Part shown: positions 1-64,000 of the stretch, piece by piece
How the letters are laid out: each line of letters begins with the position of its first letter
Numbering within the stretch: position 1 is the first letter of the stretch
Sequence record: NC_106514.1
Length of the DNA: 64,000 bases
Source of the DNA: Escherichia phage vB_EcoS_ESCO40
Strand: one strand, 5' to 3'
Notes under the pieces: generated by a model
Seen by the model: the letters and a program-made list of their open reading frames with translations, nothing else
Told to the model about the DNA's origin: nothing
The model's database searches: none
Program-made: the position numbers and the translations under genes

Positions 1-28
1 ATAACCGCCCTCCCTATAACCGCCCTGT
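1..28. repeat. tandem direct repeat (ataaccgccct x2)
   Basis: 11-mer ataaccgccct at 1-11 and 18-28 inside an ORF-free 420 bp. Confidence 0.5.
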
Positions 29-235
29 ATAGGAAAACCGGCCTAGGATATTTATAGCAGGAGAGAAACTGCCCTAGAATGTGAGAGTTTTCCTAGAAAC
101 TTAGGAGTCTACTAGAAAGTGTTGTGCCATCCTAGTAGATGGGCGGCAACAGGTGTATCATCTTGAATGTAAATTATGCGGTCAAAAGTTTTACTTTTAT
201 TTTAAATATAAGATCCCCCAGGATTGGAAGAGATG

Positions 236-360
236 CTCCACCCCTGGGATACGGATTGCGTGAGATGGTACAAAACTTCTGAAGATTTCCCTAGCCCTCC
301 GACAAGCTACGGGGGAAATAGAAGTTTCCCATCCACCATCCGTATCCGGGTGGATCTCTT
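236..360. repeat. imperfect long-range inverted repeat
   Basis: ctccacccctgggatacggatt (236-257) is a near reverse complement of ccatccgtatccgggtggatc (338-358); CTAG-containing motifs recur in 40-140. Confidence 0.45.
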
Positions 361-420
361 TATTCTATGTTATTTCATAGAGTTATTATAACATGCAGAA
401 ATCATAACGTCAAGTAGAGT

Positions 421-1311
421 TTATTCATCGAACATGATATTTCCTTTCATTCCCATCTCTGCATACTCCATGAGTTCTTTGATGGACCTCACGGGGTAAT
501 CTACTTTACTGAAGTTATCATAGATCTTACATGAACTCTCGTATAACTCGTTAGGTATCTGCAATTTGTTATCTGTTAGCTTCTCATAACATGCTGAAGA
601 ACTTGTACCCTCAAACAGAACTGCAATAACTGCTGCTATTTGTTTAGTAAGCTCATCTGCTCCTAGAATAACTCTATTAATAGCAATCGTTACCTCATGC
701 TTAGGTTTCACTGGTGGAAGAATAGGTTTAAGATCCTTAGGTAAAGGTTCTGTTCCTAGGAATCCTTCTTTTGTGCGGAACCAATAGTTATCTAGGTCAG
801 ATATCGTCTTAGACTTATTCCAAATAGTGAAGCAGGGTTTATTTCCTTCACGATCTCTGTATTCACGAATTGGAAGATAATGATCAGGAAATGAATTAAG
901 TGCATCATGCATCGGTGAGCCTGTCTTTTTAAAGGGCAAACCATACAACTCATTATAATTCATAACTTCATCTTCATAAACATGGAAATCTTTATATGCT
1001 GGAAGATTAAACCATTCCTGAAGTGAATGAACTGCAAAACGTTGTGCCCAAGCATGCATCACTAGAACTCTATATTCTTTTACTTCATCTTTTGGAGAAG
1101 TACCTTTAGCTGTCCTAGCTGACCGAATACAGAACATCTCAACAACACGTTTCTCATTTAAAGAGAGTTCAGAATAACAACGTTCATGGCAACCTTCTAG
1201 CATTTCTAGAAGTTCACGTAGTTTCTCTACATCGACCGGTGGAAAAGGTCTTTCTTCAACTGCGAATTTACCAGTTACACCTTTTGGTTTTCTATTACTA
1301 TAAAATCCCAT
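421..1311 (-). CDS. hypothetical protein (296 aa)
   Basis: Long ORF, stop/start overlap with next gene (ATGA at 1311); no motif recognised. Confidence 0.6.
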   Translation of the reverse strand: MGFYSNRKPKGVTGKFAVEERPFPPVDVEKLRELLEMLEGCHERCYSELSLNEKRVVEMFCIRSARTAKGTSPKDEVKEYRVLVMHAWAQRFAVHSLQEWFNLPAYKDFHVYEDEVMNYNELYGLPFKKTGSPMHDALNSFPDHYLPIREYRDREGNKPCFTIWNKSKTISDLDNYWFRTKEGFLGTEPLPKDLKPILPPVKPKHEVTIAINRVILGADELTKQIAAVIAVLFEGTSSSACYEKLTDNKLQIPNELYESSCKIYDNFSKVDYPVRSIKELMEYAEMGMKGNIMFDE

Positions 1312-1925
1312 TAATTACCTCTCTTATCCTCGTCAATAACAGCTCCCAACGCCTCCACAATAGCATCTTCTAAGCTTCCATGTTTACTAGGATTATTAAA
1401 ATGAATAGTACAAACAGAACCCCTAGAAACTCCAGCATCCGCAGGTGCTACGCTTCGCATATCAGATTCAAAAGCTTCTTGGGTATGTTTTAACTGTACA
1501 GAAGGCCCATAATCTTCACCAACTCGATATGAGGAATTATTTTCTATAACGCCACCGCATGGAACATTGTGCAAATCCGACGTTATTTTAGGACTGTTCC
1601 ACATTGTAATTGGCCCTGACTGCCATGGATCTCTAATAGTTACTGGAGTACTAGGGCGGTTCACCTCAGCCTTCACGAGTTTATAACCAGCATCTATTAA
1701 TGCATTAATAAGGTTATCAGCTGGAATGCGAGCCTTGCCAAAAATCTTACGAGCGTTGTTGAGCTTACCTTCAAAATCTTTACATGCTTTAATATTAGTG
1801 TGTGCAAAGGTTAGCTCCATAGATTTGAACTGTACAGTAGCAGTTAAATCTTTAAAGCTATAATCCCACGTATTCAGTTCATGATCTGGTACTACTTGAA
1901 TAGATTGTTGTGCATATAAAGTCAT
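1311..1925 (-). CDS. hypothetical protein (204 aa)
   Basis: ORF overlapping both neighbours by 1 nt, typical translational coupling. Confidence 0.6.
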   Translation of the reverse strand: MTLYAQQSIQVVPDHELNTWDYSFKDLTATVQFKSMELTFAHTNIKACKDFEGKLNNARKIFGKARIPADNLINALIDAGYKLVKAEVNRPSTPVTIRDPWQSGPITMWNSPKITSDLHNVPCGGVIENNSSYRVGEDYGPSVQLKHTQEAFESDMRSVAPADAGVSRGSVCTIHFNNPSKHGSLEDAIVEALGAVIDEDKRGN

Positions 1926-2110
1926 TATTTATTCTCCAGTTTGTCTAATAGCTTATGAGCTGCTAGATTATATTGTTTAACCTCACGGTTAAGGATTTGG
2001 TTCTCACACTTTAACTCTAAATTCTTATTATTAAGAATATTGCAGATTAGTAGAAGTGCTAGTATAACTAGTAGGGAACCTACGAGCATTAAAAGAAAAA
2101 GAGTTTCCAT
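1925..2110 (-). CDS. small membrane protein (61 aa)
   Basis: Hydrophobic N-terminus LFLLMLVGSLLVILALLLI; coupled to neighbours. Confidence 0.45.
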   Translation of the reverse strand: METLFLLMLVGSLLVILALLLICNILNNKNLELKCENQILNREVKQYNLAAHKLLDKLENK

Positions 2111-2343
2111 TATTTAATTCCCATGTAACGTTTGAGATACGTGATGAAGTCTTCTGTTGTATGTTCTACGCTACCCTGAACCACAAACAACTTTAAAGCC
2201 TCACGCTGTAATTTAAGAGCAGCTAACTCACCACGTAATTTTGTTATATCTTCCGCTAGTTCTCTAGCTCTGCGCATAATAGCAAATGATACAAATGTTA
2301 CAATAAATAACATAACTGCTAAAATAATTACTATGATCTCCAT
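2110..2343 (-). CDS. small membrane protein (77 aa)
   Basis: TM-like segment IIVIILAVMLFIVTFVSFAI. Confidence 0.45.
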   Translation of the reverse strand: MEIIVIILAVMLFIVTFVSFAIMRRARELAEDITKLRGELAALKLQREALKLFVVQGSVEHTTEDFITYLKRYMGIK

Positions 2344-2621
2344 ATTAACATCCAGCTCTTATCATATATTTGGGCATGCTCTATTAATTCATTTATTGAT
2401 GTAGAATTATCGTAGATACCCTCTAGTAAACGTTTTCTGTCAAATTTATCAACCAAATACTCTGTGTCATTTATTACTACCCTATACAGCTCTGGAACTA
2501 GGGGGTGTTTGTTTGGTATTGGGCGACTGCTTATGTCTATTTCATTATATCCCCACGTTGTTTTAAATAGTTTGTTACTAAGTGCTGCTAGTGGGTTTGA
2601 CCATACAATATAGCTACTCAC
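2331..2621 (-). CDS. hypothetical protein (96 aa)
   Basis: ORF in gene chain. Confidence 0.5.
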   Translation of the reverse strand: MSSYIVWSNPLAALSNKLFKTTWGYNEIDISSRPIPNKHPLVPELYRVVINDTEYLVDKFDRKRLLEGIYDNSTSINELIEHAQIYDKSWMLIWRS

Positions 2622-3060
2622 TACTTATCTCCATTCTTAGCTTTGAAAACTTATTATACCAAACTATATGATTATCGTCAATTACAAATTTATGGTAACA
2701 TGCTGGTACGGTATAAATTCCATAATCCGTGACACGCTGCACAACCTTGTGTGCACACAGTCGACAACCATGCCCTTCTAAATGAGATCTAGCAGTTTGC
2801 CAGTAATAACCATCATGATCTGGACAATAAATCTCGACTTGCTGCTGCATTGTTTTATAATTTACACGCTCATACCCAAAGAAAGCCCCATGAGCTGCAA
2901 CGGCTTTCTTGATAAATATAAGGTTTAGTGCTTCTTGTTGAAAGTCGGGATGTAGCTGCTTAATCTTAGTTCTATTAATAGATCCATCCGATTTGATGAA
3001 CCTATTTATTGGAAAGTTGTTAGCTTCCTCGATTAATAATTCATTTACTTTCTCTCTCAT
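2614..3060 (-). CDS. hypothetical Cys/His-containing protein (about 148 aa)
   Basis: ORF track gives 2614-3162; I place the start at the ATG at 3060, directly after the stop of the upstream 67-aa gene; start uncertain. Confidence 0.45.
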   Translation of the reverse strand: MREKVNELLIEEANNFPINRFIKSDGSINRTKIKQLHPDFQQEALNLIFIKKAVAAHGAFFGYERVNYKTMQQQVEIYCPDHDGYYWQTARSHLEGHGCRLCAHKVVQRVTDYGIYTVPACYHKFVIDDNHIVWYNKFSKLRMEISSE

Positions 3061-3061
3061 A

Positions 3062-3265
3062 TTAGATACTCTCACAACTAAGGTGGAAACATTCGTAAGC
3101 ATCCCCAGTAAACTCTTTATCTTGTAGTAAACACTTAGCCTGGTCTTCCGGTACTCCAGCATCTAATAATTGTTGTTTATTTGGCTTTTCAGCGAATACT
3201 TTTACAAAATACTCACCATCTTGATTATACTCATTTATATCTCTAGTAAGGACATATACTTGCAT
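3062..3265 (-). CDS. hypothetical protein (67 aa)
   Basis: RBS AAGGAAC 5 nt before ATG; preceded by terminator hairpin. Confidence 0.5.
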   Translation of the reverse strand: MQVYVLTRDINEYNQDGEYFVKVFAEKPNKQQLLDAGVPEDQAKCLLQDKEFTGDAYECFHLSCESI

Positions 3266-3283
3266 TTGAAGTTCCTTGAAAAC

Positions 3284-3314
3284 ATAAAAGGCCAGAACAA
3301 TTAAGTCCTGGCCT
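3284..3314 (-). terminator. intrinsic terminator hairpin
   Basis: aggccag / ctggcct stem followed on minus strand by U-rich tract. Confidence 0.5.
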
Positions 3315-3321
3315 CCTAAAA

Positions 3322-3693
3322 TTAATGAAGTTGTTTACCACTTCTTAACATAGTGGCCGTTTCCATAAGACCTAGCGTAGCATCACGCTTATTGATCTGT
3401 TTACCAAGTTCATCAGTACGTTTACTGATGTAAGCATTAATAGCCATATTCATAGCTGTAGCGAGATCTTCTTTGGTTATCTCTTCATCATCTAAAGCTA
3501 ATTTAGCCAAAGAATCAAATGTGCTAGAGAGTCCTATAAGATCTGAGGTTTCTCCAGCCAAAATAGGATTAATATTATCTACTGTTACTTCTAGCATGGA
3601 GTTGACAATATCTTCACCATCTATTAGACCAGTTTCAATATTACTCTCCCACTCCTTCATCTGCTCCAATAATGGATTTTTCTTTTCTGTCAT
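3322..3693 (-). CDS. hypothetical acidic protein
   Basis: ORF 3322-3759 in track; RBS CAGGAAACC precedes internal ATG at 3693 (MTEKK...). Confidence 0.45.
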   Translation of the reverse strand: MTEKKNPLLEQMKEWESNIETGLIDGEDIVNSMLEVTVDNINPILAGETSDLIGLSSTFDSLAKLALDDEEITKEDLATAMNMAINAYISKRTDELGKQINKRDATLGLMETATMLRSGKQLH

Positions 3694-4102
3694 GGTAGAG
3701 GTTTCCTGTGTCAGTCGGTAAGAAGGATGATTGCGTTTTAGGTGGATGTTGCTTAGCAATCCAGTTAAGAATCAGCACGCGACTGGGAACAATATCGGTG
3801 TTATACCAAAAATCGTGAACCCATTGACGAGCATCTTCAAACTTACCAAATTTATATGCTTTCTTAAACAATTCAAATCCAAAACAATCTGGTGTAAAGT
3901 CTACTTCTCGGTATTGAATTACTTTAGAACCAGTTAGGTCTTGGATCGCTGCATTAATTTCTGTATGCGAGAATTTTGTTTCATGAAACTTATTAAAGAA
4001 TCGGTAGTTGAAGCGTCCGTTCGTTTCGACAAATAACTGGATGAAGAGATCGTTAAATTGGTTATCAAACCAGTAATTCTGTAGTTGTTGTAGTGCTGTC
4101 AT
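3641..4102 (-). CDS. hypothetical protein (153 aa)
   Basis: ORF. Confidence 0.5.
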   Translation of the reverse strand: MTALQQLQNYWFDNQFNDLFIQLFVETNGRFNYRFFNKFHETKFSHTEINAAIQDLTGSKVIQYREVDFTPDCFGFELFKKAYKFGKFEDARQWVHDFWYNTDIVPSRVLILNWIAKQHPPKTQSSFLPTDTGNLYHDRKEKSIIGADEGVGE

Positions 4103-4299
4103 TTACGAACCCCGTTAATCGCCATAATGATGCCTTCATACATAAAAGGAAGTAACCCAGAAGTATAGAATATATTTTCTGTTATTCCTAGATGTCGAAA
4201 AAGTATATTAAACAATGCTGTTAGAAATACAACCTGAGGCAGTAATACAAAATACTCAGTTACAATCTTTGGTGCCTGATAAACAAGACGTTTTATCAT
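4099..4299 (-). CDS. small membrane protein (66 aa)
   Basis: Hydrophobic segments; 4-nt overlap with upstream gene. Confidence 0.4.
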   Translation of the reverse strand: MIKRLVYQAPKIVTEYFVLLPQVVFLTALFNILFRHLGITENIFYTSGLLPFMYEGIIMAINGVRK

Positions 4300-4398
4300 T
4301 GTTTTTAAGTCTCCTTATTACTTTGGCCTGCTCCACAATAATGAAAACTGCGAGCACTAATAGTGCTATTAGCCCCGCAGTAATTGGTACTAGATCAA

Positions 4399-4728
4399 TC
4401 ATGGGAGACGCCATACATAATTAGCTGTCTGTAGAACCTTAGGTGTGTCATCATGGTACATTACTACAGACTTTGGTGAATAACTATCAGCTAGTTCTTT
4501 ACGAATCATCTTACATTCTTCACCAGTATCGATATTTTTAACTATCACTTTCATATTAAGAGGTGTTAATACAGAAAGCGGTTTCCAGGAGTCCTCAATC
4601 TCAATTCCTACCTTTTTCTCGATTACCGTGAGAACTTCTAGTGTATCATCTGGAATACTAATATTATTATTATTCACAAACTGTAATATCTCATGTAAGG
4701 TATTTAATTCATTAAAATTAAGCTTCAT
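4399..4728 (-). CDS. hypothetical protein (109 aa)
   Basis: ORF. Confidence 0.5.
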   Translation of the reverse strand: MKLNFNELNTLHEILQFVNNNNISIPDDTLEVLTVIEKKVGIEIEDSWKPLSVLTPLNMKVIVKNIDTGEECKMIRKELADSYSPKSVVMYHDDTPKVLQTANYVWRLP

Positions 4729-4963
4729 CTTTAAGAATATCCTCTACCATATCACAGGACTGTTGCAATTCGTCAGCAATGCGCTTAACATCTGTTTTTG
4801 TTACTTTACCGATTAACATCACCAGTAACATAGAAAGTATAATAAGTGGAACTGGGATAACAAATAGTGCTACCTTAACTACATTCTTTGGTGCCCATGT
4901 ATGGTACTTAGTAACTAGAACTCCCACCACGATTAGATAAAATGCTAGAATAAACATCATCAT
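4718..4963 (-). CDS. membrane protein (81 aa)
   Basis: Two TM-like segments. Confidence 0.5.
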   Translation of the reverse strand: MMMFILAFYLIVVGVLVTKYHTWAPKNVVKVALFVIPVPLIILSMLLVMLIGKVTKTDVKRIADELQQSCDMVEDILKDEA

Positions 4964-5241
4964 TTTTTAATCTCCGTGATTATCTGTGTACGCATTACTT
5001 TAGCAGGTAATTTATTATTCCCAACTATTGCTTCTATACTATTTAGTTTTTCCTTAAGAATATCCGAGCGTCTCTGGGCTATTTCAATATCTTGCTCTTG
5101 CTCTAGCAAACGGTGGTGTAGTCCATCATTAGTACTAAGCATACTTTCCATGTTTTTTCGTGCATTCACAATCCCAATAACTCCGCCAATCGCTACTAGT
5201 GTAGTAAGAACTAGTAACCCAATAAGAATTTCTGTAATCAT
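4960..5241 (-). CDS. membrane-anchored coiled-coil protein (93 aa)
   Basis: N-terminal TM segment LIGLLVLTTLVAIGGVIGIV. Confidence 0.5.
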   Translation of the reverse strand: MITEILIGLLVLTTLVAIGGVIGIVNARKNMESMLSTNDGLHHRLLEQEQDIEIAQRRSDILKEKLNSIEAIVGNNKLPAKVMRTQIITEIKK

Positions 5242-5774
5242 TTATTTAATTCCTCTAAAGTAGGTAAGGGTCTTGTATGATCAAAAGTTTCTATAACAGC
5301 GTTAGACCCATGTAGTTCTAAACGTAGTTCATTAGCTCTTTGAACTGCCAACTCTAAATCTAAATACCTAAAGTAGCCTCCGTGTACTGTAATACTTTCG
5401 GCGCTTCTGACCTGGACTCTCCATTGTTGTCGATCTTTTTTCCAGGTAACTCCTAAGTACCCCGAATTAGATTGAGCGATTTTGCTGCGATTATTCTCTT
5501 GGGACGTACAATCTTTTAAACTACACCATCTATTATCTTTTCTTATATTATTTAAGTGGTGTACTAGATTTGGAATATATCCCTCCATGTACAAAAAGGC
5601 TAATCTATGTGCTGCATATCTTTTTCTATTTATTCCAATAAATATATAACCATCCTTATCAGGACTACCCGCAATACTACCTGCTTTACCCCGCCCTCTA
5701 CTGACTTTCCTTATAAACTCGCCCGTTTCCGGGCGGTATTCAAATAATTCTTTTAATCTTTCTTGTGTTATCAT
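5238..5774 (-). CDS. HNH homing endonuclease with AP2-like DNA-binding domain
   Basis: HNH motif NLVHHLNNIRKDNR...; paralogous to the gene at 19718-20233 (shared N-terminus ...TQ..LK....Y.P.TGEF). Confidence 0.7.
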   Translation of the reverse strand: MITQERLKELFEYRPETGEFIRKVSRGRGKAGSIAGSPDKDGYIFIGINRKRYAAHRLAFLYMEGYIPNLVHHLNNIRKDNRWCSLKDCTSQENNRSKIAQSNSGYLGVTWKKDRQQWRVQVRSAESITVHGGYFRYLDLELAVQRANELRLELHGSNAVIETFDHTRPLPTLEELNK

Positions 5775-6046
5775 TTTTTCTTTAATTGCTTGACTTCACG
5801 CTCAAAGCTAGCTGCTCGGCGTTCTGCCACTGCTTGATGCTCCTTAGCAAATCGTGCCTCTTGTTTCGCTAAGTTAAAGGCCATAGCGTTCTTATTAAGA
5901 GAATCATACATCTTTTTCATTGCTGGGATGGACATTTTCATCAGTTGCCCCTCAAATCCTTGCATGTCGAGGAGAATTGCTAATACGTTAGCCATTTCAG
6001 TCTTGGTAAGGTTAGAGGCGTCGAAGTCTTTAGTCATGTTTTCCAT
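5771..6046 (-). CDS. hypothetical protein (about 91 aa)
   Basis: Track start 6064 lies in the conserved promoter leader; RBS GAGAGGAAA precedes ATG at 6046. Confidence 0.45.
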   Translation of the reverse strand: MENMTKDFDASNLTKTEMANVLAILLDMQGFEGQLMKMSIPAMKKMYDSLNKNAMAFNLAKQEARFAKEHQAVAERRAASFEREVKQLKKK

Positions 6047-6078
6047 TAGAATTTCCTCTCTCATTAATTTATGAACTT

Positions 6079-6107
6079 ATTATACAGAATTTTAAGGCTT
6101 AAAGCAA
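6079..6107 (-). promoter_or_regulatory. sigma70-type early promoter (T5 family)
   Basis: minus-strand TTGCTT-17-TATAAT with A-rich upstream tract. Confidence 0.6.
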
Positions 6108-6124
6108 CTGAATTTTTTAATTAC

Positions 6125-6556
6125 TTACCAATCGTTAACAACACCAGAGAACTCAGAAGCAAAAACTTTTTCAAATTTTTCTGCAATTTCAGGATGATCC
6201 TTACAGATCAACTCAATACACGCTTCTGGAGTCATTCCTTCGTCTTCAGGATCACCGTAATATTTGTCCCAAAGATCATCAGGGATGATGTGCTCTGCCA
6301 AATCTTGGAAAGAGATTAGCTGATAACGTTCTGCTTCCTCGGGGATAAGGATTTCACAAAGATCTTTATCTATATCACTATGATAATCAGCAATTAGCAG
6401 GGCATTGCAAGCATGACACTCCCAGACCATTAATCGTTCAGAGATAGGGTTAGACTTATCCTGAACGTAAGATTGAAACAGGGTTCTGAAAGTAGCTTTA
6501 ACTTGTTCAAACTTATCTGCTGCTGCAAAAACTAGAGCTTTATCAACTTTGTTCAT
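6125..6556 (-). CDS. hypothetical acidic protein (143 aa)
   Basis: ORF behind promoter and RBS GAAGGAAAC. Confidence 0.55.
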   Translation of the reverse strand: MNKVDKALVFAAADKFEQVKATFRTLFQSYVQDKSNPISERLMVWECHACNALLIADYHSDIDKDLCEILIPEEAERYQLISFQDLAEHIIPDDLWDKYYGDPEDEGMTPEACIELICKDHPEIAEKFEKVFASEFSGVVNDW

Positions 6557-6586
6557 TTTGTTTCCTTCTCATCAATTTATAAAGTA

Positions 6587-6615
6587 ATTATACAGAAACT
6601 TAGGCATTTTAGCAA
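6587..6615 (-). promoter_or_regulatory. sigma70-type early promoter (T5 family)
   Basis: TTGCTA-17-TATAAT on minus strand. Confidence 0.6.
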
Positions 6616-6715
6616 ATAAAACTTTTAATTAAAATGCCTAGTCCTGTACCAATAGCAATACAAATGATTATACATATTGCTACTAATTGTATTACTCGTT
6701 TAATAATAGCCATGA

Positions 6716-7237
6716 TTAGACATTTAACATCCAGCTAGTTTTATCATGGGAAGTATACCTACCACTCATGATGTCCTCCAGTCGTACTGGTGATTTTGCA
6801 TACTCAACGCAAACGTTAATATAACGAGGGTCTCCCATTAACTCAAAGTGAGTATGCCCATGTAAGTTCTTCTTGCCCCTTAACTCTCCTGGGTGTACTG
6901 GAGCATGGGAAAGCCAGAAGTTTTTATATTTAACTAGTGATTGTACATTATCTACAACTCCTACTAAGTCTTTGAAAGATAATCCTTCTCGCTCTAAGTC
7001 GTGATTCCCCAAAACTAGTGTAGTTCTAACATTGCTAAAGAGTTTTCCGAACTTCTCCAAACCATTTCTAGATACAAATGCATCTCCTAAAATATAAAAT
7101 ACTGTACGCTTATCTTTCATGGATGTAATAGTATCCATAATAAATTCATCATGCTCTTCCATAGTAGAGAAGATTGGTCTGAATTTAGTAATATTTGCAT
7201 GTCCTAAATGGAGATCACTCCAAAAGCAAACTTTCAT
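6716..7237 (-). CDS. metallophosphoesterase (calcineurin-like)
   Basis: Motifs DLHLGH, GDAF, GNHD, GHTH. Confidence 0.7.
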   Translation of the reverse strand: MKVCFWSDLHLGHANITKFRPIFSTMEEHDEFIMDTITSMKDKRTVFYILGDAFVSRNGLEKFGKLFSNVRTTLVLGNHDLEREGLSFKDLVGVVDNVQSLVKYKNFWLSHAPVHPGELRGKKNLHGHTHFELMGDPRYINVCVEYAKSPVRLEDIMSGRYTSHDKTSWMLNV

Positions 7238-8113
7238 TTAAAGAATCCTCTGTACACCACAGCTATCTTCTCGAAGCGTGGTAAATGTTGTGATTTTCCC
7301 AGTTTCATCATTAACCTGCGCAATCGTCAACTGCCCGTTGAAAACACCGCCAGTATCAAGATAAACACGGTTTTTATAAAGAAGCGGGTAAGGTACTCCA
7401 GTATGTCCGTGAAACACGAAATCTACTCCTTTAACTTCTGGCACTTCTACCATGTATTTTTCTTTAAACCCAGAATAACGCTGGAAATAGGGGTGTTCCT
7501 CACCATTTTTAGACAAGAGGAAGCCTATCTCTTGGATTACATCTCGATCCCATAAATATGGTTCAACATAGTATCCAGGATGGTCATGTGGGTCTTCCTT
7601 AGCTGCTTCTACTTGTGCAATAAGGTTATCCCATACTGGGGTTTCCACTTCGTTACCGCATTCTTTGTACGTAAAAGGTACACCACCATGAACAACACCA
7701 TATTTCTTGCCACGATGCAGCACAGTCAGAAATACTGGAAGTTTTTCAGCCATGTCTTCGGCAATATTTTTAATGGTATCTGCATCTAGTTCATTCATAG
7801 CCCACATACCACCGTTATACATCCAGTTAGCCCAATCTCCTACAATCATAAACTGGTCATGATTTCCACGGACACTGATAAAGCGTGGGTTATACAGGAA
7901 TTTAGCTAGAACTTGTAGATTCTGCGCGCCTCGGTCAATTAAATCCCCTACACATACAACGCAATCTTTCTTGCCGTTATATCCAGCTAATTTCAACGCA
8001 TCTTCTAGCAAATCGTTGCACCCATGAATATCACCAACAAAGAATAAGTTAACATCATCAGGTACTACTAGTGTTTTATGCACATTAAATTCTTTTTTCA
8101 TAATTATTCCCAA
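7238..8113 (-). CDS. Ser/Thr protein phosphatase (PPP family)
   Basis: Motifs GDIHG, GDLIDRG, GNHD. Confidence 0.8.
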   Translation of the reverse strand: MGIIMKKEFNVHKTLVVPDDVNLFFVGDIHGCNDLLEDALKLAGYNGKKDCVVCVGDLIDRGAQNLQVLAKFLYNPRFISVRGNHDQFMIVGDWANWMYNGGMWAMNELDADTIKNIAEDMAEKLPVFLTVLHRGKKYGVVHGGVPFTYKECGNEVETPVWDNLIAQVEAAKEDPHDHPGYYVEPYLWDRDVIQEIGFLLSKNGEEHPYFQRYSGFKEKYMVEVPEVKGVDFVFHGHTGVPYPLLYKNRVYLDTGGVFNGQLTIAQVNDETGKITTFTTLREDSCGVQRIL

Positions 8114-8349
8114 ATAACATTTAAAATAGTTGTACCATAGTTATTAGATAGTTTGAGAGTATAACCCTCTTTATAAATGGCTTTTATGGCCTCATAGCTA
8201 ATTTCATCACGGTTAAACTGCACATAAGAACCACCACATTCTACAGAAGATATAATCCGTCTTTTAACGTATCTATACGGTTTCTTTCTGCTATTGAGAA
8301 GAGCAGCTCTATTAACTCTAGCTAAATGTTTTGCTTGCTCTGCTAACAT
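8104..8349 (-). CDS. hypothetical protein (81 aa)
   Basis: ORF. Confidence 0.5.
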   Translation of the reverse strand: MLAEQAKHLARVNRAALLNSRKKPYRYVKRRIISSVECGGSYVQFNRDEISYEAIKAIYKEGYTLKLSNNYGTTILNVIWE

Positions 8350-8353
8350 TTAA

Positions 8354-8731
8354 TTATCTCCAATGGTTGGTATGTTTTTCAGCCTCTTCATCATTAGGCT
8401 CAAATACTACGTGGCAATCTACAGCTTCCCAAAAGGCTTCACGGATTAAGGAGTTTTTAGCTGAGATATCTAACTCTTCCCACTCCTCCAAAGTCTCTAA
8501 GTCTGTATCAACTTCGGTATCACAGCCAACCAAACCCAGAGACACAACAAGAGTAAGACGATCTTCACGTTCTTCGGGATAAACCTCAGCATACTCCCAA
8601 GCAGCTTCTTCAACATAATATTGTTGTTCCTTTTCTGGAAGTGACTTATACTTTTCTTCTGTAATACCCATCTCAACAGCGCGAGTACCACAAACTACGT
8701 TATTATTAATAATTAGATATGCATAGTTCAT
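8354..8731 (-). CDS. hypothetical acidic protein (125 aa)
   Basis: ORF behind promoter. Confidence 0.55.
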   Translation of the reverse strand: MNYAYLIINNNVVCGTRAVEMGITEEKYKSLPEKEQQYYVEEAAWEYAEVYPEEREDRLTLVVSLGLVGCDTEVDTDLETLEEWEELDISAKNSLIREAFWEAVDCHVVFEPNDEEAEKHTNHWR

Positions 8732-8788
8732 TGGAATACCCCTATTTCTTGTAGTGCGTAGATAGCCTTCTCATCAATCTATACAAAT

Positions 8789-8817
8789 ATTATATCAAAA
8801 TTTTTAGCAAAAAGCAA
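8789..8817 (-). promoter_or_regulatory. sigma70-type early promoter (T5 family)
   Basis: TTGCTT-17-TATAAT. Confidence 0.6.
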
Positions 8818-8858
8818 GTAAAATAAAAGCCTGATCCGCTAAGATCAGGCTTGGTTTA

Positions 8859-9149
8859 TTAATCTTCTGGATTATCATCCAGGAAGTTTTTAATAGCTTC
8901 GTGCATAGTTTCCTTACGAAGCTGACGTCCAATCAAAATATGGTTAGCTTCTACTCGACCATTAGGTAAGCGATCTGCCAGAACTACTACAGGAACTTGG
9001 CGTACACCAAATTTCTGCATTAATTCTGTATTATCAGTCTCTTTATGGACTTCCAAATTATAGTCATTGACTACTTTATCAAATACTGGCTCAAACATTT
9101 TGCAAGGATTGCAAGTAGAACCTTTCAATAGATATACTAATTTACTCAT
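8859..9149 (-). CDS. thioredoxin/glutaredoxin-like protein
   Basis: CxxC motif CNPC near N-terminus, about 96 aa. Confidence 0.55.
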   Translation of the reverse strand: MSKLVYLLKGSTCNPCKMFEPVFDKVVNDYNLEVHKETDNTELMQKFGVRQVPVVVLADRLPNGRVEANHILIGRQLRKETMHEAIKNFLDDNPED

Positions 9150-9573
9150 AGTTATTAATGGCCTCTAAGAAGTTTTTCATAGTTTTTACGGTTGCGGTGC
9201 TCAGATCAAGATTTACACCCAAACACTCGGTTAATGCTTCCTGATAAGGAGCCTTTAATCTGCCTTCTGGGACTTCTACCTTCTTATATTCTTTATTTTT
9301 GACCTTTTTAATCATAGTCTCTAGTACAAGAAGTGGTAATTTAGCACCTTCAATATCAGTACCCAAAAGTTCAGTTAAAATTTTATTAAGATCAAGACGA
9401 GTTAACTTTTTGCCCTTAGACATAGATGCACCTACCTTTGTATCAATAGATTTTTCCGCTTTCTTTTCGAGCTTTTTGTACTCAGGAGAGTCATGATCAC
9501 GGAGTGCAATGTTTAGCTCGTAATGTGGTATACGAAAATGTTCCGCCATTTGAGTGTAGAAACGATCAGACAT
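9142..9573 (-). CDS. hypothetical protein (143 aa)
   Basis: ORF behind conserved leader and promoter. Confidence 0.5.
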   Translation of the reverse strand: MSDRFYTQMAEHFRIPHYELNIALRDHDSPEYKKLEKKAEKSIDTKVGASMSKGKKLTRLDLNKILTELLGTDIEGAKLPLLVLETMIKKVKNKEYKKVEVPEGRLKAPYQEALTECLGVNLDLSTATVKTMKNFLEAINNYE

Positions 9574-9606
9574 AATATATACCTCTCTTAACTAATTTAT
9601 GTATAT

Positions 9607-9635
9607 ATTATATAATAACTAGGGCTAAAAGTCAA
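9607..9635 (-). promoter_or_regulatory. sigma70-type promoter
   Basis: TTGACT-17-TATAAT on minus strand. Confidence 0.55.
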
Positions 9636-9648
9636 CTACTTTTTTATC

Positions 9649-10065
9649 TTAATCTACTGCATGTATAAATCTTTTCCTAACTAGATACATAGTTATTGGG
9701 TAAATTGAGTACATAAGTATAGGGGAGAAAAGGGTGAAATACGCTGTAACTCCCCCAGCTAACATCAAAGGTATTAATGCTAGAGTAAGGGCCATAAGAA
9801 TCATACCGAATGAAACAGCCAAAGCTATGGATATAGGATTCTCTAGTTCCATCCATAACCAACAATATTTCGTATCTCTATGGCAATTGCATTTACAAAC
9901 GCCGAATGAACCCATAATTATATACTCTAGTCCGTGAATAACCTTTATTAATAAGCTATTTCGGGTAGTTAATGCAATGATAGTAAAGACTATCATTAAA
10001 ACGAATACTACTAGACTTATTTTCCAGATACCTAGCAGCATCATAGTGAATAGTTCTGCAAACAT
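9649..10065 (-). CDS. integral membrane protein (138 aa)
   Basis: Multiple hydrophobic segments. Confidence 0.5.
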   Translation of the reverse strand: MFAELFTMMLLGIWKISLVVFVLMIVFTIIALTTRNSLLIKVIHGLEYIIMGSFGVCKCNCHRDTKYCWLWMELENPISIALAVSFGMILMALTLALIPLMLAGGVTAYFTLFSPILMYSIYPITMYLVRKRFIHAVD

Positions 10066-10104
10066 GGCTTTCTCCTATCTTCAAAAATTATTAAAGCCCC
10101 CTTT

Positions 10105-10131
10105 GCCTAAAAAGGCGGGAATATTCCCGCC
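10105..10131 (-). terminator. intrinsic terminator
   Basis: GGCGGG-AATATT-CCCGCC hairpin followed by U-run on minus strand, just after the endolysin stop. Confidence 0.6.
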
Positions 10132-10142
10132 TAAGTTATTAA

Positions 10143-10556
10143 TTAAACTAGTTCGACATGACCGCCATCATAGGTACCACGTTTTATTTCATCGTGATAG
10201 TCTCCCGAAGCATTCCAATCAGCACCAAAACGAAGTTTAATGCCTAGCTCTTTACCCGCTTGTTCAAAAGCCTTTTTAACTGCCCAAAATGCTTCTAAGT
10301 CATTCCAATCAATTTTGCCATTAATATATGGAGCAAAATCAATAGCATCCCCAGTAATATGTTTGCTTTTACTGGGATCTTTTAGAAATGAAGTACCGTT
10401 AGCAATGTTCTGGGCACTTTGTGCTACTGTACGAACACCTTGCACGATTGTGAAATCATACGGAGATAATTCTAAAGCCCTACGAGCTACTTTTTGTAGT
10501 TCGGGCTTAACGGTAGCTAATTGTTTTTCGCTATTTTTACCAAATTTAAAACTCAT
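10143..10556 (-). CDS. endolysin, L-alanyl-D-glutamate peptidase (137 aa)
   Basis: Size and zinc-peptidase-like H/D/H residues consistent with the T5-type endolysin. Confidence 0.75.
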   Translation of the reverse strand: MSFKFGKNSEKQLATVKPELQKVARRALELSPYDFTIVQGVRTVAQSAQNIANGTSFLKDPSKSKHITGDAIDFAPYINGKIDWNDLEAFWAVKKAFEQAGKELGIKLRFGADWNASGDYHDEIKRGTYDGGHVELV

Positions 10557-11209
10557 ATTGACCTACCTAAAGATCTCTGTTGTGGTGAACAGAGCTTTGC
10601 TAAATATTCCTTGAACTGTTCAGAATCAGCTGTATCTACGGGATTATCTTTCCAAGCAATACCAATGTACCCAGCATAGATATTTTTTAGATTGAAGTAT
10701 GGACAAGTGTATATGTAATTAAAAGTAACGTTTTTAAACGCAGGTATATTTAACCCCATATATTTATTTACTCTTACACTTAAATCCGATGCGTAGTTAA
10801 AGCCCTCTAAATGACGTCTGTATAATTCAGACGTTTTATTTACCGCTTTATCGGCCAAGTCAGCCCTATCTAATTGCGCATTACTTTCCCATGCAATAAT
10901 ATTGGAATAATCATTGATAGCATCTGGTTTATACTTGACTACAAAAACAGCATCTGCACCCGTCTGAGAGAAGAGAACCATGCTCTTTTCCCTCGCCACA
11001 TTAGGGAAGTTATCTATCCTCTGGGTTTGTAAATCCTGTAAAACTGCAGACGTGGAAAAAGTCTTTAAGAATGACATCACTTCACTAGTATTACTAACAA
11101 ATAAGAAAATAATGACAGCAACTAAGATAGTTAGCAGACGTTTAAGAAGCGATGCTGGGTCTTTCGCTTCTTGGAGCAGTACTGTTAATAATTGTAAGAA
11201 CTTTTCCAA
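10553..11209 (-). CDS. holin-like membrane protein (218 aa, TTG start)
   Basis: TM segment LLTILVAVIIFLFV; RBS AGAGGAGG 7 nt before TTG at 11209; track start 11263 lies inside the promoter. Confidence 0.55.
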   Translation of the reverse strand: MEKFLQLLTVLLQEAKDPASLLKRLLTILVAVIIFLFVSNTSEVMSFLKTFSTSAVLQDLQTQRIDNFPNVAREKSMVLFSQTGADAVFVVKYKPDAINDYSNIIAWESNAQLDRADLADKAVNKTSELYRRHLEGFNYASDLSVRVNKYMGLNIPAFKNVTFNYIYTCPYFNLKNIYAGYIGIAWKDNPVDTADSEQFKEYLAKLCSPQQRSLGRSI

Positions 11210-11233
11210 TTTGTAACCTCCTCTAACCAGTAC

Positions 11234-11261
11234 CATTATACTAATTTTGGAGGAAAATTTC
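11234..11261 (-). promoter_or_regulatory. sigma70 promoter of the lysis cassette
   Basis: TTGAAA-17-TATAAT on minus strand. Confidence 0.5.
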
Positions 11262-11365
11262 AATGGGTTTTTAAATGTTACACTTGGAGCACAAAATTAT
11301 GTCGTTGTCAAGAAGAATTTTAGATAAAAGAAAAGCCAGGGTTAAGTACCCTGGCTTAAAATTAC

Positions 11366-11965
11366 TTACTCTTCGTTGTGCTCTTCGGATTGAGGTAACT
11401 GGGCTTTACTATATTGCTCAGATCGATATTTTGCCAAGATTTCAATACGCTTATGGATTTCCTTGCTATCTAGATAGATATTTTTGTTGTCTTTTACCAT
11501 CTCGTCGATTTCATCTATTGAGAAGAACGGATAGTAGACATCCAGCATCATATCTTCTACGAACTTATTGTAAGATTCATAGGCTTTCTTGATTTCTTGA
11601 CCTTTCTCACAGAACCCGCCAGAAAACGTGTGTCCCATTAGCGTAGCATGTGGATGTACTACCCATCCATGACAAGATAGGAAAATTGTGCAGTAAGCAG
11701 AAGCACTAGGACCAATCAGGTGCCCTATAACTGTTCCACGGCAATTAGCAATTAAGTTAGATAACTGTGCAGCAGTATCAACATAACCACCCGGGCCATT
11801 AATCATCAGATTAATTTCGTCGTCCTCATTTGCCTGCATAAGTACCATTGATAAATCACGGTATTCATCCGGCGGACCAAGTTCTTCATCAAAGAAAAAG
11901 GTATACTCGTTAGATTGGCGAATGGAGTGGAACAGGTTAGTCTTTTCTTCTTTTTTATTAGTCAT
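11366..11965 (-). CDS. ClpP-like serine protease
   Basis: Region GPSASAY...MGH resembles the ClpP catalytic Ser/His context. Confidence 0.6.
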   Translation of the reverse strand: MTNKKEEKTNLFHSIRQSNEYTFFFDEELGPPDEYRDLSMVLMQANEDDEINLMINGPGGYVDTAAQLSNLIANCRGTVIGHLIGPSASAYCTIFLSCHGWVVHPHATLMGHTFSGGFCEKGQEIKKAYESYNKFVEDMMLDVYYPFFSIDEIDEMVKDNKNIYLDSKEIHKRIEILAKYRSEQYSKAQLPQSEEHNEE

Positions 11966-11977
11966 AGCGATCCTTGA

Positions 11978-12730
11978 TTATCCAACTAGTGGTTCTAGCT
12001 CTAAGTCACAGAAGTTATACACTTCTAGTTTAAGGTTATTGATACCATCGAATTTATTAACTAATTCGTGAGTGATATATTTTGCAGGAATACCACTTTC
12101 AGATGGATGATCTGATTTAATAGTGAACTTCTGCTCAGCGGGCACTACATTTATTAGTAAAGAATCCATATCTAAATGGTTCGTTTCTCTGAGTAACTCT
12201 CCTTCATTAGGGAATCTCACATCTGTTATTACGGCGACATCTGGGTCGTCTTTAGCGATGGATTGCTCCAGAATTATGAGCCAAATGCGTTCATGTACCA
12301 GCTGCCTTCCTAGCTCTGTTCCTACGAGCTGTAACATTTTTCTCGGAGAAATAAATAAACTATAAAGTCCGTCTTCTTTATTCTCTGAGATAAGTTGTTG
12401 AGGATTAAGATATTTTTCCTCAAAAATCGGCCAAACGTACGAGAAGTCTTCAAACTTATCGATACCATATTTAAACCATACGTCTCTAGCCCGCTCCAAT
12501 TGAGATTGTGTGACCGTAAACCATTGGTCAATCTCTTTTCCCCTGCGCTCTCCTAGAAACTCTGGAGTTACACCGAGGATTACGGATGCAAGTTCATAAA
12601 CGGGCTTAGCAAAACTATAACGACGGGCTAAATACGTTGGATACGTGTCATTACACCAATCGATAATTAATTTTGCAACGGTATCTTTTCCCGAACCAGC
12701 TTCACCATGTAAACCGACTAATACTGACAT
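11978..12730 (-). CDS. deoxynucleoside monophosphate kinase (P-loop)
   Basis: Walker A GEAGSGKDT at N-terminus. Confidence 0.65.
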   Translation of the reverse strand: MSVLVGLHGEAGSGKDTVAKLIIDWCNDTYPTYLARRYSFAKPVYELASVILGVTPEFLGERRGKEIDQWFTVTQSQLERARDVWFKYGIDKFEDFSYVWPIFEEKYLNPQQLISENKEDGLYSLFISPRKMLQLVGTELGRQLVHERIWLIILEQSIAKDDPDVAVITDVRFPNEGELLRETNHLDMDSLLINVVPAEQKFTIKSDHPSESGIPAKYITHELVNKFDGINNLKLEVYNFCDLELEPLVG

Positions 12731-13083
12731 TAATCTTTCCTATTGTTAATTGGTGGATAATATACTAAACAACGTTTTTCTTGTAAATCTTGGCGATAGA
12801 AGCAAACCATACCAGTCAGTCGTGAAATAAAGGAATATTCTGCCTCACGGCATTTTGCCAACATATTCCAGTCTTTATATGGTACAACAACTACTACGCC
12901 ATCTTCGCCATTTGTAGCTAATTTCTTTTCGAATTTGAAATCAAAGCTACAAGGCTGAAGTCCTTTAGGCCAATCCACATGGGCTTGCTTTAACTCATGT
13001 GACGGCTCTGGTACTACCGTTTCTGCACAGCCTGTGATTGTGATTGCGGCTGCGAGCAGTATTCCAAGCTTCCAGTTAAACAT
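12730..13083 (-). CDS. lipoprotein (possible outer-membrane spanin-like)
   Basis: Signal peptide with lipobox ITGC; start embedded in upstream gene. Confidence 0.5.
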   Translation of the reverse strand: MFNWKLGILLAAAITITGCAETVVPEPSHELKQAHVDWPKGLQPCSFDFKFEKKLATNGEDGVVVVVPYKDWNMLAKCREAEYSFISRLTGMVCFYRQDLQEKRCLVYYPPINNRKD

Positions 13084-13457
13084 GCTAATCTTTCCTCGAA
13101 CTCTTTACTCTGCTTTTTAGCAATTAATGTTACCAATCCAGGCTTTGCAGCTATAATATCTTGGCGACTAAGAGCTTTATCTAACTGCTTAATCTTTTTG
13201 TCTAGATCTGCTTGCGAAATATTATTCATTGTGAAATACTGATTCATTCTAGTCTCACGAAGTTCACTTTCAGCTTTCACCTTATTAAGGGAAGTCTCTA
13301 GATAAGAAATCTTTTTAGTAGCTACCGCAAGATCTCCCGCTAAAGTCTCCACTTTATCTACTAAGTGATAAGCACCGAATCCGATGCCTATCGCTAGACC
13401 TGCTCCCAGGATATACCACTTACCTTGCCATAGAGAACTAATAAAGTTTTTTATCAT
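13014..13457 (-). CDS. membrane-anchored coiled-coil protein (inner-membrane spanin-like)
   Basis: N-terminal TM segment then charged coiled-coil; overlaps the lipoprotein gene. Confidence 0.5.
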   Translation of the reverse strand: MIKNFISSLWQGKWYILGAGLAIGIGFGAYHLVDKVETLAGDLAVATKKISYLETSLNKVKAESELRETRMNQYFTMNNISQADLDKKIKQLDKALSRQDIIAAKPGLVTLIAKKQSKEFEERLACLTGSLEYCSQPQSQSQAVQKR

Positions 13458-14152
13458 CTTTTCATATTCCTGAATGACGTAACCGTATCAAATCCATGTG
13501 CTGCTAGGCGGTCTTTATCAGAAGTGGTAATAATATCTGGTTCTCCTGTTCCAAGCACGCCCCAGATATATTGCTCGATCATCTGGTGTAAACGGTATAA
13601 GTTACTTTCAATTTCCTGCCACGGAATACCTGACTGATGGAAACGAATGTTAGTCTGAATCACGAAGTTACGAACATCATCGTTATCGTTCTTCTTGATA
13701 CCTTTCACATATGCAATCGGTACACGCAGTTCGGACAAGATACGTTCTGCTTTAGGTTTTGCTTCAACGAGCAAATCACGCATTGTTTCACGAACATCTC
13801 CACGACTCTTATCCATTAAGTAGGAGCGAGCATGCAATCCCATCTCTTCCATTTTATCGAACATAGTGTCGAGGTCGAACGTTTTGAAGCTAAATGCTGG
13901 ATGCCAGCAGTACAGCTCATGTAACCAGTAAACTTCCCCTGCAACAAATAGTGGGTTTACAAAATATTCGAAATCACCCCGGAAAGATAGCGAACCATCA
14001 CGAAATACCTGGCGAGTATGCACAATGTTCTTTTCTGCATCATCGGTTACTTTAACCAGTAACTCCTCAGTTTTACGTTCCCACACACGATCTGGGTCGA
14101 ACAAACTGTTCTGCAAATCATACACATCGGCGAACTTAGAAATAATCCTCAT
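13454..14152 (-). CDS. hypothetical protein (232 aa)
   Basis: ORF with RBS AAGAGGA. Confidence 0.55.
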   Translation of the reverse strand: MRIISKFADVYDLQNSLFDPDRVWERKTEELLVKVTDDAEKNIVHTRQVFRDGSLSFRGDFEYFVNPLFVAGEVYWLHELYCWHPAFSFKTFDLDTMFDKMEEMGLHARSYLMDKSRGDVRETMRDLLVEAKPKAERILSELRVPIAYVKGIKKNDNDDVRNFVIQTNIRFHQSGIPWQEIESNLYRLHQMIEQYIWGVLGTGEPDIITTSDKDRLAAHGFDTVTSFRNMKR

Positions 14153-14183
14153 ATTTAATCCTCTTGCCTCAATCTATAAACAT

Positions 14184-14212
14184 ATTATACAAAAGTTTGG
14201 GCATCTAAGCAA
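14184..14212 (-). promoter_or_regulatory. sigma70-type early promoter (T5 family)
   Basis: TTGCTT-17-TATAAT. Confidence 0.6.
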
Positions 14213-14306
14213 CTAAAATTTTATTATAAAAATAGCCCAGTCGCAAAAGTGCAGGCTGGGCTTTGTCATTATTTGCTTTTGCTAGTAAGCTGACTTAGTG
14301 TCAATC

Positions 14307-14477
14307 TTATATAATATTAGTTTTTCTAGCTTTGTGCAGTACCCCTGCATTTCTCCACAATTTGATGTCAGCAACTGTTTCCTTATACGGAGCAATGGTA
14401 GAACCAATTGGGCCAGCAACTAATAGTCCAAAGAACCCTACAATACGCATATAGAACAAGCATTCTTTGGCTGTCAT
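14307..14477 (-). CDS. small membrane protein
   Basis: ATG at 14477 directly follows the stop of the upstream ORF; track ORF 14307-14552. Confidence 0.35.
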   Translation of the reverse strand: MTAKECLFYMRIVGFFGLLVAGPIGSTIAPYKETVADIKLWRNAGVLHKARKTNII

Positions 14478-14478
14478 A

Positions 14479-14652
14479 TTATTTACTGCTTTTTTTCTGT
14501 CTTTCATCTTTAAACTCATGTTCTTGACCATCAATACGTAGATACTTAACAAACCATTCAGCAGAATGTTCGTCCAAATGTCTAATAATAGCTATCGCGT
14601 ATCCAGCACCGATTAAAAACCAAGTTGTAACAAGAATTAGTAATATAGTCAT
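14479..14652 (-). CDS. small membrane protein
   Basis: RBS GGAG before ATG at 14652; track ORF 14479-14688. Confidence 0.35.
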   Translation of the reverse strand: MTILLILVTTWFLIGAGYAIAIIRHLDEHSAEWFVKYLRIDGQEHEFKDERQKKSSK

Positions 14653-14762
14653 ATTATCTCCAGTTAGGGCTAGCAGCCACCTCACCACTTACCGCACTAA
14701 GGGGCACGACTCCCTTATCCGTAACAGTTGCAGGTGACGCAACTCGGTCCTACGCGAGTTCT
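14653..14762. other. GC-rich ORF-free element
   Basis: Locally G+C-rich stretch with hairpin gttgc-aggtgac-gcaac in an otherwise AT-rich intergenic region. Confidence 0.3.
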
Positions 14763-15047
14763 TTAAGTATTCTGCATTTCAGCTTTAAATTTTTTCATAT
14801 TACGAGTTTTTCGGTAATAGAAAAATACAGATGCTGGTCCTAGTAGAATATCCATAATAAATATTGCAGATCTAGCACACCTGAGCAACGTTTTATCATC
14901 AAGAGGTGCTAGGTCTGATGGACGTGTTTTATGTACAACATATAAGATCACATCTTTATTCTTGGAGATGAATAAATCATCTATTAGACTATAAATAGCA
15001 ACCACAGAGCCGATGACGAACCAAAGAGCAAATGGAGAAACAATCAT
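14763..15047 (-). CDS. membrane protein (94 aa)
   Basis: Hydrophobic N-terminus. Confidence 0.5.
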   Translation of the reverse strand: MIVSPFALWFVIGSVVAIYSLIDDLFISKNKDVILYVVHKTRPSDLAPLDDKTLLRCARSAIFIMDILLGPASVFFYYRKTRNMKKFKAEMQNT

Positions 15048-15340
15048 TTCAGATCCTTTTCATTAATTAAAATATTTGTAAATAATGGAGTATTTCCTAA
15101 ACACATGGTAGGCCCAAAGGTTTGCATAACTACCCACAGCTGCATAGTAATCATACCATCTTTAATCTCTGGATCTTTGTACTCCTCGATACGTTTTTTA
15201 GCAAAGGCAACTACATCTGGAGTGCTACCATTCTTTATAACATGATCATGCCAAAATTGTGTATTCTCACTACGCAGGAATGTTAAGATGTCCTTAGTTG
15301 CTGGAATCTGAACTGTGCTATTGATGTTTAGCTTTTTCAT
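15044..15340 (-). CDS. hypothetical protein (98 aa)
   Basis: ORF, coupled. Confidence 0.5.
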   Translation of the reverse strand: MKKLNINSTVQIPATKDILTFLRSENTQFWHDHVIKNGSTPDVVAFAKKRIEEYKDPEIKDGMITMQLWVVMQTFGPTMCLGNTPLFTNILINEKDLK

Positions 15341-15737
15341 GTTCTTCTCTCCGACGTTTGCGTTCTTTCATCATATGATCTGCTACAACTTCATGGTAGT
15401 AGTCATTAATGTTATCTTCTGGCAAGAAATGCCTAATAGTCTCTAGCTGACAAATAACTCGATGAAGATGGTTATTTGGTAGACACAATTTTATACCTAC
15501 AACAAATCCAGAGAAGCCTGGAACACTGAACATGGGTTGGGCTTCTACTCTACCTTCAGAGTTGATATTAAGCTCAATTGAGATACCCATTTTCATGCTA
15601 TAAAGCTGGCAGTATTCCCCATTACCAGACCTTGACCAAATAGTGAAGTCCTCATCAATTTGGTCTTGGATTTCTGTAATTGCAAATTTAATTCTAGGGT
15701 CTAAATTATTCATCTTCACCTTCAAAGTTGCAATCAT
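15318..15737 (-). CDS. hypothetical protein (139 aa)
   Basis: ORF. Confidence 0.5.
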   Translation of the reverse strand: MIATLKVKMNNLDPRIKFAITEIQDQIDEDFTIWSRSGNGEYCQLYSMKMGISIELNINSEGRVEAQPMFSVPGFSGFVVGIKLCLPNNHLHRVICQLETIRHFLPEDNINDYYHEVVADHMMKERKRRREEHEKAKHQ

Positions 15738-16005
15738 AACGACAAGTAAAAGAACTAGAGCTATTAGTACGTTGAGTAGTTATCTCACCACGTTTGCTAA
15801 CAGTAACGGCTGGAGTAGAGAAGTTTTTGTTAGTATATATCTCTACTTTACCATTACGTTCCTTAACATCACGAACTTTACCATACTCGGTAATAATGCC
15901 GTTCTGCTGGACTTTAACATTACCATTTTTCATAGAAACTTTGGTAGATGCTAGAGAACCGAAACTAACTGCCGAAACCATCAGTGCAATAATAAACTTA
16001 TTCAT
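15706..16005 (-). CDS. secreted protein with signal peptide (about 99 aa)
   Basis: RBS GAGGAAG before ATG at 16005; N-terminus MNKFIIALMVSAVSFGSLAST. Confidence 0.45.
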   Translation of the reverse strand: MNKFIIALMVSAVSFGSLASTKVSMKNGNVKVQQNGIITEYGKVRDVKERNGKVEIYTNKNFSTPAVTVSKRGEITTQRTNSSSSFTCRYDCNFEGEDE

Positions 16006-16279
16006 CAGTATCTTCCTCATTACAGTCACGGCATACATCATAATCATTGAAGGAATGTTCGTGAGCTGCACACCACCAAGAACAAGAATCGCAGAGGAAT
16101 ATTTCGGTTTTCTCAAGTGCTTGGCCTAAAAGATCATCAGCTTCCTCAGCAGTAATCTTCAATCCACACACATCTGCCACACGTTCTTTAATTAAACGAC
16201 CTGCTTCATGGTAAGACATACAGGTTCCAGCAACATCATGTTCAACAACATGAATGGCACAGTCTAGGCGATTTTTCAT
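15998..16279 (-). CDS. Cys-rich hypothetical protein (93 aa)
   Basis: ORF behind conserved leader. Confidence 0.5.
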   Translation of the reverse strand: MKNRLDCAIHVVEHDVAGTCMSYHEAGRLIKERVADVCGLKITAEEADDLLGQALEKTEIFLCDSCSWWCAAHEHSFNDYDVCRDCNEEDTDE

Positions 16280-16309
16280 TTCAAACCTCTCTCATCAATT
16301 TATAAATAT

Positions 16310-16338
16310 ATTATAGCAAGAAAAGAGAGGTTTAGCAA
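16310..16338 (-). promoter_or_regulatory. sigma70-type early promoter (T5 family)
   Basis: TTGCTA-17-TATAAT. Confidence 0.6.
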
Positions 16339-16355
16339 ATGAATTATTTCAGAAA

Positions 16356-16703
16356 TTAGTCATAGCACCACCATAACCCACGCTTACGCATGTCATGATC
16401 GCGATTATAGTCGTAATTTTCTGGATCTTTCATCACGCGGTGGAGTTCTTGACGATTCCCTTGACGAACCATTTTATTAGAATGCCACTTAACATTCTTA
16501 CTAACAGAATTCCAGCTGTAACCATCCTTTTTCTCATTACGAATGGTTGCTTCCTTCATTTCTTTTTTGATGTCGTCCCAAGATTTGGCATAAATAACAC
16601 GAATCCAGTAGCCATTTTCTTTGATGAAAGAATATTCTTGAGAGAATTGTTCTTTAGACTTCCACCACTGATCACCAGATTGTTTACGATAAGTACGGCT
16701 CAT
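16356..16703 (-). CDS. hypothetical protein (115 aa)
   Basis: ORF. Confidence 0.5.
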   Translation of the reverse strand: MSRTYRKQSGDQWWKSKEQFSQEYSFIKENGYWIRVIYAKSWDDIKKEMKEATIRNEKKDGYSWNSVSKNVKWHSNKMVRQGNRQELHRVMKDPENYDYNRDHDMRKRGLWWCYD

Positions 16704-16780
16704 ATTACCTCCATTAAGTCTTTTAAATTAACCTAATGTGGATGAATTTTATTATACATATATTATGTACCTTTATACAG

Positions 16781-16813
16781 AAAAACCCCAGACTACTTAT
16801 TCAATAGCTGGGG
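16781..16813 (-). terminator. intrinsic terminator
   Basis: ccccag / ctgggg stem plus U-run on minus strand. Confidence 0.5.
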
Positions 16814-16824
16814 TTTGTTATTAA

Positions 16825-17139
16825 TTACAGATCGGGGCGTTCATCTTCGAAACAGCCTGAGCTGATTCCCTCTCCGAATCCTACAAAGCCATCAAATTCA
16901 TCATTTGAGATGCTCATAATCATTGCTTCCATTTTCCGGATCTCCGAGGTTTTCATGCCTGCTTTACTATTCTTATAATATTTGCGGGGGTTCCCGCACA
17001 TCCAACAAGAACAGATGCAAGGAGTAGTAGTGATAATACCTAACCGCTTAGGGCTTTCTTCATGTGGAAAGACTGTCCAGTACTTCTTGCGGTTGTTCTT
17101 CACACGTTGCCGGTGATGGCGTCTTAATGCTCGATCCAC
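16825..17139 (-). CDS. basic Cys-cluster protein (104 aa, GTG start)
   Basis: RBS AGGAGA 5 nt before GTG; CICSCWMCGN cluster. Confidence 0.45.
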   Translation of the reverse strand: MDRALRRHHRQRVKNNRKKYWTVFPHEESPKRLGIITTTPCICSCWMCGNPRKYYKNSKAGMKTSEIRKMEAMIMSISNDEFDGFVGFGEGISSGCFEDERPDL

Positions 17140-17220
17140 ACATTTCTCCTAAAACTTGGGAGATAAATGGAGTTTGCTCGACTACCTTGCGTAGTTCGGA
17201 GAAACCGTATCCAAGCCCCA

Positions 17221-17589
17221 TTACATCGCCTGAGTAAATGTACGACTAATAACGTCGTTCTGTTGTTCACGCGTCAGTGCGTTAAAACGTACAGCGTACC
17301 CTGAAACACGGATAGTTAATTGAGGGTATTTTTCAGGATGTTTCTGTGCATCCAAAAGCTGATCACGACTTAACACATTGACATTTAGGTGTTGACCACC
17401 TTCAATTTGAGGGGCGACTTCCACCTTGACTTCACGGAAGGATTCGGGGTCAAAATGGGGTGTGATACCCTCTAGATCTTCAACTAGAACTTTTTGTTTA
17501 AGTTCACCATCTTTAGAGTATAATTGAATAATCTGATTATTATGAACAATATTAATTACGCCAGATTTAAGATTTTGGTACGCTTTCAT
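17221..17589 (-). CDS. autonomous glycyl-radical cofactor (GrcA/YfiD-like)
   Basis: C-terminus [11 protein letters not shown]...[20 protein letters not shown] matches the glycyl-radical domain of GrcA/PflB as I recall it; RBS CAGGAG before ATG at 17589. Confidence 0.7.
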
Positions 17590-17775
17590 TAGATCTCCTG
17601 TTTGGTAGTTAGTAGTGGGTTTGAACCACTGTAGTCGCTCCGTATGAAGGAGGTGCATAACCACTCTGCCAACTAACTATTATGTTTTACTAGGCTAAGT
17701 AAGTATTCTTTGTACTCTTTAGACCAACTAGCTTTTTTAAACTTTCCTGGACGCATAGTCTTAATTCCTAGATTT

Positions 17776-17852
17776 GGTACTCCGGGAGGGATTTAAACCC
17801 CCGATCTCTCGGTTATCAGCCGAGTGCTTTAGATCGCTAAGCTACCGAAGCA
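17776..17852 (-). tRNA. tRNA-Ile (anticodon GAU)
   Basis: Cloverleaf by eye: anticodon stem CTCGG/CCGAG, loop CTGATAA, T-loop TTTAAAT, CCA encoded. Confidence 0.75.
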
Positions 17853-17866
17853 TTAAAATAATTACA

Positions 17867-18157
17867 TCACACACTGTCTAAGTAAGAAGTATAATGGAAT
17901 TTAGCTTCTCCAGTCTTATCTACTTCTACCTCAGTTCGTGGTACTTGACGAACTACACCATGAATCATCTTATAGCGAATACCTTTAGCTGGTTCATGAT
18001 CTTTTGGAAATACTTGTTTAACCGTTACTACTTTATACCCCTCTCGCGGTGTTAATACAACTATTTGATCACCTTCTTTGATTTTCCAAGAAGATGGAAA
18101 TTCATAGGTGTATCTTTGGCCACCAGTTTGGAATACTACAGAAAGATAACGCTTCAT
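17867..18157 (-). CDS. hypothetical protein (96 aa)
   Basis: ORF behind promoter. Confidence 0.5.
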   Translation of the reverse strand: MKRYLSVVFQTGGQRYTYEFPSSWKIKEGDQIVVLTPREGYKVVTVKQVFPKDHEPAKGIRYKMIHGVVRQVPRTEVEVDKTGEAKFHYTSYLDSV

Positions 18158-18187
18158 TTGGTTTCCCTCTCATTAATTTATATAAAT

Positions 18188-18216
18188 ATTATAGCAAGAA
18201 ATAAGAGAGAAAGCAA
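18188..18216 (-). promoter_or_regulatory. sigma70-type early promoter (T5 family)
   Basis: TTGCTT-17-TATAAT. Confidence 0.6.
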
Positions 18217-18231
18217 ATGAATTTTTAAGTT

Positions 18232-18306
18232 TGGTGCTCCCACTAGGAATCGAACCCAGCTCAGATGCTTACAAGGCAACTGCATCGCCAACAATGCTTT
18301 AGGAGC
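18232..18306 (-). tRNA. tRNA-Thr (anticodon UGU)
   Basis: Loop CTTGTAA, T-arm CTGGG-TTCGATT-CCTAG, CCA encoded; one mismatch in anticodon stem. Confidence 0.6.
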
Positions 18307-18473
18307 GATAATCCCATTATTTCAACGGGATTTCTTTTTCAAATACAGGGGATTTATCTGACATTACTGTCATTGCCAACTGCTGAAGAAACTCGAAAGT
18401 TAGCTTTAAGCGTTCTTCGCCTAATTCAACCTCAACGTATTTCTTTTGTTTGTCAACCTTTAATTTTAGGTTA

Positions 18474-18695
18474 TCAGCCATCTTCGGATTCTCGTTGCTC
18501 GGCTAATGCTAGCCAGTCTGGTAAAAGAAACTTAGTACGAAATTCTTCATACGTTTCTTCTGGATAAAAGCTAAAACCTCCTTTCTCATCATTCAAGATA
18601 ACAGAGCCGTCAGTTTGTTCGTATGCTCGATATGTTTCTCCAATAATGATAACTCGCTTATCAGTACTTTTATTACGAAACTCAAAAACGTGCAT
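18474..18695 (-). CDS. hypothetical protein (73 aa)
   Basis: ORF between tRNA genes. Confidence 0.45.
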   Translation of the reverse strand: MHVFEFRNKSTDKRVIIIGETYRAYEQTDGSVILNDEKGGFSFYPEETYEEFRTKFLLPDWLALAEQRESEDG

Positions 18696-18711
18696 AGTGT
18701 TTCCTTAAAGT

Positions 18712-18787
18712 TGGAGCGGCTAGAGGGAATCGAACCCTACTCAGCGAGGCTTGGAAGGCCTGCGACACAACCCGTGTGCTTAACCGC
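18712..18787 (-). tRNA. tRNA-Gly (anticodon UCC)
   Basis: Loop CTTCCAA; T-loop TTCGATT; CCA encoded. Confidence 0.55.
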
Positions 18788-18794
18788 GATTATT

Positions 18795-18870
18795 TGGCTG
18801 GAGAAGGAGGAATCGAACCTACCATTAACGGAGTCAAAGGCCGTTGTGCTAACCGTTACACTACTCTCCA
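18795..18870 (-). tRNA. tRNA-Gln (anticodon UUG)
   Basis: U1:A72 and G73 as in bacterial tRNA-Gln; loop CTTTGAC. Confidence 0.65.
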
Positions 18871-18876
18871 AGTATT

Positions 18877-18952
18877 TGGCTGGGATGCCACGGATCGAAC
18901 GTGGAACCTTCGGAGGCAGAGGCCGACGATCTGCCAATTGATCTACATCCCA
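18877..18952 (-). tRNA. tRNA-Gln-like (anticodon CUG), atypical position 37
   Basis: U1/G73, loop CTCTGCC with C at position 37; perfect T-arm CCACG-TTCGATC-CGTGG. Confidence 0.45.
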
Positions 18953-18965
18953 ATAATTCTTTACT

Positions 18966-19160
18966 CTATGGAAATAGAGTAACTGGCTCAGGTTCTTCAA
19001 GGCGCTTACCTTCATGATCTACTCGAATGACTCCGCACCCTTCGCAAACCACAACTGCACCATAACCTTCTTTGACTTCGGCTTCTGTAATCAGACCAGA
19101 TAAGTCACCAGTATCTCTACCCCACATATCAATGGAGCATTGTTTGCAGAACTCAGCCAT
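18966..19160 (-). CDS. small zinc-ribbon protein (64 aa)
   Basis: CxxC...CxxC pairs (CKQC, CEGC). Confidence 0.45.
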   Translation of the reverse strand: MAEFCKQCSIDMWGRDTGDLSGLITEAEVKEGYGAVVVCEGCGVIRVDHEGKRLEEPEPVTLFP

Positions 19161-19185
19161 ATTTTATTTCCTATTTAAGTTAATT

Positions 19186-19262
19186 TGGGGTGGCTAGTGG
19201 AATTCGAATCCACATAGGCCTGATTCACAATCAGGATCATTAACCAATTATGATATAGCCAC
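19186..19262 (-). tRNA. tRNA-His (anticodon GUG)
   Basis: Extra 5' G(-1), C73, loop TTGTGAA; ends TAGCCACCCCA. Confidence 0.8.
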
Positions 19263-19627
19263 AATTGAAAACTCGCAGGGTTAGCGAAACCATCCTCAAT
19301 TAGCATGTTCTAGAATACTAATCAAGTTATCTCCTATTGCACGCAGCTCAAGACTAGTACGAATTTTCAATTGTGGCGGCTCTCAGAAACTCTTCTATTC
19401 TAGCCTCAGAAGCTTACCCCCGAACGCATGTCGGGAAAGTCTTTCCAAGAGCATCAAATAGCACCGTTACACTTTGAGCCATTGATGTATCAAGGAATAG
19501 AAGGACTTGAACCTTCATGAGTTAGACCATTTAACTTAACCGCTTTTAAGGTATATTTCTAGGAGTGGATGTTCCTAGTAAACCTATTCGGCAGTCCCGT
19601 CTACCAATTCCGGCATATTCCAAGATT

Positions 19628-19722
19628 TGGAGGTAGGTAAGGGGATCGAACCCTTACACCGTATCACTACGATCAACCGATTTCAAGTCGGAGTCCAGCG
19701 CCAGCCGTTGGATTGACCTACC
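19628..19722 (-). tRNA. class II tRNA, probable tRNA-Ser (anticodon UGA)
   Basis: Acceptor GGTAGGT/ACCTACC, loop CTTGAAA, long variable arm, T-arm AAGGG-TTCGATC-CCCTT; unusually long at 95 nt. Confidence 0.5.
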
Positions 19723-20233
19723 CTATAAACTCTTCATATACTGCAAATTCCCCGAATAACTCACGTCTAAGATTATTAGCTTTATTTACAGCTTTATCTA
19801 GTTCAGTAAAAAGTCCACCATAATGGAGCTTGCCATCTTTACGTACTTCTATTTTCCACTTATTTCTTTGCTTATGCCAAGTTACATTTTTATACCCAGA
19901 GGTATTATCTACCCTTAATTTAGCATTAGCTTGATTCTGTGATACAGTGGCTATTCGTAAGTTATCCCATTTAGTATTGGACTTATCTTGATCCTTGTGG
20001 TCAATTAGATCTGGTATTTTTCCAGTCATGTATAAGAATGCTAGACGATGTGCTAACCAGCTAGTATTTCCTAGAGTTATCTTCCAATAGCCTAGTTCAT
20101 TAATAAATCCCGCTCTAGTTCCAGCATATTTACTATTCCATTGACTATCTAAATCAGATCTATATTTCCAGAAAAACTCTCCAGTATCTGGTTTATATAA
20201 CAACACGGATTTTAATTCTTGTTGTGTTAGCAT
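19718..20233 (-). CDS. HNH homing endonuclease with AP2-like domain (freestanding, inside tRNA array)
   Basis: HNH motif DLIDHKDQDKSNTKWDNLR; track start 20395 would run through a tRNA gene, so start placed at ATG 20233. Confidence 0.7.
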   Translation of the reverse strand: MLTQQELKSVLLYKPDTGEFFWKYRSDLDSQWNSKYAGTRAGFINELGYWKITLGNTSWLAHRLAFLYMTGKIPDLIDHKDQDKSNTKWDNLRIATVSQNQANAKLRVDNTSGYKNVTWHKQRNKWKIEVRKDGKLHYGGLFTELDKAVNKANNLRRELFGEFAVYEEFIG

Positions 20234-20248
20234 ATATACTCCAATATT

Positions 20249-20342
20249 TGGCGGAAAAGATGGGAGTTGAACCCATAAGGCAATATTGCTATTACTCAAC
20301 CGATTTCCAATCGGGTTTAGTCGCCAGTCTATTTGCTTTTCC
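20249..20342 (-). tRNA. class II tRNA-Ser (anticodon GGA)
   Basis: Acceptor GGAAAAG/CTTTTCC, loop TTGGAAA, long variable arm, G73, CCA. Confidence 0.6.
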
Positions 20343-20348
20343 GTAAAA

Positions 20349-20435
20349 TGGTAGGGATGGAGGGACTCGAACCCACACGTATGTTTCAACACCAAGTTCT
20401 AAGCCTGGCGCGGCTACCAATTTCGCCACATCCCC
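20349..20435 (-). tRNA. tRNA-Leu (anticodon UAG)
   Basis: 87 nt, loop CTTAGAA, long variable arm, A73. Confidence 0.7.
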
Positions 20436-20443
20436 ATTTTGTT

Positions 20444-20517
20444 TGGTGGAGAAAGAGGGAGTTGAACCCTCGTCTTCTGCGTGCAAAGCAGATGTTCTAC
20501 CATTAAACTATATCCCC
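20444..20517 (-). tRNA. tRNA-Ala (anticodon UGC)
   Basis: G3:U70 wobble, A73, stem TCTGC/GCAGA, loop TTTGCAC. Confidence 0.75.
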
Positions 20518-20755
20518 AAATTCTTTAGTTTACTAAGGCTATTAGCTCGGCGTAACTACAGCACCTTCGCTTCGAGCGGAAGGAACCGCGTCATCTCGCA
20601 AACCCGATACACTATTCAGTTGCCGCTGAATCTAGTGGACTAATCTAGAACCTCTCCCAAATAGTAGGGATCGTGCTTTTTGGCAGCCAGTCCTAGGTCG
20701 AGCTAATACCTTAGTGAACTATGATGAGGATTTCTCCTCATCAATTTATATAAAT

Positions 20756-20784
20756 ATTATAACAAGAAATTAAGCATCAAGCAA
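20756..20784 (-). promoter_or_regulatory. sigma70-type promoter driving tRNA operon
   Basis: TTGCTT-17-TATAAT; no ORF downstream, only leader and tRNAs. Confidence 0.6.
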
Positions 20785-20802
20785 ATGAGTTTTTCTTGAA
20801 AT

Positions 20803-20878
20803 TGGTAGCGGGTTCCAGTACTGCCCTGGACTTACTTAGCTTATGAGACTAAGAAGAACTCTATGCCTCCCACCCGCA
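20803..20878 (-). tRNA. degenerate tRNA-like element (CAU anticodon loop, non-canonical T-loop)
   Basis: 76 nt with CCA, loop CTCATAA, 1:72 mismatch, T-loop GGCAGTA lacks TTC, weak D-stem. Confidence 0.3.
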
Positions 20879-20884
20879 ATTGTT

Positions 20885-20960
20885 TGGTCAGTGCGGCAGG
20901 ACTCGAACCTGCGACCCGAATCATCCAAGGATCCCACGCTACCAACTGCGCTACGCACTG
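20885..20960 (-). tRNA. tRNA-Pro (anticodon UGG)
   Basis: C1:G72 as in bacterial tRNA-Pro, loop CTTGGAT, T-arm GCAGG-TTCGAGT-CCTGC. Confidence 0.75.
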
Positions 20961-20991
20961 TTTGTTTTTGTTAACTCACTTTATAAGATAT

Positions 20992-21020
20992 ATTATACAG
21001 AGAATTAAGCTAAATAGCAA
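20992..21020 (-). promoter_or_regulatory. sigma70-type promoter driving tRNA operon
   Basis: TTGCTA-17-TATAAT. Confidence 0.6.
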
Positions 21021-21168
21021 ATGAATTTTTAATAAATTTACTTATTGTGTAGGCCACCTGGAGGCTATGAACCCACGGCTGACAAAGAAATTTGCGAGAC
21101 TTCTCTTAAAAGCCAGAATAGATCCGCCGATCTATCGGAACCTACATAATAAGTAAACTTTATAGTGT

Positions 21169-21289
21169 CATTCTAGACAGGACTCGAACCTGCTATCACT
21201 TGTGCGGACTTACGAGAACCATTCTTTCACTCGAATCGAACGAGCTTCTGCCCTCGCCAAGCTGGTTTCCCCATCAACCACGCTAGAAT
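21169..21289 (-). ncRNA. atypical tRNA-like RNA (121 nt, two T-arm-like hairpins)
   Basis: Perfect 7-bp acceptor pairing ATTCTAG/CTAGAAT enclosing CTCG-TTCGATT-CGAG and GCAGG-TTCGAGT-CCTGT hairpins; does not fold as a standard cloverleaf. Confidence 0.3.
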
Positions 21290-21411
21290 GTTTGATTGTT
21301 TTCAGTGCAAGAGTCCGAGTCTTGGACACGACCGCTTCGCAAGTACATAGGCAGCTTATCATGAGTCAGCACTTCCGAATTGCTAGCTCCGTGTTCTGCA
21401 CTGAAATTTTA

Positions 21412-21759
21412 TTAGTTTAACCGTAAAGTATTATCTACTTCACCATTAATTGTTCGGCATTCCTCTGGGATTGCCGGGGTGGCCTTGTATTCCCACCACT
21501 CAGCACCATCATATTCCCCACGTTCTAGCCAAGTTCCGTCGGCAAACCATACATTACCATAAAGTAATTGTCCACCATATCCAGAATCATATTCAAAGTC
21601 TAGGTTATTAAGAAAATCCTCAATGTCTTCTTCTGTATAACCTAAAGGTAATACCCAAACTTTTTTATCCCCATAATACCCGAATTCTATTTTAATACAC
21701 TTAACTTCAGAATTAGTATTTTTTAAGGCGAGTAACAGCTCTTCTTTAGCATTACGCAT
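21412..21759 (-). CDS. hypothetical acidic protein (115 aa)
   Basis: ORF. Confidence 0.5.
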   Translation of the reverse strand: MRNAKEELLLALKNTNSEVKCIKIEFGYYGDKKVWVLPLGYTEEDIEDFLNNLDFEYDSGYGGQLLYGNVWFADGTWLERGEYDGAEWWEYKATPAIPEECRTINGEVDNTLRLN

Positions 21760-21784
21760 AGTATATTCTCATACTGAATTAATT

Positions 21785-21861
21785 TGGCGCGACCGATGGG
21801 ATTTGAACCCACATTCCCTCCCGTGACAGGGGAGTACCATTACCAAGCCAGCCCCGGTCGC
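21785..21861 (-). tRNA. tRNA-Asp (anticodon GUC)
   Basis: Acceptor GCGACCG/CGGTCGC, loop CTGTCAC, G73, CCA. Confidence 0.8.
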
Positions 21862-21870
21862 ATAATTTAT

Positions 21871-22056
21871 TTACTCAGCTTTGAGTTTTTCAATAGCTGC
21901 ATTAAGTTCTTTAAGAAACTCTTTTCGTACATTAAGACGATTGAGACTTACTAGTATATCATGTTTAAGTTCTTCGATGTATTTCTTCTCAACTTCAATA
22001 TTGTTGATAGTGCTATCACGATGAACTTCTAGCTGCGCAATCACATTCTTGGACAT
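21871..22056 (-). CDS. small coiled-coil protein (61 aa)
   Basis: ORF. Confidence 0.4.
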   Translation of the reverse strand: MSKNVIAQLEVHRDSTINNIEVEKKYIEELKHDILVSLNRLNVRKEFLKELNAAIEKLKAE

Positions 22057-22157
22057 GCTTGTTTCCTCAGTTATTAACGAAAATGGTATCTGTGGCTGAA
22101 TTCGATGTCAGCAATGATAGCTGGTTGGCTACCGGTTTACTTAACTCTACACAGAAT

Positions 22158-22240
22158 TTGGCGGGCCGTGTAGGATTCGAACCTACGTTGTCTTTCGACA
22201 TGGATTAACAGTCCACCGCCAAACCGCTTGGCTAACGACC
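22158..22240 (-). tRNA. tRNA with Asn anticodon (GUU) and a 13-nt variable arm
   Basis: Loop CTGTTAA, perfect T-arm GTAGG-TTCGAAT-CCTAC, variable region GTCGAAAGACAAC forming a GAAA-capped mini-hairpin; 83 nt. Confidence 0.5.
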
Positions 22241-22393
22241 CTAAATTTATATTGCTGACTAGGATTTTCACCTAGACGGAGTTAGCACCGTAGCGTGTAG
22301 CGGCATACCTCTCCAAACCGTGCCTCATCTTTCAATTACGGAGACAGTGTTCCTACGCGTGCCTGAATTGATTTAACAATTCTTTCAGCAAAT

Positions 22394-22469
22394 TGGACGA
22401 CCGCATGAGATTTGAACTCACATAAAAAGGATTTGCAATCCTTCGCCTAAGCCATTCAGCCAACGGTCG
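22394..22469 (-). tRNA. tRNA-Cys (anticodon GCA)
   Basis: Stem AAGGA/TCCTT, loop TTGCAAA, T-loop TTCAAAT. Confidence 0.7.
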
Positions 22470-22647
22470 GTTTATCTTGTTTTTCGAGATCTTCAAATTC
22501 TAAATCGTTGAAGTTCCCTAGAGTACGTGTATAGAACCCGTCTCCTGAGTCATAGCCTGATTTACCGCAATCGCACATTTTAAATTCGCGCAGATGTGTG
22601 AAAATATGTTCAGAACCACAACACTTAAATCTAACTAATCGTTTCAT
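22456..22647 (-). CDS. small zinc-ribbon protein (63 aa)
   Basis: CC...C..C pattern; ORF behind promoter. Confidence 0.45.
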   Translation of the reverse strand: MKRLVRFKCCGSEHIFTHLREFKMCDCGKSGYDSGDGFYTRTLGNFNDLEFEDLEKQDKPTVG

Positions 22648-22675
22648 TAGCTTCTCCAGTTCAATTTATGTAATT

Positions 22676-22704
22676 ATTATATAGAACTTTTGGAAACTAA
22701 GCAA
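22676..22704 (-). promoter_or_regulatory. sigma70-type early promoter (T5 family)
   Basis: TTGCTT-17-TATAAT. Confidence 0.6.
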
Positions 22705-22974
22705 CTACATTTTTAAGAATTTGATGCCTTTCTTTTTCTTCTTATATTTCCACGTTAATGGATTTTGTCGATTATGAACGCTTGAGATCTTTGTCTCGTC
22801 AAAGTTCTTCAATATCATGTAATCACAGGATAATTGTTCTAGTGGAATGTGATCACCGTCAAAAGCGTATACATAAGGCCGTTGACTAGCACGATAATGA
22901 TAGACTTTGTTAATTCTACGTTTCAGCGACTTATCCGCGCAGTAAATAAAGAAGTTTTCAGGATGCATCAGCAT
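22705..22974 (-). CDS. hypothetical protein (89 aa)
   Basis: RBS TAGGAGA before ATG. Confidence 0.45.
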   Translation of the reverse strand: MLMHPENFFIYCADKSLKRRINKVYHYRASQRPYVYAFDGDHIPLEQLSCDYMILKNFDETKISSVHNRQNPLTWKYKKKKKGIKFLKM

Positions 22975-22986
22975 CTCCTAAGTAAT

Positions 22987-23063
22987 TGGCGTCCTGTGCG
23001 GGGATCGAACCCGCAAACCCTACCTTGAAAGGGTAGTGACTTTACCAGTTTGTCTAACAGGAC
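22987..23063 (-). tRNA. tRNA-Glu (anticodon UUC)
   Basis: Acceptor GTCCTGT/ACAGGAC, stem CTACC/GGTAG, loop CTTTCAA, G73. Confidence 0.75.
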
Positions 23064-23069
23064 TTAAAT

Positions 23070-23157
23070 TGGTAGGGGAGGATGGAGTCGAACCACCCGA
23101 GTCGCAATGACAACTAATTTACAGTCAGCTCTGCTACCACTTACAGAATACTCCCCC
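23070..23157 (-). tRNA. tRNA-Tyr (anticodon GUA), class II
   Basis: 88 nt, loop CTGTAAA, long variable arm. Confidence 0.65.
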
Positions 23158-23282
23158 ATATTTGAATGAAAAGTAAGTCGGTTAAACTCAAGGTGGAATA
23201 TTTCAGGATTTCCTGACTTTACCCCTCAAAGCAACTCGCTTAGTTACTTCTCATTCAGATATGTTTTCCAAACTAGATAACT

Positions 23283-23311
23283 ATTATATCAAGTTTTAAG
23301 GCACTGAGCAA
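23283..23311 (-). promoter_or_regulatory. sigma70-type promoter driving tRNA operon
   Basis: TTGCTC-17-TATAAT; the -35 sits in the arm of the 23301-23340 hairpin. Confidence 0.55.
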
Positions 23312-23340
23312 GTCAAATTTTGAAGAACTTGCTCAGTGCT
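23301..23340 (-). terminator. 12-bp perfect hairpin (terminator-like) overlapping promoter -35
   Basis: gcactgagcaag ... cttgctcagtgc directly after the stop of the 23348-23623 gene. Confidence 0.45.
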
Positions 23341-23347
23341 GTATTAG

Positions 23348-23623
23348 TTAGTCGAACTTAGGAGTGACAGTTAAGGAGAACGGAAGTTCAAAAACTTCTT
23401 CACCCTCATTACTAACAGTAACTACACGACCTTTAAGTTCAGACATTGAAATATCAATATCAGCTTTTGCATCTGGAGCCATGCCAGCTTCAACACATTT
23501 AGCTTTAACTTCCGGAAGGAGTTCTACATCGTAGAAATAAAGCCATTCAATCTCACCTTCCCAGCCTTCCCAGGATTTACAGATTGCACTTTCAATACCA
23601 GTTGCTATAACTCGATTTTGCAT
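23348..23623 (-). CDS. hypothetical protein (91 aa)
   Basis: ORF, RBS AAGGAG. Confidence 0.5.
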   Translation of the reverse strand: MQNRVIATGIESAICKSWEGWEGEIEWLYFYDVELLPEVKAKCVEAGMAPDAKADIDISMSELKGRVVTVSNEGEEVFELPFSLTVTPKFD

Positions 23624-23653
23624 TCGTTAACTCCTTCATCAATTTATATAACT

Positions 23654-23683
23654 ATTATATCAGAAATTTAAAGTAAAAGGCAA
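23654..23683 (-). promoter_or_regulatory. sigma70-type early promoter (T5 family)
   Basis: TTGCCT-18-TATAAT. Confidence 0.5.
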
Positions 23684-23713
23684 GTACATTTTTAAAAATT
23701 CTGTTCGGAGGAG

Positions 23714-23920
23714 CTAAACTCCAGATTCTTCGGCCAAGTCTAGACTAATAAGAGTTATAGCCATAATTGCCGCACCATGTTCTTTTTCTCCGCTGTTTTT
23801 AGCAGAGTCTATAATATCCTTAATCTGTTCGTAATAACTTTTTACTTCTTGTTCAATGCCTGCCTCGGCTATCATGCCTTTAGTCATGAATCGTTGCATG
23901 GTAATTTCAGGATTAGCCAT
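23714..23920 (-). CDS. hypothetical protein (68 aa)
   Basis: ORF; start overlaps the stop of an unlisted upstream small ORF. Confidence 0.4.
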   Translation of the reverse strand: MANPEITMQRFMTKGMIAEAGIEQEVKSYYEQIKDIIDSAKNSGEKEHGAAIMAITLISLDLAEESGV

Positions 23921-24080
23921 GTTGTTTCTCCAGTTTCATTTTTAATAGTTTACAAATGAAATCAACGTCTTCATCTGTGCCTAAGTCTCTATCCTCAAGG
24001 GTTGCCTTGAAGTTTTTCGTCAATTCCATAAGGATAACTTCCTTAGAACGACGTGTTGGAGGCGGAGGAGGTCTATACAT
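23913..24080 (-). CDS. unlisted small ORF (55 aa, Pro-rich N-terminus MYRPPPPPTRR)
   Basis: Translated by hand; RBS AAGGAA before ATG at 24080; below the 60-aa cutoff of the track. Confidence 0.35.
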   Translation of the reverse strand: MYRPPPPPTRRSKEVILMELTKNFKATLEDRDLGTDEDVDFICKLLKMKLEKQHG

Positions 24081-24095
24081 CTTAATTCCTTAATT

Positions 24096-24172
24096 TGGTA
24101 GGGGTGGTGGGATTCGAACCCACAAAACCTGAATTTTAAGTCCAGTACCTATGCCAATTCGATTACACCCCC
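24096..24172 (-). tRNA. tRNA with Leu anticodon (UAA), class I architecture
   Basis: 77 nt, loop CTTAAAA, perfect T-arm GTGGG-TTCGAAT-CCCAC, A73, short 5-nt variable loop. Confidence 0.5.
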
Positions 24173-24273
24173 ATGTAATCAGTTTATTAGTTGATACATA
24201 TTATAGCCTAGAGAAAACCCTACTATTAATCCTACGAACCAACCAATATAATAATCTTTTAGTTTCACTGGTA

Positions 24274-24459
24274 TCAACCTCGTTCAATATCTAGAGAAAT
24301 ACCACAGGTAGGATTAATGCCTGTGCCTTTGCATGTAGGGCAAACCCAGATATTGCAAAAAGTATCCCCTGCTTCTGCATCAGAACTTTCTCCAATCCCA
24401 CGACATTCAGGACAGGCACATTCTTCTAGCTCTTGCTTGAGTTCTTGAAACTTAGACAT
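24274..24459 (-). CDS. small zinc-finger protein (61 aa)
   Basis: CxxC...CxxC (CPEC, CPTC). Confidence 0.45.
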   Translation of the reverse strand: MSKFQELKQELEECACPECRGIGESSDAEAGDTFCNIWVCPTCKGTGINPTCGISLDIERG

Positions 24460-24468
24460 ATAGTTTCC

Positions 24469-24657
24469 TTATTCAATTACTTTTGAAGCTTCAAGGGAGT
24501 CGATATAGTGTACGTTTTCTACCATAATCATATAATCTGCCACTTTATCCATAGCCTGAGCTTCAGAGGTAGCCCTGGCTAACCTATATCCTTTTTTATA
24601 CTCATCCGGGTATTCCCTATCTGGAATAAACACAACACAAACTAGGTATAGTTCCAC
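24469..24657 (-). CDS. hypothetical protein (62 aa, GTG start)
   Basis: RBS GAGGGG before GTG. Confidence 0.4.
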   Translation of the reverse strand: MELYLVCVVFIPDREYPDEYKKGYRLARATSEAQAMDKVADYMIMVENVHYIDSLEASKVIE

Positions 24658-24678
24658 CTGTAACCCCTCTAATTAAGC

Positions 24679-24756
24679 TGGTGGCTCCCCGAGGATTCGA
24701 ACCTACGTACCTTCCGGTTATGAGCCGGGTGCTCATACCATATGAGCTTGAGAACC
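24679..24756 (-). tRNA. tRNA with CAU anticodon (elongator Met or Ile2)
   Basis: Loop CTCATAA, acceptor GGTTCTC/GGGAGCC with two G-U pairs, A73; T-stem weak (3 bp). Confidence 0.45.
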
Positions 24757-24762
24757 AGAATT

Positions 24763-24851
24763 TGGCGGAAGAAGTGGGAATCGAACCCACAAGGCTATAT
24801 TTCAAACCGACAGATTAGCAATCTGCTGCAATACCGTTATGCTATTCTTCC
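24763..24851 (-). tRNA. class II tRNA-Ser (anticodon GCU)
   Basis: Acceptor GGAAGAA/TTCTTCC, stem CAGA/TCTG, loop TTGCTAA, long variable arm, G73. Confidence 0.7.
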
Positions 24852-24865
24852 GAATTTATAAATAT

Positions 24866-24894
24866 ATTATATTAGAAATTTAGCTTCATAGCAA
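24866..24894 (-). promoter_or_regulatory. sigma70-type promoter driving tRNA operon
   Basis: TTGCTA-17-TATAAT; tRNA-Ser begins about 8 nt after predicted start site. Confidence 0.6.
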
Positions 24895-25390
24895 GAAAAT
24901 TTTTCAAGTTTTCGGTAGACATCTCATCCACATCTACAGGAGAAACAAATCCATTTAATTGTCTAGCAAATTTTTCACCAGCAGGATCATTATCCCCAAC
25001 AGCTACCAATTTAAAAGGTAGTAATTTCAATTGCTTTAACAACGCTTTCCCGGGGGAAGAACCCAACATTGCTAGGGCAGGATAACCAGCGTTATGTAAC
25101 GCAACTGCCTTAAATACAGATTCAGCAATCAATACTACTTTTTCATCTCCATTGAGAGTTTCTAGTCCCCATACACACTGTGTAGTAGAATAAGTAAAAT
25201 ATCTAGCTTCAAGGGGGCACTTACCATGACCTTTTGGAGCAGAAGGATTATAAGTCTGATAGCCTCTCAACATCCCAGAGAAGTCATACAATGGGACTGT
25301 TAGCCATCCTTCCGGACTTAACCAGCAATGATATTTATCTGTATCAAACCCTCTAGATAAGAGATGTTCTGTTAGTTCATCAACAGTCAT
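24872..25390 (-). CDS. Toprim-domain protein (about 172 aa)
   Basis: C-terminal VLIAE...VGDNDPAGEK resembles the Toprim E...DxD signature; track start 25441 lies in the promoter -35. Confidence 0.5.
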   Translation of the reverse strand: MTVDELTEHLLSRGFDTDKYHCWLSPEGWLTVPLYDFSGMLRGYQTYNPSAPKGHGKCPLEARYFTYSTTQCVWGLETLNGDEKVVLIAESVFKAVALHNAGYPALAMLGSSPGKALLKQLKLLPFKLVAVGDNDPAGEKFARQLNGFVSPVDVDEMSTENLKNFLAMKLNF

Positions 25391-25420
25391 ACTAGATTCC
25401 TCTCTCAAATTTATAAATAT

Positions 25421-25449
25421 ATTATACAGAGAATTTAGCATTCAAGCAA
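25421..25449 (-). promoter_or_regulatory. sigma70-type early promoter (T5 family)
   Basis: TTGCTT-17-TATAAT. Confidence 0.6.
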
Positions 25450-25565
25450 TTGAATTTTTTAACTTTTTAGAGGAAAATCATAGGATGCTTAAGGGTAGCA
25501 GATAAGTGGTGAGTACCGAAATTTGTGACCCCACTAAAAATCTGGGGGCAATTTTTAAAGACCCC

Positions 25566-25594
25566 TTGACATTTTCGCCGGGGTAGTGTAAAGT
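25566..25594 (+). promoter_or_regulatory. sigma70 promoter of the opposite-strand island
   Basis: TTGACA-17-TAAAGT on plus strand, unlike the surrounding TTGCT family. Confidence 0.5.
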
Positions 25595-25656
25595 ATATGT
25601 TATGGATGAGTGATCAAAGAGACACACATTTTCTATATACTAGGAGGTGTCAAAAA

Positions 25657-26637
25657 ATGACAGAAGAAGTAGCTAAGAATCCTGAGACCGTCGCTAGCGT
25701 AGCAGCAGAACTGCATCGTCACGAGGAATCAGATAAGAAAAAGTGGGAGAAAGTTAAAGCCTACGAAGAAGAACATCGTGAACACGATGATAAAGATGAA
25801 GAAGATGACGATGATGAACATTGTCATAAATATGGAAAACATAAAATGCAAGAACCAGTAAACGTATTTACTAACGGCTTCCCGGGCATGGGTGCATTCC
25901 CAGCTAACGCAAGTGCTTTCGGTGGAGAAGGTATGGGTCTATTCGGCGCTATCCTAATCGGTGCTCTATTAACAGGCGGATTTGGTGGTTTTGGTGGTTT
26001 TGGTCGCGGTGCTGGCGTTGCCGCTGAAGGGACTGCTGTGGACGCGATCCTTTCTAACCAAGATACTGCAAGTATTCTAGCTGCAATCAATACTACTCGT
26101 ACAGAAGCTAATCAGGGCACTGGGGCTGTTCTAAGCGCAGTAAACGGTGTGGGAGCTGCTCAAGCTGCTAGCACTCAGCAAGTTCTGACTACTATCTACG
26201 GTACAGGTGCTAATCTGTCAAACCAGATCTGTGCTGAAACTCGTAACGTTATTCAGGGTCAGTTCGATCTTTCTCGTCAGATGGATCAATCTTTCGCTGC
26301 TAACCAGATAGCACGTGCTCAAGATAAGTTTGACTCTGCTCAGATTGCTTTCCAGCAATCTATTCAGACTAATAACCAGTTCGCCGCTGTTCAGGCTCAG
26401 ATGTGTGCTAACCAGAACGCTATCGAACGTCAGCTTGCTGAATGTTGCTGTGAGCTTCAGACTGCAATCGCTGGTGTAACTACTGCACGTATCCAGGACG
26501 AACTGAATGAATGCCGTCTGCGCGAAGCAATCGCTGCAGGTAGTGGTGCAAATGGTCAGGTAATCAACCAAATCGCTGTAAGTCTTGGTGCTATCACTCA
26601 GACTCTGGCTGGTCTGCAGGCTAAACTGCCGGCTTAA
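25657..26637 (+). CDS. low-complexity protein: acidic/His-rich N-terminus, glycine-zipper hydrophobic segment, Ala/Gln/Asn-rich C-terminus
   Basis: RBS AGGAGGTG before ATG at 25657 (track start 25597 unsupported); segment LFGAILIGALLTGGFGGFGGFG; codons biased to cgt/ctg/ggt. Confidence 0.65.
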   Translation: MTEEVAKNPETVASVAAELHRHEESDKKKWEKVKAYEEEHREHDDKDEEDDDDEHCHKYGKHKMQEPVNVFTNGFPGMGAFPANASAFGGEGMGLFGAILIGALLTGGFGGFGGFGRGAGVAAEGTAVDAILSNQDTASILAAINTTRTEANQGTGAVLSAVNGVGAAQAASTQQVLTTIYGTGANLSNQICAETRNVIQGQFDLSRQMDQSFAANQIARAQDKFDSAQIAFQQSIQTNNQFAAVQAQMCANQNAIERQLAECCCELQTAIAGVTTARIQDELNECRLREAIAAGSGANGQVINQIAVSLGAITQTLAGLQAKLPA

Positions 26638-26658
26638 ACTTAAGGGGAGGAGCCCATT

Positions 26659-27075
26659 ATGAGTAAATATGGTTTTGTAAACAACGGATTTAATCAACAA
26701 ATGGGCTCCCAGCAGCCCGTTCCGGGACTGGATAACCCTTACCTACAACAGTTGCAACAGCGTTTAGCAGAAGCGCAACAGATGCAGCAACAACTCCAGC
26801 AAAACCCTGGAAGTGTGAGTCCTATGCAAATGATGCAGCAAATGAGCGGGCAGTCACAAATGCCTCAACAAATGCAGCAACAGGTGCCTCAGCAGCAAGT
26901 TCAGCAACAAACCCAACAACCGCAGGTTTCTGTGGAAGGACAGGCAGTACTAGCCCTTTTCGAAGATTTCGCAAAGACAGAGGATGGGAAACAGCTTGTA
27001 TCACTTATGGGTAAGTTTAATAGCTTCTGCCAAAGCCAAGTTGCAAAAGCTCAAAATGGTGGTAATAACTCCTAA
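26659..27075 (+). CDS. Gln-rich protein (138 aa)
   Basis: RBS AAGGGGAGGAG; poly-Q tracts (QQMQQQLQQ, QQMQQQVPQQQVQQQTQQPQ). Confidence 0.6.
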   Translation: MSKYGFVNNGFNQQMGSQQPVPGLDNPYLQQLQQRLAEAQQMQQQLQQNPGSVSPMQMMQQMSGQSQMPQQMQQQVPQQQVQQQTQQPQVSVEGQAVLALFEDFAKTEDGKQLVSLMGKFNSFCQSQVAKAQNGGNNS

Positions 27076-27084
27076 GGAGGAATT

Positions 27085-27279
27085 ATGTGTTGCAGAAAAT
27101 CTGTTTCGTGCTGCCCAATGCCTGTAGCATGTTGTTGCTCTCCAGCAATGTTTACACAAATACCGGCGTTCAATCCCTTTGCCTTTAAGCCTATTCTTAT
27201 CCTGCCCCCTAGAGTAGATTTTCAGTCAAGATTGGCCTCCCGTATGGGTGGTTGCTGTAACAAGAGTATATGGTTCTAA
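27085..27279 (+). CDS. Cys-rich small protein (64 aa)
   Basis: RBS AAGGAGG; N-terminus MCCRKSVSCCPMPVACCC, C-terminal GGCC. Confidence 0.5.
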   Translation: MCCRKSVSCCPMPVACCCSPAMFTQIPAFNPFAFKPILILPPRVDFQSRLASRMGGCCNKSIWF

Positions 27280-27295
27280 AGAACCAATAATAAAA

Positions 27296-27329
27296 AGCCC
27301 CTAGTCGAAAGACTTAGGGCTTTTCTTTT
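27296..27329 (+). terminator. intrinsic terminator of the island
   Basis: Hairpin with GAAA loop followed by TTTTCTTTT. Confidence 0.55.
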
Positions 27330-27339
27330 ATCTTAAATA

Positions 27340-27375
27340 CAGAAAAGCCCTGCGCTCTCCAGGGAACGCAGGGCT
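27340..27375 (-). terminator. intrinsic terminator (convergent)
   Basis: Perfect 9-bp stem agccctgcg / cgcagggct with U-run on minus strand after the SPFH gene. Confidence 0.6.
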
Positions 27376-27399
27376 TACTTCGAATATTACGTGTGGGTA

Positions 27400-28347
27400 T
27401 TACTTGTTACGCATATCCATAATCATCTGGCCATCGTAACCAGTGCCAACTACTGTTTGCGGTACACCACCTTGATACTTCTGAGCACGAATCATTTCAA
27501 CCTCTAGTTGCTTCCAGCGGATCATCTCAGGAGTAATAGTACGTTGCAGAGCGGCGTTAGCTTCAGCTTCTTTCTTAGCTGCATACAGTTTGGCATCTGC
27601 ATCACGTTCGTTTGCAATAGCTTGGTTGTTACGAGCTTCACGATCTGCTTCTGCTTGTTTAACCTTCTGCTGTGCTTCTTGTTCAACACGAGCCAATTCA
27701 GCTTTCGCAGCATTAACTTGTTCTTCACGAACTTTGGTATTCTGTACCTGTTCCATGATTACAGGCGGCAAAGTAATATCCTGAAGGAACACTTGCTTAA
27801 CTGTGTAACCATAAGGGCGTGCGTACTCTTCAACTTCCTGTTGAATTGCAGTTTGCAATTGTGCTTGAATTTTAGCATCAAACAAATCTTGTGCTTTAGG
27901 TACAGACTTACCGAACTCACGAATAGTGGATAACAGCTTCTCAGTTACATATTTATCTAACGCCTGATCCTGAGTACCTGCATTAATACGGTTGATCGGT
28001 GCCTTAGAACCATCAAACTGCAACATAACAGTCAGGTCAACAGTGGATTTAAACTTATCCTGGCTGGGAACCTGAAGTTTATCTAATTTTACAGCAATGT
28101 CTTTTGTACTAAAAGTATCGAAAGATGCAAATGGATTTACAAGATGGAAACCAGGTAATACTGGGTTAGGATCTACTTTACCCAGAAATGTTTGGGTTTT
28201 AACCGTACCATCAGAAACAATAGTATATGAATTAAAAGCTAGGATTAAACCTGCTAAACCAACTACAGCACCAATCCCCCAACGTTTAATAGTACGAATT
28301 ACTTTCTGCTCAGAAGTTAGTTCTTTCATATTTTTAGTATTAAACAT
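27400..28347 (-). CDS. SPFH/band-7 (HflC/prohibitin-like) membrane protein
   Basis: N-terminal TM then long charged coiled-coil with Ala/Glu/Gln repeats typical of SPFH proteins. Confidence 0.65.
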   Translation of the reverse strand: MFNTKNMKELTSEQKVIRTIKRWGIGAVVGLAGLILAFNSYTIVSDGTVKTQTFLGKVDPNPVLPGFHLVNPFASFDTFSTKDIAVKLDKLQVPSQDKFKSTVDLTVMLQFDGSKAPINRINAGTQDQALDKYVTEKLLSTIREFGKSVPKAQDLFDAKIQAQLQTAIQQEVEEYARPYGYTVKQVFLQDITLPPVIMEQVQNTKVREEQVNAAKAELARVEQEAQQKVKQAEADREARNNQAIANERDADAKLYAAKKEAEANAALQRTITPEMIRWKQLEVEMIRAQKYQGGVPQTVVGTGYDGQMIMDMRNK

Positions 28348-28381
28348 ATATTTCCTTTGTTTTAGTTACAGTTAATAAAAT

Positions 28382-28456
28382 TGGCCGAGGTGACAGGATT
28401 CGAACCTGCATAAAGGAATTTAGAAGACTCCTGCCTCTCCCTTAGACTACACCCCG
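28382..28456 (-). tRNA. tRNA-Arg (anticodon UCU)
   Basis: Loop CTTCTAA, T-arm GCAGG-TTCGAAT-CCTGT, G73, CCA. Confidence 0.7.
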
Positions 28457-29253
28457 TTTAAGTATTTTTAAGAACTCTCGTAAAAACTCTTAAAAATACA
28501 GACGATACCGGGAGAGTCATAAGTCTCACTCATTAAGTATTTCAAGACAAAATACAGTAACGTCTATTATTTTCCAGTTTAAGTCAGGGTGACTTAGTGG
28601 TTATGTCCTGCGGTATATTGAGGACTCGGTTAGGCTTGGGGTCATGACTTCCCGCCTTTTGCTGCTACTCAACAGGAGTTATCGCGAATTACCTGTGCTA
28701 TTGTGCACCATTAGTGACATCTCTCATGTCAGCATTTCCCACTTTGTGGATAGCTTGAAAAACTACTCCGATATGGAGAAAGAACTTCACTATCCTAGAA
28801 TACCTTCTAAAGTTCTTCTTTAGCCTGGACATAGTTAAATCGTAATAAAACTATTCAGCAGACTGGTTGGTTAGTCTGGAACCAACTACCACGTGGTTTA
28901 GGCAGTGCGCAACTAACCTCGGAAGCTTTTACGTTAAAAGCATCAGTTATCCAGTTCTTACCGACCGTAGGATTCGAACCTACATCTTCCACCAGTTACG
29001 GCTTGATAATACCAATTATACTAGGACGGCGGTGTTACTACATAAGTGATTTCCACACCCCACTATTTATAAATTAGAGAAGAGTTTAGGGGAGAGGTTT
29101 CAGACGCCTCATTTTACACGTTCTAGCCACTAACCGGGATTGCCGCCCCCTGTGTACTAGTTTTACAACTAACCCACCGACTCTATTCAATGCGCTCCGG
29201 TTGGGATTCTGCACTCAGCGTAATCGGCTCGCTGTTCCCTAATTTATGAATAT
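28457..29253 (-). other. promoter-driven ORF-free region (candidate structured RNA(s) or degenerate tRNAs)
   Basis: About 0.8 kb without an ORF of 60 aa or more, downstream of promoter 29254-29282 and upstream of tRNA-Arg. Confidence 0.4.
28955..29030 (-). ncRNA. tRNA-like element with perfect T-arm but imperfect acceptor
   Basis: GTAGG-TTCGAAT-CCTAC T-arm; acceptor pairing needs a bulge; anticodon not assignable. Confidence 0.25.
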
Positions 29254-29282
29254 ATTATACAGAATTTATAAGCATTTAGCAA
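29254..29282 (-). promoter_or_regulatory. sigma70-type promoter (T5 family)
   Basis: TTGCTA-17-TATAAT. Confidence 0.6.
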
Positions 29283-29290
29283 ATAAATTT

Positions 29291-29734
29291 TTAATTAAAT
29301 TCGCCAGCAATCTGAGCAGCAGTACCACCATCATAACGCCCAGGAAATTCTTCCTTAATCGCTTTCATCAGCATACCTTTTGTAATTCCAGGGTTTAGCT
29401 TAACTAATTCTGCAAAGTATTTACGAATCTCAGTATCAGATAACTGAGGAGGCAGATACTCCTGCAACCACTTATTTAGAATGTATTCATACTGAGCGGA
29501 CTGCAAGCTATAACTATCAAGATCTTGACCATGAAGTTTAGCTTTCATCTGGTTAATGCTTTTTAGTTGAGCTTTGAGATAAGACACAAATTGTTCAGAA
29601 GTGATGAAATCTTTATCAATACGCTGAAGATCCCCGATTATGGTCTGATAGCTTTTAGCGACTTCTTTATCAGAACCATTAAACTTAGAATCCTGCAAAG
29701 CTCTACGCAAAACATCTAAAATATTCTCTTCCAT
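29291..29734 (-). CDS. GatB/YqeY-domain protein
   Basis: Segment EYLPPQLSDTEIRKYF...GMLMKAIKEEFPGRYDGG resembles the YqeY family as I recall it. Confidence 0.55.
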   Translation of the reverse strand: MEENILDVLRRALQDSKFNGSDKEVAKSYQTIIGDLQRIDKDFITSEQFVSYLKAQLKSINQMKAKLHGQDLDSYSLQSAQYEYILNKWLQEYLPPQLSDTEIRKYFAELVKLNPGITKGMLMKAIKEEFPGRYDGGTAAQIAGEFN

Positions 29735-29904
29735 TATTTCATTCCTAACGCTTGGTTAAAAGATTGTTCTGTCATAACTGCTGAGACTTTGGCGAAATCA
29801 AACTTTTTAGGGTTCGTAGTGATCTCAGCAACGTTAGAAGTTTTAACAGTTTTCGTAGTACGAATACCGCGAGTGTTAACACCAATAATTACAACTGATT
29901 TCAT
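29734..29904 (-). CDS. unlisted small ORF (56 aa, MKSVVIIGVNTRG...)
   Basis: Conserved leader plus RBS GAGAGGAAG before ATG at 29904; stop overlaps YqeY start (TAATG). Confidence 0.4.
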   Translation of the reverse strand: MKSVVIIGVNTRGIRTTKTVKTSNVAEITTNPKKFDFAKVSAVMTEQSFNQALGMK

Positions 29905-29935
29905 ATTTCGCTTCCTCTCATTAATTTATGGAAGT

Positions 29936-29964
29936 ATTATACGGAAATTTAAGTATTTAAGCAA
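29936..29964 (-). promoter_or_regulatory. sigma70-type early promoter (T5 family)
   Basis: TTGCTT-17-TATAAT. Confidence 0.6.
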
Positions 29965-29972
29965 GTAAATTT

Positions 29973-30440
29973 TTAAGTTTTAGTGACAACAGGTTTATAA
30001 AACGTATGTCCCTTAATCTTAGTTGTTTTCTTAAACTTCTTTGTCCAGTAAGGTTTATCTTTACCACTATGGAAGTATAGTGCTCCATATGTAGGATCTT
30101 GTGGTAAATCAACGTAGTATATCACTCTAGCTAAATTCTTAGCGGTTTGCCAAGCCTCATCAGTTTTATCAACTTTTGGTCTCTTAGATACCCAAGAGAA
30201 CTGGTTAGACTGATATACTACTTTACAGTAGGAATCTGGGAATTTACCGGAGTTTACACGGTTTTTAGTAACGTGTGCAATCGCCGTCATTCCCTTTATG
30301 CCCTCACCACGACTTTCGAAATAGATATTTTTAGCAATGCAATCTATTTCTTTTGCATCGTGCGATGCCTGACTACTAAAGCTGAAGGTAAGGGCAGCTA
30401 CTAAAAGCAAAGCTGCCTTCATTCTTTTTACTCCTGCCAA
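29973..30440 (-). CDS. secreted cell-wall hydrolase (SleB/CwlJ-like)
   Basis: Signal peptide; motifs IYFESRGE and QFSW typical of the family. Confidence 0.55.
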   Translation of the reverse strand: MAGVKRMKAALLLVAALTFSFSSQASHDAKEIDCIAKNIYFESRGEGIKGMTAIAHVTKNRVNSGKFPDSYCKVVYQSNQFSWVSKRPKVDKTDEAWQTAKNLARVIYYVDLPQDPTYGALYFHSGKDKPYWTKKFKKTTKIKGHTFYKPVVTKT

Positions 30441-30745
30441 TCATATTCAACACGATTGGGGTTTTCTTTGTACCCTAAGTCAAGCAAATCATTACGCATA
30501 TGTTGCTTAGCTACTGGGTTCGAGGTTACTAGTACCACTTTCTTTGGTCTCTGCCCAAATTCTAAGAGTAAACGAAGAATTTGATAACCTTCCATACCAT
30601 CTACAGCCAAGTCATTATCCATATAAACGAAGTGGCCTGTGGTATCAGTTTTATTCAGAAACTCTACAGCGGCTTCTGGGGTTCGAATGATAATGTCCAT
30701 TCCGGGAAGATTACGCACATCATCAATCAAAATATGAAAAGTCAT
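30428..30745 (-). CDS. hypothetical protein (105 aa), receiver-domain-like
   Basis: Acidic pocket ILIDD / YMDNDL followed by a Lys; weak resemblance only. Confidence 0.45.
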   Translation of the reverse strand: MTFHILIDDVRNLPGMDIIIRTPEAAVEFLNKTDTTGHFVYMDNDLAVDGMEGYQILRLLLEFGQRPKKVVLVTSNPVAKQHMRNDLLDLGYKENPNRVEYDWQE

Positions 30746-30775
30746 AATAGCCTCGTTTCATCAATTTAAAAATAT

Positions 30776-30804
30776 ATTATACAGATAACTTAATAAATTA
30801 GCAA
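30776..30804 (-). promoter_or_regulatory. sigma70-type early promoter (T5 family)
   Basis: TTGCTA-17-TATAAT. Confidence 0.6.
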
Positions 30805-31187
30805 ATACATTTTTAAATTGTGAAACTAGTAAACCGATAAACAGCCTAGAGGCGCCACAGGCCATATCTTATGAGCCATGTACCTTTGATCTAGGGTTTG
30901 AATCATCAACGAATACTTTGCATCTTTTAGCTTTAGAAGTTTAGAAGTTTGAGTTCTTTAAACTTTTCAGCTTTCATACTTAAATGTTGATCTTTGAAGT
31001 TGTGTCGGTAATATCAACGACGCTTTGTTCTTACGTGTCAGCTTAAAAGGCTGGTGTAATAAACATAATCTCCAATAGATTATACTTTATAGTATGGTCA
31101 GCGGTCTTATTTAACCTCGTATTTCAACCGCTGCTGCGAGGTAAGATGCTTGGGCTTTCGTCTACCGATTTACTAGCTTTTAAATTA

Positions 31188-31826
31188 TTACTCTACTTCA
31201 ATAAAGGTAGAGGCGTTAGACTCGGACAGAACAAAGTCAACATTTGTTGCAAAGTCCTGGTATTCCTCGTCATGCTGCTTAATCAGCTTCTCCAGTTCCA
31301 GCGGATCAATCAAGAATGGAGTATTCTTGAGTTCTAGCAGGTTGAGCTGCATTTTAACTTCATCTTCGGAAGTTTTCTTATCGCGGGTAGCCATGCTATC
31401 CTGCAAACGCTCATATTTAGCATCAAACTGTGCTTTCTGCGTATTAAACTTAACCGTAGCGGCATGGAACTGCTTACGCATGTTAGCCAACAGCTGAGCT
31501 TTAAGCTCCATAGAACGCTTAGCTTCAATTGCTTCCGCAACAGTCATCTTACGAGAGCCAATCTCAACGATTGTTTCCGCATTGCTCTTAATCAGAGCAG
31601 CTTTGATACAATCACGCTGGGACATCATATCTAGGAGAGATTGGAAATCTGCCTTAATACGAGCAGATAGATCGTCTACTTCGATTGCAGCGCCAACTAC
31701 AACCTTATTTTTATCCTTACCTTCACCAACAGCGATCAGAAGCTGTTGTTCAGTAGCTTTACGGATTTTAGCTTCCAGAGATTTGATAGTTGCCAGAGCG
31801 CGAGTTTTAGAAATACGAGTAGTCAT
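31188..31826 (-). CDS. coiled-coil protein (212 aa), high-expression codon usage
   Basis: Charged heptad-like sequence; cgt/ctg/gct codon bias. Confidence 0.55.
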   Translation of the reverse strand: MTTRISKTRALATIKSLEAKIRKATEQQLLIAVGEGKDKNKVVVGAAIEVDDLSARIKADFQSLLDMMSQRDCIKAALIKSNAETIVEIGSRKMTVAEAIEAKRSMELKAQLLANMRKQFHAATVKFNTQKAQFDAKYERLQDSMATRDKKTSEDEVKMQLNLLELKNTPFLIDPLELEKLIKQHDEEYQDFATNVDFVLSESNASTFIEVE

Positions 31827-31879
31827 TATTTGCTTCCTTATATGAAGTTTGAGATTTGAATTTGTTTAAATTTGATCTA

Positions 31880-32062
31880 TTACAGACCAATTGCCAGCAG
31901 AGTGCGCAGAACAGTATCATTACTGTTATCAATTTTAGGATTAGCACGATTTAACAGATCAAAGATTTTCTGGATACCTGATTGACGTTCAGCCATACGA
32001 CGGATACCCAGATTACGAGTAGCTTTCTTACCATTTTTACGAACATTTTTAGATACTGGCAT
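31880..32062 (-). CDS. small basic protein (60 aa)
   Basis: RBS AAAGGAAAAC; Lys/Arg-rich. Confidence 0.45.
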   Translation of the reverse strand: MPVSKNVRKNGKKATRNLGIRRMAERQSGIQKIFDLLNRANPKIDNSNDTVLRTLLAIGL

Positions 32063-32101
32063 ATTTGTTTTCCTTTTATTGTTTTCTCAAATTTATGAAT
32101 A

Positions 32102-32130
32102 TATTATACAGAATTTTGGAGCCGGAAGCA
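32102..32130 (-). promoter_or_regulatory. sigma70-type early promoter (T5 family)
   Basis: TTGCTT-17-TATAAT. Confidence 0.6.
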
Positions 32131-32132
32131 AA

Positions 32133-32834
32133 TCAAATTTTCATTTTTTCGATCATAGCTGCAACACAATAGCTTTCAACTAAGGCATCAAATGCAGGAT
32201 CATGCTTAACCGGATAGATCCCATAACGAATGGTGTCCATCTTCTCCATTTTAGCTATTGCCCAGCTAATACCTTCGGTCTCTAGAGCCTTATAACTGTA
32301 TCCAGCTTGCATCCAGAGATTACGAAGAGATCGAACATTACCCAAATTCCAGAATTTCCACGGAACTACCTCTTCATTGGTTCCAGCATGGAAAGTGTTT
32401 GCAGAGTAGATAGTCATATCAAACTCTGGGCCATTGCCATAATACAAAGCATTTTCGCCTAGAGCCAACTCCATAATATTTTGAGCCATAGAGAAGGCAG
32501 CATAGTTAGAGCCAAGTTTATTAGTACAATGATGTTTACCATTTTGGAAGGCAATCAGTTTTGGATTACGCTCGTTCATAGCTTCCATAATGTGGATAGC
32601 AGACGGGCTATTTTTAGCTTGATCCATCCAGAATGCTAGAGTAGATGCTGTAACTTTGGCACCAGAATTAAGCTGATCTTGCACATCCAAAGTAACAAAT
32701 ACTAGATTAGGGTCTTTATCAATCCCATGCATAGCCACAAAAGCGAAAGAAGGCATTACGATATGAGTAGTACCACAATCCCCTGGAGTTCCTAGAGATT
32801 CAATATCTAACATACCAAATGGTTTTACTTTCAT
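32133..32834 (-). CDS. DEDDh-type 3'-5' exonuclease-like protein
   Basis: N-terminal MLDIESLG (D-x-E) and C-terminal HDPAFDA (H-x4-D) motifs. Confidence 0.5.
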   Translation of the reverse strand: MKVKPFGMLDIESLGTPGDCGTTHIVMPSFAFVAMHGIDKDPNLVFVTLDVQDQLNSGAKVTASTLAFWMDQAKNSPSAIHIMEAMNERNPKLIAFQNGKHHCTNKLGSNYAAFSMAQNIMELALGENALYYGNGPEFDMTIYSANTFHAGTNEEVVPWKFWNLGNVRSLRNLWMQAGYSYKALETEGISWAIAKMEKMDTIRYGIYPVKHDPAFDALVESYCVAAMIEKMKI

Positions 32835-32862
32835 AACTTATCCTTTATTGCGTAGAAAACTA

Positions 32863-33099
32863 TTAAAGAGCTGTCTCTTTAATAGACTCCCACTTCTTGG
32901 GGTCTTTAAAACCAGGAAGCATATCTTCACTAACATCCCAGTTTTCTTCCATAGAAAAGTCTGGCCATTCATTCCAGCTATCTTCCAGTTCTTCGTAGCA
33001 GGTATCCATTACCTCATGACTAGAAAGTCGTGTATAATCTCTAGCGGACTTATGAGTGCTAGCACGGTTAAAATCATTCTTTGCTACAAAATTACGCAT
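32863..33099 (-). CDS. hypothetical acidic protein (78 aa)
   Basis: RBS TGGAGAAAC. Confidence 0.45.
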   Translation of the reverse strand: MRNFVAKNDFNRASTHKSARDYTRLSSHEVMDTCYEELEDSWNEWPDFSMEENWDVSEDMLPGFKDPKKWESIKETAL

Positions 33100-33140
33100 A
33101 GTTTCTCCAAATAAGAGGGGCTTTCGCCCCCTGACTTAAA

Positions 33141-33356
33141 TTATTTGCCCAGCAGTTTAAGGATATTTTCCATAATAGTTTGGGCAGATTTTTCACTCTT
33201 GTTGGTTTCAGCCAACTTTAAAGCGAGTTCTTCCTGCTGTTTCTGAATATCAGCAGCAATTTTCTGATCAGCCTCGATACGAGCTTGAAGTTCATCAGTG
33301 ATAGTAGTAAAGGAAGCAACGATTTCAGTAACGGAACGTGGTTTCTTGGAGAACAT
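33141..33356 (-). CDS. small coiled-coil protein (71 aa)
   Basis: Flanked on both sides by identical GGGGC-GAAA-GCCCC hairpins. Confidence 0.45.
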   Translation of the reverse strand: MFSKKPRSVTEIVASFTTITDELQARIEADQKIAADIQKQQEELALKLAETNKSEKSAQTIMENILKLLGK

Positions 33357-33415
33357 AAAAATATCCTTGATTAGTTAGAGAGCTAGTTGACTGTAGGGGC
33401 TTTCGCCCCTATCTA

Positions 33416-33931
33416 TTACTTCGCTTTACGTTTACGAGCTGGTTTAGCAGATTTACGAGCGGAATCGCCCGTGAATTTAATACCTACACCATAACACAGA
33501 GCACGAACGTTATCTTTGCTATATTCTACACCAAAGATATTTGGCTTAACAGAACCAAACTGTCCACGAGTATCACGCAATACATCTGCTGTTGGTTTAC
33601 GCTTCTGGTTAACTGCCTTCTCATAGTCTTTCATAGACATACCATTACGAGAGAACAATTCAGCCCCAGCGTTGAAGCTCAGGGAAACTGGGACAGATTT
33701 GTGGCCGTAATTTTCTACATACATAACCATTTTGTAGGATTTACGGGTAGCATTTTTAGCTTTAGGCTTCTGACGAATCGGAGCCGGATTATTCAGTGCT
33801 TGTGCAGCCTGAGCATCGGTAGGATGCTTACGCAGGTGACGTTCCAGGCGAGCTTTGCGATTAGCCTCAGTCTTCGGGAAAGTTTTAACTGCCGGAGCTG
33901 CTTGAGTTTTTGCGTTTTTCTGCTTAGCCAT
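33416..33931 (-). CDS. basic protein (171 aa), high-expression codon usage
   Basis: Lys/Arg-rich termini. Confidence 0.55.
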   Translation of the reverse strand: MAKQKNAKTQAAPAVKTFPKTEANRKARLERHLRKHPTDAQAAQALNNPAPIRQKPKAKNATRKSYKMVMYVENYGHKSVPVSLSFNAGAELFSRNGMSMKDYEKAVNQKRKPTADVLRDTRGQFGSVKPNIFGVEYSKDNVRALCYGVGIKFTGDSARKSAKPARKRKAK

Positions 33932-33969
33932 TATTTATTTTCCTTTTTGTTTATCAATTTATGAAGTAT

Positions 33970-33998
33970 ATTATACGAGAATTTGAAGCGTTTAGCAA
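33970..33998 (-). promoter_or_regulatory. sigma70-type early promoter (T5 family)
   Basis: TTGCTA-17-TATAAT. Confidence 0.6.
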
Positions 33999-34014
33999 AT
34001 GAATTTTTTAAAAA

Positions 34015-34293
34015 TTATCTACCAACCATCTTAGCTTGTTCGGCATCTGAGACATATTGATACGCTCCTTTATTATACGCTGGAGCAGTACACATTTTCT
34101 TACGCTCAATCTCTTCTTGAGCTTTTCTTTCGCGTTCAGCTAATTCTTCGTCCAGATAAACTAAACGTTGTTCTGGAGGAGGTGGAAGACGTGTTTCTGG
34201 CTCACCAATATTAGCCTTTCTTATTTGACGAGGTGATTGTGCACGTTTTCTCAATGGTTTAAATCCTAATGAATTTGAGTTATAAATTCGCAT
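34015..34293 (-). CDS. hypothetical protein (92 aa)
   Basis: ORF. Confidence 0.45.
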   Translation of the reverse strand: MRIYNSNSLGFKPLRKRAQSPRQIRKANIGEPETRLPPPPEQRLVYLDEELAERERKAQEEIERKKMCTAPAYNKGAYQYVSDAEQAKMVGR

Positions 34294-34318
34294 AAAGCCC
34301 CCTCACTTTCAATACGAA

Positions 34319-34347
34319 TATTATACTAAATTAAAGGGCTTTAAGCA
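34319..34347 (-). promoter_or_regulatory. sigma70-type early promoter (T5 family)
   Basis: TTGCTT-17-TATAAT. Confidence 0.6.
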
Positions 34348-34368
34348 AGAAAATTTTTAATTTATTTA

Positions 34369-34857
34369 TCACATCTCAGCCATTTCAGCTTCAGTAATAA
34401 CTGTATTACATAGTGCATCTACAGCTTCATTACCACTAATTCCTGAGTGCCCTTTTACTTTAATAAAAGTAGGATTAGTATTGTGGAAGTTAATGTATTG
34501 CTGAGTTAATTTAAATGCTTCTTGCCAAAGTTCTAGATTAAGAGGGATTTCACCATCTGCTTTCTTCCAGCCTTTCTTTTGCCAAGAAAACATCCAACTT
34601 TCCATACCATTTTTGCAATAAGCAGAGTCAGTATATATAATAATTGGTCTATTATCTTTTTTAACGGACCAACGTAGAGCTTCTACAATAGCTGTGAGTT
34701 CCATCTCATTATTTGTAGTTTTAGGACTATAACCAGATTTAGAGCCTAAACGATCGTCGTTATCATCATAGACAATAAAACCCCAAGCACCCGGGCCAGG
34801 GTTGGACTTACAAGCACCATCTGTGTAAATGTGGAAAACCGACATTATACCTCCCAA
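34369..34857 (-). CDS. rnhA: ribonuclease H
   Basis: N-terminal IYTDGACKSNPGPGAWG RNase HI signature. Confidence 0.8.
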   Translation of the reverse strand: MGGIMSVFHIYTDGACKSNPGPGAWGFIVYDDNDDRLGSKSGYSPKTTNNEMELTAIVEALRWSVKKDNRPIIIYTDSAYCKNGMESWMFSWQKKGWKKADGEIPLNLELWQEAFKLTQQYINFHNTNPTFIKVKGHSGISGNEAVDALCNTVITEAEMAEM

Positions 34858-35126
34858 CTAATTTTAAGACCTATGTCTACAAAGGCGGCTTCTCGGTAGT
34901 ATTGTGAGAGATGATACCCCTTATCCGATAAGGTTTTTAGTACCGATTTAGCGGCTCCTGGCATTTCTCTAGGATTATATAGCCACCTAGCGTAAGGATT
35001 ATCTCGAATAATTACTTCTGTATTTCCAGACTTAGCAGCTTCTACAATCTTTTCTTCTATAAACTTTAGAAATGCGGGTACTTCTGTTAATCCTGCAAGT
35101 TCTTGGGCTTCTTTGGCTGAAATCAT
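34845..35126 (-). CDS. hypothetical protein (93 aa)
   Basis: ORF. Confidence 0.5.
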   Translation of the reverse strand: MISAKEAQELAGLTEVPAFLKFIEEKIVEAAKSGNTEVIIRDNPYARWLYNPREMPGAAKSVLKTLSDKGYHLSQYYREAAFVDIGLKISWEV

Positions 35127-35148
35127 TGTATACCTCCAATTTATAAAA

Positions 35149-35177
35149 TATATTATATTTAAATTTCACTAAATAAG
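35149..35177 (-). promoter_or_regulatory. sigma70-type early promoter (T5 family)
   Basis: TTGCTT-17-TATAAT. Confidence 0.6.
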
Positions 35178-35180
35178 CAA

Positions 35181-35210
35181 ATGAAATTTAAATATAATAG
35201 CCCCGAAGGG
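35181..35210 (-). terminator. intrinsic terminator
   Basis: AGCCC-UUCG-GGGCU hairpin plus U-rich tract after thyA stop. Confidence 0.6.
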
Positions 35211-35219
35211 CTATTTAAG

Positions 35220-36059
35220 TTAAGAGGACATTTTAGCTTTAAGAGCTGGATGAGGATCGTACCCCTCTAAATGGAATGACCAAGCTGCCGTATTATTTTC
35301 TAGTAAGTCGTAAAGATCTACAAACTCTGGCATTACTAGAGTTGGCAGAGGGCGTGGCTTGCGTTTTACCTGTTCTTCTACCTGTTCCATGTGGTCATTA
35401 TAGATATGAGTATCACCGCCACTAAAGATAAGATAACGAGGTTTTAATCCTGTCAGTTTTGCTAATATATGCGTTAATAAAGCATAACTAGCAATATTGA
35501 AAGGTAAACCGAGGAAACAATCCACAGAGCGTTGTGTCCATTTAAGATCTAGGTATCCATCGTTACTTACATAGCACTGGAAGCCATAGTGACATGGTGG
35601 TAATGCCATTTTATCAAGTTCAGCTACGTTCCACGCAGAAACTAGGTGTCTACGACCATGTGGATTATTCTTGAGTCCCTCAATGAGTTCTAAAATCTGA
35701 TCTCGTCCGCCAAAGTTGCGCCATTGTTTACCATATACTGGTCCTAGATTACCATTGTCATAACCCATGCTTATAGCTTGGTCTTCATAATTTGGGGTCC
35801 AGATGGTCCACTGTCCTTCGTCACGACCAAATGTGAATACACGTAGATCATGAAGATTTGTGGAACCAGACAAGAACCATAAAAGTTCTCCTACTACTGA
35901 TTTCCAGGCCAGGCGTTTAGTAGTTACAGCCGGGAACCCTTCACGTAAATCGAACTTAGCATAGGAATCAAAAATTGAAACTGTGCCTGTTCCTGTACGG
36001 TCATTACGGGGTTCACCTAGTAAAATTACATCTGTCAAAATTTTTAAGTATTGTTGCAT
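35220..36059 (-). CDS. thyA: thymidylate synthase
   Basis: Active-site region ALPPCHYGFQCYV and YGKQWR motifs. Confidence 0.85.
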   Translation of the reverse strand: MQQYLKILTDVILLGEPRNDRTGTGTVSIFDSYAKFDLREGFPAVTTKRLAWKSVVGELLWFLSGSTNLHDLRVFTFGRDEGQWTIWTPNYEDQAISMGYDNGNLGPVYGKQWRNFGGRDQILELIEGLKNNPHGRRHLVSAWNVAELDKMALPPCHYGFQCYVSNDGYLDLKWTQRSVDCFLGLPFNIASYALLTHILAKLTGLKPRYLIFSGGDTHIYNDHMEQVEEQVKRKPRPLPTLVMPEFVDLYDLLENNTAAWSFHLEGYDPHPALKAKMSS

Positions 36060-36592
36060 TAATAAGTAACCAATTCCTGTACAAATCGCAGGCTGTTATC
36101 ACTGTTTGCGCCAACTGCATAGACTAATCGGGTGGATTCATAGTTATAATCCAGTATCATACTATCTAGGTGTATATCTGCCTCTAGCTTCTGTTCGCTA
36201 AAGATTGTAGATACAAAAGCACTTTCTATATGCCCATGTTGGTACATTTCTAGAAGAAGATTAGCTCCGCCTAGAACTACTGTTTGCTGATCTTTTAGAA
36301 AGGTAGGTAATGTATCACCTATCATTGATATGGGAGTGTAAATATCATGTGTAATATCGTCTGGCAATGGACGATCAGCACGAATAAATAGGTCAGAAGC
36401 TCCAATCATACGTTCCCTAACGGCATATGGAAGAGCTAAATAAGTACCAGCACCAATGATGATGTTATCTGGATTCAACACGTCCAGTTGAGAATAGAAA
36501 GCATCTAGTTCTTCTTTGAAGGAACCCCATGGAAGTTTACCACGGAGGCCGAACTCCCCATTCGGCCCAACTGCATATATTGCTGTAATCAT
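36059..36592 (-). CDS. frd: dihydrofolate reductase
   Basis: N-terminal IYAVGPNGEFGLRGKLPW; coupled to thyA and nrdB. Confidence 0.75.
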   Translation of the reverse strand: MITAIYAVGPNGEFGLRGKLPWGSFKEELDAFYSQLDVLNPDNIIIGAGTYLALPYAVRERMIGASDLFIRADRPLPDDITHDIYTPISMIGDTLPTFLKDQQTVVLGGANLLLEMYQHGHIESAFVSTIFSEQKLEADIHLDSMILDYNYESTRLVYAVGANSDNSLRFVQELVTY

Positions 36593-37734
36593 AAGAAATC
36601 TCCAAATTCATTACCCAGATCTTTCAGAGTATCAGTAGAGGTCTCAGTTACCTGACCTACACGGTAAGCTGCACCAATCTGGATTTCTTGCGGAGCAGGC
36701 TGTAGAGAAGTAGTATCCAACCAGTTCATGATCCACGGAATAGGGTTTTTGGTGATTACAGGCAGATTACTTGGCCATTCTACACCGATGTGCATAAATG
36801 CATTGCGCCCCACAAAGTACAGATATTCTTCTAGAAGTTCTGCATTCAAGCCAATCAGACTACGACCTTTGAAAATGAAATGACCCCATTCAATTTCAGT
36901 TTTCAGAGTTTTCAGGAGCTGTGCTGGTGCTTTAGCCACTGCCTCATCTACCAGATCTTTGTCAAATTGCTGAAACATAATCTGGATGATTGCTTTGGAC
37001 ATCTGAGTGTGCAGAGCTTCATCTTTAGCGATTAATTGCAGATTTTTAGCAATACCTTGCAGAATATCGTTCTCTGCTAATGCAAAGGTACATGCAAAGG
37101 ATGCGTAAAACTGCATTGCTTCCAGACCATAGATCGCAAAGTAAGCGTCTAATAGTTTAGCCTGAGTTTCACGTTTAACTTCAGGGAACTCAGTTTCTGG
37201 ATATGTATTGTCGCCACGATGATCGCGTACTGCAATGAAATACTGACCTAACTGGTACAGTTCATCGAATAGTTCAACAGAATCAGCGATGCGTGCGAAT
37301 GCTTCCTGGTTTTTGGTTACAGAATCAATAAATTCTGCTGGATCAGTCAACACATTACGAATAATATTACTATATGCACGGCTATGCAGATCTTCGAAGT
37401 AGCTCCACTGCTTGAGCATACCTTCCAATTCTGGACGACTTACAAGCGGCATAATAGCTGCTTCAGGAGCACGACTGATAAAGGAATCTGTTTGGGTCTG
37501 CCATGCTAAGTTCAGGAGTGTAATTTCCTGAATTTCACGTGGGAGGTTGGGCCATTGTTTCTTATCTGCTTCCAGACTGATTTCAGTTTCAGTCCAAAAT
37601 TGAGAGCGTTGCAGAAGTGCCAGACGCTCTAATTCTGGATGTGCTACACGCACATAATCTGCGATACCTAGAGAATCGCCCAGGAAAAGATCAGCGTTAG
37701 TATGATCCCAATTCAGGTTTAGTAAAGTAGTCAT
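36589..37734 (-). CDS. nrdB: ribonucleotide reductase small subunit (class I)
   Basis: Length and di-iron R2-like sequence; adjacent to large subunit. Confidence 0.8.
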   Translation of the reverse strand: MTTLLNLNWDHTNADLFLGDSLGIADYVRVAHPELERLALLQRSQFWTETEISLEADKKQWPNLPREIQEITLLNLAWQTQTDSFISRAPEAAIMPLVSRPELEGMLKQWSYFEDLHSRAYSNIIRNVLTDPAEFIDSVTKNQEAFARIADSVELFDELYQLGQYFIAVRDHRGDNTYPETEFPEVKRETQAKLLDAYFAIYGLEAMQFYASFACTFALAENDILQGIAKNLQLIAKDEALHTQMSKAIIQIMFQQFDKDLVDEAVAKAPAQLLKTLKTEIEWGHFIFKGRSLIGLNAELLEEYLYFVGRNAFMHIGVEWPSNLPVITKNPIPWIMNWLDTTSLQPAPQEIQIGAAYRVGQVTETSTDTLKDLGNEFGDFL

Positions 37735-37765
37735 TGATTTTCCTCTTTCTCACTATTTCAGGAAT

Positions 37766-37794
37766 ATTATAGCAAATCAGGTAGCGATTAGCAA
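37766..37794 (-). promoter_or_regulatory. sigma70-type early promoter (T5 family)
   Basis: TTGCTA-17-TATAAT. Confidence 0.6.
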
Positions 37795-37804
37795 GTAAAA
37801 TTTC

Positions 37805-37832
37805 AAAGAAAAAGGAGACCCGAAGATCTCCT
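37805..37832 (-). terminator. intrinsic terminator
   Basis: aggaga / tctcct stem with U-run after nrdA stop. Confidence 0.55.
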
Positions 37833-37840
37833 TGTTTTTA

Positions 37841-40172
37841 TTAAATAGTACAACCACCGGATGCACAACCTGCTGCTTCTTCTCCAGCACCTCCACCATT
37901 TGCGGTATTGAAGTTAGCATAATACCAAGTTTTCCACCCATACTTAACAGCAGTCATGAAATCACGAACTACTACTGGGCCAGGAATAATTTCATTCTCA
38001 AACTTGGTGTAGTCATAGTACATATTCGTGCTGATAGACTGACTGAAGAATTTCTGCATAGTTGCTACCCATTTGATCCACTCGATACGATCTACATCAT
38101 AAGCCAATTTATAGCTCATTAACGTTTCCCAATCGGTTGCACCTGGAGCAATTGCAATTACTTTATTTACTGCACTACCTTTGATAGATACAATCTTACG
38201 AGGTGGTTCGATAGAGTTAGTAACACCTAACAGAACAGAAGAACTTTCTCCCGGCATCTGAGCAGTCAGAACAGAGTTACGCATACCATATTTCATAATA
38301 TCTGCACGCAGAGACTCCCAATCCATTTCTAGACCTACGGATACCAGTTCATCAACAGTTTTCTTGTACGTGTCGATTACCAGAATTCCTTTAGATGGTT
38401 TAGTACGATCAAACCACTCACATGCGCCCTGTTCTTTAGCCAGGCGTACGGAGGCTTTATGCAGGAAGTAAGATAGTTTTTCAGCCTCACGGTGGATCCA
38501 GTTACGAGCTTCAATACCTTCGTAAGCCAGACCTTCTGCTGCCATTGCACCTGCTGCGTTCATTAGTCCAATACCAACATTACGACGTTTCTTAGCCGTA
38601 TATTCCATAGTTGGGAACGGATAATCCTGAATTTCAATAATTGTATCAACGAATTTCAGAAGGATGTAGCAAGTTTTTTCCCACTCAGCCAGAGATTCCA
38701 TGCGTCCTAGTACAACACCACCTAAGTTGCACAGAGATACTTCACCAATATCCTCCGGCTTCATTTGATCAAGTTGTTCTTTTGTTTTATACAGTTCCGT
38801 GATATGATGGAACGGACGTGTAGGCTGAGTAATTTCAACACAAAGGTTTGTCATACGGATCGGATCAAGGAAGTTACCGTGACGATTAGATTCCCCGATG
38901 TGGTGAGCATACATACGTCCTGTTTCCATTCGGATACGTAGCCAAGTATCTAGGATTTCTTTTGCAGAGACTTTAGGAGCTGCTGGAACTGTTTTTCCTT
39001 CGTGGTCGATCTTTGTAAGAGATGCCACACGTTTCTCCGCTGCCACATAGATTTCTTCAAATTTAGCCTCGTCATCACTATAAAACGCTTCATGAACTTC
39101 TGGAGCATAGAAGTATGACATTAGCGTAATATCTTCATTTTTCAGATAACGTTTTAACAAAAGATTGTTGAAGCTCAGAGAATAATCCATCTTATCGATT
39201 TTATTCTCATCTGTAGCACGTTGCTGCTTAACCTGCATCAATTGAATGATTTCAGGGTCAAAGTATGGATAAGACACTGTAGCAGAACCACCACGAGTTT
39301 GCTGAGTATTGGCCTTTACTGAGCGGTCAATGTGTCGATAATATGGCAGTTTTCCGGAATGCGGGAATGCCCCATTTCGCACCGGATCAGCAATTGATCG
39401 GCTTTCAAGATGATACCCGATTCCCGCTCTGGCTGCGACCATTTTGAAGACGATGTGCTCGGCTGTGTCGATTGAATCCAATGTGTCAGTGGAATCCACG
39501 AGGCAACAACTAGCAAATCCACGATCACTAGAGCGCAAGCCAACCAATGGCGGCGTAGGAATGTTGATTTTGTGTAGCGACATTGCGTTGTAGAGGTCGA
39601 TTGCATCTAGAATTGTCCAATTAGGTTGAGATAACATCGCCATTGCCATACCCATATAGGCGAATTGCGGGGTTTCGTAAATTTCGCCAGTTGCGATATT
39701 ACGACGGGAATACTTATCAAAGAATTGTTTCAATCCTCCGCTAGTGAAAAGACGGTCGCGATCATGGTCGATAACCTGATTCAGAGCTTCAAATTGCTCA
39801 TCGGTAATCCATGCACTCATGTCTTCCCATGCACCTACACTAACCATATGATCGTGGAAGAAGCGTAGAGAAGGTGGTTCGAAGGAATCATAAAGGCGTT
39901 TACGCATCTGCGCAAGACGTAATTCCTTTGCTGGCACGTCGTATGCTGGATTATCTTTGATAAGACTTTCAGCAGCTTTAATTAAAGCATCCATCAGAGT
40001 GTCGGAATCTACAACCCCTTTAGGCAGAGTTTTTTGAGCAGCCATAGTAATGGCTGACCAACTTACATCAACTGTTTTGCAGCCATACTCTGCCCAACCA
40101 TTGAGTTTTTCAGGAGCAAAGTCTTCTACAGTACCGTCACGTTTAATTACTTTTTCAATGCGATGGCTCATT
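37841..40172 (-). CDS. nrdA: ribonucleotide reductase large subunit (class I)
   Basis: N-terminal ATP-cone (RVIKRDGT...); start at ATG 40172 with RBS AAGGAAAA rather than track start 40276. Confidence 0.85.
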
Positions 40173-40315
40173 TGGTTTTCCTTTTTATAGTTATCAGGAT
40201 TTAGGAAATAGTTTACTTTATTCTCAGTCATTTGGCAAATAAAATTTTCTGATAGAAAAGGCCCGAGTATTTTCATACCCAGGCCTTCTGTGTTGTCAGT
40301 CTAGTTTTTGGCCAC

Positions 40316-40513
40316 TTAAGTTCTCAGCAGAATATCTATTGAGGTACTTAGTTCATTATAATTGAAGGGCCGATTTGGATTTGAGGTTACAATTTTCCAC
40401 GCTAGGGTAGTCTTAGGACTTTCTTCCCCTTCCTTACGTGTAATCATATTAGCAGCACTCAGTGAAGTACGATGTATTTTAGTTTTACGGTGTAGATGTA
40501 CGACGTTTCCCAT
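40316..40513 (-). CDS. small basic protein (about 65 aa)
   Basis: RBS GGGGAAGG before internal ATG at 40513; track ORF extends into phoH. Confidence 0.35.
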   Translation of the reverse strand: MGNVVHLHRKTKIHRTSLSAANMITRKEGEESPKTTLAWKIVTSNPNRPFNYNELSTSIDILLRT

Positions 40514-40514
40514 A

Positions 40515-41276
40515 TTACACCTTCCCCATGTCTTTAAAAATATCATAGAATGCTTTAGACTCAACAGAACGAACGTTATCAATCAATTCGATCATTGAGA
40601 ATGGGGCATTTTCGTATTTCTCATAGACTTCCATAAGTAGTGCTAGACCTGAGTCACCTTTAATGTCTTTCTGAGCTATATCTCCGCAGATAATTAAACG
40701 GCAGTCTTGTCCTACACGAGTTAGGAGACAAACCATTGCCTCAACGGAAATATTCTGAGCTTCATCGACAATTACATAGGAGTTGTTGAAAGTTCTGCCA
40801 CGAGCATGTTCTATAGCCAAAAATTTAATTTTCTGACGTTCGACATATCCCTTATAGGCATGATCACCGATGGCCCATTTCATACCATCAGCTATTGGCT
40901 CTAACCAAGGCTCTAGCTTTTCCGCTAGATCACCAGGAAGCATACCAAGAGACTTACCTAGAGGTTCATTAGGACGTACGAGGATCACTTGCTCAATATC
41001 TGAGTGAATGTCTACGAGTTCCTGAGCTGCAAGAACAGACGGGATAAAGGTTTTACCAGTACCTGGCTCCCCGATACCCACAGTCACTGTGTTGTTCTTG
41101 ATCATATTGATATATGATTTTTGCTCGCGGTTTTTACCTACTAGGGATTTAGCAACTGGGTTAGCGTAATCATTAGAAAAATCAGCCTGAATTACGTTAT
41201 TCTCATATTTGTTGCCACGCTTTCTTGAACCATTGCGGTTCTCTCTTTTTTGACGTGCTTTTCCCATAAATAACAC
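40515..41276 (-). CDS. phoH: PhoH-like ATPase
   Basis: Walker A GEPGTGKTF and PhoH-like length. Confidence 0.8.
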   Translation of the reverse strand: MLFMGKARQKRENRNGSRKRGNKYENNVIQADFSNDYANPVAKSLVGKNREQKSYINMIKNNTVTVGIGEPGTGKTFIPSVLAAQELVDIHSDIEQVILVRPNEPLGKSLGMLPGDLAEKLEPWLEPIADGMKWAIGDHAYKGYVERQKIKFLAIEHARGRTFNNSYVIVDEAQNISVEAMVCLLTRVGQDCRLIICGDIAQKDIKGDSGLALLMEVYEKYENAPFSMIELIDNVRSVESKAFYDIFKDMGKV

Positions 41277-41353
41277 TCCTATAGTGTACTTCGCTTCTAA
41301 CAGAGGATCAACAAAGAGATCTTGTTTATCAACTTACAAATATATTATAACAA

Positions 41354-41382
41354 GGTTTACAGCAAAAAGCAAGTATAATTTT
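41354..41382 (-). promoter_or_regulatory. sigma70-type early promoter (T5 family), leftward arm of divergent pair
   Basis: TTGCTT-17-TATAAT. Confidence 0.6.
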
Positions 41383-41544
41383 AAATAAACCTATGATATT
41401 GCTTTTAAGTAAAAAATTTACTTGCTTATAAAGGTAGAAATATGATACTAGATAATCATTTATTTATATGTAAAGATATTATGCTGTATAGCATCGATAA
41501 AAATTGATAAAAATCAAAAGTCAAATAGTATTAGAAAAATGTAG

Positions 41545-41573
41545 TTGACTTATGGGGTGGAATTGTGTATAAT
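41545..41573 (+). promoter_or_regulatory. sigma70 promoter, rightward arm of divergent pair
   Basis: TTGACT-17-TATAAT on plus strand. Confidence 0.6.
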
Positions 41574-41594
41574 ATATGAATTAAGGAGAATTTA

Positions 41595-42266
41595 ATGGTA
41601 AGAAAGAAAATAACTACAGAAGATGTGAACTTAACACTTGCTCCCAGAGGAATAATTATGCTAAGCACGTATATATCAGCTAAATCCAATGCTATATTTA
41701 AGTGCTCTAATGGACATAGTTGGGAGGCTAGAGTAGATAATGTAAAAGGTGGGAGAGGTTGCCCTTATTGTGCTAGTCGTACTTTAGATCTTAAAGAGGT
41801 AAGTGAATCCTTAGCTGCTCGTGGAATAAAGATGGAAGGTAAATACATCAATTCTAAGAGTAAAATTATGTTCAGCTGTGAGAATAATCATAGGTGGGAG
41901 TCTACACTTGATAGTGTTAGAAACCATAGTTCTGGTTGTCCTATATGTTTATTAGAGAAGGATAATTATCCTACTAGCGTATATATTTTAATAAGTAATG
42001 TGGGAACCAAAATAGGAGTGTCTAGCAGAACTAAAGATAGACTCAGAGATATTAAAACTTCTTCTAACATACATGATTTAAAAATATTTAAGGAATATAG
42101 CTTTTCAGATAGATCAAAAGCTATGCGTATTGAAAGAGAGGCCCATTTACAGTTTAAGGAATATAATTGTCAGTACAAAGATTTTGATGGTGCTACAGAA
42201 TTTTTTAATATTGAGCCAGAAGTAGTAGCAAGGTTTATTGAGGAAATAATTAATGACAGAGAATGA
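41595..42266 (+). CDS. zinc-ribbon repeat protein with GIY-YIG-like C-terminal domain
   Basis: Two repeats of ...C.NGH.WE......CPYC/CPIC, then YILISNVG...RLRDIK; overlaps nrdD start. Confidence 0.55.
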   Translation: MVRKKITTEDVNLTLAPRGIIMLSTYISAKSNAIFKCSNGHSWEARVDNVKGGRGCPYCASRTLDLKEVSESLAARGIKMEGKYINSKSKIMFSCENNHRWESTLDSVRNHSSGCPICLLEKDNYPTSVYILISNVGTKIGVSSRTKDRLRDIKTSSNIHDLKIFKEYSFSDRSKAMRIEREAHLQFKEYNCQYKDFDGATEFFNIEPEVVARFIEEIINDRE

Positions 42267-44079
42267 ATTAATTGAGAATTGCAAAGGTCTGCTCACTCTA
42301 ACTGCGGATAAGGACTTACAGCATAATAATGCTAATAAGCCTAGTGAGATGTTCCATACTCAAAGAGACTTATTAGCTGGGGAAATTAACAAGTATTTAG
42401 TATCGCAAGAATTACCTAAACACCTGTTAGACGCACATAATCTAGGTAAAATACACATTCATGACATGGACTACAGAGCACAAGGGTACACCAACTGTTG
42501 CTTAGTAGATCTAGGCGGTATGCTGAAAAATGGCACTAAAATTGGTAACGCAAATATTGAAACCCCTAAATCCATAACTACTGCATGCGCGATTACTGCT
42601 CAGATTATTGCTCAAGTATCGGGTGCTCAGTATGGTGGCACCTCTATTGATCGTATCGATGAGGTTTTAGCCCCCTATGTCAGAAAGTCTTATGATAAAC
42701 ACCTGGGTCGTGGGCTACGTTGGCTCAAGGATGAAAGAAAAGCTGCTGTGTATGCTACTGAGCTTACTGAAAAAGAGTGTTATGATGCATTCCAAGCCCT
42801 AGAGTATGAAACTAATTCATTATTTAACTCTAATGGGCAGACCCCTTTTGTTACGCTTGGCTTTGGATTAGGTCAAGAGTGGGAGGAAAGGATGATTCAG
42901 AAAGCCATCCTCCAAAATCGTATTAAAGGTTTAGGTGCTGCTGAGTCAACCCCTATCTTCCCTAAACTAGTATTCTCAGTTAAAGAAGGGTTAAATAAAA
43001 ATCCAGGTGATCCTAACTATGATATAAAACAGCTAGCACTTGAGTGTTCTGCTACTCGTATGTATCCAGACTATTTAAGTTACGAGAGAGTTGTAGCTGT
43101 TACTGGTGATTTTAAAGCCCCTATGGGTTGTCGTAGTTTTTTATCTGCTATCCCCTCTGGAGAAATTGCAGGGCGTAATAATTTAGGTGTTGTGTCTATC
43201 AATCTACCTATGGTTGCTGCTGAGGCAGATGGAGTTTTTGAAGATTTCTGGGATATTCTAGACAAATATGTGGATGAGGCTTTTGAAGCGCATGACTTCT
43301 TCTTAAACAGACTGAAGAAAGTTAAGGCTAAACAAGCCCCTATTCTTTATATGCACGGTGGTTTTGGTGTACGTTTAGAAGGGGAAGAATATGTATGGCC
43401 TATTTTTGAGGGTAGATCCTCTGTATCTCTTGGGTATATTGGGGTCTATGAGATGTGCCAAATAATGTTTAGTTTACCACAGACTCATAGGGACTGTATT
43501 GAATTTACAGAGGAAGTTCTCACTCACTTAAAAAATCGTTGCGAAGTTAAAGCTAATGAGACTAATCTTGGGTTTAGCTTGTATGCTACTCCTAGTGAGT
43601 CTCTGTGTAATCGCTTTAATAAATTACTGGAGCGTAGATTCCCAGAGTATTCTTGGTTAACAGACAAAGGCTATCTTACTAATAGTCACCATTTGGACGT
43701 AAGAGAGAAGGTAGCCCCAGATACTAAATTTGAGTACGAAGCTCATTTTACCAAAATAGCTAATGGGGGTAATATATCGTTTGTGGAATTACCACAAATG
43801 AAAAAATTCCATAAAGCTCTTGAATACGTAGTAGATAAGGGACTAGAGTGTAGCCATTATATCGGTGTTAATATACCGATTGACGAGTGTTTCAACTGCG
43901 GATATATGGGTGAATCTATTGCCTCTGAGCGTGGGTTTGTATGTCCAAGTTGTGGGTCTGAAGAAATAGAGGTTACACGTAGGGTTTGCGGGTACCTGGG
44001 ATCCCCGGGCAGTAGGCCTTTCAATTCTGGGAAACAAAAAGAAGTGCTTGGTAGAGTAAAACACTTAAATCTTAAGTAA
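42253..44079 (+). CDS. nrdD: anaerobic ribonucleoside-triphosphate reductase (class III)
   Basis: C-terminal zinc-ribbon CFNCGY...CPSCGS and glycyl-radical motif RVCGYLG. Confidence 0.85.
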   Translation: MTENELIENCKGLLTLTADKDLQHNNANKPSEMFHTQRDLLAGEINKYLVSQELPKHLLDAHNLGKIHIHDMDYRAQGYTNCCLVDLGGMLKNGTKIGNANIETPKSITTACAITAQIIAQVSGAQYGGTSIDRIDEVLAPYVRKSYDKHLGRGLRWLKDERKAAVYATELTEKECYDAFQALEYETNSLFNSNGQTPFVTLGFGLGQEWEERMIQKAILQNRIKGLGAAESTPIFPKLVFSVKEGLNKNPGDPNYDIKQLALECSATRMYPDYLSYERVVAVTGDFKAPMGCRSFLSAIPSGEIAGRNNLGVVSINLPMVAAEADGVFEDFWDILDKYVDEAFEAHDFFLNRLKKVKAKQAPILYMHGGFGVRLEGEEYVWPIFEGRSSVSLGYIGVYEMCQIMFSLPQTHRDCIEFTEEVLTHLKNRCEVKANETNLGFSLYATPSESLCNRFNKLLERRFPEYSWLTDKGYLTNSHHLDVREKVAPDTKFEYEAHFTKIANGGNISFVELPQMKKFHKALEYVVDKGLECSHYIGVNIPIDECFNCGYMGESIASERGFVCPSCGSEEIEVTRRVCGYLGSPGSRPFNSGKQKEVLGRVKHLNLK

Positions 44080-44087
44080 GCTAATCA

Positions 44088-44120
44088 GCCAGGTTGCTAG
44101 TCGACCTGGCTTTTATTTTA
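44088..44120 (+). terminator. intrinsic terminator
   Basis: gccaggt / acctggc stem plus T-run. Confidence 0.6.
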
Positions 44121-44121
44121 T

Positions 44122-44150
44122 TTGCTTTCAGCCAAAAATTTATATATAAT
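44122..44150 (+). promoter_or_regulatory. sigma70-type early promoter (T5 family)
   Basis: TTGCTT-17-TATAAT with conserved leader. Confidence 0.6.
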
Positions 44151-44178
44151 AGATTTATAAATTTGAGAGGAGAAGACT

Positions 44179-44460
44179 ATGAGCGAATTGCTTCCTAAAG
44201 TAGATGTTTCTCATCTTGGAGAGCCTAGTGAAGAACGTAAGGCTCTTGATTGGCTAGGTTACTTTGATTATCGTCGTGTTGTTGCAACATGGAATGATAA
44301 GAAAGTTAAGAAGTTTCGGGTACATTATGTAGGTAAAGACAAGTGGCTCTGGATTGATTATGAGGAATCGAAGGGGTCTACTAAGGCTGTGAAAATTTAT
44401 TGTATGTATGGGTATTATTATGCTCACTGTGATAAGAATGAATTTACAGTACAGAACTAA
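44179..44460 (+). CDS. hypothetical protein (93 aa)
   Basis: ORF behind conserved leader RBS. Confidence 0.5.
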   Translation: MSELLPKVDVSHLGEPSEERKALDWLGYFDYRRVVATWNDKKVKKFRVHYVGKDKWLWIDYEESKGSTKAVKIYCMYGYYYAHCDKNEFTVQN

Positions 44461-44469
44461 GGAACAAGA

Positions 44470-44700
44470 ATGAAAGACGTAAAACATCTTAAATATCGCT
44501 TAATCTATAATGGACGTATGGAAACTGAGGAGCTAGCTCAATTAGCTACTAACTCTAATGAGGTTATGGTGCGTGCGCTAGCAATTGAAAAGTTGCGTGC
44601 TTCTTATGAAAGTCGTATTATGCGACTGGAGGAAACCCTTTATGGACTTCTTGAATCAGAGGCTAAAAGTAACCCAGAGGATGGGCCTTCTAAGCAATAG
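44470..44700 (+). CDS. hypothetical protein (76 aa)
   Basis: ORF. Confidence 0.5.
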   Translation: MKDVKHLKYRLIYNGRMETEELAQLATNSNEVMVRALAIEKLRASYESRIMRLEETLYGLLESEAKSNPEDGPSKQ

Positions 44701-44752
44701 AGGGTAACTTTACCCAAAATATTATCAAAGGACTCAAGAGAGGAATCATATA

Positions 44753-45589
44753 ATGCGTAGATTAATTATTATTAGTGGTGCAGGTTTGAGTGTTGAAAGT
44801 GGTGTACGAGCCTTCCGTACTGATACTGCTAGTGGTAAAGCATTGTGGGATGATTATGATCTAGAAGAGGTGTGTAATATTCATGCCTTTCGTGGTAATT
44901 TTTACCATAAAACTCACGCATTTTACAATAAACGTCGTGAAGAGTTAGAAACTGTTGAACCTAATCTTGCACACTTGCGTATTGGTGAATGGTATAAACA
45001 ATACCCAGGTCAGGTAGTAAACTTGACTACCAACGTTGATGACCTTATTGAGCGTGCTGGTGTTCCGCATAGTGACATTCTGCACATTCACGGATACTTA
45101 AAAGAGGTTGTTGTAGCTGATAGCTACAATAGTAGCAATAAACGAATTATTGATGTTGGGTATAGCTCTATTGACCCAGATGATTATAAGTGGGTTAAAC
45201 CTAATGTAATCTTCTTCGGAGAACATGCTCCAGCATACGCGGAGATGTACAATGTTTTTGATGGTATTACCAGTCAAGATATGATTGTGGTGGTTGGTTG
45301 CTCTAACCAAGTAATTAACTTCTACTGGGAATTATTCCCTGTTCTTAATCGGACTGCTGCGAAACTTATGGTAGTTAACTACTACGATAGTGCCTTAGCG
45401 GCGGAACCAGGCTATCAAGGTATGACTCGTAGTGATATGTACCAACTGGAAGATCGTGATATTCCTTACTGGAGTAAAGGTGCGGTAGATGCTTTCAGTG
45501 ACCCTGGTTTTATCGCTCGTGTAGAAGCTCATCTAGAGGGTAGACCTTATATGCCGGAGAGAAGGGGAAACAGATATGTCCATAGTTAA
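44753..45589 (+). CDS. Sir2-like NAD-binding protein (no zinc ribbon)
   Basis: GAGLSVESGVRAFR and TTNVDDL...LHIHGY motifs; no CxxC zinc module seen. Confidence 0.65.
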   Translation: MRRLIIISGAGLSVESGVRAFRTDTASGKALWDDYDLEEVCNIHAFRGNFYHKTHAFYNKRREELETVEPNLAHLRIGEWYKQYPGQVVNLTTNVDDLIERAGVPHSDILHIHGYLKEVVVADSYNSSNKRIIDVGYSSIDPDDYKWVKPNVIFFGEHAPAYAEMYNVFDGITSQDMIVVVGCSNQVINFYWELFPVLNRTAAKLMVVNYYDSALAAEPGYQGMTRSDMYQLEDRDIPYWSKGAVDAFSDPGFIARVEAHLEGRPYMPERRGNRYVHS

Positions 45590-45758
45590 ATCTGTATATA
45601 CACATCCCGATGATATATTTGTATGGGCGGATGGTAGTTGGTGTTATCGTTGTGAGCTATGGGAAATGGACTATAAATCTGATGACTATGGTGTCATATA
45701 TGTTGATACGGTTGAGTATGATACGTTCTTAGCAAGGGACAAAAATGGAAATAAGTAA
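45576..45758 (+). CDS. hypothetical protein (60 aa)
   Basis: ORF, coupled. Confidence 0.4.
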   Translation: MSIVKSVYTHPDDIFVWADGSWCYRCELWEMDYKSDDYGVIYVDTVEYDTFLARDKNGNK

Positions 45759-46251
45759 TACTCCAATTATTTTTCTAGATATTGATGGGGTGCTCAACTC
45801 GAGCATCTCTCATCACCATGCACCTGATGATGAAAAGATTTTCTTTGGAAGTGACTGGGTTTTTAAACCGCTTCTCAAGGCTTTTCAGGACTTTATTCGT
45901 CCTTCTCCAATAATGATTGTTGGGGTATCTTCATGGTTCTCTGTCAGGAATGAGATGGAGAACGTTCAGATTATGACCGGATTAGATCTTATCGATCGTT
46001 TTCTTGGTACAACGGATTTTACTGGTGGTGGGCTATCTAGGGGTAATTCTGTTCTTCGCTTCGTTGAAAAGTATAAGCTCAAACATTGGTGTGTGCTGGA
46101 TGACGCTGGTGCTATGATGTATCAGTATCCAACGGTTATAGTCAATGGTAGAACTGGAATAAATCTTCAAGATTTAAGAGCTGTTAGCTATATGTTAGAA
46201 TTTAGTCCAGATCTTGAAATGTGTAAAGCCCTACAACAATTTAAGGTGTAA
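45745..46251 (+). CDS. HAD-like phosphatase candidate
   Basis: N-terminal IIFLDIDGVLN (DxDG) and later VLDDAG. Confidence 0.5.
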   Translation: MEISNTPIIFLDIDGVLNSSISHHHAPDDEKIFFGSDWVFKPLLKAFQDFIRPSPIMIVGVSSWFSVRNEMENVQIMTGLDLIDRFLGTTDFTGGGLSRGNSVLRFVEKYKLKHWCVLDDAGAMMYQYPTVIVNGRTGINLQDLRAVSYMLEFSPDLEMCKALQQFKV

Positions 46252-46253
46252 AT

Positions 46254-46682
46254 ATGTTTAATAATGTATTCTCTAAAGAAGCTAACCCAATATTGGTTAA
46301 TTTTTGGCGTACTCTTCCAGACAACCTGTACAATGAGGCTATTAATGCCCTGAAAATATGGTGTGAGAATAATGAAATCTCCTTTGCTTTTAGAGGTGAG
46401 GTTGAAGAATCTCCCTGTATTGGTTTAATTGTGCAGGTAGAGGATGGTTTTGAAGAGATTGTCGGCTGGAAAGAGTTAGATGAAATGGGCTTGGTTTTTG
46501 CATTAAACTATAAGCTGTTTATGCCTAATAAACACCGTATTGTTGTTAACTATAAAACCAATGAATCTCCTGGTTTTCAAGTTAATGAACATTACGGTTG
46601 GTCTTACTCACCGGAAGAGGTAAATGATGGTATCCAGAAACTTCGTCGTTTTGGTTATCAGATTCCTGGTTTAACTGCCTAA
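46254..46682 (+). CDS. hypothetical protein, paralog A (142 aa)
   Basis: Shares conserved core with 46692-47084 (...ELDEMGLVFALNYKLFMP vs ...ELSAMGLIVALNFSLFHP). Confidence 0.5.
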   Translation: MFNNVFSKEANPILVNFWRTLPDNLYNEAINALKIWCENNEISFAFRGEVEESPCIGLIVQVEDGFEEIVGWKELDEMGLVFALNYKLFMPNKHRIVVNYKTNESPGFQVNEHYGWSYSPEEVNDGIQKLRRFGYQIPGLTA

Positions 46683-46691
46683 GGGGACACA

Positions 46692-47084
46692 ATGGAACAA
46701 GTATATTGGCGTCAGATTGATCCTAGTTTGGTGAAGCGTGCGGAGAAGCTGCTACAACGTTGGTTGGGGGTAAGACAAGCCTCCTTCACTTTTCCAGAGC
46801 AGCAAATAGATGATCCCTGTGTTGGTGTTTTCCTATCAGGCTACGCTAGGGAATGGGAATTGGATTGGAATGAATTGTCTGCTATGGGTTTAATTGTTGC
46901 ACTAAATTTCTCTTTGTTCCATCCACGTGGTTTGGCCATATGTCGTGTGCCTGGTGACGGTTGTTCGCCCCATCTTTTACAGGTGGAAGATGATATTTGG
47001 GAGTACACTCCAGGTATTCTCAAAGAAGCTAAAGAACAATTAAATCGTGTTGGAATCTATGTTCCGGGACTAAATGATGAATAA
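46692..47084 (+). CDS. hypothetical protein, paralog B (130 aa)
   Basis: Tandem paralog of the previous gene. Confidence 0.5.
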   Translation: MEQVYWRQIDPSLVKRAEKLLQRWLGVRQASFTFPEQQIDDPCVGVFLSGYAREWELDWNELSAMGLIVALNFSLFHPRGLAICRVPGDGCSPHLLQVEDDIWEYTPGILKEAKEQLNRVGIYVPGLNDE

Positions 47085-47268
47085 AGAATATTGGGTATGT
47101 TATGGTAAAATTAAAAAGTGGAATAAGGGTCAACTTTCCGCTAAACAAGTAAAATTTATGGCGAGATATTTGACTGATCCCACTTTCGATATTAAAAAGT
47201 TAAGTAGCTCAAACCGCGCTATTATACTTAAATTTGCTAATACTATTCGTGGTCTTTTTTATGATTAA
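47074..47268 (+). CDS. hypothetical protein (64 aa)
   Basis: ORF. Confidence 0.4.
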   Translation: MMNKEYWVCYGKIKKWNKGQLSAKQVKFMARYLTDPTFDIKKLSSSNRAIILKFANTIRGLFYD

Positions 47269-47275
47269 TCCGTAT

Positions 47276-47304
47276 AACCGAGTCATTTTGGCTCGGTTTT
47301 CTCT
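47276..47304 (+). terminator. intrinsic terminator
   Basis: aaccgag / ctcggtt stem plus T-run. Confidence 0.6.
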
Positions 47305-47344
47305 GTACTCAAAGACACTGATAGCACCATCCGGAAAATTTTAC

Positions 47345-47373
47345 TTGCATGATACTCAAAATCTTGATATAAT
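47345..47373 (+). promoter_or_regulatory. sigma70-type promoter
   Basis: TTGCAT-17-TATAAT. Confidence 0.55.
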
Positions 47374-47389
47374 ATTTATATTGAATTGA

Positions 47390-47873
47390 GAGACATTAGT
47401 AAAAATTGGTTTTACTAATTTTTCTTGTTTACAATCCGCGATACGGAACAGTTAGGCTGCCCCATTAAGGGTTGTTTTAACTGTTACGTGTTAGTTTTTA
47501 AACAAATAGTTAATAGAATACTTAGCGATCTGCGTCCCATAGGAACCCTGGTAAGGCCTCGAAGCAACCTAGTATGAGGTGGTTGTGAAGTGAGATGGGA
47601 GGAGTGAAAAACTACCGAGACGTGATTCTGTAAGTTATATTGCATCTAGTATGAGCTAGTATATGAAGCATTAGGTGAGCAAATCTGGCTTAGCGGCCAT
47701 CCTCAAGGATTTGTGCGGTATAATGAGGCAGCAGCGCAGCGTGAAAGTGGAAGTTGCCACCCCACTTCAGTATTTGCGATTAATTTGTTGAGAAATTGAC
47801 AGTAACAGTTGTTCTATTCTTTCTGAATAGTCCTAAAGAAAACTTATTTCATTTCCAACACAGGAGTATTGTT
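47390..47873 (+). other. long ORF-free leader with AACAGTT/AACTGTT palindromes
   Basis: About 480 nt between promoter and the first plausible start (GTG 47874); contains a possible 12-codon upstream ORF (atgggaggagtgaaaaac...). Confidence 0.35.
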
Positions 47874-50663
47874 GTGTTTTCAATCCTACAAGGTCATGCA
47901 GGATTTCATCGCGATTTAGCCACAGGCAATTGGCGAGAAGTTAAAGCAGAAGATTATCTTTTTGCTAAAAGATTTTCCTCAAAGCATCCTGAAGGTAAAC
48001 CAGCTTCAATGCCCTTCAAGTTTGATGTAATTGACGAAGTTGATCCTCAAACCCTAGTAGAAATGCTCCCTCTTATGAGACGTTTAACGTCTGACCCTCA
48101 TATCGTTGCGGTACGAGGTCGATGTCTTGCACCTAAAAATAATGTGCGGCGTAAGAAGGGCAACTTTAATGTATCTAATCCAAGTCATATAATCGCAATG
48201 GATGTGGATGGTATTGTAGATACAGGAGGTTGTAACAAGTTTGATCTTGTTGGCGTGGCTCGACATATTATTAGGATGTTAAATAGTATTAGTGAGGATA
48301 TGTTTCCTCTTGATGCAGGGTTTATCGCTCATGCATCGTCTTCGGCTGGACTAAAACCAGGTATCCGAATGCACTTAATACTAGAATCTAATGTTAAAGT
48401 TACACAGGGTCAGATCAAGTTCTTATTTACATCTATCAACGAAAGTAGTAGACAAAAGTATGGCTTTGATATTGCCGACTTAGCTTATTACTCTTCCGTA
48501 CAGCTCCACTATTTCGCAGATCCTTTATTTATTGATGGTATAGTCGATCCGTTTAAAGCGGAGGGTGCTTCACGTCTGGTATTTGTTAAAGGCTCAAAAG
48601 TAAATTTACCTAATAATCTAGTTGACTATGAAACAACTAGAGGAGAGTTTAAAGAGGAATTCTACTCTTTACTCGATCAAATTAAAGGTAAAAAAGCTGC
48701 CTCTGATAAAGTAGAGGAAACTATCAGTGAGCTAGAAGAGGCTGATGATGGGGTATACTTACGTATTATTCCAAAGCTATATCACCGAGCGTTAGAGGAT
48801 GGGGTAGATTTTGGTTGGCTAGAAAAAGAAATCCGCCCAGCTTTATCAGAATATATTGCAACTAAAGATAATAGCCGTAATATTCAGGATTATTTCAATA
48901 ACGGACGGAAACAGGCATTAAAAGCCTTTGTGAATAACTCTAAGCGTGAGATCCCTGAAGTATTAAAAGGTATCCCCCTTAAAAAGCTAGAAACTAATTC
49001 ACTAGAGACTGACAACTTCTTGAAATTAAATACTGTACCACCAGAAGGCTATATGACTTTTGTAAAAGCAAGTCTAGGCACAGGTAAAACCACGGCGGTT
49101 GTGCGTTGGTTAGATTCAGGGGTTATTAAAGGTAATTTCTTAGCAATTACCAATACTAGAGCACTGGTATCTTCAAATGCTAAGAAATTTAGTGCAGGAC
49201 AATATGATAAGTCTGTAGATATGCTTAATTTTAAGCGTGGTGCTATTGACCGTATGTCCACAACTATTCACTCTTTGCATAAATTCAAGAGTTTTATTGG
49301 TCAAATTGACGCAATCTTTATCGATGAATGTGATGCAGTAATGAATGACCTATTATTCGCTCCGGTTGTTAAGCAACGTCGCGAGTGTATTCAGGTTCTT
49401 CGTGATATTCTTGCAACTGCAAAAATAATTATATTATCTGATGGGGATATTAGTGCAGAAACAATTGAAGCATATGGTTCTTTGATTGAGTTCGATAAAC
49501 CAGTTGCATTTTACAATCACCACCGTAAAATGCTGTCAAAAGCTCATGCTTATGAGTTCCCTGATGAATCCAGTATTTGGGTTGCACTTCAGACTTCTCT
49601 AGAGATGGGTGAGAAATCTATTCTAGTATCTGATTGTGGCCCGGATGAGCTGAATGAGAAAGGTATGGCACTGCGTCGTAATACGGGTGCGTTAGTTAAG
49701 GAAATCCATTCAAACTCTACCTCAGATGTGGATATTCGACGTATTCTGGATTACACAACTAATGAACTAATTGATCAACAAATTGATTGCTTATTATGTA
49801 GTCCATCCGTAACGAGTGGTGTTGACTTTAACTATTTTGATAACGTATTTGTTATTACTAGAACTAGTAATCAAGCGCCAAACATGCGTTTTCAAGCAAT
49901 CAGGCGCGACCGTGGTGCTCAGAATATCTATTATTTTATTGATAAATCCACTAGTGGGTTCTCTGCTGGTTCTGAACAATATAATATTGATGAAGGTTGG
50001 CTGGAGTTAGCACAGCAGTTATATGCGCGTCGCAGGGAGCTAGAATCTAGGAACTATACTAGTACTTTACGTTATTACTTGCTTGATCAAGGTGCAACTA
50101 TTGATATTTTCAGCGAAAGCTGGGGAACTATTGAAGGTGCTGGTAAAGAGTACACAGAAGAGCGAATCAAAGCTATTCTGCATTCAACTCCAGATTATTG
50201 TGCTCCACGTCATGCGGATGCGTATGAAGCTAAACTACTTCTTGTTCGCTATTATCATCTTGAGTCTATTAAAGATGTAACAGTTGAGCATGTTGAACAA
50301 TATATCAAAGATAAGCCGAATGATCGAGCTGCATTCTTCCATAAGATGCACGAGATGTTCTGGGAAGATATTAAGAAGTGTTCAAATGTGACCATTAAAC
50401 CATTCATAGAAGCTCTGAAAGGTAAGAAGAAGGACTTCTTCCTTAAAACAGGTCAGAGTGCTAACCCAAAATATGCTAGAATGTATCTTGGTATGATGGG
50501 TATTGGTAAAGATATGAACACGGAGAATATCGTAGACTGGTACAGAACCTATTGTAAAATCGAGTGTATGCCAATTCCTTATAAGTTCATGACTGACGAG
50601 GAAAAACATATGCACGATGAAGCAATGTCAGAGCTAGGTGCTAGAAATGACAGTGAAGAATAA
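47874..50663 (+). CDS. large P-loop NTPase (about 929 aa), replication-associated candidate
   Basis: Walker A GTGKTT, Walker B IFIDECD; RBS CAGGAG before GTG at 47874 (track start 47796 unsupported). Confidence 0.55.
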   Translation: MFSILQGHAGFHRDLATGNWREVKAEDYLFAKRFSSKHPEGKPASMPFKFDVIDEVDPQTLVEMLPLMRRLTSDPHIVAVRGRCLAPKNNVRRKKGNFNVSNPSHIIAMDVDGIVDTGGCNKFDLVGVARHIIRMLNSISEDMFPLDAGFIAHASSSAGLKPGIRMHLILESNVKVTQGQIKFLFTSINESSRQKYGFDIADLAYYSSVQLHYFADPLFIDGIVDPFKAEGASRLVFVKGSKVNLPNNLVDYETTRGEFKEEFYSLLDQIKGKKAASDKVEETISELEEADDGVYLRIIPKLYHRALEDGVDFGWLEKEIRPALSEYIATKDNSRNIQDYFNNGRKQALKAFVNNSKREIPEVLKGIPLKKLETNSLETDNFLKLNTVPPEGYMTFVKASLGTGKTTAVVRWLDSGVIKGNFLAITNTRALVSSNAKKFSAGQYDKSVDMLNFKRGAIDRMSTTIHSLHKFKSFIGQIDAIFIDECDAVMNDLLFAPVVKQRRECIQVLRDILATAKIIILSDGDISAETIEAYGSLIEFDKPVAFYNHHRKMLSKAHAYEFPDESSIWVALQTSLEMGEKSILVSDCGPDELNEKGMALRRNTGALVKEIHSNSTSDVDIRRILDYTTNELIDQQIDCLLCSPSVTSGVDFNYFDNVFVITRTSNQAPNMRFQAIRRDRGAQNIYYFIDKSTSGFSAGSEQYNIDEGWLELAQQLYARRRELESRNYTSTLRYYLLDQGATIDIFSESWGTIEGAGKEYTEERIKAILHSTPDYCAPRHADAYEAKLLLVRYYHLESIKDVTVEHVEQYIKDKPNDRAAFFHKMHEMFWEDIKKCSNVTIKPFIEALKGKKKDFFLKTGQSANPKYARMYLGMMGIGKDMNTENIVDWYRTYCKIECMPIPYKFMTDEEKHMHDEAMSELGARNDSEE

Positions 50664-50880
50664 AAAATGGGAAACAAGGAAGTTTCCAGTAAAAGAACGT
50701 AAGGTTCCTGTTTATGATACTTCGGAAAAGCTATGTAGGGTGGTACCACACAGATTAGCTGGTATCCCTAACATATCCGAGTGGTTACTTAAACAACGGA
50801 GGACTAGCGTATCCCTCCGCATAGGGTTTGAGTTAGATAAAGTATATGCTGAACTTTCTTCTTTGCTCAAAGAATCATAA
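50638..50880 (+). CDS. hypothetical protein (80 aa)
   Basis: ORF overlapping end of ATPase gene. Confidence 0.4.
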   Translation: MLEMTVKNKKWETRKFPVKERKVPVYDTSEKLCRVVPHRLAGIPNISEWLLKQRRTSVSLRIGFELDKVYAELSSLLKES

Positions 50881-50888
50881 AAAATTAT

Positions 50889-50917
50889 TTGCTTTCAGGA
50901 AAAATTTTCTGTATAAT
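50889..50917 (+). promoter_or_regulatory. sigma70-type early promoter (T5 family)
   Basis: TTGCTT-17-TATAAT with conserved leader. Confidence 0.6.
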
Positions 50918-50948
50918 AGATTCATAAATTTGAGAGAGGAGTTTAAAT

Positions 50949-51653
50949 ATGGCTGGTTCTCGCAGAAAGAAACATATCCATGAAATCCCGGATGAAGTCT
51001 TTAAAAAAGTTATAGAGCATCTGGAGAACGGTGGTACTAAGAAAGCAGCATGTGAAATGCTCGGCGTATCATCCAATCCAACTATGGAAAGGATGATTGA
51101 AGAATGGCAAGACCGCCAGATTCAAGTTGCCGAAATGAAGAAAAAGAAACGTGGTACACTCATTGAAGGTATTGAGTTGGCCAACGTTATTGAGCAGTAT
51201 CTATCTGGTGACTCCTTTGAGGAGATTGCCGATCGTAATTATCGTTCTGTAGCAATGGTTAAATCTGTTCTGGAACGATATGGTGCTCTACTTCGTTTGA
51301 ACGATATTGTAGATCCATTGAATCCACCAATTATTCCTGATGATGCTGTAGCAGAAGAATTTGAGGTAGGCGAGCTTGTTTGGGTTCCTGGATACCAGTG
51401 TATCGGTGAAATCAAAAAGGCAATGGATAATCCTGTTGGTTGCTACCGTGTATGGCTTCTATCAGAAGGCAAACAACAGAACGTTCATTATATGAATTAT
51501 GAATTAGCTTCTGTAAAGCATTTGGAAAAGTTAGGGGTTGACGTAAAATCTCTGGGGTACAAGTGGACTCGTGAAGAAGTTATTACGTTGATTAACGAAG
51601 CTGTTAAGGCTGCCCTGAAACTTGATAAAGAAAAAGGAAAACGCCGTGAGTAG
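50949..51653 (+). CDS. helix-turn-helix DNA-binding protein (234 aa)
   Basis: N-terminal HTH-like TKKAACEMLGVSSNPTMERM. Confidence 0.5.
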   Translation: MAGSRRKKHIHEIPDEVFKKVIEHLENGGTKKAACEMLGVSSNPTMERMIEEWQDRQIQVAEMKKKKRGTLIEGIELANVIEQYLSGDSFEEIADRNYRSVAMVKSVLERYGALLRLNDIVDPLNPPIIPDDAVAEEFEVGELVWVPGYQCIGEIKKAMDNPVGCYRVWLLSEGKQQNVHYMNYELASVKHLEKLGVDVKSLGYKWTREEVITLINEAVKAALKLDKEKGKRRE

Positions 51654-51897
51654 ACTAACTGATTTACTTAAAGATGGGGAAGTAAAAACACTATATCGCA
51701 GAAGCTGGGGTAACGATAATAACGGCTTAGTGTTACTAACTTTAGATGCTGACTCGGATGTAGCTACCCAGCATACCTGGGTAGCCGGTAACTATCCATA
51801 TAGCGAGGTCGTTTCATTAACAGTATGCGAAGCTATTGCGGACGATTGGGAGGTTGCCAGCATTGATGATATGCTCGCTGTTGGCCTGGTGGAGTAA
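51622..51897 (+). CDS. hypothetical protein (91 aa)
   Basis: ORF. Confidence 0.45.
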   Translation: MIKKKENAVSRLTDLLKDGEVKTLYRRSWGNDNNGLVLLTLDADSDVATQHTWVAGNYPYSEVVSLTVCEAIADDWEVASIDDMLAVGLVE

Positions 51898-51914
51898 CTA
51901 CTTAAAAATTTCAG

Positions 51915-51943
51915 TTGCTTAATCCTATAATTCTTGATATAAT
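51915..51943 (+). promoter_or_regulatory. sigma70-type early promoter (T5 family)
   Basis: TTGCTT-17-TATAAT. Confidence 0.6.
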
Positions 51944-52000
51944 ATTCTCATAGTTTGAAAGAACTATTCTGTTTAATTCTTAATTAAGGAAATATAAAAT

Positions 52001-52411
52001 ATGACTACTCCAACTCAGTGGACTGATGAACTGTTCGAAAAAATGTCTTCCGAATACGTTGCTCGTATGGAGCAATTCCCAGAGGATGAACGTCCGAGTG
52101 TTAGTATGGAAATTGTTAGTGAAATTGCCCAAGAAAATGGTGTAACTCCGAACGGTTTTCGTATGAAGCTGACTAAAGCAGGTGTGTATATCAAGAAAGC
52201 TGCTGGTTCTGCTTCTAAATCTAGCGCATCTACTGGAGAAAAAGCTTCTGGTGGTTCTCGTACCTCCAAAGCCCAAGCTCATGCCGACCTGCGTTCAGCA
52301 TTCTCTGATGCTGGCTTAGCACCAGATTTTCTGGATGATGCAATTATCGACAAACTGACCGGTAAAGCGGCCGCTCATCTGGCAGAAGCAATCCGAGCTA
52401 TCACTAAGTAA
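52001..52411 (+). CDS. repeat-containing DNA-binding-like protein (136 aa)
   Basis: Helix-hairpin-like repeats similar to those in 55329-56096; high-expression codons. Confidence 0.5.
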   Translation: MTTPTQWTDELFEKMSSEYVARMEQFPEDERPSVSMEIVSEIAQENGVTPNGFRMKLTKAGVYIKKAAGSASKSSASTGEKASGGSRTSKAQAHADLRSAFSDAGLAPDFLDDAIIDKLTGKAAAHLAEAIRAITK

Positions 52412-52448
52412 TATTTAGATAAATCCACCAACAAAAGGAACTACAGTT

Positions 52449-52745
52449 ATGACCAAAGCTGAAATTATCGCACAGTGTGAAAAATTTGGTGAGTTTTATC
52501 TTCATTACGAGAAACTTCGTCAGAAAGGAACCACGTACCTTCAGGGTACAATGGAATTTGATCCGGCCCAAGATAAATATCTGGCTGAGCGTATTAAACG
52601 TGAACGTATTCGTAAAGCGAAAGATGATGAAATCCTTGTCTTCTCTCGTACTAATGATAGCTTCCGTTTTATTCCTGTCGAGAAAGTTCGTCGTGTGACT
52701 AGCCTCCAATCAGAGTTAGATCGTGCTTCTCCAGTAGGCCGATAA
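52449..52745 (+). CDS. hypothetical protein (98 aa)
   Basis: ORF. Confidence 0.5.
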   Translation: MTKAEIIAQCEKFGEFYLHYEKLRQKGTTYLQGTMEFDPAQDKYLAERIKRERIRKAKDDEILVFSRTNDSFRFIPVEKVRRVTSLQSELDRASPVGR

Positions 52746-52755
52746 GAAAACAATT

Positions 52756-52778
52756 AGCCCCTATATGGGGCTTTTTGT
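52756..52778 (+). terminator. intrinsic terminator
   Basis: agcccc-tatat-ggggct plus T-run. Confidence 0.65.
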
Positions 52779-52795
52779 GTATTTGGGATATGTAA

Positions 52796-53104
52796 ATGAG
52801 CGAACAGGTAAATCAAAACTATGAAGGACACGTTGATGACCAGTCCATCATACTTTGGGAGAAGGAGGGGGAACAAGTAAGATTAACAGTATCTGAATTT
52901 CGTGGGAATCTATACATGGGTATTCGTTACTGGCTTCTTGATATTAATGATGAATGGTTTCCAACGAAATCTGGCTTCTCTTTTCCTTACACCCTAGAAA
53001 CAACATCACAGCTTTTCTATGCGTTTACACAGATTCTTAGTGAATCTGAGGTTTTACATGAAGTACAGAAACGAGCTGAAGAACTCAAAGCCAAGAATGC
53101 CTAG
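52796..53104 (+). CDS. hypothetical protein (102 aa)
   Basis: ORF. Confidence 0.5.
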   Translation: MSEQVNQNYEGHVDDQSIILWEKEGEQVRLTVSEFRGNLYMGIRYWLLDINDEWFPTKSGFSFPYTLETTSQLFYAFTQILSESEVLHEVQKRAEELKAKNA

Positions 53105-53117
53105 TTCTTGGCTTTTT
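53091..53117 (+). terminator. intrinsic terminator
   Basis: ccaagaa / ttcttgg stem plus T-run, overlapping the stop codon. Confidence 0.55.
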
Positions 53118-53131
53118 CTTTATAAATGTAT

Positions 53132-53160
53132 TTGCTTTCAACTCAGTTTTGTTATATAAT
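53132..53160 (+). promoter_or_regulatory. sigma70-type early promoter (T5 family)
   Basis: TTGCTT-17-TATAAT. Confidence 0.6.
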
Positions 53161-53189
53161 ATTTATATAAATTAATGAGAGGATCAATC

Positions 53190-53390
53190 ATGGCAATGAC
53201 AGTAACACTTCCCAAGATTCAAGCAAAACTTAATCTACTTTCCACAGCACGTATTAATTATCAAGATAGCATAGGCACAGTAAATCAAAAAGCGTACAAA
53301 GATGCGTTTCTGAAAGAATCTGCTGATTTGATGGATATGGTTACACAATATAATAAAGAACTCAAGATGGAAATCGCCGATGATGAATAA
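53190..53390 (+). CDS. hypothetical protein (about 66 aa)
   Basis: Track start 53175 is the ATG inside the conserved leader; RBS GAGAGGA precedes ATG at 53190. Confidence 0.45.
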   Translation: MAMTVTLPKIQAKLNLLSTARINYQDSIGTVNQKAYKDAFLKESADLMDMVTQYNKELKMEIADDE

Positions 53391-54354
53391 TGTAAAAGGC
53401 TTTATTAGGCGTTGTCAAGAAGCATATTATCAAGGCATGTCTTTAATCTCTGATGAGGAGTATGATTGCCTGGTAAAACGCTTCCCGTTAGAAGAAGAGA
53501 TCGGGCCTAAAGGTGATATTCCACATCTGTATCGTATGTATTCTTTACAGAAAGTTTATTATAATCGTGGAGATAAACCCCCATTTAACCCCTTAGGTCA
53601 GGTAGAAACTGATAAGTTAGATGGTTGTGCAATTTCTCTGTTATATATTAACGGCGAATTTGTCCAAGCATTAACCCGTGGTAATGGTATTCTAGGGAAT
53701 GATGTCACAAGCAACGTAAGATTGCTGAACATTCCTAAAAAGATTTCCCAAAAAGTACCTACTCAAATCACTGGTGAAGTTCTAATTACAAAAGAAGTAG
53801 AAAATAAACGTAACTTTGCCTCTGGTGCTATTAACCTCAAAGATAGTGATGATTTCGTACAACGCATTGGAGAAGGCGGTTTAATCTTTGTTGCTTACGG
53901 TATCCAATGTTCTGCTGAATCTGTAGGTATTACAGAAGCATACTTAAAAGATATGCTTTGGCTAGAGAATGAGAACTTCTTAACAGTTGTTAATGTGCGT
54001 TCCTTCTTTAAATGGATTCCGACGGACGGTAAAGTTGTTCGTATTAATGACAACAACAAATTCTTCCGTGAAGGCTGGACTAATAAATTCCCTCGTGGAG
54101 CATTCGCTATTAAAGAGGATGAAGAAGGCGAAATTACAACTCTTACTAAAGTTGAATGGCAGGTAGGGGCTTCTGGTAAAGTAACTCCAGTTGGTTATTT
54201 CGAACCGGTAATTATTGATGATGCTACAATTGTTAAGGCGACTCTTAATAACGTTGATTATATTAACTCTCTCGATCTAGAGATCGGTTGCCAGATTCGA
54301 GTGATTCGTGCTGGTGGTGTAATCCCGTGCATAGTAGAGCGAGTATACGATTAA
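53380..54354 (+). CDS. ligA: NAD-dependent DNA ligase, N-terminal part (adenylation domain)
   Basis: KxDG adenylation motif (ETDKLDGCA). Confidence 0.7.
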   Translation: MMNNVKGFIRRCQEAYYQGMSLISDEEYDCLVKRFPLEEEIGPKGDIPHLYRMYSLQKVYYNRGDKPPFNPLGQVETDKLDGCAISLLYINGEFVQALTRGNGILGNDVTSNVRLLNIPKKISQKVPTQITGEVLITKEVENKRNFASGAINLKDSDDFVQRIGEGGLIFVAYGIQCSAESVGITEAYLKDMLWLENENFLTVVNVRSFFKWIPTDGKVVRINDNNKFFREGWTNKFPRGAFAIKEDEEGEITTLTKVEWQVGASGKVTPVGYFEPVIIDDATIVKATLNNVDYINSLDLEIGCQIRVIRAGGVIPCIVERVYD

Positions 54355-54497
54355 TACATAACCCTTTGCTACCCATCTACCATATCGGAATTATAAAGTG
54401 GTTATTGACATTTTCGCCGCTTAGGTATATACTATTATCATTCAGTTGAGGGATAGAAAGTTATGGCGAGGGTAAGCAAAGTTAGTTAAAATTGTAG

Positions 54498-54526
54498 TTG
54501 CTAAATGCTTAAATACTTGCTATAAT
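54498..54526 (+). promoter_or_regulatory. sigma70-type promoter between the two ligase ORFs
   Basis: TTGCTA-17-TATAAT with TG at extended -10. Confidence 0.55.
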
Positions 54527-54556
54527 ATTTATATAAATTGATAAGGAAGAAATTTG

Positions 54557-55336
54557 ATGAAAATCGAAATTCCAACACAATGTCCCTCTTGTGGTTCTAA
54601 GCTAGATCTTGTCAACGGACAATTATTCTGTCGTAATAAGTCCAACTGTCCAGCGCAATCAAGTAAGTTAATTGAGAACTTCTGTACAAAAATGAAGTTA
54701 AAGGGCTTTGGCCCGAAAACTATTGAGAAGCTGGAGCTGACGAAGATTTCAGAACTATTTTACCTAACCGAAGAAGATTTGGTTAGAGCCGTGGGTAGCA
54801 AGGTTGCCGCTAAGTTAATTAGCGAATTAAATACTAAAGTTCGCGGAGACATTGACTTTGGTTCAGTTCTCGGTTCTTTAGGAATCCCTCTAATTGGAGA
54901 GGTTGCAGCAAAGAAATTGTCCCAAAATTGCACCAGTTTTCAAGATGTGAGAGCTGATGGCAAAGCTGGAGAAAATTATAAAGCCTGGCTAAATTCCCCA
55001 CAAGGCAAGGATGTTATCGAATTACCGTGGAAATTCACAACTGGTATTAAAGGTGCTAAAGCTGGGGTCATCATTACTGATGGTCTAGTAGCCCAGCCAA
55101 ATGGAATCACGGTGTGTATTACCGGGTCTTTGCAAGATTTTGCAAATAGAACGGATGCAACAAATTATTTAGAAGGTCTAGGGTATACTGTTAAAAAATC
55201 AGTTACCAAAGACGTTAAATACCTAATCTGTGAGGATGAATCGAAGCGTTCTTCCTCATCTTATAAGAAAGCCGAAACGAATGGGATAGAAATCCTGTCG
55301 ATTAAAGAACTATTGGAGAAAAATAATAATGTCTAA
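54557..55336 (+). CDS. ligA: NAD-dependent DNA ligase, C-terminal part (Zn finger, HhH, BRCT-like)
   Basis: CPSCGSKLDLVNGQLFCRNKSNCPAQ zinc finger; RBS AAGGAAG before ATG at 54557. Confidence 0.65.
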   Translation: MKIEIPTQCPSCGSKLDLVNGQLFCRNKSNCPAQSSKLIENFCTKMKLKGFGPKTIEKLELTKISELFYLTEEDLVRAVGSKVAAKLISELNTKVRGDIDFGSVLGSLGIPLIGEVAAKKLSQNCTSFQDVRADGKAGENYKAWLNSPQGKDVIELPWKFTTGIKGAKAGVIITDGLVAQPNGITVCITGSLQDFANRTDATNYLEGLGYTVKKSVTKDVKYLICEDESKRSSSSYKKAETNGIEILSIKELLEKNNNV

Positions 55337-56096
55337 ACTGAACTGGAACGTAGAAGGTGTAACCGAGTCTCTGAAAGCAAAAGCCACTGCTCTGGGTGTT
55401 GATGTAATCTCTCAAGAACAAGTAGCTACTATCGCTGCTGAACTGGCCGCTGAAACTGGCAAAGACGTTACCGCTCGCTCTGTTGGCTCTAAGCTGCGTA
55501 AAGAAGGTTTCGAAGTACAGAAAGCTAACGAAGTACAGAAATCTCCGTGGACTCCTGAGCAGGAAGCTGAACTGGTTGATTTCCTGAACGCTCATGCTGG
55601 TCAGTATACTTATGCTGAAATCGCTGCTGCTGTAGCTGGTGGTCAATTTGGTGCTAAGCAGGTACAGGGTAAGATCCTGAGTCTGGAAATGACCGCTTCT
55701 GTTAAACCAACTGAAAAAGCTGCTGCTGTTCGTTCCTTCACTCCGGATGAAGAAACTGACTTTGTTAATCAGGTTGTTGCTGGTGCTACTATTGAAGCTA
55801 TCGCTGCTCACTTCGGTCGTAATATCAAGCAGATCCGTGGTAAAGCTCTGAGTCTGCTGCGTGAAGGTCGTATCGCTGCTATGCCGGTACAGGAAACTTC
55901 AAGTGCTAAAACCCGTGAAGATCTGTTAGAAGGTCTGGATCTGGCTAATATGACCGTTGCTGAGATCGCTGAGAAAACTGGTAAGTCTGAGCGCGGTGTT
56001 AAATCTATGCTGTCTCGTCGTGGTCTGGTTGCTAAGGACTATGATGGTGCCGCTAAGCGTGCTAAACTGGATGCAAAAGCTGCGGCTGCTGAATAA
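55329..56096 (+). CDS. abundant repeat-containing DNA-binding-like protein (255 aa)
   Basis: Four helix-hairpin-like repeats (eg TVAEIAEKTGKSERGVKSMLSRRGL); strong cgt/ctg/ggt/gct codon bias. Confidence 0.5.
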   Translation: MSKLNWNVEGVTESLKAKATALGVDVISQEQVATIAAELAAETGKDVTARSVGSKLRKEGFEVQKANEVQKSPWTPEQEAELVDFLNAHAGQYTYAEIAAAVAGGQFGAKQVQGKILSLEMTASVKPTEKAAAVRSFTPDEETDFVNQVVAGATIEAIAAHFGRNIKQIRGKALSLLREGRIAAMPVQETSSAKTREDLLEGLDLANMTVAEIAEKTGKSERGVKSMLSRRGLVAKDYDGAAKRAKLDAKAAAAE

Positions 56097-56113
56097 TCTG
56101 GTAAATTAAACCT

Positions 56114-56146
56114 AAGGGGAGGGGGCTATGCTCCTTCCCCTTTTTG
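56114..56146 (+). terminator. intrinsic terminator
   Basis: G-rich / C-rich stem plus TTTTT. Confidence 0.55.
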
Positions 56147-56178
56147 CATTTAGAAGGCACGAAAGCGTGCAAAGGAGA

Positions 56179-57651
56179 ATGACCTTGTTTAACGTGCAAG
56201 CTGTAGTGTTGAAGATGCTTCTAGCTTCAGAACAGAAGCAAATAGCATTGGAAACATTCTCAAAACTGCATAAAGATCATTTTAATGACGCTTTCTCCTC
56301 AATTTACCAAGCCGTCCAGAATTATTATAAAAAATATAACACAATGCCGTCCATTGACGCACTGATGCTTGAGGCTAATAGGAACGCCCGCCTTTCTCAA
56401 GCTCTAGTCGTTTTAGCTAACACTCAAATTCCAGAAGTTAGCATGGAACAGGCACTTGAAGTCTTAGAGGCCGAGTATACACAGGATTTATTCCTGAAGC
56501 TTCTAGAAACAGACGTGCTTCAAGATTTAACAATGCTGGATCAGGGAGAAATTCTTAACCGAGTTGCCTCCCTTCACTTAAAATTAGAAGAGAAAGTAAC
56601 GAATACTGGAAAAGTATTCAACGCAGATAACATGCGTATTTTCCAGAGAGAAGAAGATACCAAACTGAACTTAATCGCTCTTGGTATTTGTAATGAGTTC
56701 GATGCTCAAATTGGTTTAGCTCGCACAGAAACGTTACTGCTTGGTGGTTGGCGTGGTACTGGTAAATCCATTATCTGTTCAAACATACAGGTTCAGCAAT
56801 ATTTGAATGGAGATATTGCTCCATACTTCTCAATTGAGATGAAAGAACATGAAGTATTTAGACGTAATCTAGCCATGTTAGCTGGTGTATCAGCACTAGC
56901 AATGCGTAATAATACTCTAGAAGGTGCAGCTCTGTTGAGATTAGCCAGAACTAGAGCTAGGATGTTTAATGGTGGTGAGGAGCTTTTCGATAACTTCGTT
57001 AAACAGTACACAATGGCTAAGATGAGTGATTTCTACGATATGGAAAGTAAGCTAATAGAAGGATATGAGCTACATACTCCTATGATTATTGTTTATGATC
57101 CTGAGCTGTCTATTACAACAGTTGACGTAGAATTAAATAAATTAGTTGCTAGATATGGGGATAAAGTTACAGTAGCTTTACTGGACTATATTAACCAAAC
57201 CCGACTTCCAGACTCTAAAACCATTGATATGTATGACTGGAAAGAACAGATGGTTGTTAGCTCGTCTTTCAAATCTATCTGCCAGAAACATAACGTGGCT
57301 GGTGTAGCCCCTTACCAGATTGATCAAGATGGTAGAACACGTATGTCAAAGGGGATTCTTGATTCCGCAGACATGGCTGCTAATCTTAATGCTGCTAAAG
57401 CTGATAATGGTCAAGGTGCTATTATGTTTGACTTCGTTAAGACCCGTTCTTCTGATAGCGTGAAGTTTATGCCTAAAATGAACTGGGAAACCCTGCGAAT
57501 GGATAACACTACCAACCTAGCAATGGAAGATATATCTCAAATGGAAGCTGAGTTCGTTATCCCTATTGAGAAGGATAAGCCAGCTCAATCTAAACGTGCT
57601 AAGAAAGACAAAGCTGAAAATTCAACAGGTGAACAGGCCAGCGATATATGA
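56179..57651 (+). CDS. P-loop ATPase (RecA/DnaB-fold helicase candidate)
   Basis: Walker A GGWRGTGKS; track start 56128 lies inside the terminator hairpin so start moved to about 56179 (uncertain, could be TTG 56185). Confidence 0.5.
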   Translation: MTLFNVQAVVLKMLLASEQKQIALETFSKLHKDHFNDAFSSIYQAVQNYYKKYNTMPSIDALMLEANRNARLSQALVVLANTQIPEVSMEQALEVLEAEYTQDLFLKLLETDVLQDLTMLDQGEILNRVASLHLKLEEKVTNTGKVFNADNMRIFQREEDTKLNLIALGICNEFDAQIGLARTETLLLGGWRGTGKSIICSNIQVQQYLNGDIAPYFSIEMKEHEVFRRNLAMLAGVSALAMRNNTLEGAALLRLARTRARMFNGGEELFDNFVKQYTMAKMSDFYDMESKLIEGYELHTPMIIVYDPELSITTVDVELNKLVARYGDKVTVALLDYINQTRLPDSKTIDMYDWKEQMVVSSSFKSICQKHNVAGVAPYQIDQDGRTRMSKGILDSADMAANLNAAKADNGQGAIMFDFVKTRSSDSVKFMPKMNWETLRMDNTTNLAMEDISQMEAEFVIPIEKDKPAQSKRAKKDKAENSTGEQASDI

Positions 57652-58538
57652 GTAGAATAACAGAACTACTTGATCTGAAAGGCATTGAATATAAAGACAC
57701 AGGTGGGGACATCCTCATCTGTTGTCTCAATCCAGATCATGACGATAAACACCCAAGTTTGCGTATTGACCCTGAAACAGGTATTATGCACTGCTTGAGT
57801 TGTGGCTTCGGTAAAGGTATACCGAGCATTTACCATTATTTTAATGAGACTCAGTACCGACAGTCCCCAAGGCTATCGCAAGTACGTAAAAAGATTTCAG
57901 AGATTAGGAATGGATCAACGAATCTTGCAATTCCTGAATCTGCTTACCTTTTCGAAGGTGATTTCCGGGGTATAAGTTCTAAGACCTTGAAGAAATATTT
58001 TGCTTTCCAACACCAAGAGAGCTGGGAAGGCAGAATTGTATTCCCAATCACAGATGCTGTTGGACGCAATATCCTATTTTTGGGTCGTTCTATAAACAGT
58101 TCTGCCCCTCCTAAATACTTAGTAAAACCAAAACAAGTTTCACCGCCAATTTTTCCTGTACGATATAATACTCCAGTTCTTATTCTAGTTGAAGGCATCT
58201 TTGATATGCTGAACCTAGAGGATAATGGTATAGACTATGCTTCTTGCTGCTTTGGTACACATCAGTTTACTTCGGATAACATTGCAGATAAGTTCAGTCC
58301 TTATATTATTGCTGGGGTAAAAGTTGTTGTTATCTTACTAGATAATGATGCTTCCGGTAATAAAGCTGCACAAGCACTGGCCAAGCTAATTCGTACAAAA
58401 ACGCGTTTAACACCTGTAGTTGCTAACTTTCTTCTGCCCGAAGGTAAAGACCCCGGTGATTTAAATAAAGAAGAGATTGATATGTTAGCAAAACGTATTG
58501 AAATTTTAGTTGCTGAATCACTTAAAGATTTGGTATAA
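57648..58538 (+). CDS. DNA primase (zinc-finger plus Toprim)
   Basis: CHC2-type zinc finger C..H....C..CG and Toprim E...DND signature. Confidence 0.7.
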   Translation: MSRITELLDLKGIEYKDTGGDILICCLNPDHDDKHPSLRIDPETGIMHCLSCGFGKGIPSIYHYFNETQYRQSPRLSQVRKKISEIRNGSTNLAIPESAYLFEGDFRGISSKTLKKYFAFQHQESWEGRIVFPITDAVGRNILFLGRSINSSAPPKYLVKPKQVSPPIFPVRYNTPVLILVEGIFDMLNLEDNGIDYASCCFGTHQFTSDNIADKFSPYIIAGVKVVVILLDNDASGNKAAQALAKLIRTKTRLTPVVANFLLPEGKDPGDLNKEEIDMLAKRIEILVAESLKDLV

Positions 58539-58564
58539 TAGTCCTAAATAACTGAGGAGCTACT

Positions 58565-58894
58565 ATGGAATATGTATATATTTATGAAGATGTTCCAGTA
58601 TACGATAGTATAACACACGAAGAAGTTAAACTAGAGCTATTTACAGTACTAGAGTCCCTTAATAAACGAAAGGATTTCCATTTATTTGGTGATCCTAAAT
58701 TACCTGCATCTTATATTTTCTTTAAAGTAAAAGATACAGGTCAAGAGGTGTATCTAACTTATGATTGGGCTGTTGTAGAAAATACTGAGCAATCTATGAA
58801 AGTGTTAGGTGCTTTTCTGCGTATAGATGAAGAATTTCGGTCACTAGAAAAGCAGCGCAATGAAATGCGTAAATTACTACATACCTATAAATAG
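58565..58894 (+). CDS. hypothetical protein (109 aa)
   Basis: ORF. Confidence 0.5.
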   Translation: MEYVYIYEDVPVYDSITHEEVKLELFTVLESLNKRKDFHLFGDPKLPASYIFFKVKDTGQEVYLTYDWAVVENTEQSMKVLGAFLRIDEEFRSLEKQRNEMRKLLHTYK

Positions 58895-58897
58895 TAT

Positions 58898-58927
58898 TTG
58901 CTATTATCCCAATATTTTTGATACAAT
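58898..58927 (+). promoter_or_regulatory. sigma70-type promoter
   Basis: TTGCTA-18-TACAAT. Confidence 0.5.
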
Positions 58928-58988
58928 ATATTGGTAAGTTAGAGAAGAAACACTGAAGTTATACTTACTTACCAAGAGGAGATTAAAT

Positions 58989-61556
58989 TTGAAAATCGCA
59001 GTAGTTGATAAAGCTCTAAATAACACTCGTTATGATAAACATTTCCAGCTATACGGCGAGGAAGTTGATGTATTCCATATGTGTAACGAGAAGTTGTCCG
59101 GTCGTTTGCTCAAAAAGCATATTACTATCGGGACTCCGGAAAACCCATTTGACCCGAATGATTATGATTTTGTTATACTGGTAGGTGCCGAACCTTTCCT
59201 ATACTTTGCAGGTAAGAAAGGTATTGGTGATTATACTGGTAAACGTGTAGAGTATAATGGATATGCTAACTGGATTGCGAGTATCAGCCCAGCCCAGTTA
59301 CACTTTAAACCTGAAATGAAACCAGTTTTTGGTGCAACAGTAGAGAATATCCACGATATTATCAATGGTCGTGAGAAGATTGCAAAAGCTGGTGATTACC
59401 GTCCTATTACTGACCCGGATGAGGCAGAAGAATATATCAAGATGGTGTATAATATGGTTATCGGACCTGTCGCATTCGACTCCGAAACCTCAGCACTATA
59501 CTGTCGAGATGGTTATCTGCTTGGTGTTTCTATGTCTCACCAAGAGTATCAGGGTGTATATATCGATTCTGATTGTCTCACAGAAGTTGCAGTATATTAC
59601 CTCCAGAAAATTCTAGATAGTGAAAACCACACTATTGTTTTTCACAACTTGAAGTTTGATATGCACTTTTATAAGTACCATCTGGGACTTACTTTTGATA
59701 AAGCACATAAAGAACGCAGGCTCCATGATACCATGTTGCAGCACTATGTTCTAGATGAACGTCGGGGTACTCATGGCTTGAAATCTCTAGCAATGAAGTA
59801 TACCGATATGGGTGACTATGACTTCGAACTAGATAAGTTCAAAGATGATTACTGCAAAGCACATAAAATCAAGAAAGAAGATTTCACCTATGATTTAATT
59901 CCGTTTGATATTATGTGGCCTTACGCTGCGAAAGATACAGATGCTACCCTACGTTTACACAACTTCTTCTTACCGAAAATTGAGAAGAATGAAAAACTTT
60001 GCAGTCTGTACTATGATGTTTTGATGCCTGGTTGCGTATTCTTGCAACGTGTTGAGGATCGTGGAGTACCTATCTCTATTGATCGTTTGAAAGAAGCTCA
60101 GTATCAATTGACTCATAATTTGAATAAAGCCCGTGAGAAACTGTACACTTATCCAGAAGTTAAACAGCTAGAACAAGATCAGAATGAAGCATTTAACCCG
60201 AACTCTGTTAAGCAACTTCGTGTTCTTCTGTTCGATTATGTTGGTTTGACTCCAACTGGTAAGTTAACAGATACTGGTGCAGATTCTACAAACGCAGAAG
60301 CTCTGAATGAGTTGGCAACCCAGCATCCGATTGCTAAAACTCTTCTAGAGATTCGTAAGCTGACTAAGCTGATCTCTACTTATGTTGAGAAGATTCTACT
60401 GAGTATTGATGCAGATGGTTGCATTCGTACTGGTTTCCATGAACATATGACTACTTCTGGTCGTCTGAGTTCTTCTGGTAAACTGAACCTGCAACAGTTA
60501 CCTCGTGATGAATCTATCATTAAGGGTTGTGTAGTTGCACCACCTGGATACCGTGTAATCGCATGGGACTTAACAACTGCGGAAGTTTATTATGCTGCTG
60601 TTCTATCTGGTGATAGAAATATGCAACAAGTATTTATCAACATGAGAAATGAACCTGATAAATACCCTGACTTCCACTCTAACATCGCCCACATGGTATT
60701 TAAATTGCAATGTGAACCTCGTGATGTTAAGAAGTTGTTCCCAGCTCTACGTCAGGCAGCTAAGGCAATTACCTTTGGTATTTTGTATGGTTCTGGCCCG
60801 GCTAAAGTAGCACATTCTGTTAATGAAGCATTGCTAGAACAAGCAGCCAAAACTGGTGAACCGTTTGTTGAATGTACTGTTGCAGATGCTAAAGAGTATA
60901 TTGAGACTTACTTTAGTCAATTCCCACAGCTTAAGCGTTGGATTGATAAGTGCCACGATCAGATCAAGAATCATGGATTTATCTATAGTCACTTTGGTCG
61001 TAAACGTCGTCTACATAATATCCACTCCGAAGACCGTGGCGTTCAGGGTGAAGAAATTCGTTCTGGATTTAACGCAATCATTCAGTCTGCTTCTTCTGAT
61101 AGTCTCCTTTTAGGTGCTGTAGATGCAGATAATGAGATCATTTCTCTTGGCTTAGAACAAGAGATGAAGATTGTTATGCTGGTTCATGACTCCGTAGTTG
61201 CTATTGTTCGTGAGGATTTGATCGACCAATACAATGAACTTCTGATTCGTAATATTCAGAAAGACCGTGGTATCAGTATTCCTGGTTGTCCTATTGGTAT
61301 TGATTCAGATTCTGAAGCTGGAGGTTCTCGTGACTATTCTTGTGGTAAGATGAAGAAACAGCACCCATCAATCGCTTGTATTGATGATGATGAGTATACT
61401 CGTTATGTCAAGGGTGTATTACTTGATGCAGATTTCGAGTATAAGAAATTAGCTGCAATGGATAAAGAGCATCCAGACCACAGCAAGTACAAGGATGATA
61501 AGTTTATTGCTGTATGTAAAGATCTGGATAACGTGAAAAGGATTCTCGGTGCTTAA
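58989..61556 (+). CDS. DNA polymerase, family A (855 aa, TTG start)
   Basis: 3'-5' exonuclease and Pol I-like palm motifs; 855 aa matches my recollection of T5 DNA polymerase; RBS AAGAGGAG before TTG. Confidence 0.85.
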   Translation: MKIAVVDKALNNTRYDKHFQLYGEEVDVFHMCNEKLSGRLLKKHITIGTPENPFDPNDYDFVILVGAEPFLYFAGKKGIGDYTGKRVEYNGYANWIASISPAQLHFKPEMKPVFGATVENIHDIINGREKIAKAGDYRPITDPDEAEEYIKMVYNMVIGPVAFDSETSALYCRDGYLLGVSMSHQEYQGVYIDSDCLTEVAVYYLQKILDSENHTIVFHNLKFDMHFYKYHLGLTFDKAHKERRLHDTMLQHYVLDERRGTHGLKSLAMKYTDMGDYDFELDKFKDDYCKAHKIKKEDFTYDLIPFDIMWPYAAKDTDATLRLHNFFLPKIEKNEKLCSLYYDVLMPGCVFLQRVEDRGVPISIDRLKEAQYQLTHNLNKAREKLYTYPEVKQLEQDQNEAFNPNSVKQLRVLLFDYVGLTPTGKLTDTGADSTNAEALNELATQHPIAKTLLEIRKLTKLISTYVEKILLSIDADGCIRTGFHEHMTTSGRLSSSGKLNLQQLPRDESIIKGCVVAPPGYRVIAWDLTTAEVYYAAVLSGDRNMQQVFINMRNEPDKYPDFHSNIAHMVFKLQCEPRDVKKLFPALRQAAKAITFGILYGSGPAKVAHSVNEALLEQAAKTGEPFVECTVADAKEYIETYFSQFPQLKRWIDKCHDQIKNHGFIYSHFGRKRRLHNIHSEDRGVQGEEIRSGFNAIIQSASSDSLLLGAVDADNEIISLGLEQEMKIVMLVHDSVVAIVREDLIDQYNELLIRNIQKDRGISIPGCPIGIDSDSEAGGSRDYSCGKMKKQHPSIACIDDDEYTRYVKGVLLDADFEYKKLAAMDKEHPDHSKYKDDKFIAVCKDLDNVKRILGA

Positions 61557-62046
61557 TTTCAAATTGCCCGTCTATGCGTTACGGGCGTTTGTATCAATTG
61601 AGCAAGAAGGTGATTATTCCGTAATTACAACAAGATATAATAAATATGTGCTAGATAACAGGAAGTTGCCTGGCACGTTTTCTCAACGTAGGCTTATTCT
61701 ATTTGAGAAACGGAAAGAATTACCATACAAGCTTTATCCTATTAGGGGTAGAATATCAATGTTGTCTCAATTAGTTGGGTCAAAGCGTGACCAATTTATA
61801 GATTCTGATGGAAATCTTATTAATTGGAAGAAAACTACGTTCTATGATGTTGTCACCTCTAAAGTTTTGCATTCAGCTAGAATTTATAATGGAAAATACC
61901 AATGCTATGTGGCTAAAGTCCCTTATCCATTTGTACTATCCTATGTTCCAGCTTATATAAGCTATATTCTGGTAAATAATAGCCCTGTTATTTATCAAGC
62001 CCATCAAGAGGAGCCTGAAATTCCTAGACTTAGAATAAAATTATGA
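61549..62046 (+). CDS. hypothetical protein (165 aa, GTG start)
   Basis: ORF coupled between polymerase and helicase. Confidence 0.45.
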   Translation: MLNFKLPVYALRAFVSIEQEGDYSVITTRYNKYVLDNRKLPGTFSQRRLILFEKRKELPYKLYPIRGRISMLSQLVGSKRDQFIDSDGNLINWKKTTFYDVVTSKVLHSARIYNGKYQCYVAKVPYPFVLSYVPAYISYILVNNSPVIYQAHQEEPEIPRLRIKL

Positions 62047-63395
62047 AGGTTGTTATATCTAATAAAGCCTATTTCAAGCCCGATGATGAACTTTGGGATT
62101 ATTGTAGTAAGCAAACCACTTATCACATAGAGACAATGACTAGTAAATACCCTATTATGTATAAGAATAGTGGTGTTGTTGCCAAAGAGATTAAGTGGAT
62201 TCCTATTACGCGTCTGGACTTACTAGATGCTAAAGGAGTAAAATACGAATTAGTCGATAAACGCACATTAGCTCCGGTAGATATACCAAAACCTAAGTTC
62301 AAACTGCGTGAAGAAGATCAGCTTCCAATATACGAAGAATGCGATGATACCTGTATTATTAATGGTAAGCCTGGATTTGGTAAAACTATCCTAGCCCTTG
62401 CACTTGCGTATAAATTTGGCCAGAAAACTTTGGTAATCTGTACGAATACATCCATTCGTGAAATGTGGGCGGCAGAAGTTCGTAAATGGTTTGGGTTTGA
62501 ACCAGGCATCATAGGTTCTGGGAAATACAATATTGATCCACCAATTGTAGTTAGTAATATTCAAACAGTGAATAAACATGCGAATAATCTTTCTAAAGTA
62601 TTCGGTACTGTTATAGTTGATGAAGTTCACCATTGTGTAGCTACAACTTTCACTAACTTCCTAGAAATATCATGTGCTCGCTATAAAATTGGACTATCCG
62701 GTACACTAAAACGAAAAGATGGTTTGCAAGTTATGTTCAAAGATTTCTTTGGATATAAAATCTTTAGTCCTCCAGTTAATAATACTGTTGCTCCTACAAT
62801 CCACAGGTACTCCGTACCAGTTGAATTGTCTGGAAACCAAAACGTACCGTGGGCATTACGTGCTAACGATGTGTATAATCATCCTGAATATCGAGAGACC
62901 ATTATAAACCTAGCACATTTATATGTGAATATGGGACATAAAGTACTCATTGTAAGTGATAGAACAGAGTTAATCCAAACAGTACTAGAAGCACTATCTC
63001 AGAGAGGAGTCACAACCTATGAGATTATTGGCGCAACCCACTTAGATGACCGATTAAAAATTCAGGAAGATATAGCAAAAGGTGGGTCTTGTGTACTTGC
63101 AGCAGCTCAAAGTATCTTCTCTGAAGGTATTTCCCTTAACGAGCTGTCTTGTTTAATAATGGGAAGCCTCATTAATAATGAATCTCTCATCGAACAGCTT
63201 GCAGGCCGTGTTCAACGTATTGTCGATGGTAAACTCGACCCTATTGTTGTAGATCTAATTATGAAAGGTGGCACTGGGTTAAGGCAGGCTTCTGGACGTA
63301 TGGCAGTATATCGTAACAACGGGTGGAAAACTATTACTATGACTCCGGAGAAAGCAGTTCAATTAGCTAAAATTGCATTTGGCAACAGCTCATAA
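62043..63395 (+). CDS. SF2 helicase
   Basis: Walker A GKPGFGKT and DEVHH box. Confidence 0.7.
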   Translation: MKVVISNKAYFKPDDELWDYCSKQTTYHIETMTSKYPIMYKNSGVVAKEIKWIPITRLDLLDAKGVKYELVDKRTLAPVDIPKPKFKLREEDQLPIYEECDDTCIINGKPGFGKTILALALAYKFGQKTLVICTNTSIREMWAAEVRKWFGFEPGIIGSGKYNIDPPIVVSNIQTVNKHANNLSKVFGTVIVDEVHHCVATTFTNFLEISCARYKIGLSGTLKRKDGLQVMFKDFFGYKIFSPPVNNTVAPTIHRYSVPVELSGNQNVPWALRANDVYNHPEYRETIINLAHLYVNMGHKVLIVSDRTELIQTVLEALSQRGVTTYEIIGATHLDDRLKIQEDIAKGGSCVLAAAQSIFSEGISLNELSCLIMGSLINNESLIEQLAGRVQRIVDGKLDPIVVDLIMKGGTGLRQASGRMAVYRNNGWKTITMTPEKAVQLAKIAFGNSS

Positions 63396-63479
63396 ATGAT
63401 GTATAATATATACATAAATTTGAGAGAGAAAGTTTCGGATTGATAAGAAAGTCCGAAGCAGAAAAATAAAAATTTTAGT

Positions 63480-63509
63480 TGCTAAATTCTCTCGAAATCT
63501 AGTATAATA
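63480..63509 (+). promoter_or_regulatory. sigma70-type early promoter (T5 family)
   Basis: TTGCTA-18-TATAAT with conserved leader; a near-duplicate -10/leader copy lies at about 63406-63430. Confidence 0.55.
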
Positions 63510-63615
63510 TATACATAAATTCGAGGAGAAAACAAAAATTAAATTCTTCGATTATGAAAAGCTATACTTACTAGCTAGAGGAAATTCTGACCTAATTATT
63601 AAGCTATTCAAAAGA

Positions 63616-63900
63616 ATGCTTACAGAGCCTGATGCTCACCAATTATTGGTCGGTTCCTCATTTATTTTGAATGAATCAACAATAGTTGATAATCCAAATA
63701 AATTGTCTAATAGACAACTGGCAGAATATCTAGGAATTTTAAGTCTACGAAATTATGCCGAATACAAGTTTACAAACGATCCTAGTTTGGACATACAATA
63801 TGTTCCAGTATGGATACCACGTTTAGTAATCGACACTAACCCACTAATCGCAATTAACAAATCGAAATTAATCTTTAAAGAGGAAATAAAATATGGCTAA
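63616..63900 (+). CDS. hypothetical protein (94 aa)
   Basis: ORF; weak RBS, start uncertain. Confidence 0.4.
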   Translation: MLTEPDAHQLLVGSSFILNESTIVDNPNKLSNRQLAEYLGILSLRNYAEYKFTNDPSLDIQYVPVWIPRLVIDTNPLIAINKSKLIFKEEIKYG

Positions 63901-64000
63901 GTCTTGGGGCGAAACTACTGGCGGTTCTAACGATAAAATCGAATTCCTGAAGTTCAACAACGGTATCACTCGTGTTCGTATCGTTTCTGGTGTTCTTCCA
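63893..64000 (+). CDS. highly expressed protein, 5' part only (runs off window end)
   Basis: RBS AAAGAGGAAA before ATG at 63893; MAKSWGETTGGSNDKIEF... with strong cgt/ggt/ctg codon bias. Confidence 0.5.
   Translation, partial: MAKSWGETTGGSNDKIEFLKFNNGITRVRIVSGVLP

What the first reader, a model, noticed from the sequence alone, without database searches (positions are those of the whole stretch)
22158..22240. tRNA with Asn anticodon but a long variable arm
The anticodon loop CTGTTAA gives GUU (Asn), yet the gene is 83 nt with a 13-nt variable region forming a GAAA-capped mini-hairpin; it also has a 4-bp D-stem, unlike the 3-bp D-stems of the class II Ser tRNAs in this array. Bacterial Asn tRNAs are class I as far as I know. 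A single base change from the Tyr anticodon GUA would give this; it may be an identity-switched or unusual decoder.
Basis: partly seen in the sequence, partly recalled or inferred. Interest (0 to 1): 0.5.

Follow-up and report, generated by a model that had tools for sequence, protein, structure and literature searches.

The report
Phage asparagine tRNA with extra arm
This T5-like phage carries a real asparagine tRNA with a small extra hairpin arm, a design common in phage tRNA clusters but almost absent from bacterial genomes, and it is not a converted tyrosine tRNA.

Summary
Window 22159-22241 (minus strand, one base off the stated coordinates) is an 83-nt tRNA with anticodon GUU, discriminator G73, encoded CCA, a 4-bp D stem and a 13-nt variable region folding as GUC-GAAA-GAC.

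The Tyr-to-Asn identity-switch idea is not supported. The tRNA has the E. coli Asn identity set (GUU + G73). Tyr tRNAs in the same dataset have A73 in 55 of 56 cases. It shows no special similarity to Tyr or Ser tRNAs. Catalytic Asn residues of the phage thymidylate synthase are encoded by AAT/AAC.

The same gene occurs in about 283 T5-like phage records. An alternative class-I allele, as in T5 and BF23, occurs in about 134. Homologues occur in T4-like Klebsiella/Enterobacter phages.

A pattern scan found 87 viral contigs with long-arm tRNA-Asn (61 unique sequences). Their extra-arm stems vary by compensatory changes and are mostly capped by GNRA loops. The same scan of one genome from each of 185,579 bacterial and archaeal species gave 12 hits, at least six of them in multi-tRNA clusters.

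Best reading: a working phage tRNA-Asn charged by host AsnRS. The extra arm may hinder tRNA-cleaving defence nucleases; that part is inference. The architecture seems undescribed in the literature I could search.

The parts
22159..22241 (-). tRNA-Asn(GUU), 83 nt including the encoded CCA; canonical 7/5 acceptor/T architecture with an extra arm
   Evidence: ARAGORN; Rfam RF00005 59 bits; RNAfold cloverleaf; identical 83-mer in more than 200 phage records
22187..22199 (-). Variable region, tRNA nt 43-55: GUC-GAAA-GAC hairpin followed by AAC. The last base, C48, can form the Levitt pair with G15.
   Evidence: Sequence; fold; compensatory changes in homologues; the A14/G15/C48 combination is the commonest in the family
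22205..22211 (-). Anticodon loop CUGUUAA; anticodon GUU lies at 22207-22209
   Evidence: ARAGORN places the anticodon at tRNA position 33; Rfam alignment
22200..22204 (-). 3' strand of the anticodon stem (UCCAU). Together with U36-A37-A38 it reads UAAUCC, the same sequence as the AriB cleavage site described for E. coli tRNA-Asn (U36AAUC|C41).
   Evidence: Sequence compared with PMC12409363. Cleavage of this tRNA was not tested.
22218..22232 (-). D arm GCCA-AGCGGUU-UGGC: 4-bp stem, 7-nt loop, C at position 16
   Evidence: ARAGORN structure string
22162..22162 (-). Discriminator base G73
   Evidence: Sequence. G73 occurs in 71 of 75 long-arm Asn tRNAs. It is an Asn identity element (PMC9976931).
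22242..22393 (-). 152-nt spacer between tRNA-Cys and tRNA-Asn. It travels with the long-arm allele in T5-like phages and occupies the place of the T5orf172 gene of T5/BF23.
   Evidence: Alignment with BF23; blastn against the held loci finds it only next to T5-like long-arm alleles; no significant fold, z=-1.8; no promoter-like match inside it
22394..22469 (-). tRNA-Cys(GCA), the conserved upstream boundary of the swapped module
   Evidence: ARAGORN; near-identical to BF23
22083..22158 (-). Downstream tRNA-like RNA, annotated 'RNA3' in BF23; the conserved downstream boundary of the swapped module
   Evidence: BF23 annotation; alignment; fold z=-2.8

Best explanation
This is a functional phage-encoded tRNA-Asn that reads AAC and AAU. 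It belongs to a widespread set of tRNA-Asn genes, found in phages and tRNA clusters, that carry a short, stable, usually GNRA-capped extra arm in the variable region.

Shown here: a canonical cloverleaf with a covarying extra helix; anticodon GUU with G73; strict conservation in hundreds of phages; near-absence from ordinary bacterial chromosomes; and its role as one of two alternative tRNA-Asn alleles at the same locus in T5-like phages.

Inferred: it is transcribed with the neighbouring tRNAs, processed by host enzymes, and charged with asparagine by host AsnRS, which in E. coli depends on the anticodon and G73.

More speculative: the extra arm, which begins two nucleotides after position 41, makes the phage tRNA a poorer substrate for tRNA-cleaving defence nucleases while leaving AsnRS and ribosome function intact. 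An example is PARIS AriB, which cuts E. coli tRNA-Asn between positions 40 and 41. On this view it is an alternative to the anticodon-stem substitutions of the T5 class-I allele.
For: tRNA calls and fold.

Covariation in all five helices, including the extra arm. 32 distinct extra-arm stems, with GAAA loops in at least 28 of 61 unique sequences.

Asn identity set GUU + G73: PMC9976931. Asn-type signature across the long-arm group (G73 in 71/75, U1-A72 in 48/75).

Conservation: 283 phage records at 90% identity or more, 206 of them at 99% or more, plus about 222 records at 60-80% identity, those listed being T4-like phages, mostly Klebsiella and Enterobacter. One example is CC31, which shares six of the seven acceptor-stem pairs and has a GUCA-GAAA-UGAC arm.

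Phage enrichment: 87 viral contigs against 12 hits in the bacterial genome collection, at least six of them in multi-tRNA clusters. About 16% of sampled viral tRNA-Asn with this anticodon arm are long-arm, and about 24% of those lying in tRNA arrays.

Allele swap with T5/BF23.

AAY encodes catalytic Asn in the phage ThyA.

Relevance of nucleases: AriB targets E. coli tRNA-Asn at C40|C41, the T5 tRNA-Asn helps rescue phage infection, AriB also reads D-loop U16, and a U16C change impairs cleavage of tRNA-Lys (PMC12409363). The window tRNA keeps UAAUCC but has C16 and the arm.
Against: - No expression, aminoacylation or cleavage data for this tRNA were available.
- AsnRS is a class II synthetase, and by my own recollection such enzymes approach from the variable-loop side. 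Tolerance of an extra arm is assumed from conservation, not shown.
- The nuclease-evasion role is untested. The window phage has no tRNA-Lys(UUU) in its tRNA region, so it would probably remain sensitive to PARIS anyway. That weakens a PARIS-specific selective story.
- The long-arm tRNA-Asn of SP15 did not rescue phages from PrrC170 (PMC11555353), though PrrC170 was rescued only by tRNA-Lys.
- Extra arms also occur at 5-17% in other class-I isotypes of phage loci (Thr, Trp, Cys, His, Ile). The feature may reflect general structural looseness of phage tRNAs rather than an Asn-specific adaptation.
Confidence: 0.72

Rival explanations
1. The extra arm is a selectively near-neutral or purely structural insertion. 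It might, for example, stabilise the tRNA core of rapidly made, under-modified phage tRNAs, with no role in evading defence. The tRNA is simply an ordinary supplementary tRNA-Asn for an AT-rich phage.
For: - Extra arms occur in several other class-I isotypes in phage loci, and many phage tRNA-Leu have lost the long arm (51 of 132 unique). This suggests relaxed constraints on architecture.
- GNRA and UUCG caps are what selection for bare stability of a very short stem would give.
- The phage is 39% G+C and uses AAT more than AAC.
Against: - The arm persists with compensatory changes across very divergent phage lineages, from T5-like and T4-like to contigs over 300 kb. It is almost absent from bacterial chromosomes. 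A neutral insertion would be expected to decay or vary in presence within lineages.
- The 83-mer is 100% identical in every ≥99% record listed, out of 206 records in that band.
Confidence: 0.3
2. It is an identity-switched class II tRNA, derived from Tyr or Ser and charged by TyrRS or SerRS. It would insert Tyr or Ser at AAY codons, giving recoding or deliberate mistranslation.
For: - It has a long variable arm. The arm size (13 nt, 3-bp stem) is within the range of bacterial-type tRNA-Tyr arms in the dataset.
- SerRS does not read the anticodon, and Ser tRNAs often have G73 (63/102). G1-C72, G2-C71 and G73 are present.
Against: - G73 rather than A73, which occurs in 55/56 Tyr tRNAs here. G73 is listed as an antideterminant against TyrRS.
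- The D stem is 4 bp and the arm has only 3 bp, against 19- and 22-nt arms in the window's own tRNA-Ser.
- There is no sequence affinity to Tyr or Ser.
- The group carries the Asn-specific U1-A72/G73 signature.
- Catalytic Asn codons in ThyA are AAT/AAC and AAY usage is normal.
- T5/BF23 use a class-I tRNA-Asn at the same locus, with near-identical flanking tRNA genes.
Confidence: 0.03
3. It does not work mainly in translation. It acts as a decoy or competitive inhibitor for tRNA-targeting nucleases, or is a decaying pseudo-tRNA.
For: - The PARIS study raises the possibility that over-expressed viral tRNAs inhibit AriB by competition (PMC12409363).
- The window tRNA keeps the host-like UAAUCC site.
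- A relative in phage Bas34 (SelmaRatti) is a chimera with a broken acceptor stem, so such genes can decay.
Against: All four standard helices, the tertiary G15-C48 pair, GUU, G73 and the encoded CCA are intact and maintained by compensatory change. That pattern is expected for a translating tRNA, not for a decoy or pseudogene.
Confidence: 0.06
4. The extra arm is a recognition handle for a dedicated enzyme, for example a phage or host processing, modification or repair factor that must tell phage tRNA-Asn from host tRNA-Asn.
For: The arm has a conserved shape but a variable sequence, as with the synthetase-recognised arms of class II tRNAs. It is found almost only in phages and tRNA arrays.
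Against: The tRNA occurs in unrelated phage families (Demerecviridae, Straboviridae, Phapecoctavirus-like, jumbo contigs), and I did not look for or find a shared accompanying protein gene. In T5-like phages the swapped module contains only a non-coding spacer.
Confidence: 0.08

Closest known systems
Class-I tRNA-Asn(GUU) of E. coli and of phage T5/BF23
   Same: Anticodon GUU, G73 and 7/5 acceptor/T stems. The anticodon loop and three of the five anticodon-stem pairs match E. coli (UGGACUGUUAAUCCA against CGGACUGUUAAUCCG). It sits at the same genomic slot as the T5/BF23 tRNA-Asn, between tRNA-Cys and the RNA3 tRNA-like element.
   Different: The variable region is a 13-nt hairpin rather than 5 nt. 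It has G1-C72 rather than U1-A72. There is no blastn-level similarity to any E. coli tRNA-Asn. The T5 allele has substitutions in the anticodon stem (UAAGUU); the window allele keeps UAAUCC.
Bacterial class II tRNAs (Leu, Ser, Tyr)
   Same: A base-paired extra arm between the anticodon and T arms. About half of the wider long-arm Asn group also has the 3-bp D stem typical of class II.
   Different: The isotype is Asn. The window tRNA has a 4-bp D stem and a minimal 3-bp arm. Its discriminator and 1:72 signature are of the Asn type, not the Tyr type.
allo-tRNAs (Mukai et al. 2017, PMC5389517): long-arm, Ser-like tRNAs with assorted anticodons in bacteria and phages
   Same: A long variable arm combined with an anticodon that does not belong to Leu, Ser or Tyr. 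Found partly in phages (abstract).
   Different: allo-tRNAs are defined by 8/4 or 9/3 acceptor/T configurations. The window tRNA is 7/5. It carries an Asn identity set, not a Ser-like one.
Phage tRNA variants that escape tRNA-targeting immunity (T5 tRNA-Lys/Thr/Asn against PARIS AriB; phage tRNA-Tyr against retron-Eco7 PtuAB)
   Same: A phage-encoded copy of an isotype that a host nuclease targets, differing structurally from the host tRNA (PMC12409363, PMC11555353, PMC10264068).
   Different: The documented escape changes are base substitutions in the anticodon stem-loop or D loop. Here the anticodon stem-loop is host-like and the difference is an added arm. No escape has been demonstrated for this tRNA.

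Membership tests
tRNA (Rfam RF00005) | Cloverleaf covariance-model score above the gathering threshold | tested here: met
   59.0 bits against 29, full-length model match 1-71; ARAGORN call
tRNA-Asn (E. coli AsnRS identity set) | G34-U35-U36 anticodon | tested here: met
   Anticodon GUU at tRNA positions 33-35 of the gene; identity rule from PMC9976931
tRNA-Asn (E. coli AsnRS identity set) | Discriminator G73 | tested here: met
   ...ACGGCCC-G-CCA; G73 in 71/75 long-arm and 98/101 class-I Asn tRNAs
tRNA-Asn (function) | Aminoacylation with asparagine and decoding of AAY | not testable with these tools
   Indirect only: catalytic Asn codons of ThyA are AAT/AAC
Class I tRNA architecture | Variable loop of 4-5 nt without a stem | tested here: not met
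   13-nt variable region with a 3-bp stem and a GAAA loop
Bacterial class II tRNA architecture | Base-paired variable arm of about 10 nt or more | tested here: met
Bacterial class II tRNA architecture | 3-bp D stem with an enlarged D loop; isotype Leu, Ser or Tyr | tested here: not met
   4-bp D stem and 7-nt loop; the anticodon is Asn
tRNA-Tyr (bacterial TyrRS identity) | A73 discriminator and GUA anticodon | tested here: not met
   G73 and GUU; 55 of 56 Tyr tRNAs in the dataset have A73; G73 is listed as an antideterminant for TyrRS
tRNA-Ser (bacterial SerRS identity) | Long variable arm of Ser type (the window's own Ser tRNAs: 19 and 22 nt) plus acceptor features | tested here: inconclusive
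   G73 and G2-C71 are present, but the arm is only 13 nt with 3 bp and the D stem is 4 bp. The arm-length requirement for SerRS rests on my own knowledge, not on a test here.
allo-tRNA | 8/4 or 9/3 acceptor/T-stem configuration | tested here: not met
   7-bp acceptor and 5-bp T stem, both covarying; definition from the PMC5389517 abstract
PARIS AriB substrate | U36-A-A-U-C|C41 sequence at the cleavage site | tested here: met
   The window tRNA reads U36 A37 A38 U39 C40 C41, matching PMC12409363
PARIS AriB substrate | U16 in the D loop contacted by the second monomer; actual cleavage | not testable with these tools
   The window tRNA has C16 in AGCGGUU. U16C impaired cleavage of tRNA-Lys. No cleavage data exist for this tRNA.

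The most novel reading that the evidence does not exclude
The GNRA-capped extra arm is an anti-defence adaptation. By adding a helix right next to the 3' strand of the anticodon stem, phage tRNA-Asn sterically escapes host tRNA nucleases that cut or dock there, such as PARIS AriB at positions 40/41. It stays chargeable by AsnRS. Long-arm versions of Thr, Trp, Cys, His, Ile, Lys and Glu tRNAs in phage arrays may do the same. This would be a second, architecture-level route of tRNA escape, besides the known anticodon stem-loop substitutions. It would also explain why T5-like phages carry two alternative tRNA-Asn alleles.
Probability: 0.25. Interest if true: 0.75.

Novelty: new variant of a known kind. 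Interest (0 to 1): 0.5.

Why it matters
Textbook bacterial tRNA classification reserves long variable arms for Leu, Ser and Tyr (plus Sec). Here a long-arm tRNA-Asn is the commoner of two alleles in T5-like phages. It also makes up roughly a sixth to a quarter of sampled phage tRNA-Asn sharing this anticodon arm, yet is almost absent from bacterial chromosomes.

This matters for three reasons:
- It shows that AsnRS and the ribosome presumably tolerate an extra arm.
- It affects tRNA annotation and isotype scoring in phage genomes.
- It gives a concrete, testable candidate for how phage tRNAs might evade tRNA-cleaving immunity such as PARIS, for which tRNA-Asn is a documented target.

The gene itself is already annotated as tRNA-Asn in hundreds of GenBank records, so the new element is the architecture and its distribution, not the gene.

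Tried and rejected
1. blastn of the tRNA against 5,426 complete E. coli genomes gave no meaningful homologue, only E≈1-2 matches to tRNA-Lys, Asn and Arg genes. A recent host origin is rejected.

2. Nine literature searches, plus targeted reads of the tRNA identity review, the PARIS, retron and anticodon-loop papers and the Sf14 study, found no description of a long-arm phage tRNA-Asn. The library lacks most subscription journals, so older T5 tRNA papers could not be checked.

3. I tried to use phage Bas34 as a natural test, because the PARIS paper says its own tRNA-Asn does not suffice. Bas34 = SelmaRatti, MZ501103. Its tRNA-Asn is a long-arm derivative fused to a foreign 3' end, with a non-complementary acceptor stem. 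It is uninformative about the arm.

4. The covariance-model search with R1 matched every tRNA in the loci, and alignment A3 mixed isotypes. It was not used. The covariation figures come from A2 and from Python parsing instead.

I used the merged scan as a sample instead.

6. The 152-nt spacer showed no Rfam match reaching a gathering score, no significant fold and no promoter-like match.

7. My first regular-expression parse of the ARAGORN bracket strings captured only 205 of 1,852 tRNAs. It was replaced by anchor-based parsing.

8. tRNAscan-SE isotype models are not available here. Nearest-neighbour and signature statistics were used as a weaker substitute.

Full report
**What is there.** The window comes from a T5-like phage (Demerecviridae). 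A 3-kb piece around the finding matches 1,047 phage records, mostly Escherichia and Salmonella phages such as BF23, SP15 and VSe12. ARAGORN finds 18 tRNA genes on the minus strand between 17.6 and 28.5 kb. One is tRNA-Asn(gtt) at 22159-22241, 83 nt. Rfam's tRNA model scores it 59.0 bits (gathering score 29) and treats ten bases of the variable region as an insertion. The RNA reads GGGUCGU UA GCCA AGCGGUU UGGC G GUGGA CUGUUAA UCCAU GUCGAAAGACAAC GUAGG UUCGAAU CCUAC ACGGCCC G CCA. RNAfold returns the cloverleaf plus a GUC-GAAA-GAC hairpin as both the minimum-energy and the centroid structure (-30.5 kcal/mol, z=-2.3). The coordinates are one base off.

**Is the extra helix real?** I aligned twelve diverse homologues (A2) and counted pairs on the five-helix structure. 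97.6% of cells pair, against 36-53% when the 3' partners are slid by 1 to 3 columns. Seventeen of 25 pairs show changes on both sides, including three of the four pairs of the extra arm. Among 61 unique long-arm tRNA-Asn sequences from viral contigs there are 32 different extra-arm stems. The loop is GAAA in at least 28, and otherwise mostly GCAA, GAGA or UUCG. Fifty of the 61 have a stem of at least 3 bp, against a mean of 31.9 (maximum 41) after shuffling the variable regions. The helix is under selection for shape, not sequence.

**Identity.**
- E. coli AsnRS identity rests on the three anticodon bases and G73. G73 is also listed as an antideterminant against TyrRS and LeuRS (PMC9976931). 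The window tRNA has GUU and G73.
- Across all tRNAs I parsed from the fetched loci, long-arm Asn tRNAs have G73 in 71/75 and U1-A72 in 48/75. That resembles class-I Asn tRNAs (98/101 and 83/101).
- Tyr tRNAs have A73 in 55/56 and U1-A72 in 1/56.
- With the anticodon arm excluded, the window tRNA is closest to Lys and class-I Asn tRNAs (mean of the top five scores 35.6 and 35.4 out of 50). Ser (33.2) and Tyr (32.7) rank lower. The phage's own tRNA-Tyr matches only 19/35 core positions. These margins are small, so I conclude only that a Tyr origin has no support.
- One lineage, on Phapecoctavirus-like contigs of about 147 kb, has an almost E. coli-type tRNA-Asn backbone. It has the same anticodon arm, T loop and D stem and a near-identical D loop, with GAGCGAAAGCUCUAU in place of AUGUC. 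This looks like a hairpin inserted into a class-I Asn tRNA.
- The phage needs AAY to mean Asn. In its thymidylate synthase (window 35220-36059, minus strand; E=1e-91 to the PDB chain 1tis_A, thymidylate synthase) the conserved SAWN and PFNIAS asparagines are encoded by AAC and AAT. AAY makes up 5.0% of codons in the large ORFs.

**Distribution.**
- The exact or near-exact 83-mer is present in 283 phage records at 90% identity or more, 206 of them at 99% or more.
- A further roughly 222 records match at 60-80% identity; those listed are T4-like phages, mostly Klebsiella and Enterobacter.
- In CC31 (Straboviridae) the homologue shares six of the seven acceptor-stem pairs and has a 4-bp GUCA-GAAA-UGAC arm.
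- A pattern for the Asn anticodon arm followed by a long variable region and a standard T loop found 87 IMG/VR contigs. ARAGORN called tRNA-Asn in 85 of them. They come from T5-like, T4-like and jumbo-sized contigs of up to 476 kb.
- The same pattern found only 12 places in one genome from each of 185,579 bacterial and archaeal species. Three lie in actinomycete arrays of 32-36 tRNA genes per 8 kb. Three more lie in clusters of 21, 10 and 7 tRNA genes on MAG contigs. Four are lone long-arm Asn genes. In two, ARAGORN called no tRNA-Asn.
Counting only loci with three or more tRNAs, the split was 11 long-arm against 34 class-I (24%).
- These percentages apply only to tRNA-Asn with the GGACUGUUAAUCC anticodon arm and a GGUUCGARUCC T arm.

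**Two alleles in T5-like phages.** BF23, and by its annotation T5, carry a different tRNA-Asn at exactly this slot. It is a 78-nt class-I tRNA with an irregular anticodon stem. Aligning the window with BF23 shows near-identity through tRNA-Cys and again from the T loop/CCA end of tRNA-Asn into the downstream tRNA-like 'RNA3'. Everything between is replaced. BF23 has a 172-aa ORF with the T5orf172/MUG113 domain overlapping its class-I tRNA-Asn. The window has a 152-nt non-coding spacer plus the long-arm tRNA. The spacer is found only next to T5-like long-arm alleles among the held loci. In the phage collection the T5-type allele is present in 134 records at 90% identity or more. The long-arm allele is therefore about twice as common.

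**How it probably works.** Shown: an intact, covarying, strongly conserved tRNA with an Asn identity set. Inferred: co-transcription with neighbouring tRNAs, since no promoter-like site lies in the spacer; processing by host enzymes; and charging by host AsnRS.

Why the arm? A plausible lead comes from PARIS. [quoted passage not shown] A second AriB monomer is modelled on D-loop U16-U17, and a U16C change impairs cleavage of tRNA-Lys (PMC12409363).

The T5 class-I tRNA-Asn reads UAAGUU at the site. The window tRNA keeps UAAUCC. It has C16, and its extra helix starts two nucleotides after position 41. The two alleles could therefore be alternative answers to the same pressure. This is inference only.

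Two points count against a PARIS-specific story:
- This phage has no tRNA-Lys(UUU) in its tRNA region.
- Extra arms also occur in other class-I isotypes in phage loci. In loci not selected for arm length the rates are Thr 4/47, His 3/22, Ile 4/23 and Trp 2/23. Many phage tRNA-Leu have lost their arm.

SP15, whose tRNA-Asn lies in the same 152-nt-spacer arrangement as the window's long-arm allele, supplied the tRNA-Asn used as a control in the retron study. It did not rescue phages from PrrC170 (PMC11555353). That says little, because only tRNA-Lys rescued from that system.

**Comparison with known kinds.** It is a tRNA and, by its identity elements, a tRNA-Asn. It fails the class-I definition because of its variable region, and fails the bacterial class II definition because of its isotype and its 4-bp D stem. 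It is not an allo-tRNA, because its acceptor/T configuration is 7/5 (PMC5389517). I found no paper describing long-arm tRNA-Asn in the searchable library. Many GenBank records simply annotate it as tRNA-Asn.

**Verdict.** The Tyr-derived identity-switch interpretation is not supported. The object is best described as a working phage tRNA-Asn of an unusual, phage-enriched, extra-arm architecture. It is a new variant of a known kind, of moderate interest, with a testable but unproven link to evasion of tRNA-targeting immunity.

Noticed in passing
window 22242-22393; L001 (BF23) 2925-3443: The tRNA-Asn slot is a swapped module. T5/BF23 have a 172-aa T5orf172/MUG113-domain ORF overlapping a class-I tRNA-Asn. 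The window has a 152-nt, relatively GC-rich non-coding spacer plus the long-arm tRNA. Homology resumes exactly at tRNA-Cys and at the T-loop/CCA end of tRNA-Asn.
   Followed up: partly
L223 (phage SelmaRatti = Bas34, MZ501103) about 22599-22681: The annotated tRNA-Asn of Bas34 is a long-arm derivative. It shares the window tRNA's D stem and extra arm. Its 3' part is foreign and its acceptor strands (GGGUCGU / ACCCGCU) are not complementary, and position 32 is U. It is probably non-functional. This could explain why the PARIS paper found that Bas34's own tRNA-Asn was insufficient.
   Followed up: partly
window 24096-24172 (minus strand) and many viral loci: tRNA-Leu(UAA) here is 77 nt with only a 5-nt variable loop, so it is a class-I-shaped Leu tRNA. 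Among unique phage-locus Leu tRNAs, 51 of 132 lack the long arm.
   Followed up: partly
L094 4198-4287, 5454-5546, 6902-6990; loci L002-L220 in general: Extra arms also occur in other class-I isotypes in phage tRNA arrays. Examples are a 90-nt tRNA-Lys(UUU) with a GGC-GAAA-GCC arm, an 89-nt tRNA-Glu and a 93-nt tRNA-Ile(UAU). Rates of about 5-17% are seen for Thr, Trp, Cys, His and Ile.
   Followed up: partly
L090, L091, L092 (Verrucosispora / Micromonospora chromosomes and contig): Arrays of 32-36 tRNA genes within 8 kb, each containing a 90-nt long-arm tRNA-Asn (UCCGACG...; arm CAGG-NGNA-GCCUGG). They look like mobile or prophage-type tRNA arrays in actinomycetes.
   Followed up: no
window 22083-22158 (minus strand): A tRNA-like element directly downstream of tRNA-Asn, annotated 'RNA3, tRNA-like RNA with unknown functions' in BF23. 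It folds with an acceptor-like stem and two hairpins (z=-2.8) and ends in ACCA.
   Followed up: partly
window 24682-24756 and 28959-29030 (minus strand): Two Rfam tRNA hits (40.3 and 35.5 bits) that ARAGORN missed. The first has a CAU anticodon and corresponds to the BF23 'tRNA-Ile2'. The second has an irregular anticodon region.
   Followed up: no
window 18232-18306 (minus strand) and 20517-20885: The phage's tRNA-Thr(UGU) reads UAAGCA where E. coli has the AriB site UAAUCA, so position 39 is changed. Compared with BF23, the window lacks the Val, Lys, fMet, Gly, Phe and Trp tRNA genes.
   Followed up: no

What the first reader, a model, noticed from the sequence alone, without database searches (positions are those of the whole stretch)
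25540..27390. Opposite-strand three-gene island encoding Gly-zipper, poly-Gln and Cys-rich proteins
In a block of more than 40 kb where every other gene is on the minus strand behind TTGCT-17-TATAAT promoters, three plus-strand ORFs sit behind their own TTGACA-17-TAAAGT promoter, each with a strong RBS, and end at a hairpin facing the terminator of the convergent SPFH gene. The products are low-complexity: (i) acidic/His-rich N-terminus (EEHREHDDKDEEDDDDEHCH), a glycine-zipper hydrophobic segment (LFGAILIGALLTGGFGGFGGFG) and an Ala/Gln/Asn-rich tail; (ii) a poly-Q protein; (iii) a 64-aa protein opening MCCRKSVSCCPMPVACCC. G+C is visibly higher than the flanks and codons are high-expression-like, but the same bias occurs in other genes here (31188-31826, 33416-33931, 55329-56096), so this suggests high expression rather than foreign origin. 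I recognise none of the three proteins; a membrane-active, metal-binding or condensate-forming host-takeover or anti-defence role is possible.
Basis: partly seen in the sequence, partly recalled or inferred. Interest (0 to 1): 0.8.

Follow-up and report, generated by a model that had tools for sequence, protein, structure and literature searches.

The report
Mobile three-gene cysteine-rich membrane module
The three opposite-strand genes are real: they are T5 genes T5.077, T5.078 and T5.079, a dispensable, self-contained cassette of unknown function that travels intact between unrelated phage lineages and belongs to no characterised protein family.

Summary
The window is a T5-like phage, about 98% identical to BF23. 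The island equals T5.077/078/079 (BF23 "ORF 326aa/138aa/64aa") behind the annotated promoter P12, ending at an intrinsic terminator.

New findings:
- The triad is a conserved module. All three genes recur in the same order in Pseudomonas siphovirus KPP23 (third gene annotated in the wrong frame), two divergent ~110-kb phages and a lambdoid-like contig.
- It is accessory. About half of 440 T5-like records lack it through at least two independent deletions. CRISPRi-ART scores all three genes "Not Fit". The viable variant T5Mos has lost P12 and the 5' half of T5.077. The BF23 virion proteome lists none of the products.
- ORF1 belongs to a wide, unnamed, mostly viral family (401 cluster representatives). 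It has a Gly-zipper hydrophobic segment, about 190 residues of amphipathic helix (3.65-residue period) and a near-invariant A-x-CCC-E-[LI]-K motif.
- ORF3 is a genuine peptide with vicinal Cys pairs.
- A conserved internal Met with an SD-like motif suggests a second, shorter ORF1 isoform.

There are no Pfam, NCBIfam, PADLOC, PDB or Foldseek matches. The best guess, held at low confidence, is a membrane-anchored, thiol- or metal-linked helical scaffold used in phage competition or defence interplay.

The parts
25424..25433 (.). Left copy (ATACAGAGAA) of the short imperfect direct repeat that bounds the cassette-sized deletion seen in AKFV33
   Evidence: Junction alignment of AKFV33 against the window, read against the sequence
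25566..25594 (+). Promoter P12: TTGACA-17-TAAAGT, followed by the discriminator ATATG
   Evidence: Consensus scan, 10 of 12. Annotated as P12 in T5 and BF23. The same design is conserved in L076 (TTGACA-17-TAAAGT) and L075 (TTGACA-17-TAGAGT). The ATATT discriminator of T5 early promoters is described in PMC7472727.
25657..26637 (+). ORF1 (= T5.077, BF23 'ORF 326aa'). It has an N-terminal helix at residues 9-41, an acidic/His-rich linker, a Gly-zipper hydrophobic segment at residues 92-116, and three long amphipathic helices at 136-163, 171-273 and 276-323.
   Evidence: PHROG 8119, E = 1.6e-197. AF2 model with 103 sequences, pLDDT 70-82 over the helices. Hydrophobic periodicity of 3.65 residues, reached by 0 of 500 shuffles. 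Fop z = +2.5.
25846..25848 (+). Conserved internal ATG (Met64), a candidate second start that would give a 263-aa isoform colinear with the short family members
   Evidence: The Met aligns with the start Met of the short homologues. It is conserved, mostly with a GGAG/GAGG-type motif 7-9 nt upstream (further in L076, weak GGAA in the T5 type), in the T5-type, L075, L076, L077 and KPP23 genes although the upstream residues differ. Inferred, not shown.
25930..26004 (+). Gly-zipper hydrophobic segment (residues 92-116, GMGLFGAILIGALLTGGFGGFGGFG), the presumed membrane anchor
   Evidence: KD19 = 1.72 and KD10 = 2.60. 133 of 140 family members have such a segment, median 21 uncharged residues, with K+R mostly on the C-terminal side (81 members against 10). 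AF2 does not model it as a helix.
26443..26451 (+). Codons for the Cys triplet (residues 263-265, AECCCEL), the signature motif of the family
   Evidence: The three Cys are the only fully conserved residues across the 52- and 103-sequence alignments. CCC is present in nearly all profile hits. In the model it lies just before the 274/275 turn.
26659..27075 (+). ORF2 (= T5.078, 'ORF 138aa'): Q-rich (28% Gln overall, 43% in residues 12-90), with a conserved C-terminal domain ALFxxFAxTEDGKQLVxxxGKFNxFCQS containing one invariant Cys
   Evidence: PHROG 7894. 126 homologues, found on T5-like-sized contigs, including contigs that also carry ORF1 relatives. 47% identical to KPP23 ORF073. Counterparts in L075, L076 and L077.
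27085..27279 (+). ORF3 (= T5.079, 'ORF 64aa'): a Pro-rich peptide with four conserved vicinal Cys pairs (residues 2-3, 9-10, 17-18, 57-58). It has no lipobox and no signal-peptide-like hydrophobic region.
   Evidence: pN/pS is 0.43 in frame against 0.60-1.04 in the other five frames, and the CC pairs are invariant in 11 sequences. Counterparts: KPP23, unannotated frame L015:6969-7151; L075, L076, and L077 'RCCPMPVPRCCG...GGCCGLI'. Present in 220 phage records but mostly unannotated. No lipobox.
27293..27329 (+). Intrinsic terminator of the operon: hairpin 27293-27324 followed by a U-run
   Evidence: RNA fold, dG -17.3, followed by UUUUCUUUU. Annotated as bidirectional terminator ter1 in T5 and BF23.
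27337..27346 (.). Right copy (ATACAGAAAA) of the short direct repeat that bounds the AKFV33-type deletion
   Evidence: read against the sequence

Best explanation
The island is a self-contained accessory expression cassette (a 'moron') with its own strong sigma-70 promoter, three translationally well-signalled genes and its own terminator. It has moved between unrelated phage backbones and is repeatedly lost.

Proposed mechanism, mostly inferred:
- ORF1 is made in large amounts early in infection. It is held at the host inner membrane by its Gly-zipper hydrophobic segment.
- Its roughly 190-residue amphipathic helical rod, and the Cys triplet at the rod's distal turn, lie on the cytoplasmic side.
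- ORF2 (a Q-rich spacer plus a small conserved domain with one Cys) and ORF3 (a Pro-rich peptide with vicinal Cys pairs) have no export signals. They join ORF1 there through their conserved cysteines, as a shared metal-thiolate site or as thiol cross-links. Together they form a membrane-bound scaffold.
- A conserved internal start may yield a short ORF1 isoform without the charged 63-residue N-terminal extension. This could modulate insertion or assembly.

The scaffold is not needed for replication, assembly or lysis in a laboratory host. Its likely pay-off is in the wild: changing the infected cell's envelope or membrane-associated processes in competition with other phages or with host defences.

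Shown: the anatomy, conservation of the triad, dispensability, absence from virions, and family features.
Inferred: membrane location, topology, complex formation through the cysteines, expression timing, and biological role.
For: Autonomous unit:
- The promoter, three SDs and the terminator are all present.
- The promoter design is conserved in L075 and L076.
- In every lineage the unit is a small island opposite to its neighbours.
- In L077 it lies antisense between antiterminator Q and the holin.

One functional module:
- ORF1, ORF2 and ORF3 keep the same order in T5-like phages, KPP23, L075, L076 and L077, at 35-55% identity.
- ORF1 and ORF3 occur in 221 and 220 phage records with near-identical organism counts.
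- ORF2 relatives lie on T5-like-sized contigs, including the same contigs as ORF1 relatives.

Accessory:
- About 220 of 440 T5-like records lack it. AKFV33 and S114 have different deletion end points, and S114 keeps a remnant of the ORF3 3' end.
- CRISPRi-ART scores all three genes 'Not Fit' (PMC11879866 supplement).
- The viable variant T5Mos has a deletion, 30661-38625, that removes P12 and the 5' half of T5.077 (PMC11464382).

Not in virions: none of the products is listed in the BF23 virion MS table or text (PMC10644984).

Membrane anchor and cytoplasmic rod:
- The uncharged segment has a median of 21 residues in 133 of 140 relatives. K+R are more frequent on the C-terminal side in 81 members against 10.
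- ORF2 and ORF3 have no signal peptide or lipobox.
- Cys counts show no bias towards even numbers (104 odd, 95 even).

Rod: helices with pLDDT 70-82 and 3.65-residue amphipathic periodicity.

Cysteines as the functional core: CCC is the only invariant feature of the family. The ORF2 Cys is invariant. The ORF3 CC pairs are conserved.

High ORF1 expression: Fop z = +2.5.

Internal start.
Against: - No experiment or homology links the proteins to any function. The role in competition or defence is an argument from dispensability and genomic position only.
- There are no PADLOC hits.
- Topology is uncertain. The T5-type ORF1 has a 91-residue N-tail (net charge -12, with 12 K+R) that would be hard to export. 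This favours N-in/C-out for this protein, the opposite of the family-wide trend.
- AF2 does not model the hydrophobic segment as a helix, so it may not span the membrane at all.
- Most distant ORF1 relatives have no recognisable ORF2 or ORF3 partners, so the CCC motif does not require them.
- Complex formation and metal binding were not tested. No multimer prediction was possible.
- The 'early' timing rests on annotation and promoter sequence, not on data seen here.
Confidence: 0.3

Rival explanations
1. Periplasmic rod. ORF1 inserts N-in/C-out, so the helical rod and its Cys triplet are in the oxidising periplasm and form intermolecular disulfides. The complex spans or occupies the periplasm. 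It could block incoming DNA of superinfecting phages (like T4 Imm/Sp) or act as an auxiliary spanin- or fusion-like device.
For: - The T5-type N-tail is long and highly charged, with 12 K+R, which favours keeping it in the cytoplasm.
- The architecture (anchor plus long helices plus Cys, with a small Pro/Cys-rich partner) resembles the Rz/Rz1 spanin pair.
- Two independent family profiles give weak hits to class I fusion subunits (HEF2, HA2, S2), aligned from the fusion peptide. The 'GLFGAI' hexamer is shared with HA2 (my own recollection of the HA2 sequence).
- In L077 the module lies beside the lysis cassette.
Against: - A canonical T5-type i-spanin is already present at 13017-13457 (Kongari 2018 supplement).
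- ORF3 has no lipobox or signal peptide and ORF2 has no signal peptide, so the partners would be in a different compartment.
- The family-wide charge bias points to C-in.
- Cys counts show no bias towards even numbers.
- All PDB E-values are 0.0025 or worse.
- The helical periodicity is 3.65, not the heptad value of 3.5.
- Knock-down has no lysis or fitness effect.
- One family member lies in a prophage-like region next to Firmicutes-type genes, where spanins make no sense.
Confidence: 0.2
2. Cytoplasmic condensate or filament. The Gly/Phe-rich segment (GLFG, GGFG) and the poly-Q protein drive phase separation or filament formation. The result is a cytoplasmic compartment or matrix, cross-linked through the Cys-rich peptide, rather than a membrane complex.
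For: - The low-complexity FG-like and Q-rich sequences are conserved in kind: Q makes up 43% of ORF2 residues 12-90.
- AF2 leaves residues 54-129 unstructured.
- A paralogue in L014 has a Gly/Tyr-rich N-terminus instead of the hydrophobic segment.
- Weak PDB hits include keratin and vimentin rods.
- ORF3's CC-P motifs resemble those of keratin-associated proteins (my own recollection).
Against: - The conserved core of the segment is a run of strongly hydrophobic aliphatic residues (ALLIGALLF, WWIIILLIF) of transmembrane length in most relatives, unlike FG-nucleoporin repeats.
- The Q-rich part of ORF2 is poorly conserved in sequence and shrinks in L075 and L076 (106-107 aa), while the C-terminal domain is conserved.
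- Disulfide cross-links are not expected in the reducing cytoplasm.
Confidence: 0.1
3. Metal handling. The module sequesters or delivers a thiophilic metal (Cu, Zn, Cd) during infection. ORF3 would act as a metallothionein-like peptide, and the His/acid-rich N-terminus and CCC of ORF1 as further sites.
For: - ORF3 is 14% Cys, arranged in vicinal pairs.
- The CCC motif is invariant.
- Many T5-like ORF1 proteins carry His-rich tracts such as HHYHHHHHEHY.
Against: - The His-rich tract is absent from KPP23, L075, L076 and the whole short family.
- ORF3 counterparts in L075 and L076 keep only two CC pairs.
- Nothing in the neighbourhood relates to metal transport.
- A 190-residue rod and a Q-rich protein are not explained by metal storage.
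Confidence: 0.1
4. Minor virion or assembly component, for example a decoration or fibre protein that is not needed for plaque formation.
For: - Distant relatives lie near tail-fibre, collagen-like and head-tail connector genes in two myoviruses and in the 472-kb contig.
- In KPP23 the module abuts the terminase and head genes.
- Long helical rods are common in fibres.
Against: - The proteins are not listed in the BF23 virion proteome.
- KPP23 ORF074 is not among the genes labelled 'virion protein'.
- In T5-like phages the cassette sits in the tRNA region behind a promoter annotated as early, far from the structural genes.
- The hydrophobic anchor is conserved.
Confidence: 0.04

Closest known systems
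Phage T5 genes T5.077, T5.078, T5.079 (BF23 ORF 326aa/138aa/64aa) with promoter P12 and terminator ter1
   Same: They are orthologues, with 96-98% DNA identity, the same order and the same regulatory signals.
   Different: Nothing substantive. These records call the products hypothetical proteins, and some call ORF2 a 'cAMP-dependent protein kinase catalytic subunit', which is unsupported. No function has been published that I could find.
Lambdoid 'morons' (autonomous promoter-gene-terminator units such as bor and lom, or the stx position between Q and the lysis genes)
   Same: The cassette has its own promoter and terminator, lies opposite to or independent of the surrounding transcription, is dispensable, has a patchy distribution and occurs on unrelated backbones. 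In L077 it sits between antiterminator Q and the holin.
   Different: Most carriers are virulent phages, so a benefit to lysogens cannot be the general rationale. 'Moron' describes a genetic organisation, not a mechanism.
Two-component spanins (lambda Rz/Rz1; the T5-type i-spanin/o-spanin pair)
   Same: Both have a membrane-anchored helical protein with functionally conserved cysteines, together with a small Pro- and Cys-rich partner.
   Different: The phage already has a canonical spanin. ORF3 lacks a lipobox. The genes are neither embedded nor overlapped, are not linked to the lysis genes in T5, and have no fitness effect. The charge bias suggests the opposite topology.
Class I viral fusion subunits (influenza HA2/HEF2, coronavirus S2)
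   Same: Both have a Gly-rich hydrophobic peptide (GLFGAI...) followed directly by long N/Q/A/S/T-rich helices. These are the recurrent top hits of two family profiles against the PDB.
   Different: The E-values are not significant (0.0025 or worse). Foldseek gives no hit. The helical periodicity is 3.65, not 3.5. There is no signal peptide or ectodomain, and the phages concerned are not enveloped. I treat this as a resemblance of composition and architecture only.
Dual-start membrane proteins of phages (lambda S107/S105 holin-antiholin)
   Same: ORF1 has a conserved in-frame internal Met with an SD-like motif. The upstream extension carries charge that would oppose N-out insertion of the adjacent hydrophobic segment.
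   Different: The extension is 63 residues rather than 2. ORF1 is far larger than holins, with a 190-residue helical domain. The internal initiation is only inferred.
N-terminally anchored cytoplasmic helical scaffolds (EzrA, ZipA) and 11-residue-repeat amphipathic helices (apolipoproteins, alpha-synuclein, perilipins)
   Same: Both have a single N-terminal anchor, a predicted C-in orientation, and a long amphipathic helix with about 3.65-residue periodicity.
   Different: There is no sequence or fold match. The comparison rests on my own knowledge of those families, and they have no Cys triplet.

Membership tests
PHROG 8119 / PHROG 7894 (unannotated phage protein families) | Full-length profile match | tested here: met
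   ORF1 matches PHROG 8119 (E = 1.6e-197, profile positions 1-332 of 332). ORF2 matches PHROG 7894 (E = 7.9e-80). Both have 'unknown function'. ORF3 matches no PHROG. Distant ORF1 relatives also hit PHROGs 9288 and 16490, both unannotated.
Gly-zipper/CCC helical protein family (unnamed, defined here) | N-proximal uncharged Gly-rich hydrophobic segment of about 21 residues | tested here: met
   Residues 92-116 in ORF1. Present in 133 of 140 aligned relatives.
Gly-zipper/CCC helical protein family (unnamed, defined here) | A-x-CCC-E-[LI]-K motif in a long helix near the C-terminal third | tested here: met
   AECCCEL at residues 261-267. The CCC is near-invariant in the alignments and in most profile hits. 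The library holds 401 representatives at E <= 0.001.
Two-component spanin (i-spanin + o-spanin) | o-spanin is an outer-membrane lipoprotein with a signal peptide and a lipobox Cys | tested here: not met
   ORF3 has no [LVI][ASTVI][GAS]C lipobox and no hydrophobic h-region (maximum KD10 of 1.76).
Two-component spanin (i-spanin + o-spanin) | i-spanin is N-in/C-out with a periplasmic coiled coil | tested here: inconclusive
   The family-wide K+R bias favours C-in (81 members against 10), but the long charged N-tail of the T5-type protein argues the other way. No experimental topology is available.
Two-component spanin (i-spanin + o-spanin) | It is the phage's spanin, that is, no other spanin is present and it is needed for the last step of lysis | tested here: not met
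   A canonical T5-type i-spanin is encoded at 13017-13457 (90% identical to the AKFV33 i-spanin; Kongari 2018 supplement). T5.077-079 are scored 'Not Fit'.
Class I viral fusion protein (HA2-like) | Statistically significant sequence or fold similarity | tested here: not met
   The best PDB E-values are 0.0025 (profile A2) and 0.026-0.06 (profile A5). Foldseek against the PDB gives 0 hits, and against BFVD nothing below E = 1.
Class I viral fusion protein (HA2-like) | Heptad (3.5-residue) repeat that forms a trimeric coiled coil | tested here: not met
   The dominant periodicity is 3.6-3.65 over residues 136-273, and the power at 3.5 is about half of that. The oligomeric state could not be tested.
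Known anti-phage defence systems (PADLOC-DB) | Match to any defence-protein model | tested here: not met
   No family matched ORF1, ORF2 or ORF3 at E <= 0.1.
Pfam / NCBIfam curated families | Match above the curated threshold | tested here: not met
   ORF1 and ORF3 have no Pfam hits. ORF2 has only sub-threshold low-complexity hits. NCBIfam gives nothing meaningful. 52 family members scanned individually gave nothing consistent.
cAMP-dependent protein kinase catalytic subunit (the name given to ORF2 in some GenBank records) | Protein kinase domain | tested here: not met
   No kinase family appears in the Pfam or NCBIfam scans. The protein has 138 residues, 28% of them Gln. The name is an annotation artefact.
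Virion structural proteins of T5-like phages | Detected in purified particles | tested here: not met
   Not listed in the BF23 virion MS/MS table or text (PMC10644984). This is literature evidence for a phage that is 98% identical, not for this exact genome.
Metallothionein-like metal-binding peptides | Binds metal through clustered cysteines | not testable with these tools
   Only composition is available: 9 Cys in 64 residues, in four conserved vicinal pairs.

The most novel reading that the evidence does not exclude
The Gly-zipper/CCC proteins are a widespread, so far unrecognised class of viral membrane proteins. In the T5/KPP23-type triad, the Cys triplet at the tip of a long amphipathic rod assembles with a Q-rich adaptor and a vicinal-Cys peptide into a metal- or thiol-bridged lattice on the host membrane. 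Insertion or activity would be set by a conserved dual-start (long and short isoform) switch. The lattice would give a new mechanism of superinfection exclusion or counter-defence that is invisible in standard laboratory infections.
Probability: 0.2. Interest if true: 0.8.

Novelty: categorically new. Interest (0 to 1): 0.55.

Why it matters
T5 is a model phage, and this is one of its most strongly signalled transcription units, yet it has no known function. This analysis turns three anonymous ORFs into a defined and testable object. The three genes move as a unit between Demerecviridae, Pseudomonas siphoviruses and a lambdoid-like phage. About half of the relatives have lost them, and they are dispensable in the laboratory. 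That pattern is typical of genes acting in phage-phage or phage-defence conflict.

The ORF1 family (hundreds of sequence clusters, mostly in uncultured viruses) has a simple diagnostic motif, Gly-zipper plus A-x-CCC-E-[LI]-K, and no structural or functional precedent. Solving one member would therefore annotate many genes.

There are practical corrections too:
- ORF3 is missing from most GenBank records and is annotated in the wrong frame in KPP23.
- ORF2's 'protein kinase' label is spurious.

If the function turns out to be mundane, the loss is small. If the cysteine-linked membrane scaffold is real, it is a new kind of phage accessory system.

Tried and rejected
1. Spanin hypothesis. Rejected as membership: the canonical i-spanin is at 13017-13457, ORF3 has no lipobox, and the genes are not needed.

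2. Homology to class I fusion proteins. Two profiles give recurrent HA2, HEF2 and S2 hits, but none is significant. There is no Foldseek support, and the periodicity is 3.65 rather than 3.5. Kept only as a resemblance.

3. Foreign origin judged from G+C. Rejected: GC3 is low, so the G+C rise is compositional. Mobility is shown instead by distribution.

4. Virion component. Disfavoured by the BF23 proteome.

5. Defence-system membership. No PADLOC hit.

7. The poly-Q protein next to the distant homologue in L004 as an ORF2 relative. BLASTP finds no similarity. A Cys-rich antisense ORF there is an artefact of the reverse complement of Gln codons.

8. Conserved partners of distant family members. 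None is consistent apart from a 97-99-aa beta-rich protein in two related myoviruses.

9. Genome-collection scan with the CCC motif. Only 3 of 48 hits were true members. The ORF2-based IMG/VR scan found only T5-like contigs.

10. The L077-type module in E. coli genomes. No match.

11. Literature searches by gene names, ORF numbers and transposon screens. Nothing beyond CRISPRi-ART, the PARIS paper and the BF23 paper.

Full report
WHAT THE WINDOW IS. The window is a T5-like phage (Demerecviridae, Tequintavirus). The 2.1 kb around the finding is 97-98% identical to phages ESCO30, BF23 and T5. The window carries 18 tRNA genes on the minus strand. The three ORFs are the genes annotated in T5 as T5.077, T5.078 and T5.079. 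In BF23 they are 'ORF 326aa', 'ORF 138aa' and 'ORF 64aa'. In both records they lie behind the annotated promoter P12 and in front of a 'bidirectional rho-independent terminator'. A T5 'major single-chain interruption' is annotated a few bases further on. All products are listed as hypothetical. One T5 record calls ORF2 a 'cAMP-dependent protein kinase catalytic subunit'.

CHECK OF THE OBSERVATION. The ORFs are at 25657-26637, 26659-27075 and 27085-27279. Their Shine-Dalgarno sequences are aggagg, ggggaggag and aaggagg, and the intergenic gaps are 21 and 9 nt.

TTGACA-17-TAAAGT lies at 25566-25594 and is the joint-best promoter-like site in the scanned stretch. Promoter-like sites as such are not enriched there (6 found, 7.2 expected).

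The operon hairpin at 27293-27324 folds with dG -17.3 and is followed by UUUUCUUUU. The convergent SPFH gene (Band_7, E = 2e-17) has its own hairpin at 27345-27376 with dG -26.1.

In a rough gene call the three are the only convincing plus-strand genes in the first 41.5 kb.

Codon bias is strong only for ORF1 (Fop 0.715, z = +2.5, among the top four of 97 ORFs). ORF2 and ORF3 are average. The raised G+C (0.45-0.47 against 0.386 +/- 0.035) comes with a low GC3 (0.33), so it reflects amino-acid composition.

ARE THEY REAL GENES? ORF1 has homologues down to 35% identity on contigs of about 110 kb. ORF2 has 126 homologues.

ORF3 is unannotated in most records, but it is present in 220 phage records at 84-98% identity. 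It keeps four Cys-Cys pairs in eleven sequences, and its own frame has the lowest pN/pS of the six frames (0.43 against 0.60-1.04).

THE TRIAD IS A CONSERVED, MOBILE MODULE. Pseudomonas siphovirus KPP23 (62.8 kb) has, side by side:
- ORF074, 51% identical to ORF1 over residues 143-324 including CCCEL.
- ORF073, 47% identical to ORF2, with the block ALFxxFAxTEDGKQLVxxxGKFNxFCQS.
- An unannotated 60-aa peptide, MCCNQPVPQCCGPF...GRCCKKFDCC, in a different frame from the annotated ORF072. Like ORF3 it has four CC pairs.

Three further divergent carriers were recovered from metagenomes: L075 (109.5 kb), L076 (113.9 kb) and L077 (a 24.8-kb contig). All three have ORF1, ORF2 and an ORF3-like peptide in the same order. 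The L077 peptide reads RCCPMPVPRCCG...GGCCGLI, compared with the window's SCCPMPVACCCS...GGCCNKSIWF. L076 and L075 keep the promoter design, TTGACA-17-TAAAGT and TTGACA-17-TAGAGT.

In every case the module is a small island opposite to its neighbours. L077 carries holin, lysozyme, Rz-type and antiterminator-Q genes, and there the module lies antisense between Q and the holin, the classic moron position. The L077 type was not found in E. coli genomes or in cultured phages other than the KPP23/RSP type.

IT IS ACCESSORY. The flanks match 440 T5-like records, but only about 214-221 carry the cassette.
- In AKFV33 the flanks are joined between two copies of a short imperfect repeat, ATACAGAGAA at 25424-25433 and ATACAGAAAA at 27337-27346. 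This removes the promoter, the three genes and the first hairpin.
- In Epseptimavirus S114 the deletion has different end points and leaves the last ~30 nt of ORF3 and both hairpins.

The cassette was therefore ancestral and has been lost at least twice.

Published data agree. The CRISPRi-ART screen of T5 lists T5.077, T5.078 and T5.079 as 'unknown function' and 'Not Fit' (PMC11879866 supplement). The viable variant T5Mos has a deletion, 30661-38625, that removes P12 and the 5' half of T5.077 (PMC11464382). The MS/MS inventory of BF23 virions lists none of the three products (PMC10644984).

WHAT ORF1 IS. There is no Pfam, NCBIfam, PADLOC or PDB sequence match. PHROG 8119 is unannotated.

An exhaustive profile search found 401 cluster representatives at E <= 0.001 and 65 at E <= 1e-10. 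Most are 240-290 aa long and match from the Gly-rich hydrophobic segment to the C-terminus. Nearly all contain a CCC triplet within A-x-CCC-E-[LI]-K, and many end in a tail like HLxPxxxVV. The three Cys are the only fully conserved residues in alignments of 52 and 103 sequences.

The family is mostly viral:
- Contexts include myoviruses of about 55 kb, a prophage-like region next to thrS, DUF1540 and HTS genes, and a 472-kb viral contig with four tandem paralogues.
- A motif scan of 185,579 species genomes gave only three true members.

With 103 sequences AlphaFold2 gives:
- A confident N-terminal helix at residues 9-41 (pLDDT 90-97).
- A low-confidence stretch at 54-129 that includes the hydrophobic segment.
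- Three long helices at 136-163, 171-273 and 276-323 (pLDDT 70-82), with the CCC just before the last turn.

Foldseek finds nothing in the PDB or BFVD. Conserved hydrophobic positions recur every 3.6-3.65 residues over 136-273, a value reached by 0 of 500 shuffles. This is amphipathic and hendecad-like rather than heptad.

TOPOLOGY. In 133 of 140 relatives there is an uncharged segment with a median of 21 residues after an N-tail with a median of 27 residues. Lys and Arg lie mainly on the C-terminal side (81 members against 10). By the positive-inside rule this weakly favours N-out/C-in.

ORF2 and ORF3 have no signal peptide or lipobox, and Cys counts in the family show no bias towards even numbers. 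Both points fit a cytoplasmic location for the Cys-bearing parts.

The T5-type protein is the exception. Its N-tail has 91 residues with net charge -12 and 12 K+R, and such a tail would be hard to export.

A possible resolution is the conserved internal Met (M64, 25846-25848), which aligns with the start codon of the short relatives. Upstream of it lies an SD-like motif, 7-9 nt away in most lineages, in T5-type, L075, L076, L077 and KPP23 genes, although the encoded residues differ. The gene may therefore give a long and a short isoform. This is inferred only.

HYPOTHESES CONSIDERED.
- Spanin-like role. It is attractive on architecture, but it fails. The canonical T5-type i-spanin is at 13017-13457 (Kongari 2018 supplement), ORF3 has no lipobox, and knock-down has no effect.
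- Class I fusion proteins. Two independent profiles hit HEF2, HA2 and S2 from the fusion peptide onward. The E-values are 0.0025 or worse, there is no fold support, and the periodicity is wrong.
- Condensate, metal-storage and virion readings. These are listed as rivals with their evidence.

BEST EXPLANATION. The cassette is an autonomous, mobile accessory unit. Its products most likely form a membrane-anchored helical scaffold held together through conserved cysteines. It acts on the infected cell rather than in the virion, and it matters only under natural competition or defence pressure. The anatomy, conservation, dispensability and family definition are shown. Location, assembly, timing and role are inferred. 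My confidence in the full model is about 0.3.

NOVELTY AND SCORE. The genes themselves have long been annotated, so their existence is not new. Their kind is new: no characterised family, fold or system matches, and the module character, the family signature, the true ORF3 and the putative dual start were not previously described in anything I could find. Interest is moderate to high (0.55). It is a well-defined and experimentally tractable unknown in a model phage, but there is as yet no phenotype.

Noticed in passing
window 27345-27376 (GCGC at 27352-27355): The stem of the SPFH gene's terminator contains the T5 nick consensus GCGC. It lies at the position annotated in T5 and BF23 as a major single-chain interruption ('nick 3, 32.6%'). 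The AKFV33-type deletion keeps this hairpin while removing the cassette.
   Followed up: partly
window 25846-25848 (Met64 of ORF1): A conserved internal ATG with an upstream SD-like motif is found in five independent lineages. It aligns with the start codon of the short family members, so ORF1 may be a dual-start gene giving 326-aa and 263-aa isoforms.
   Followed up: partly
L015 (KPP23, AB910392) 6969-7151, and most T5-like GenBank records: KPP23's annotated ORF072 (64 aa, GTG start) is in the wrong frame. The conserved product is a 60-aa MCC...CC peptide in another frame. The ORF3 equivalent is unannotated in most T5-like records ('none' under the tblastn hits).
   Followed up: yes
window 26659-27075: ORF2 is named 'cAMP-dependent protein kinase catalytic subunit' in several database records. 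No kinase domain is detectable, so the name looks like a poly-Q low-complexity artefact that has been propagated.
   Followed up: yes
window 24872-25441 (-): The upstream neighbour (T5.076-like, Toprim/primase-like) weakly matches a PADLOC DRT 'RTasDnaG-like' model (E = 1e-6). The CRISPRi-ART annotation table labels it 'subverts retron-mediated defense' and scores it Semi-Fit. In Epseptimavirus it is replaced by NadR-like and PnuC genes, while the cassette is kept.
   Followed up: partly
L014 (IMG/VR 472-kb contig) 2726-6251: Four tandem paralogues carry the ECCCELK motif but mostly lack the Gly-zipper. One has a Gly/Tyr-rich N-terminus and one a CPPP-repeat C-terminus. They lie next to a collagen-like repeat protein. 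The contig may be a giant virus or a megaphage.
   Followed up: no
L004 6855-7148 and L018 5847-6146: In two related myoviruses of about 56 kb, the distant ORF1 homologue is followed by a conserved 97-99-aa beta-rich protein (MxSPI...TxxxIVxxNxRRxxLxLQNxG). This may be a different partner in that subfamily.
   Followed up: no
window 13017-13457 (-): The canonical T5-type i-spanin is encoded here (90% identical to the AKFV33 i-spanin listed by Kongari et al. 2018).
   Followed up: yes
window 55329-56096 (+), 33416-33931 (-), 52001-52411 (+): These ORFs have the strongest E. coli-like codon bias in the window (Fop z = 3.8, 2.5 and 2.4). The BF23 paper reports that protein D5 is very abundant in lysates, and the first ORF might be D5. 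I did not verify this.
   Followed up: no
window ~41500: GC skew and gene orientation switch sign here, from minus-strand genes before to plus-strand genes after. This marks the divergence point of the two large transcription blocks.
   Followed up: no
window 25939-25956 (ORF1 residues 95-100): The hexapeptide GLFGAI is identical to the N-terminus of the influenza HA2 fusion peptide (from my own memory of that sequence). Family profiles repeatedly but non-significantly hit HA2, HEF2 and S2 chains.
   Followed up: yes
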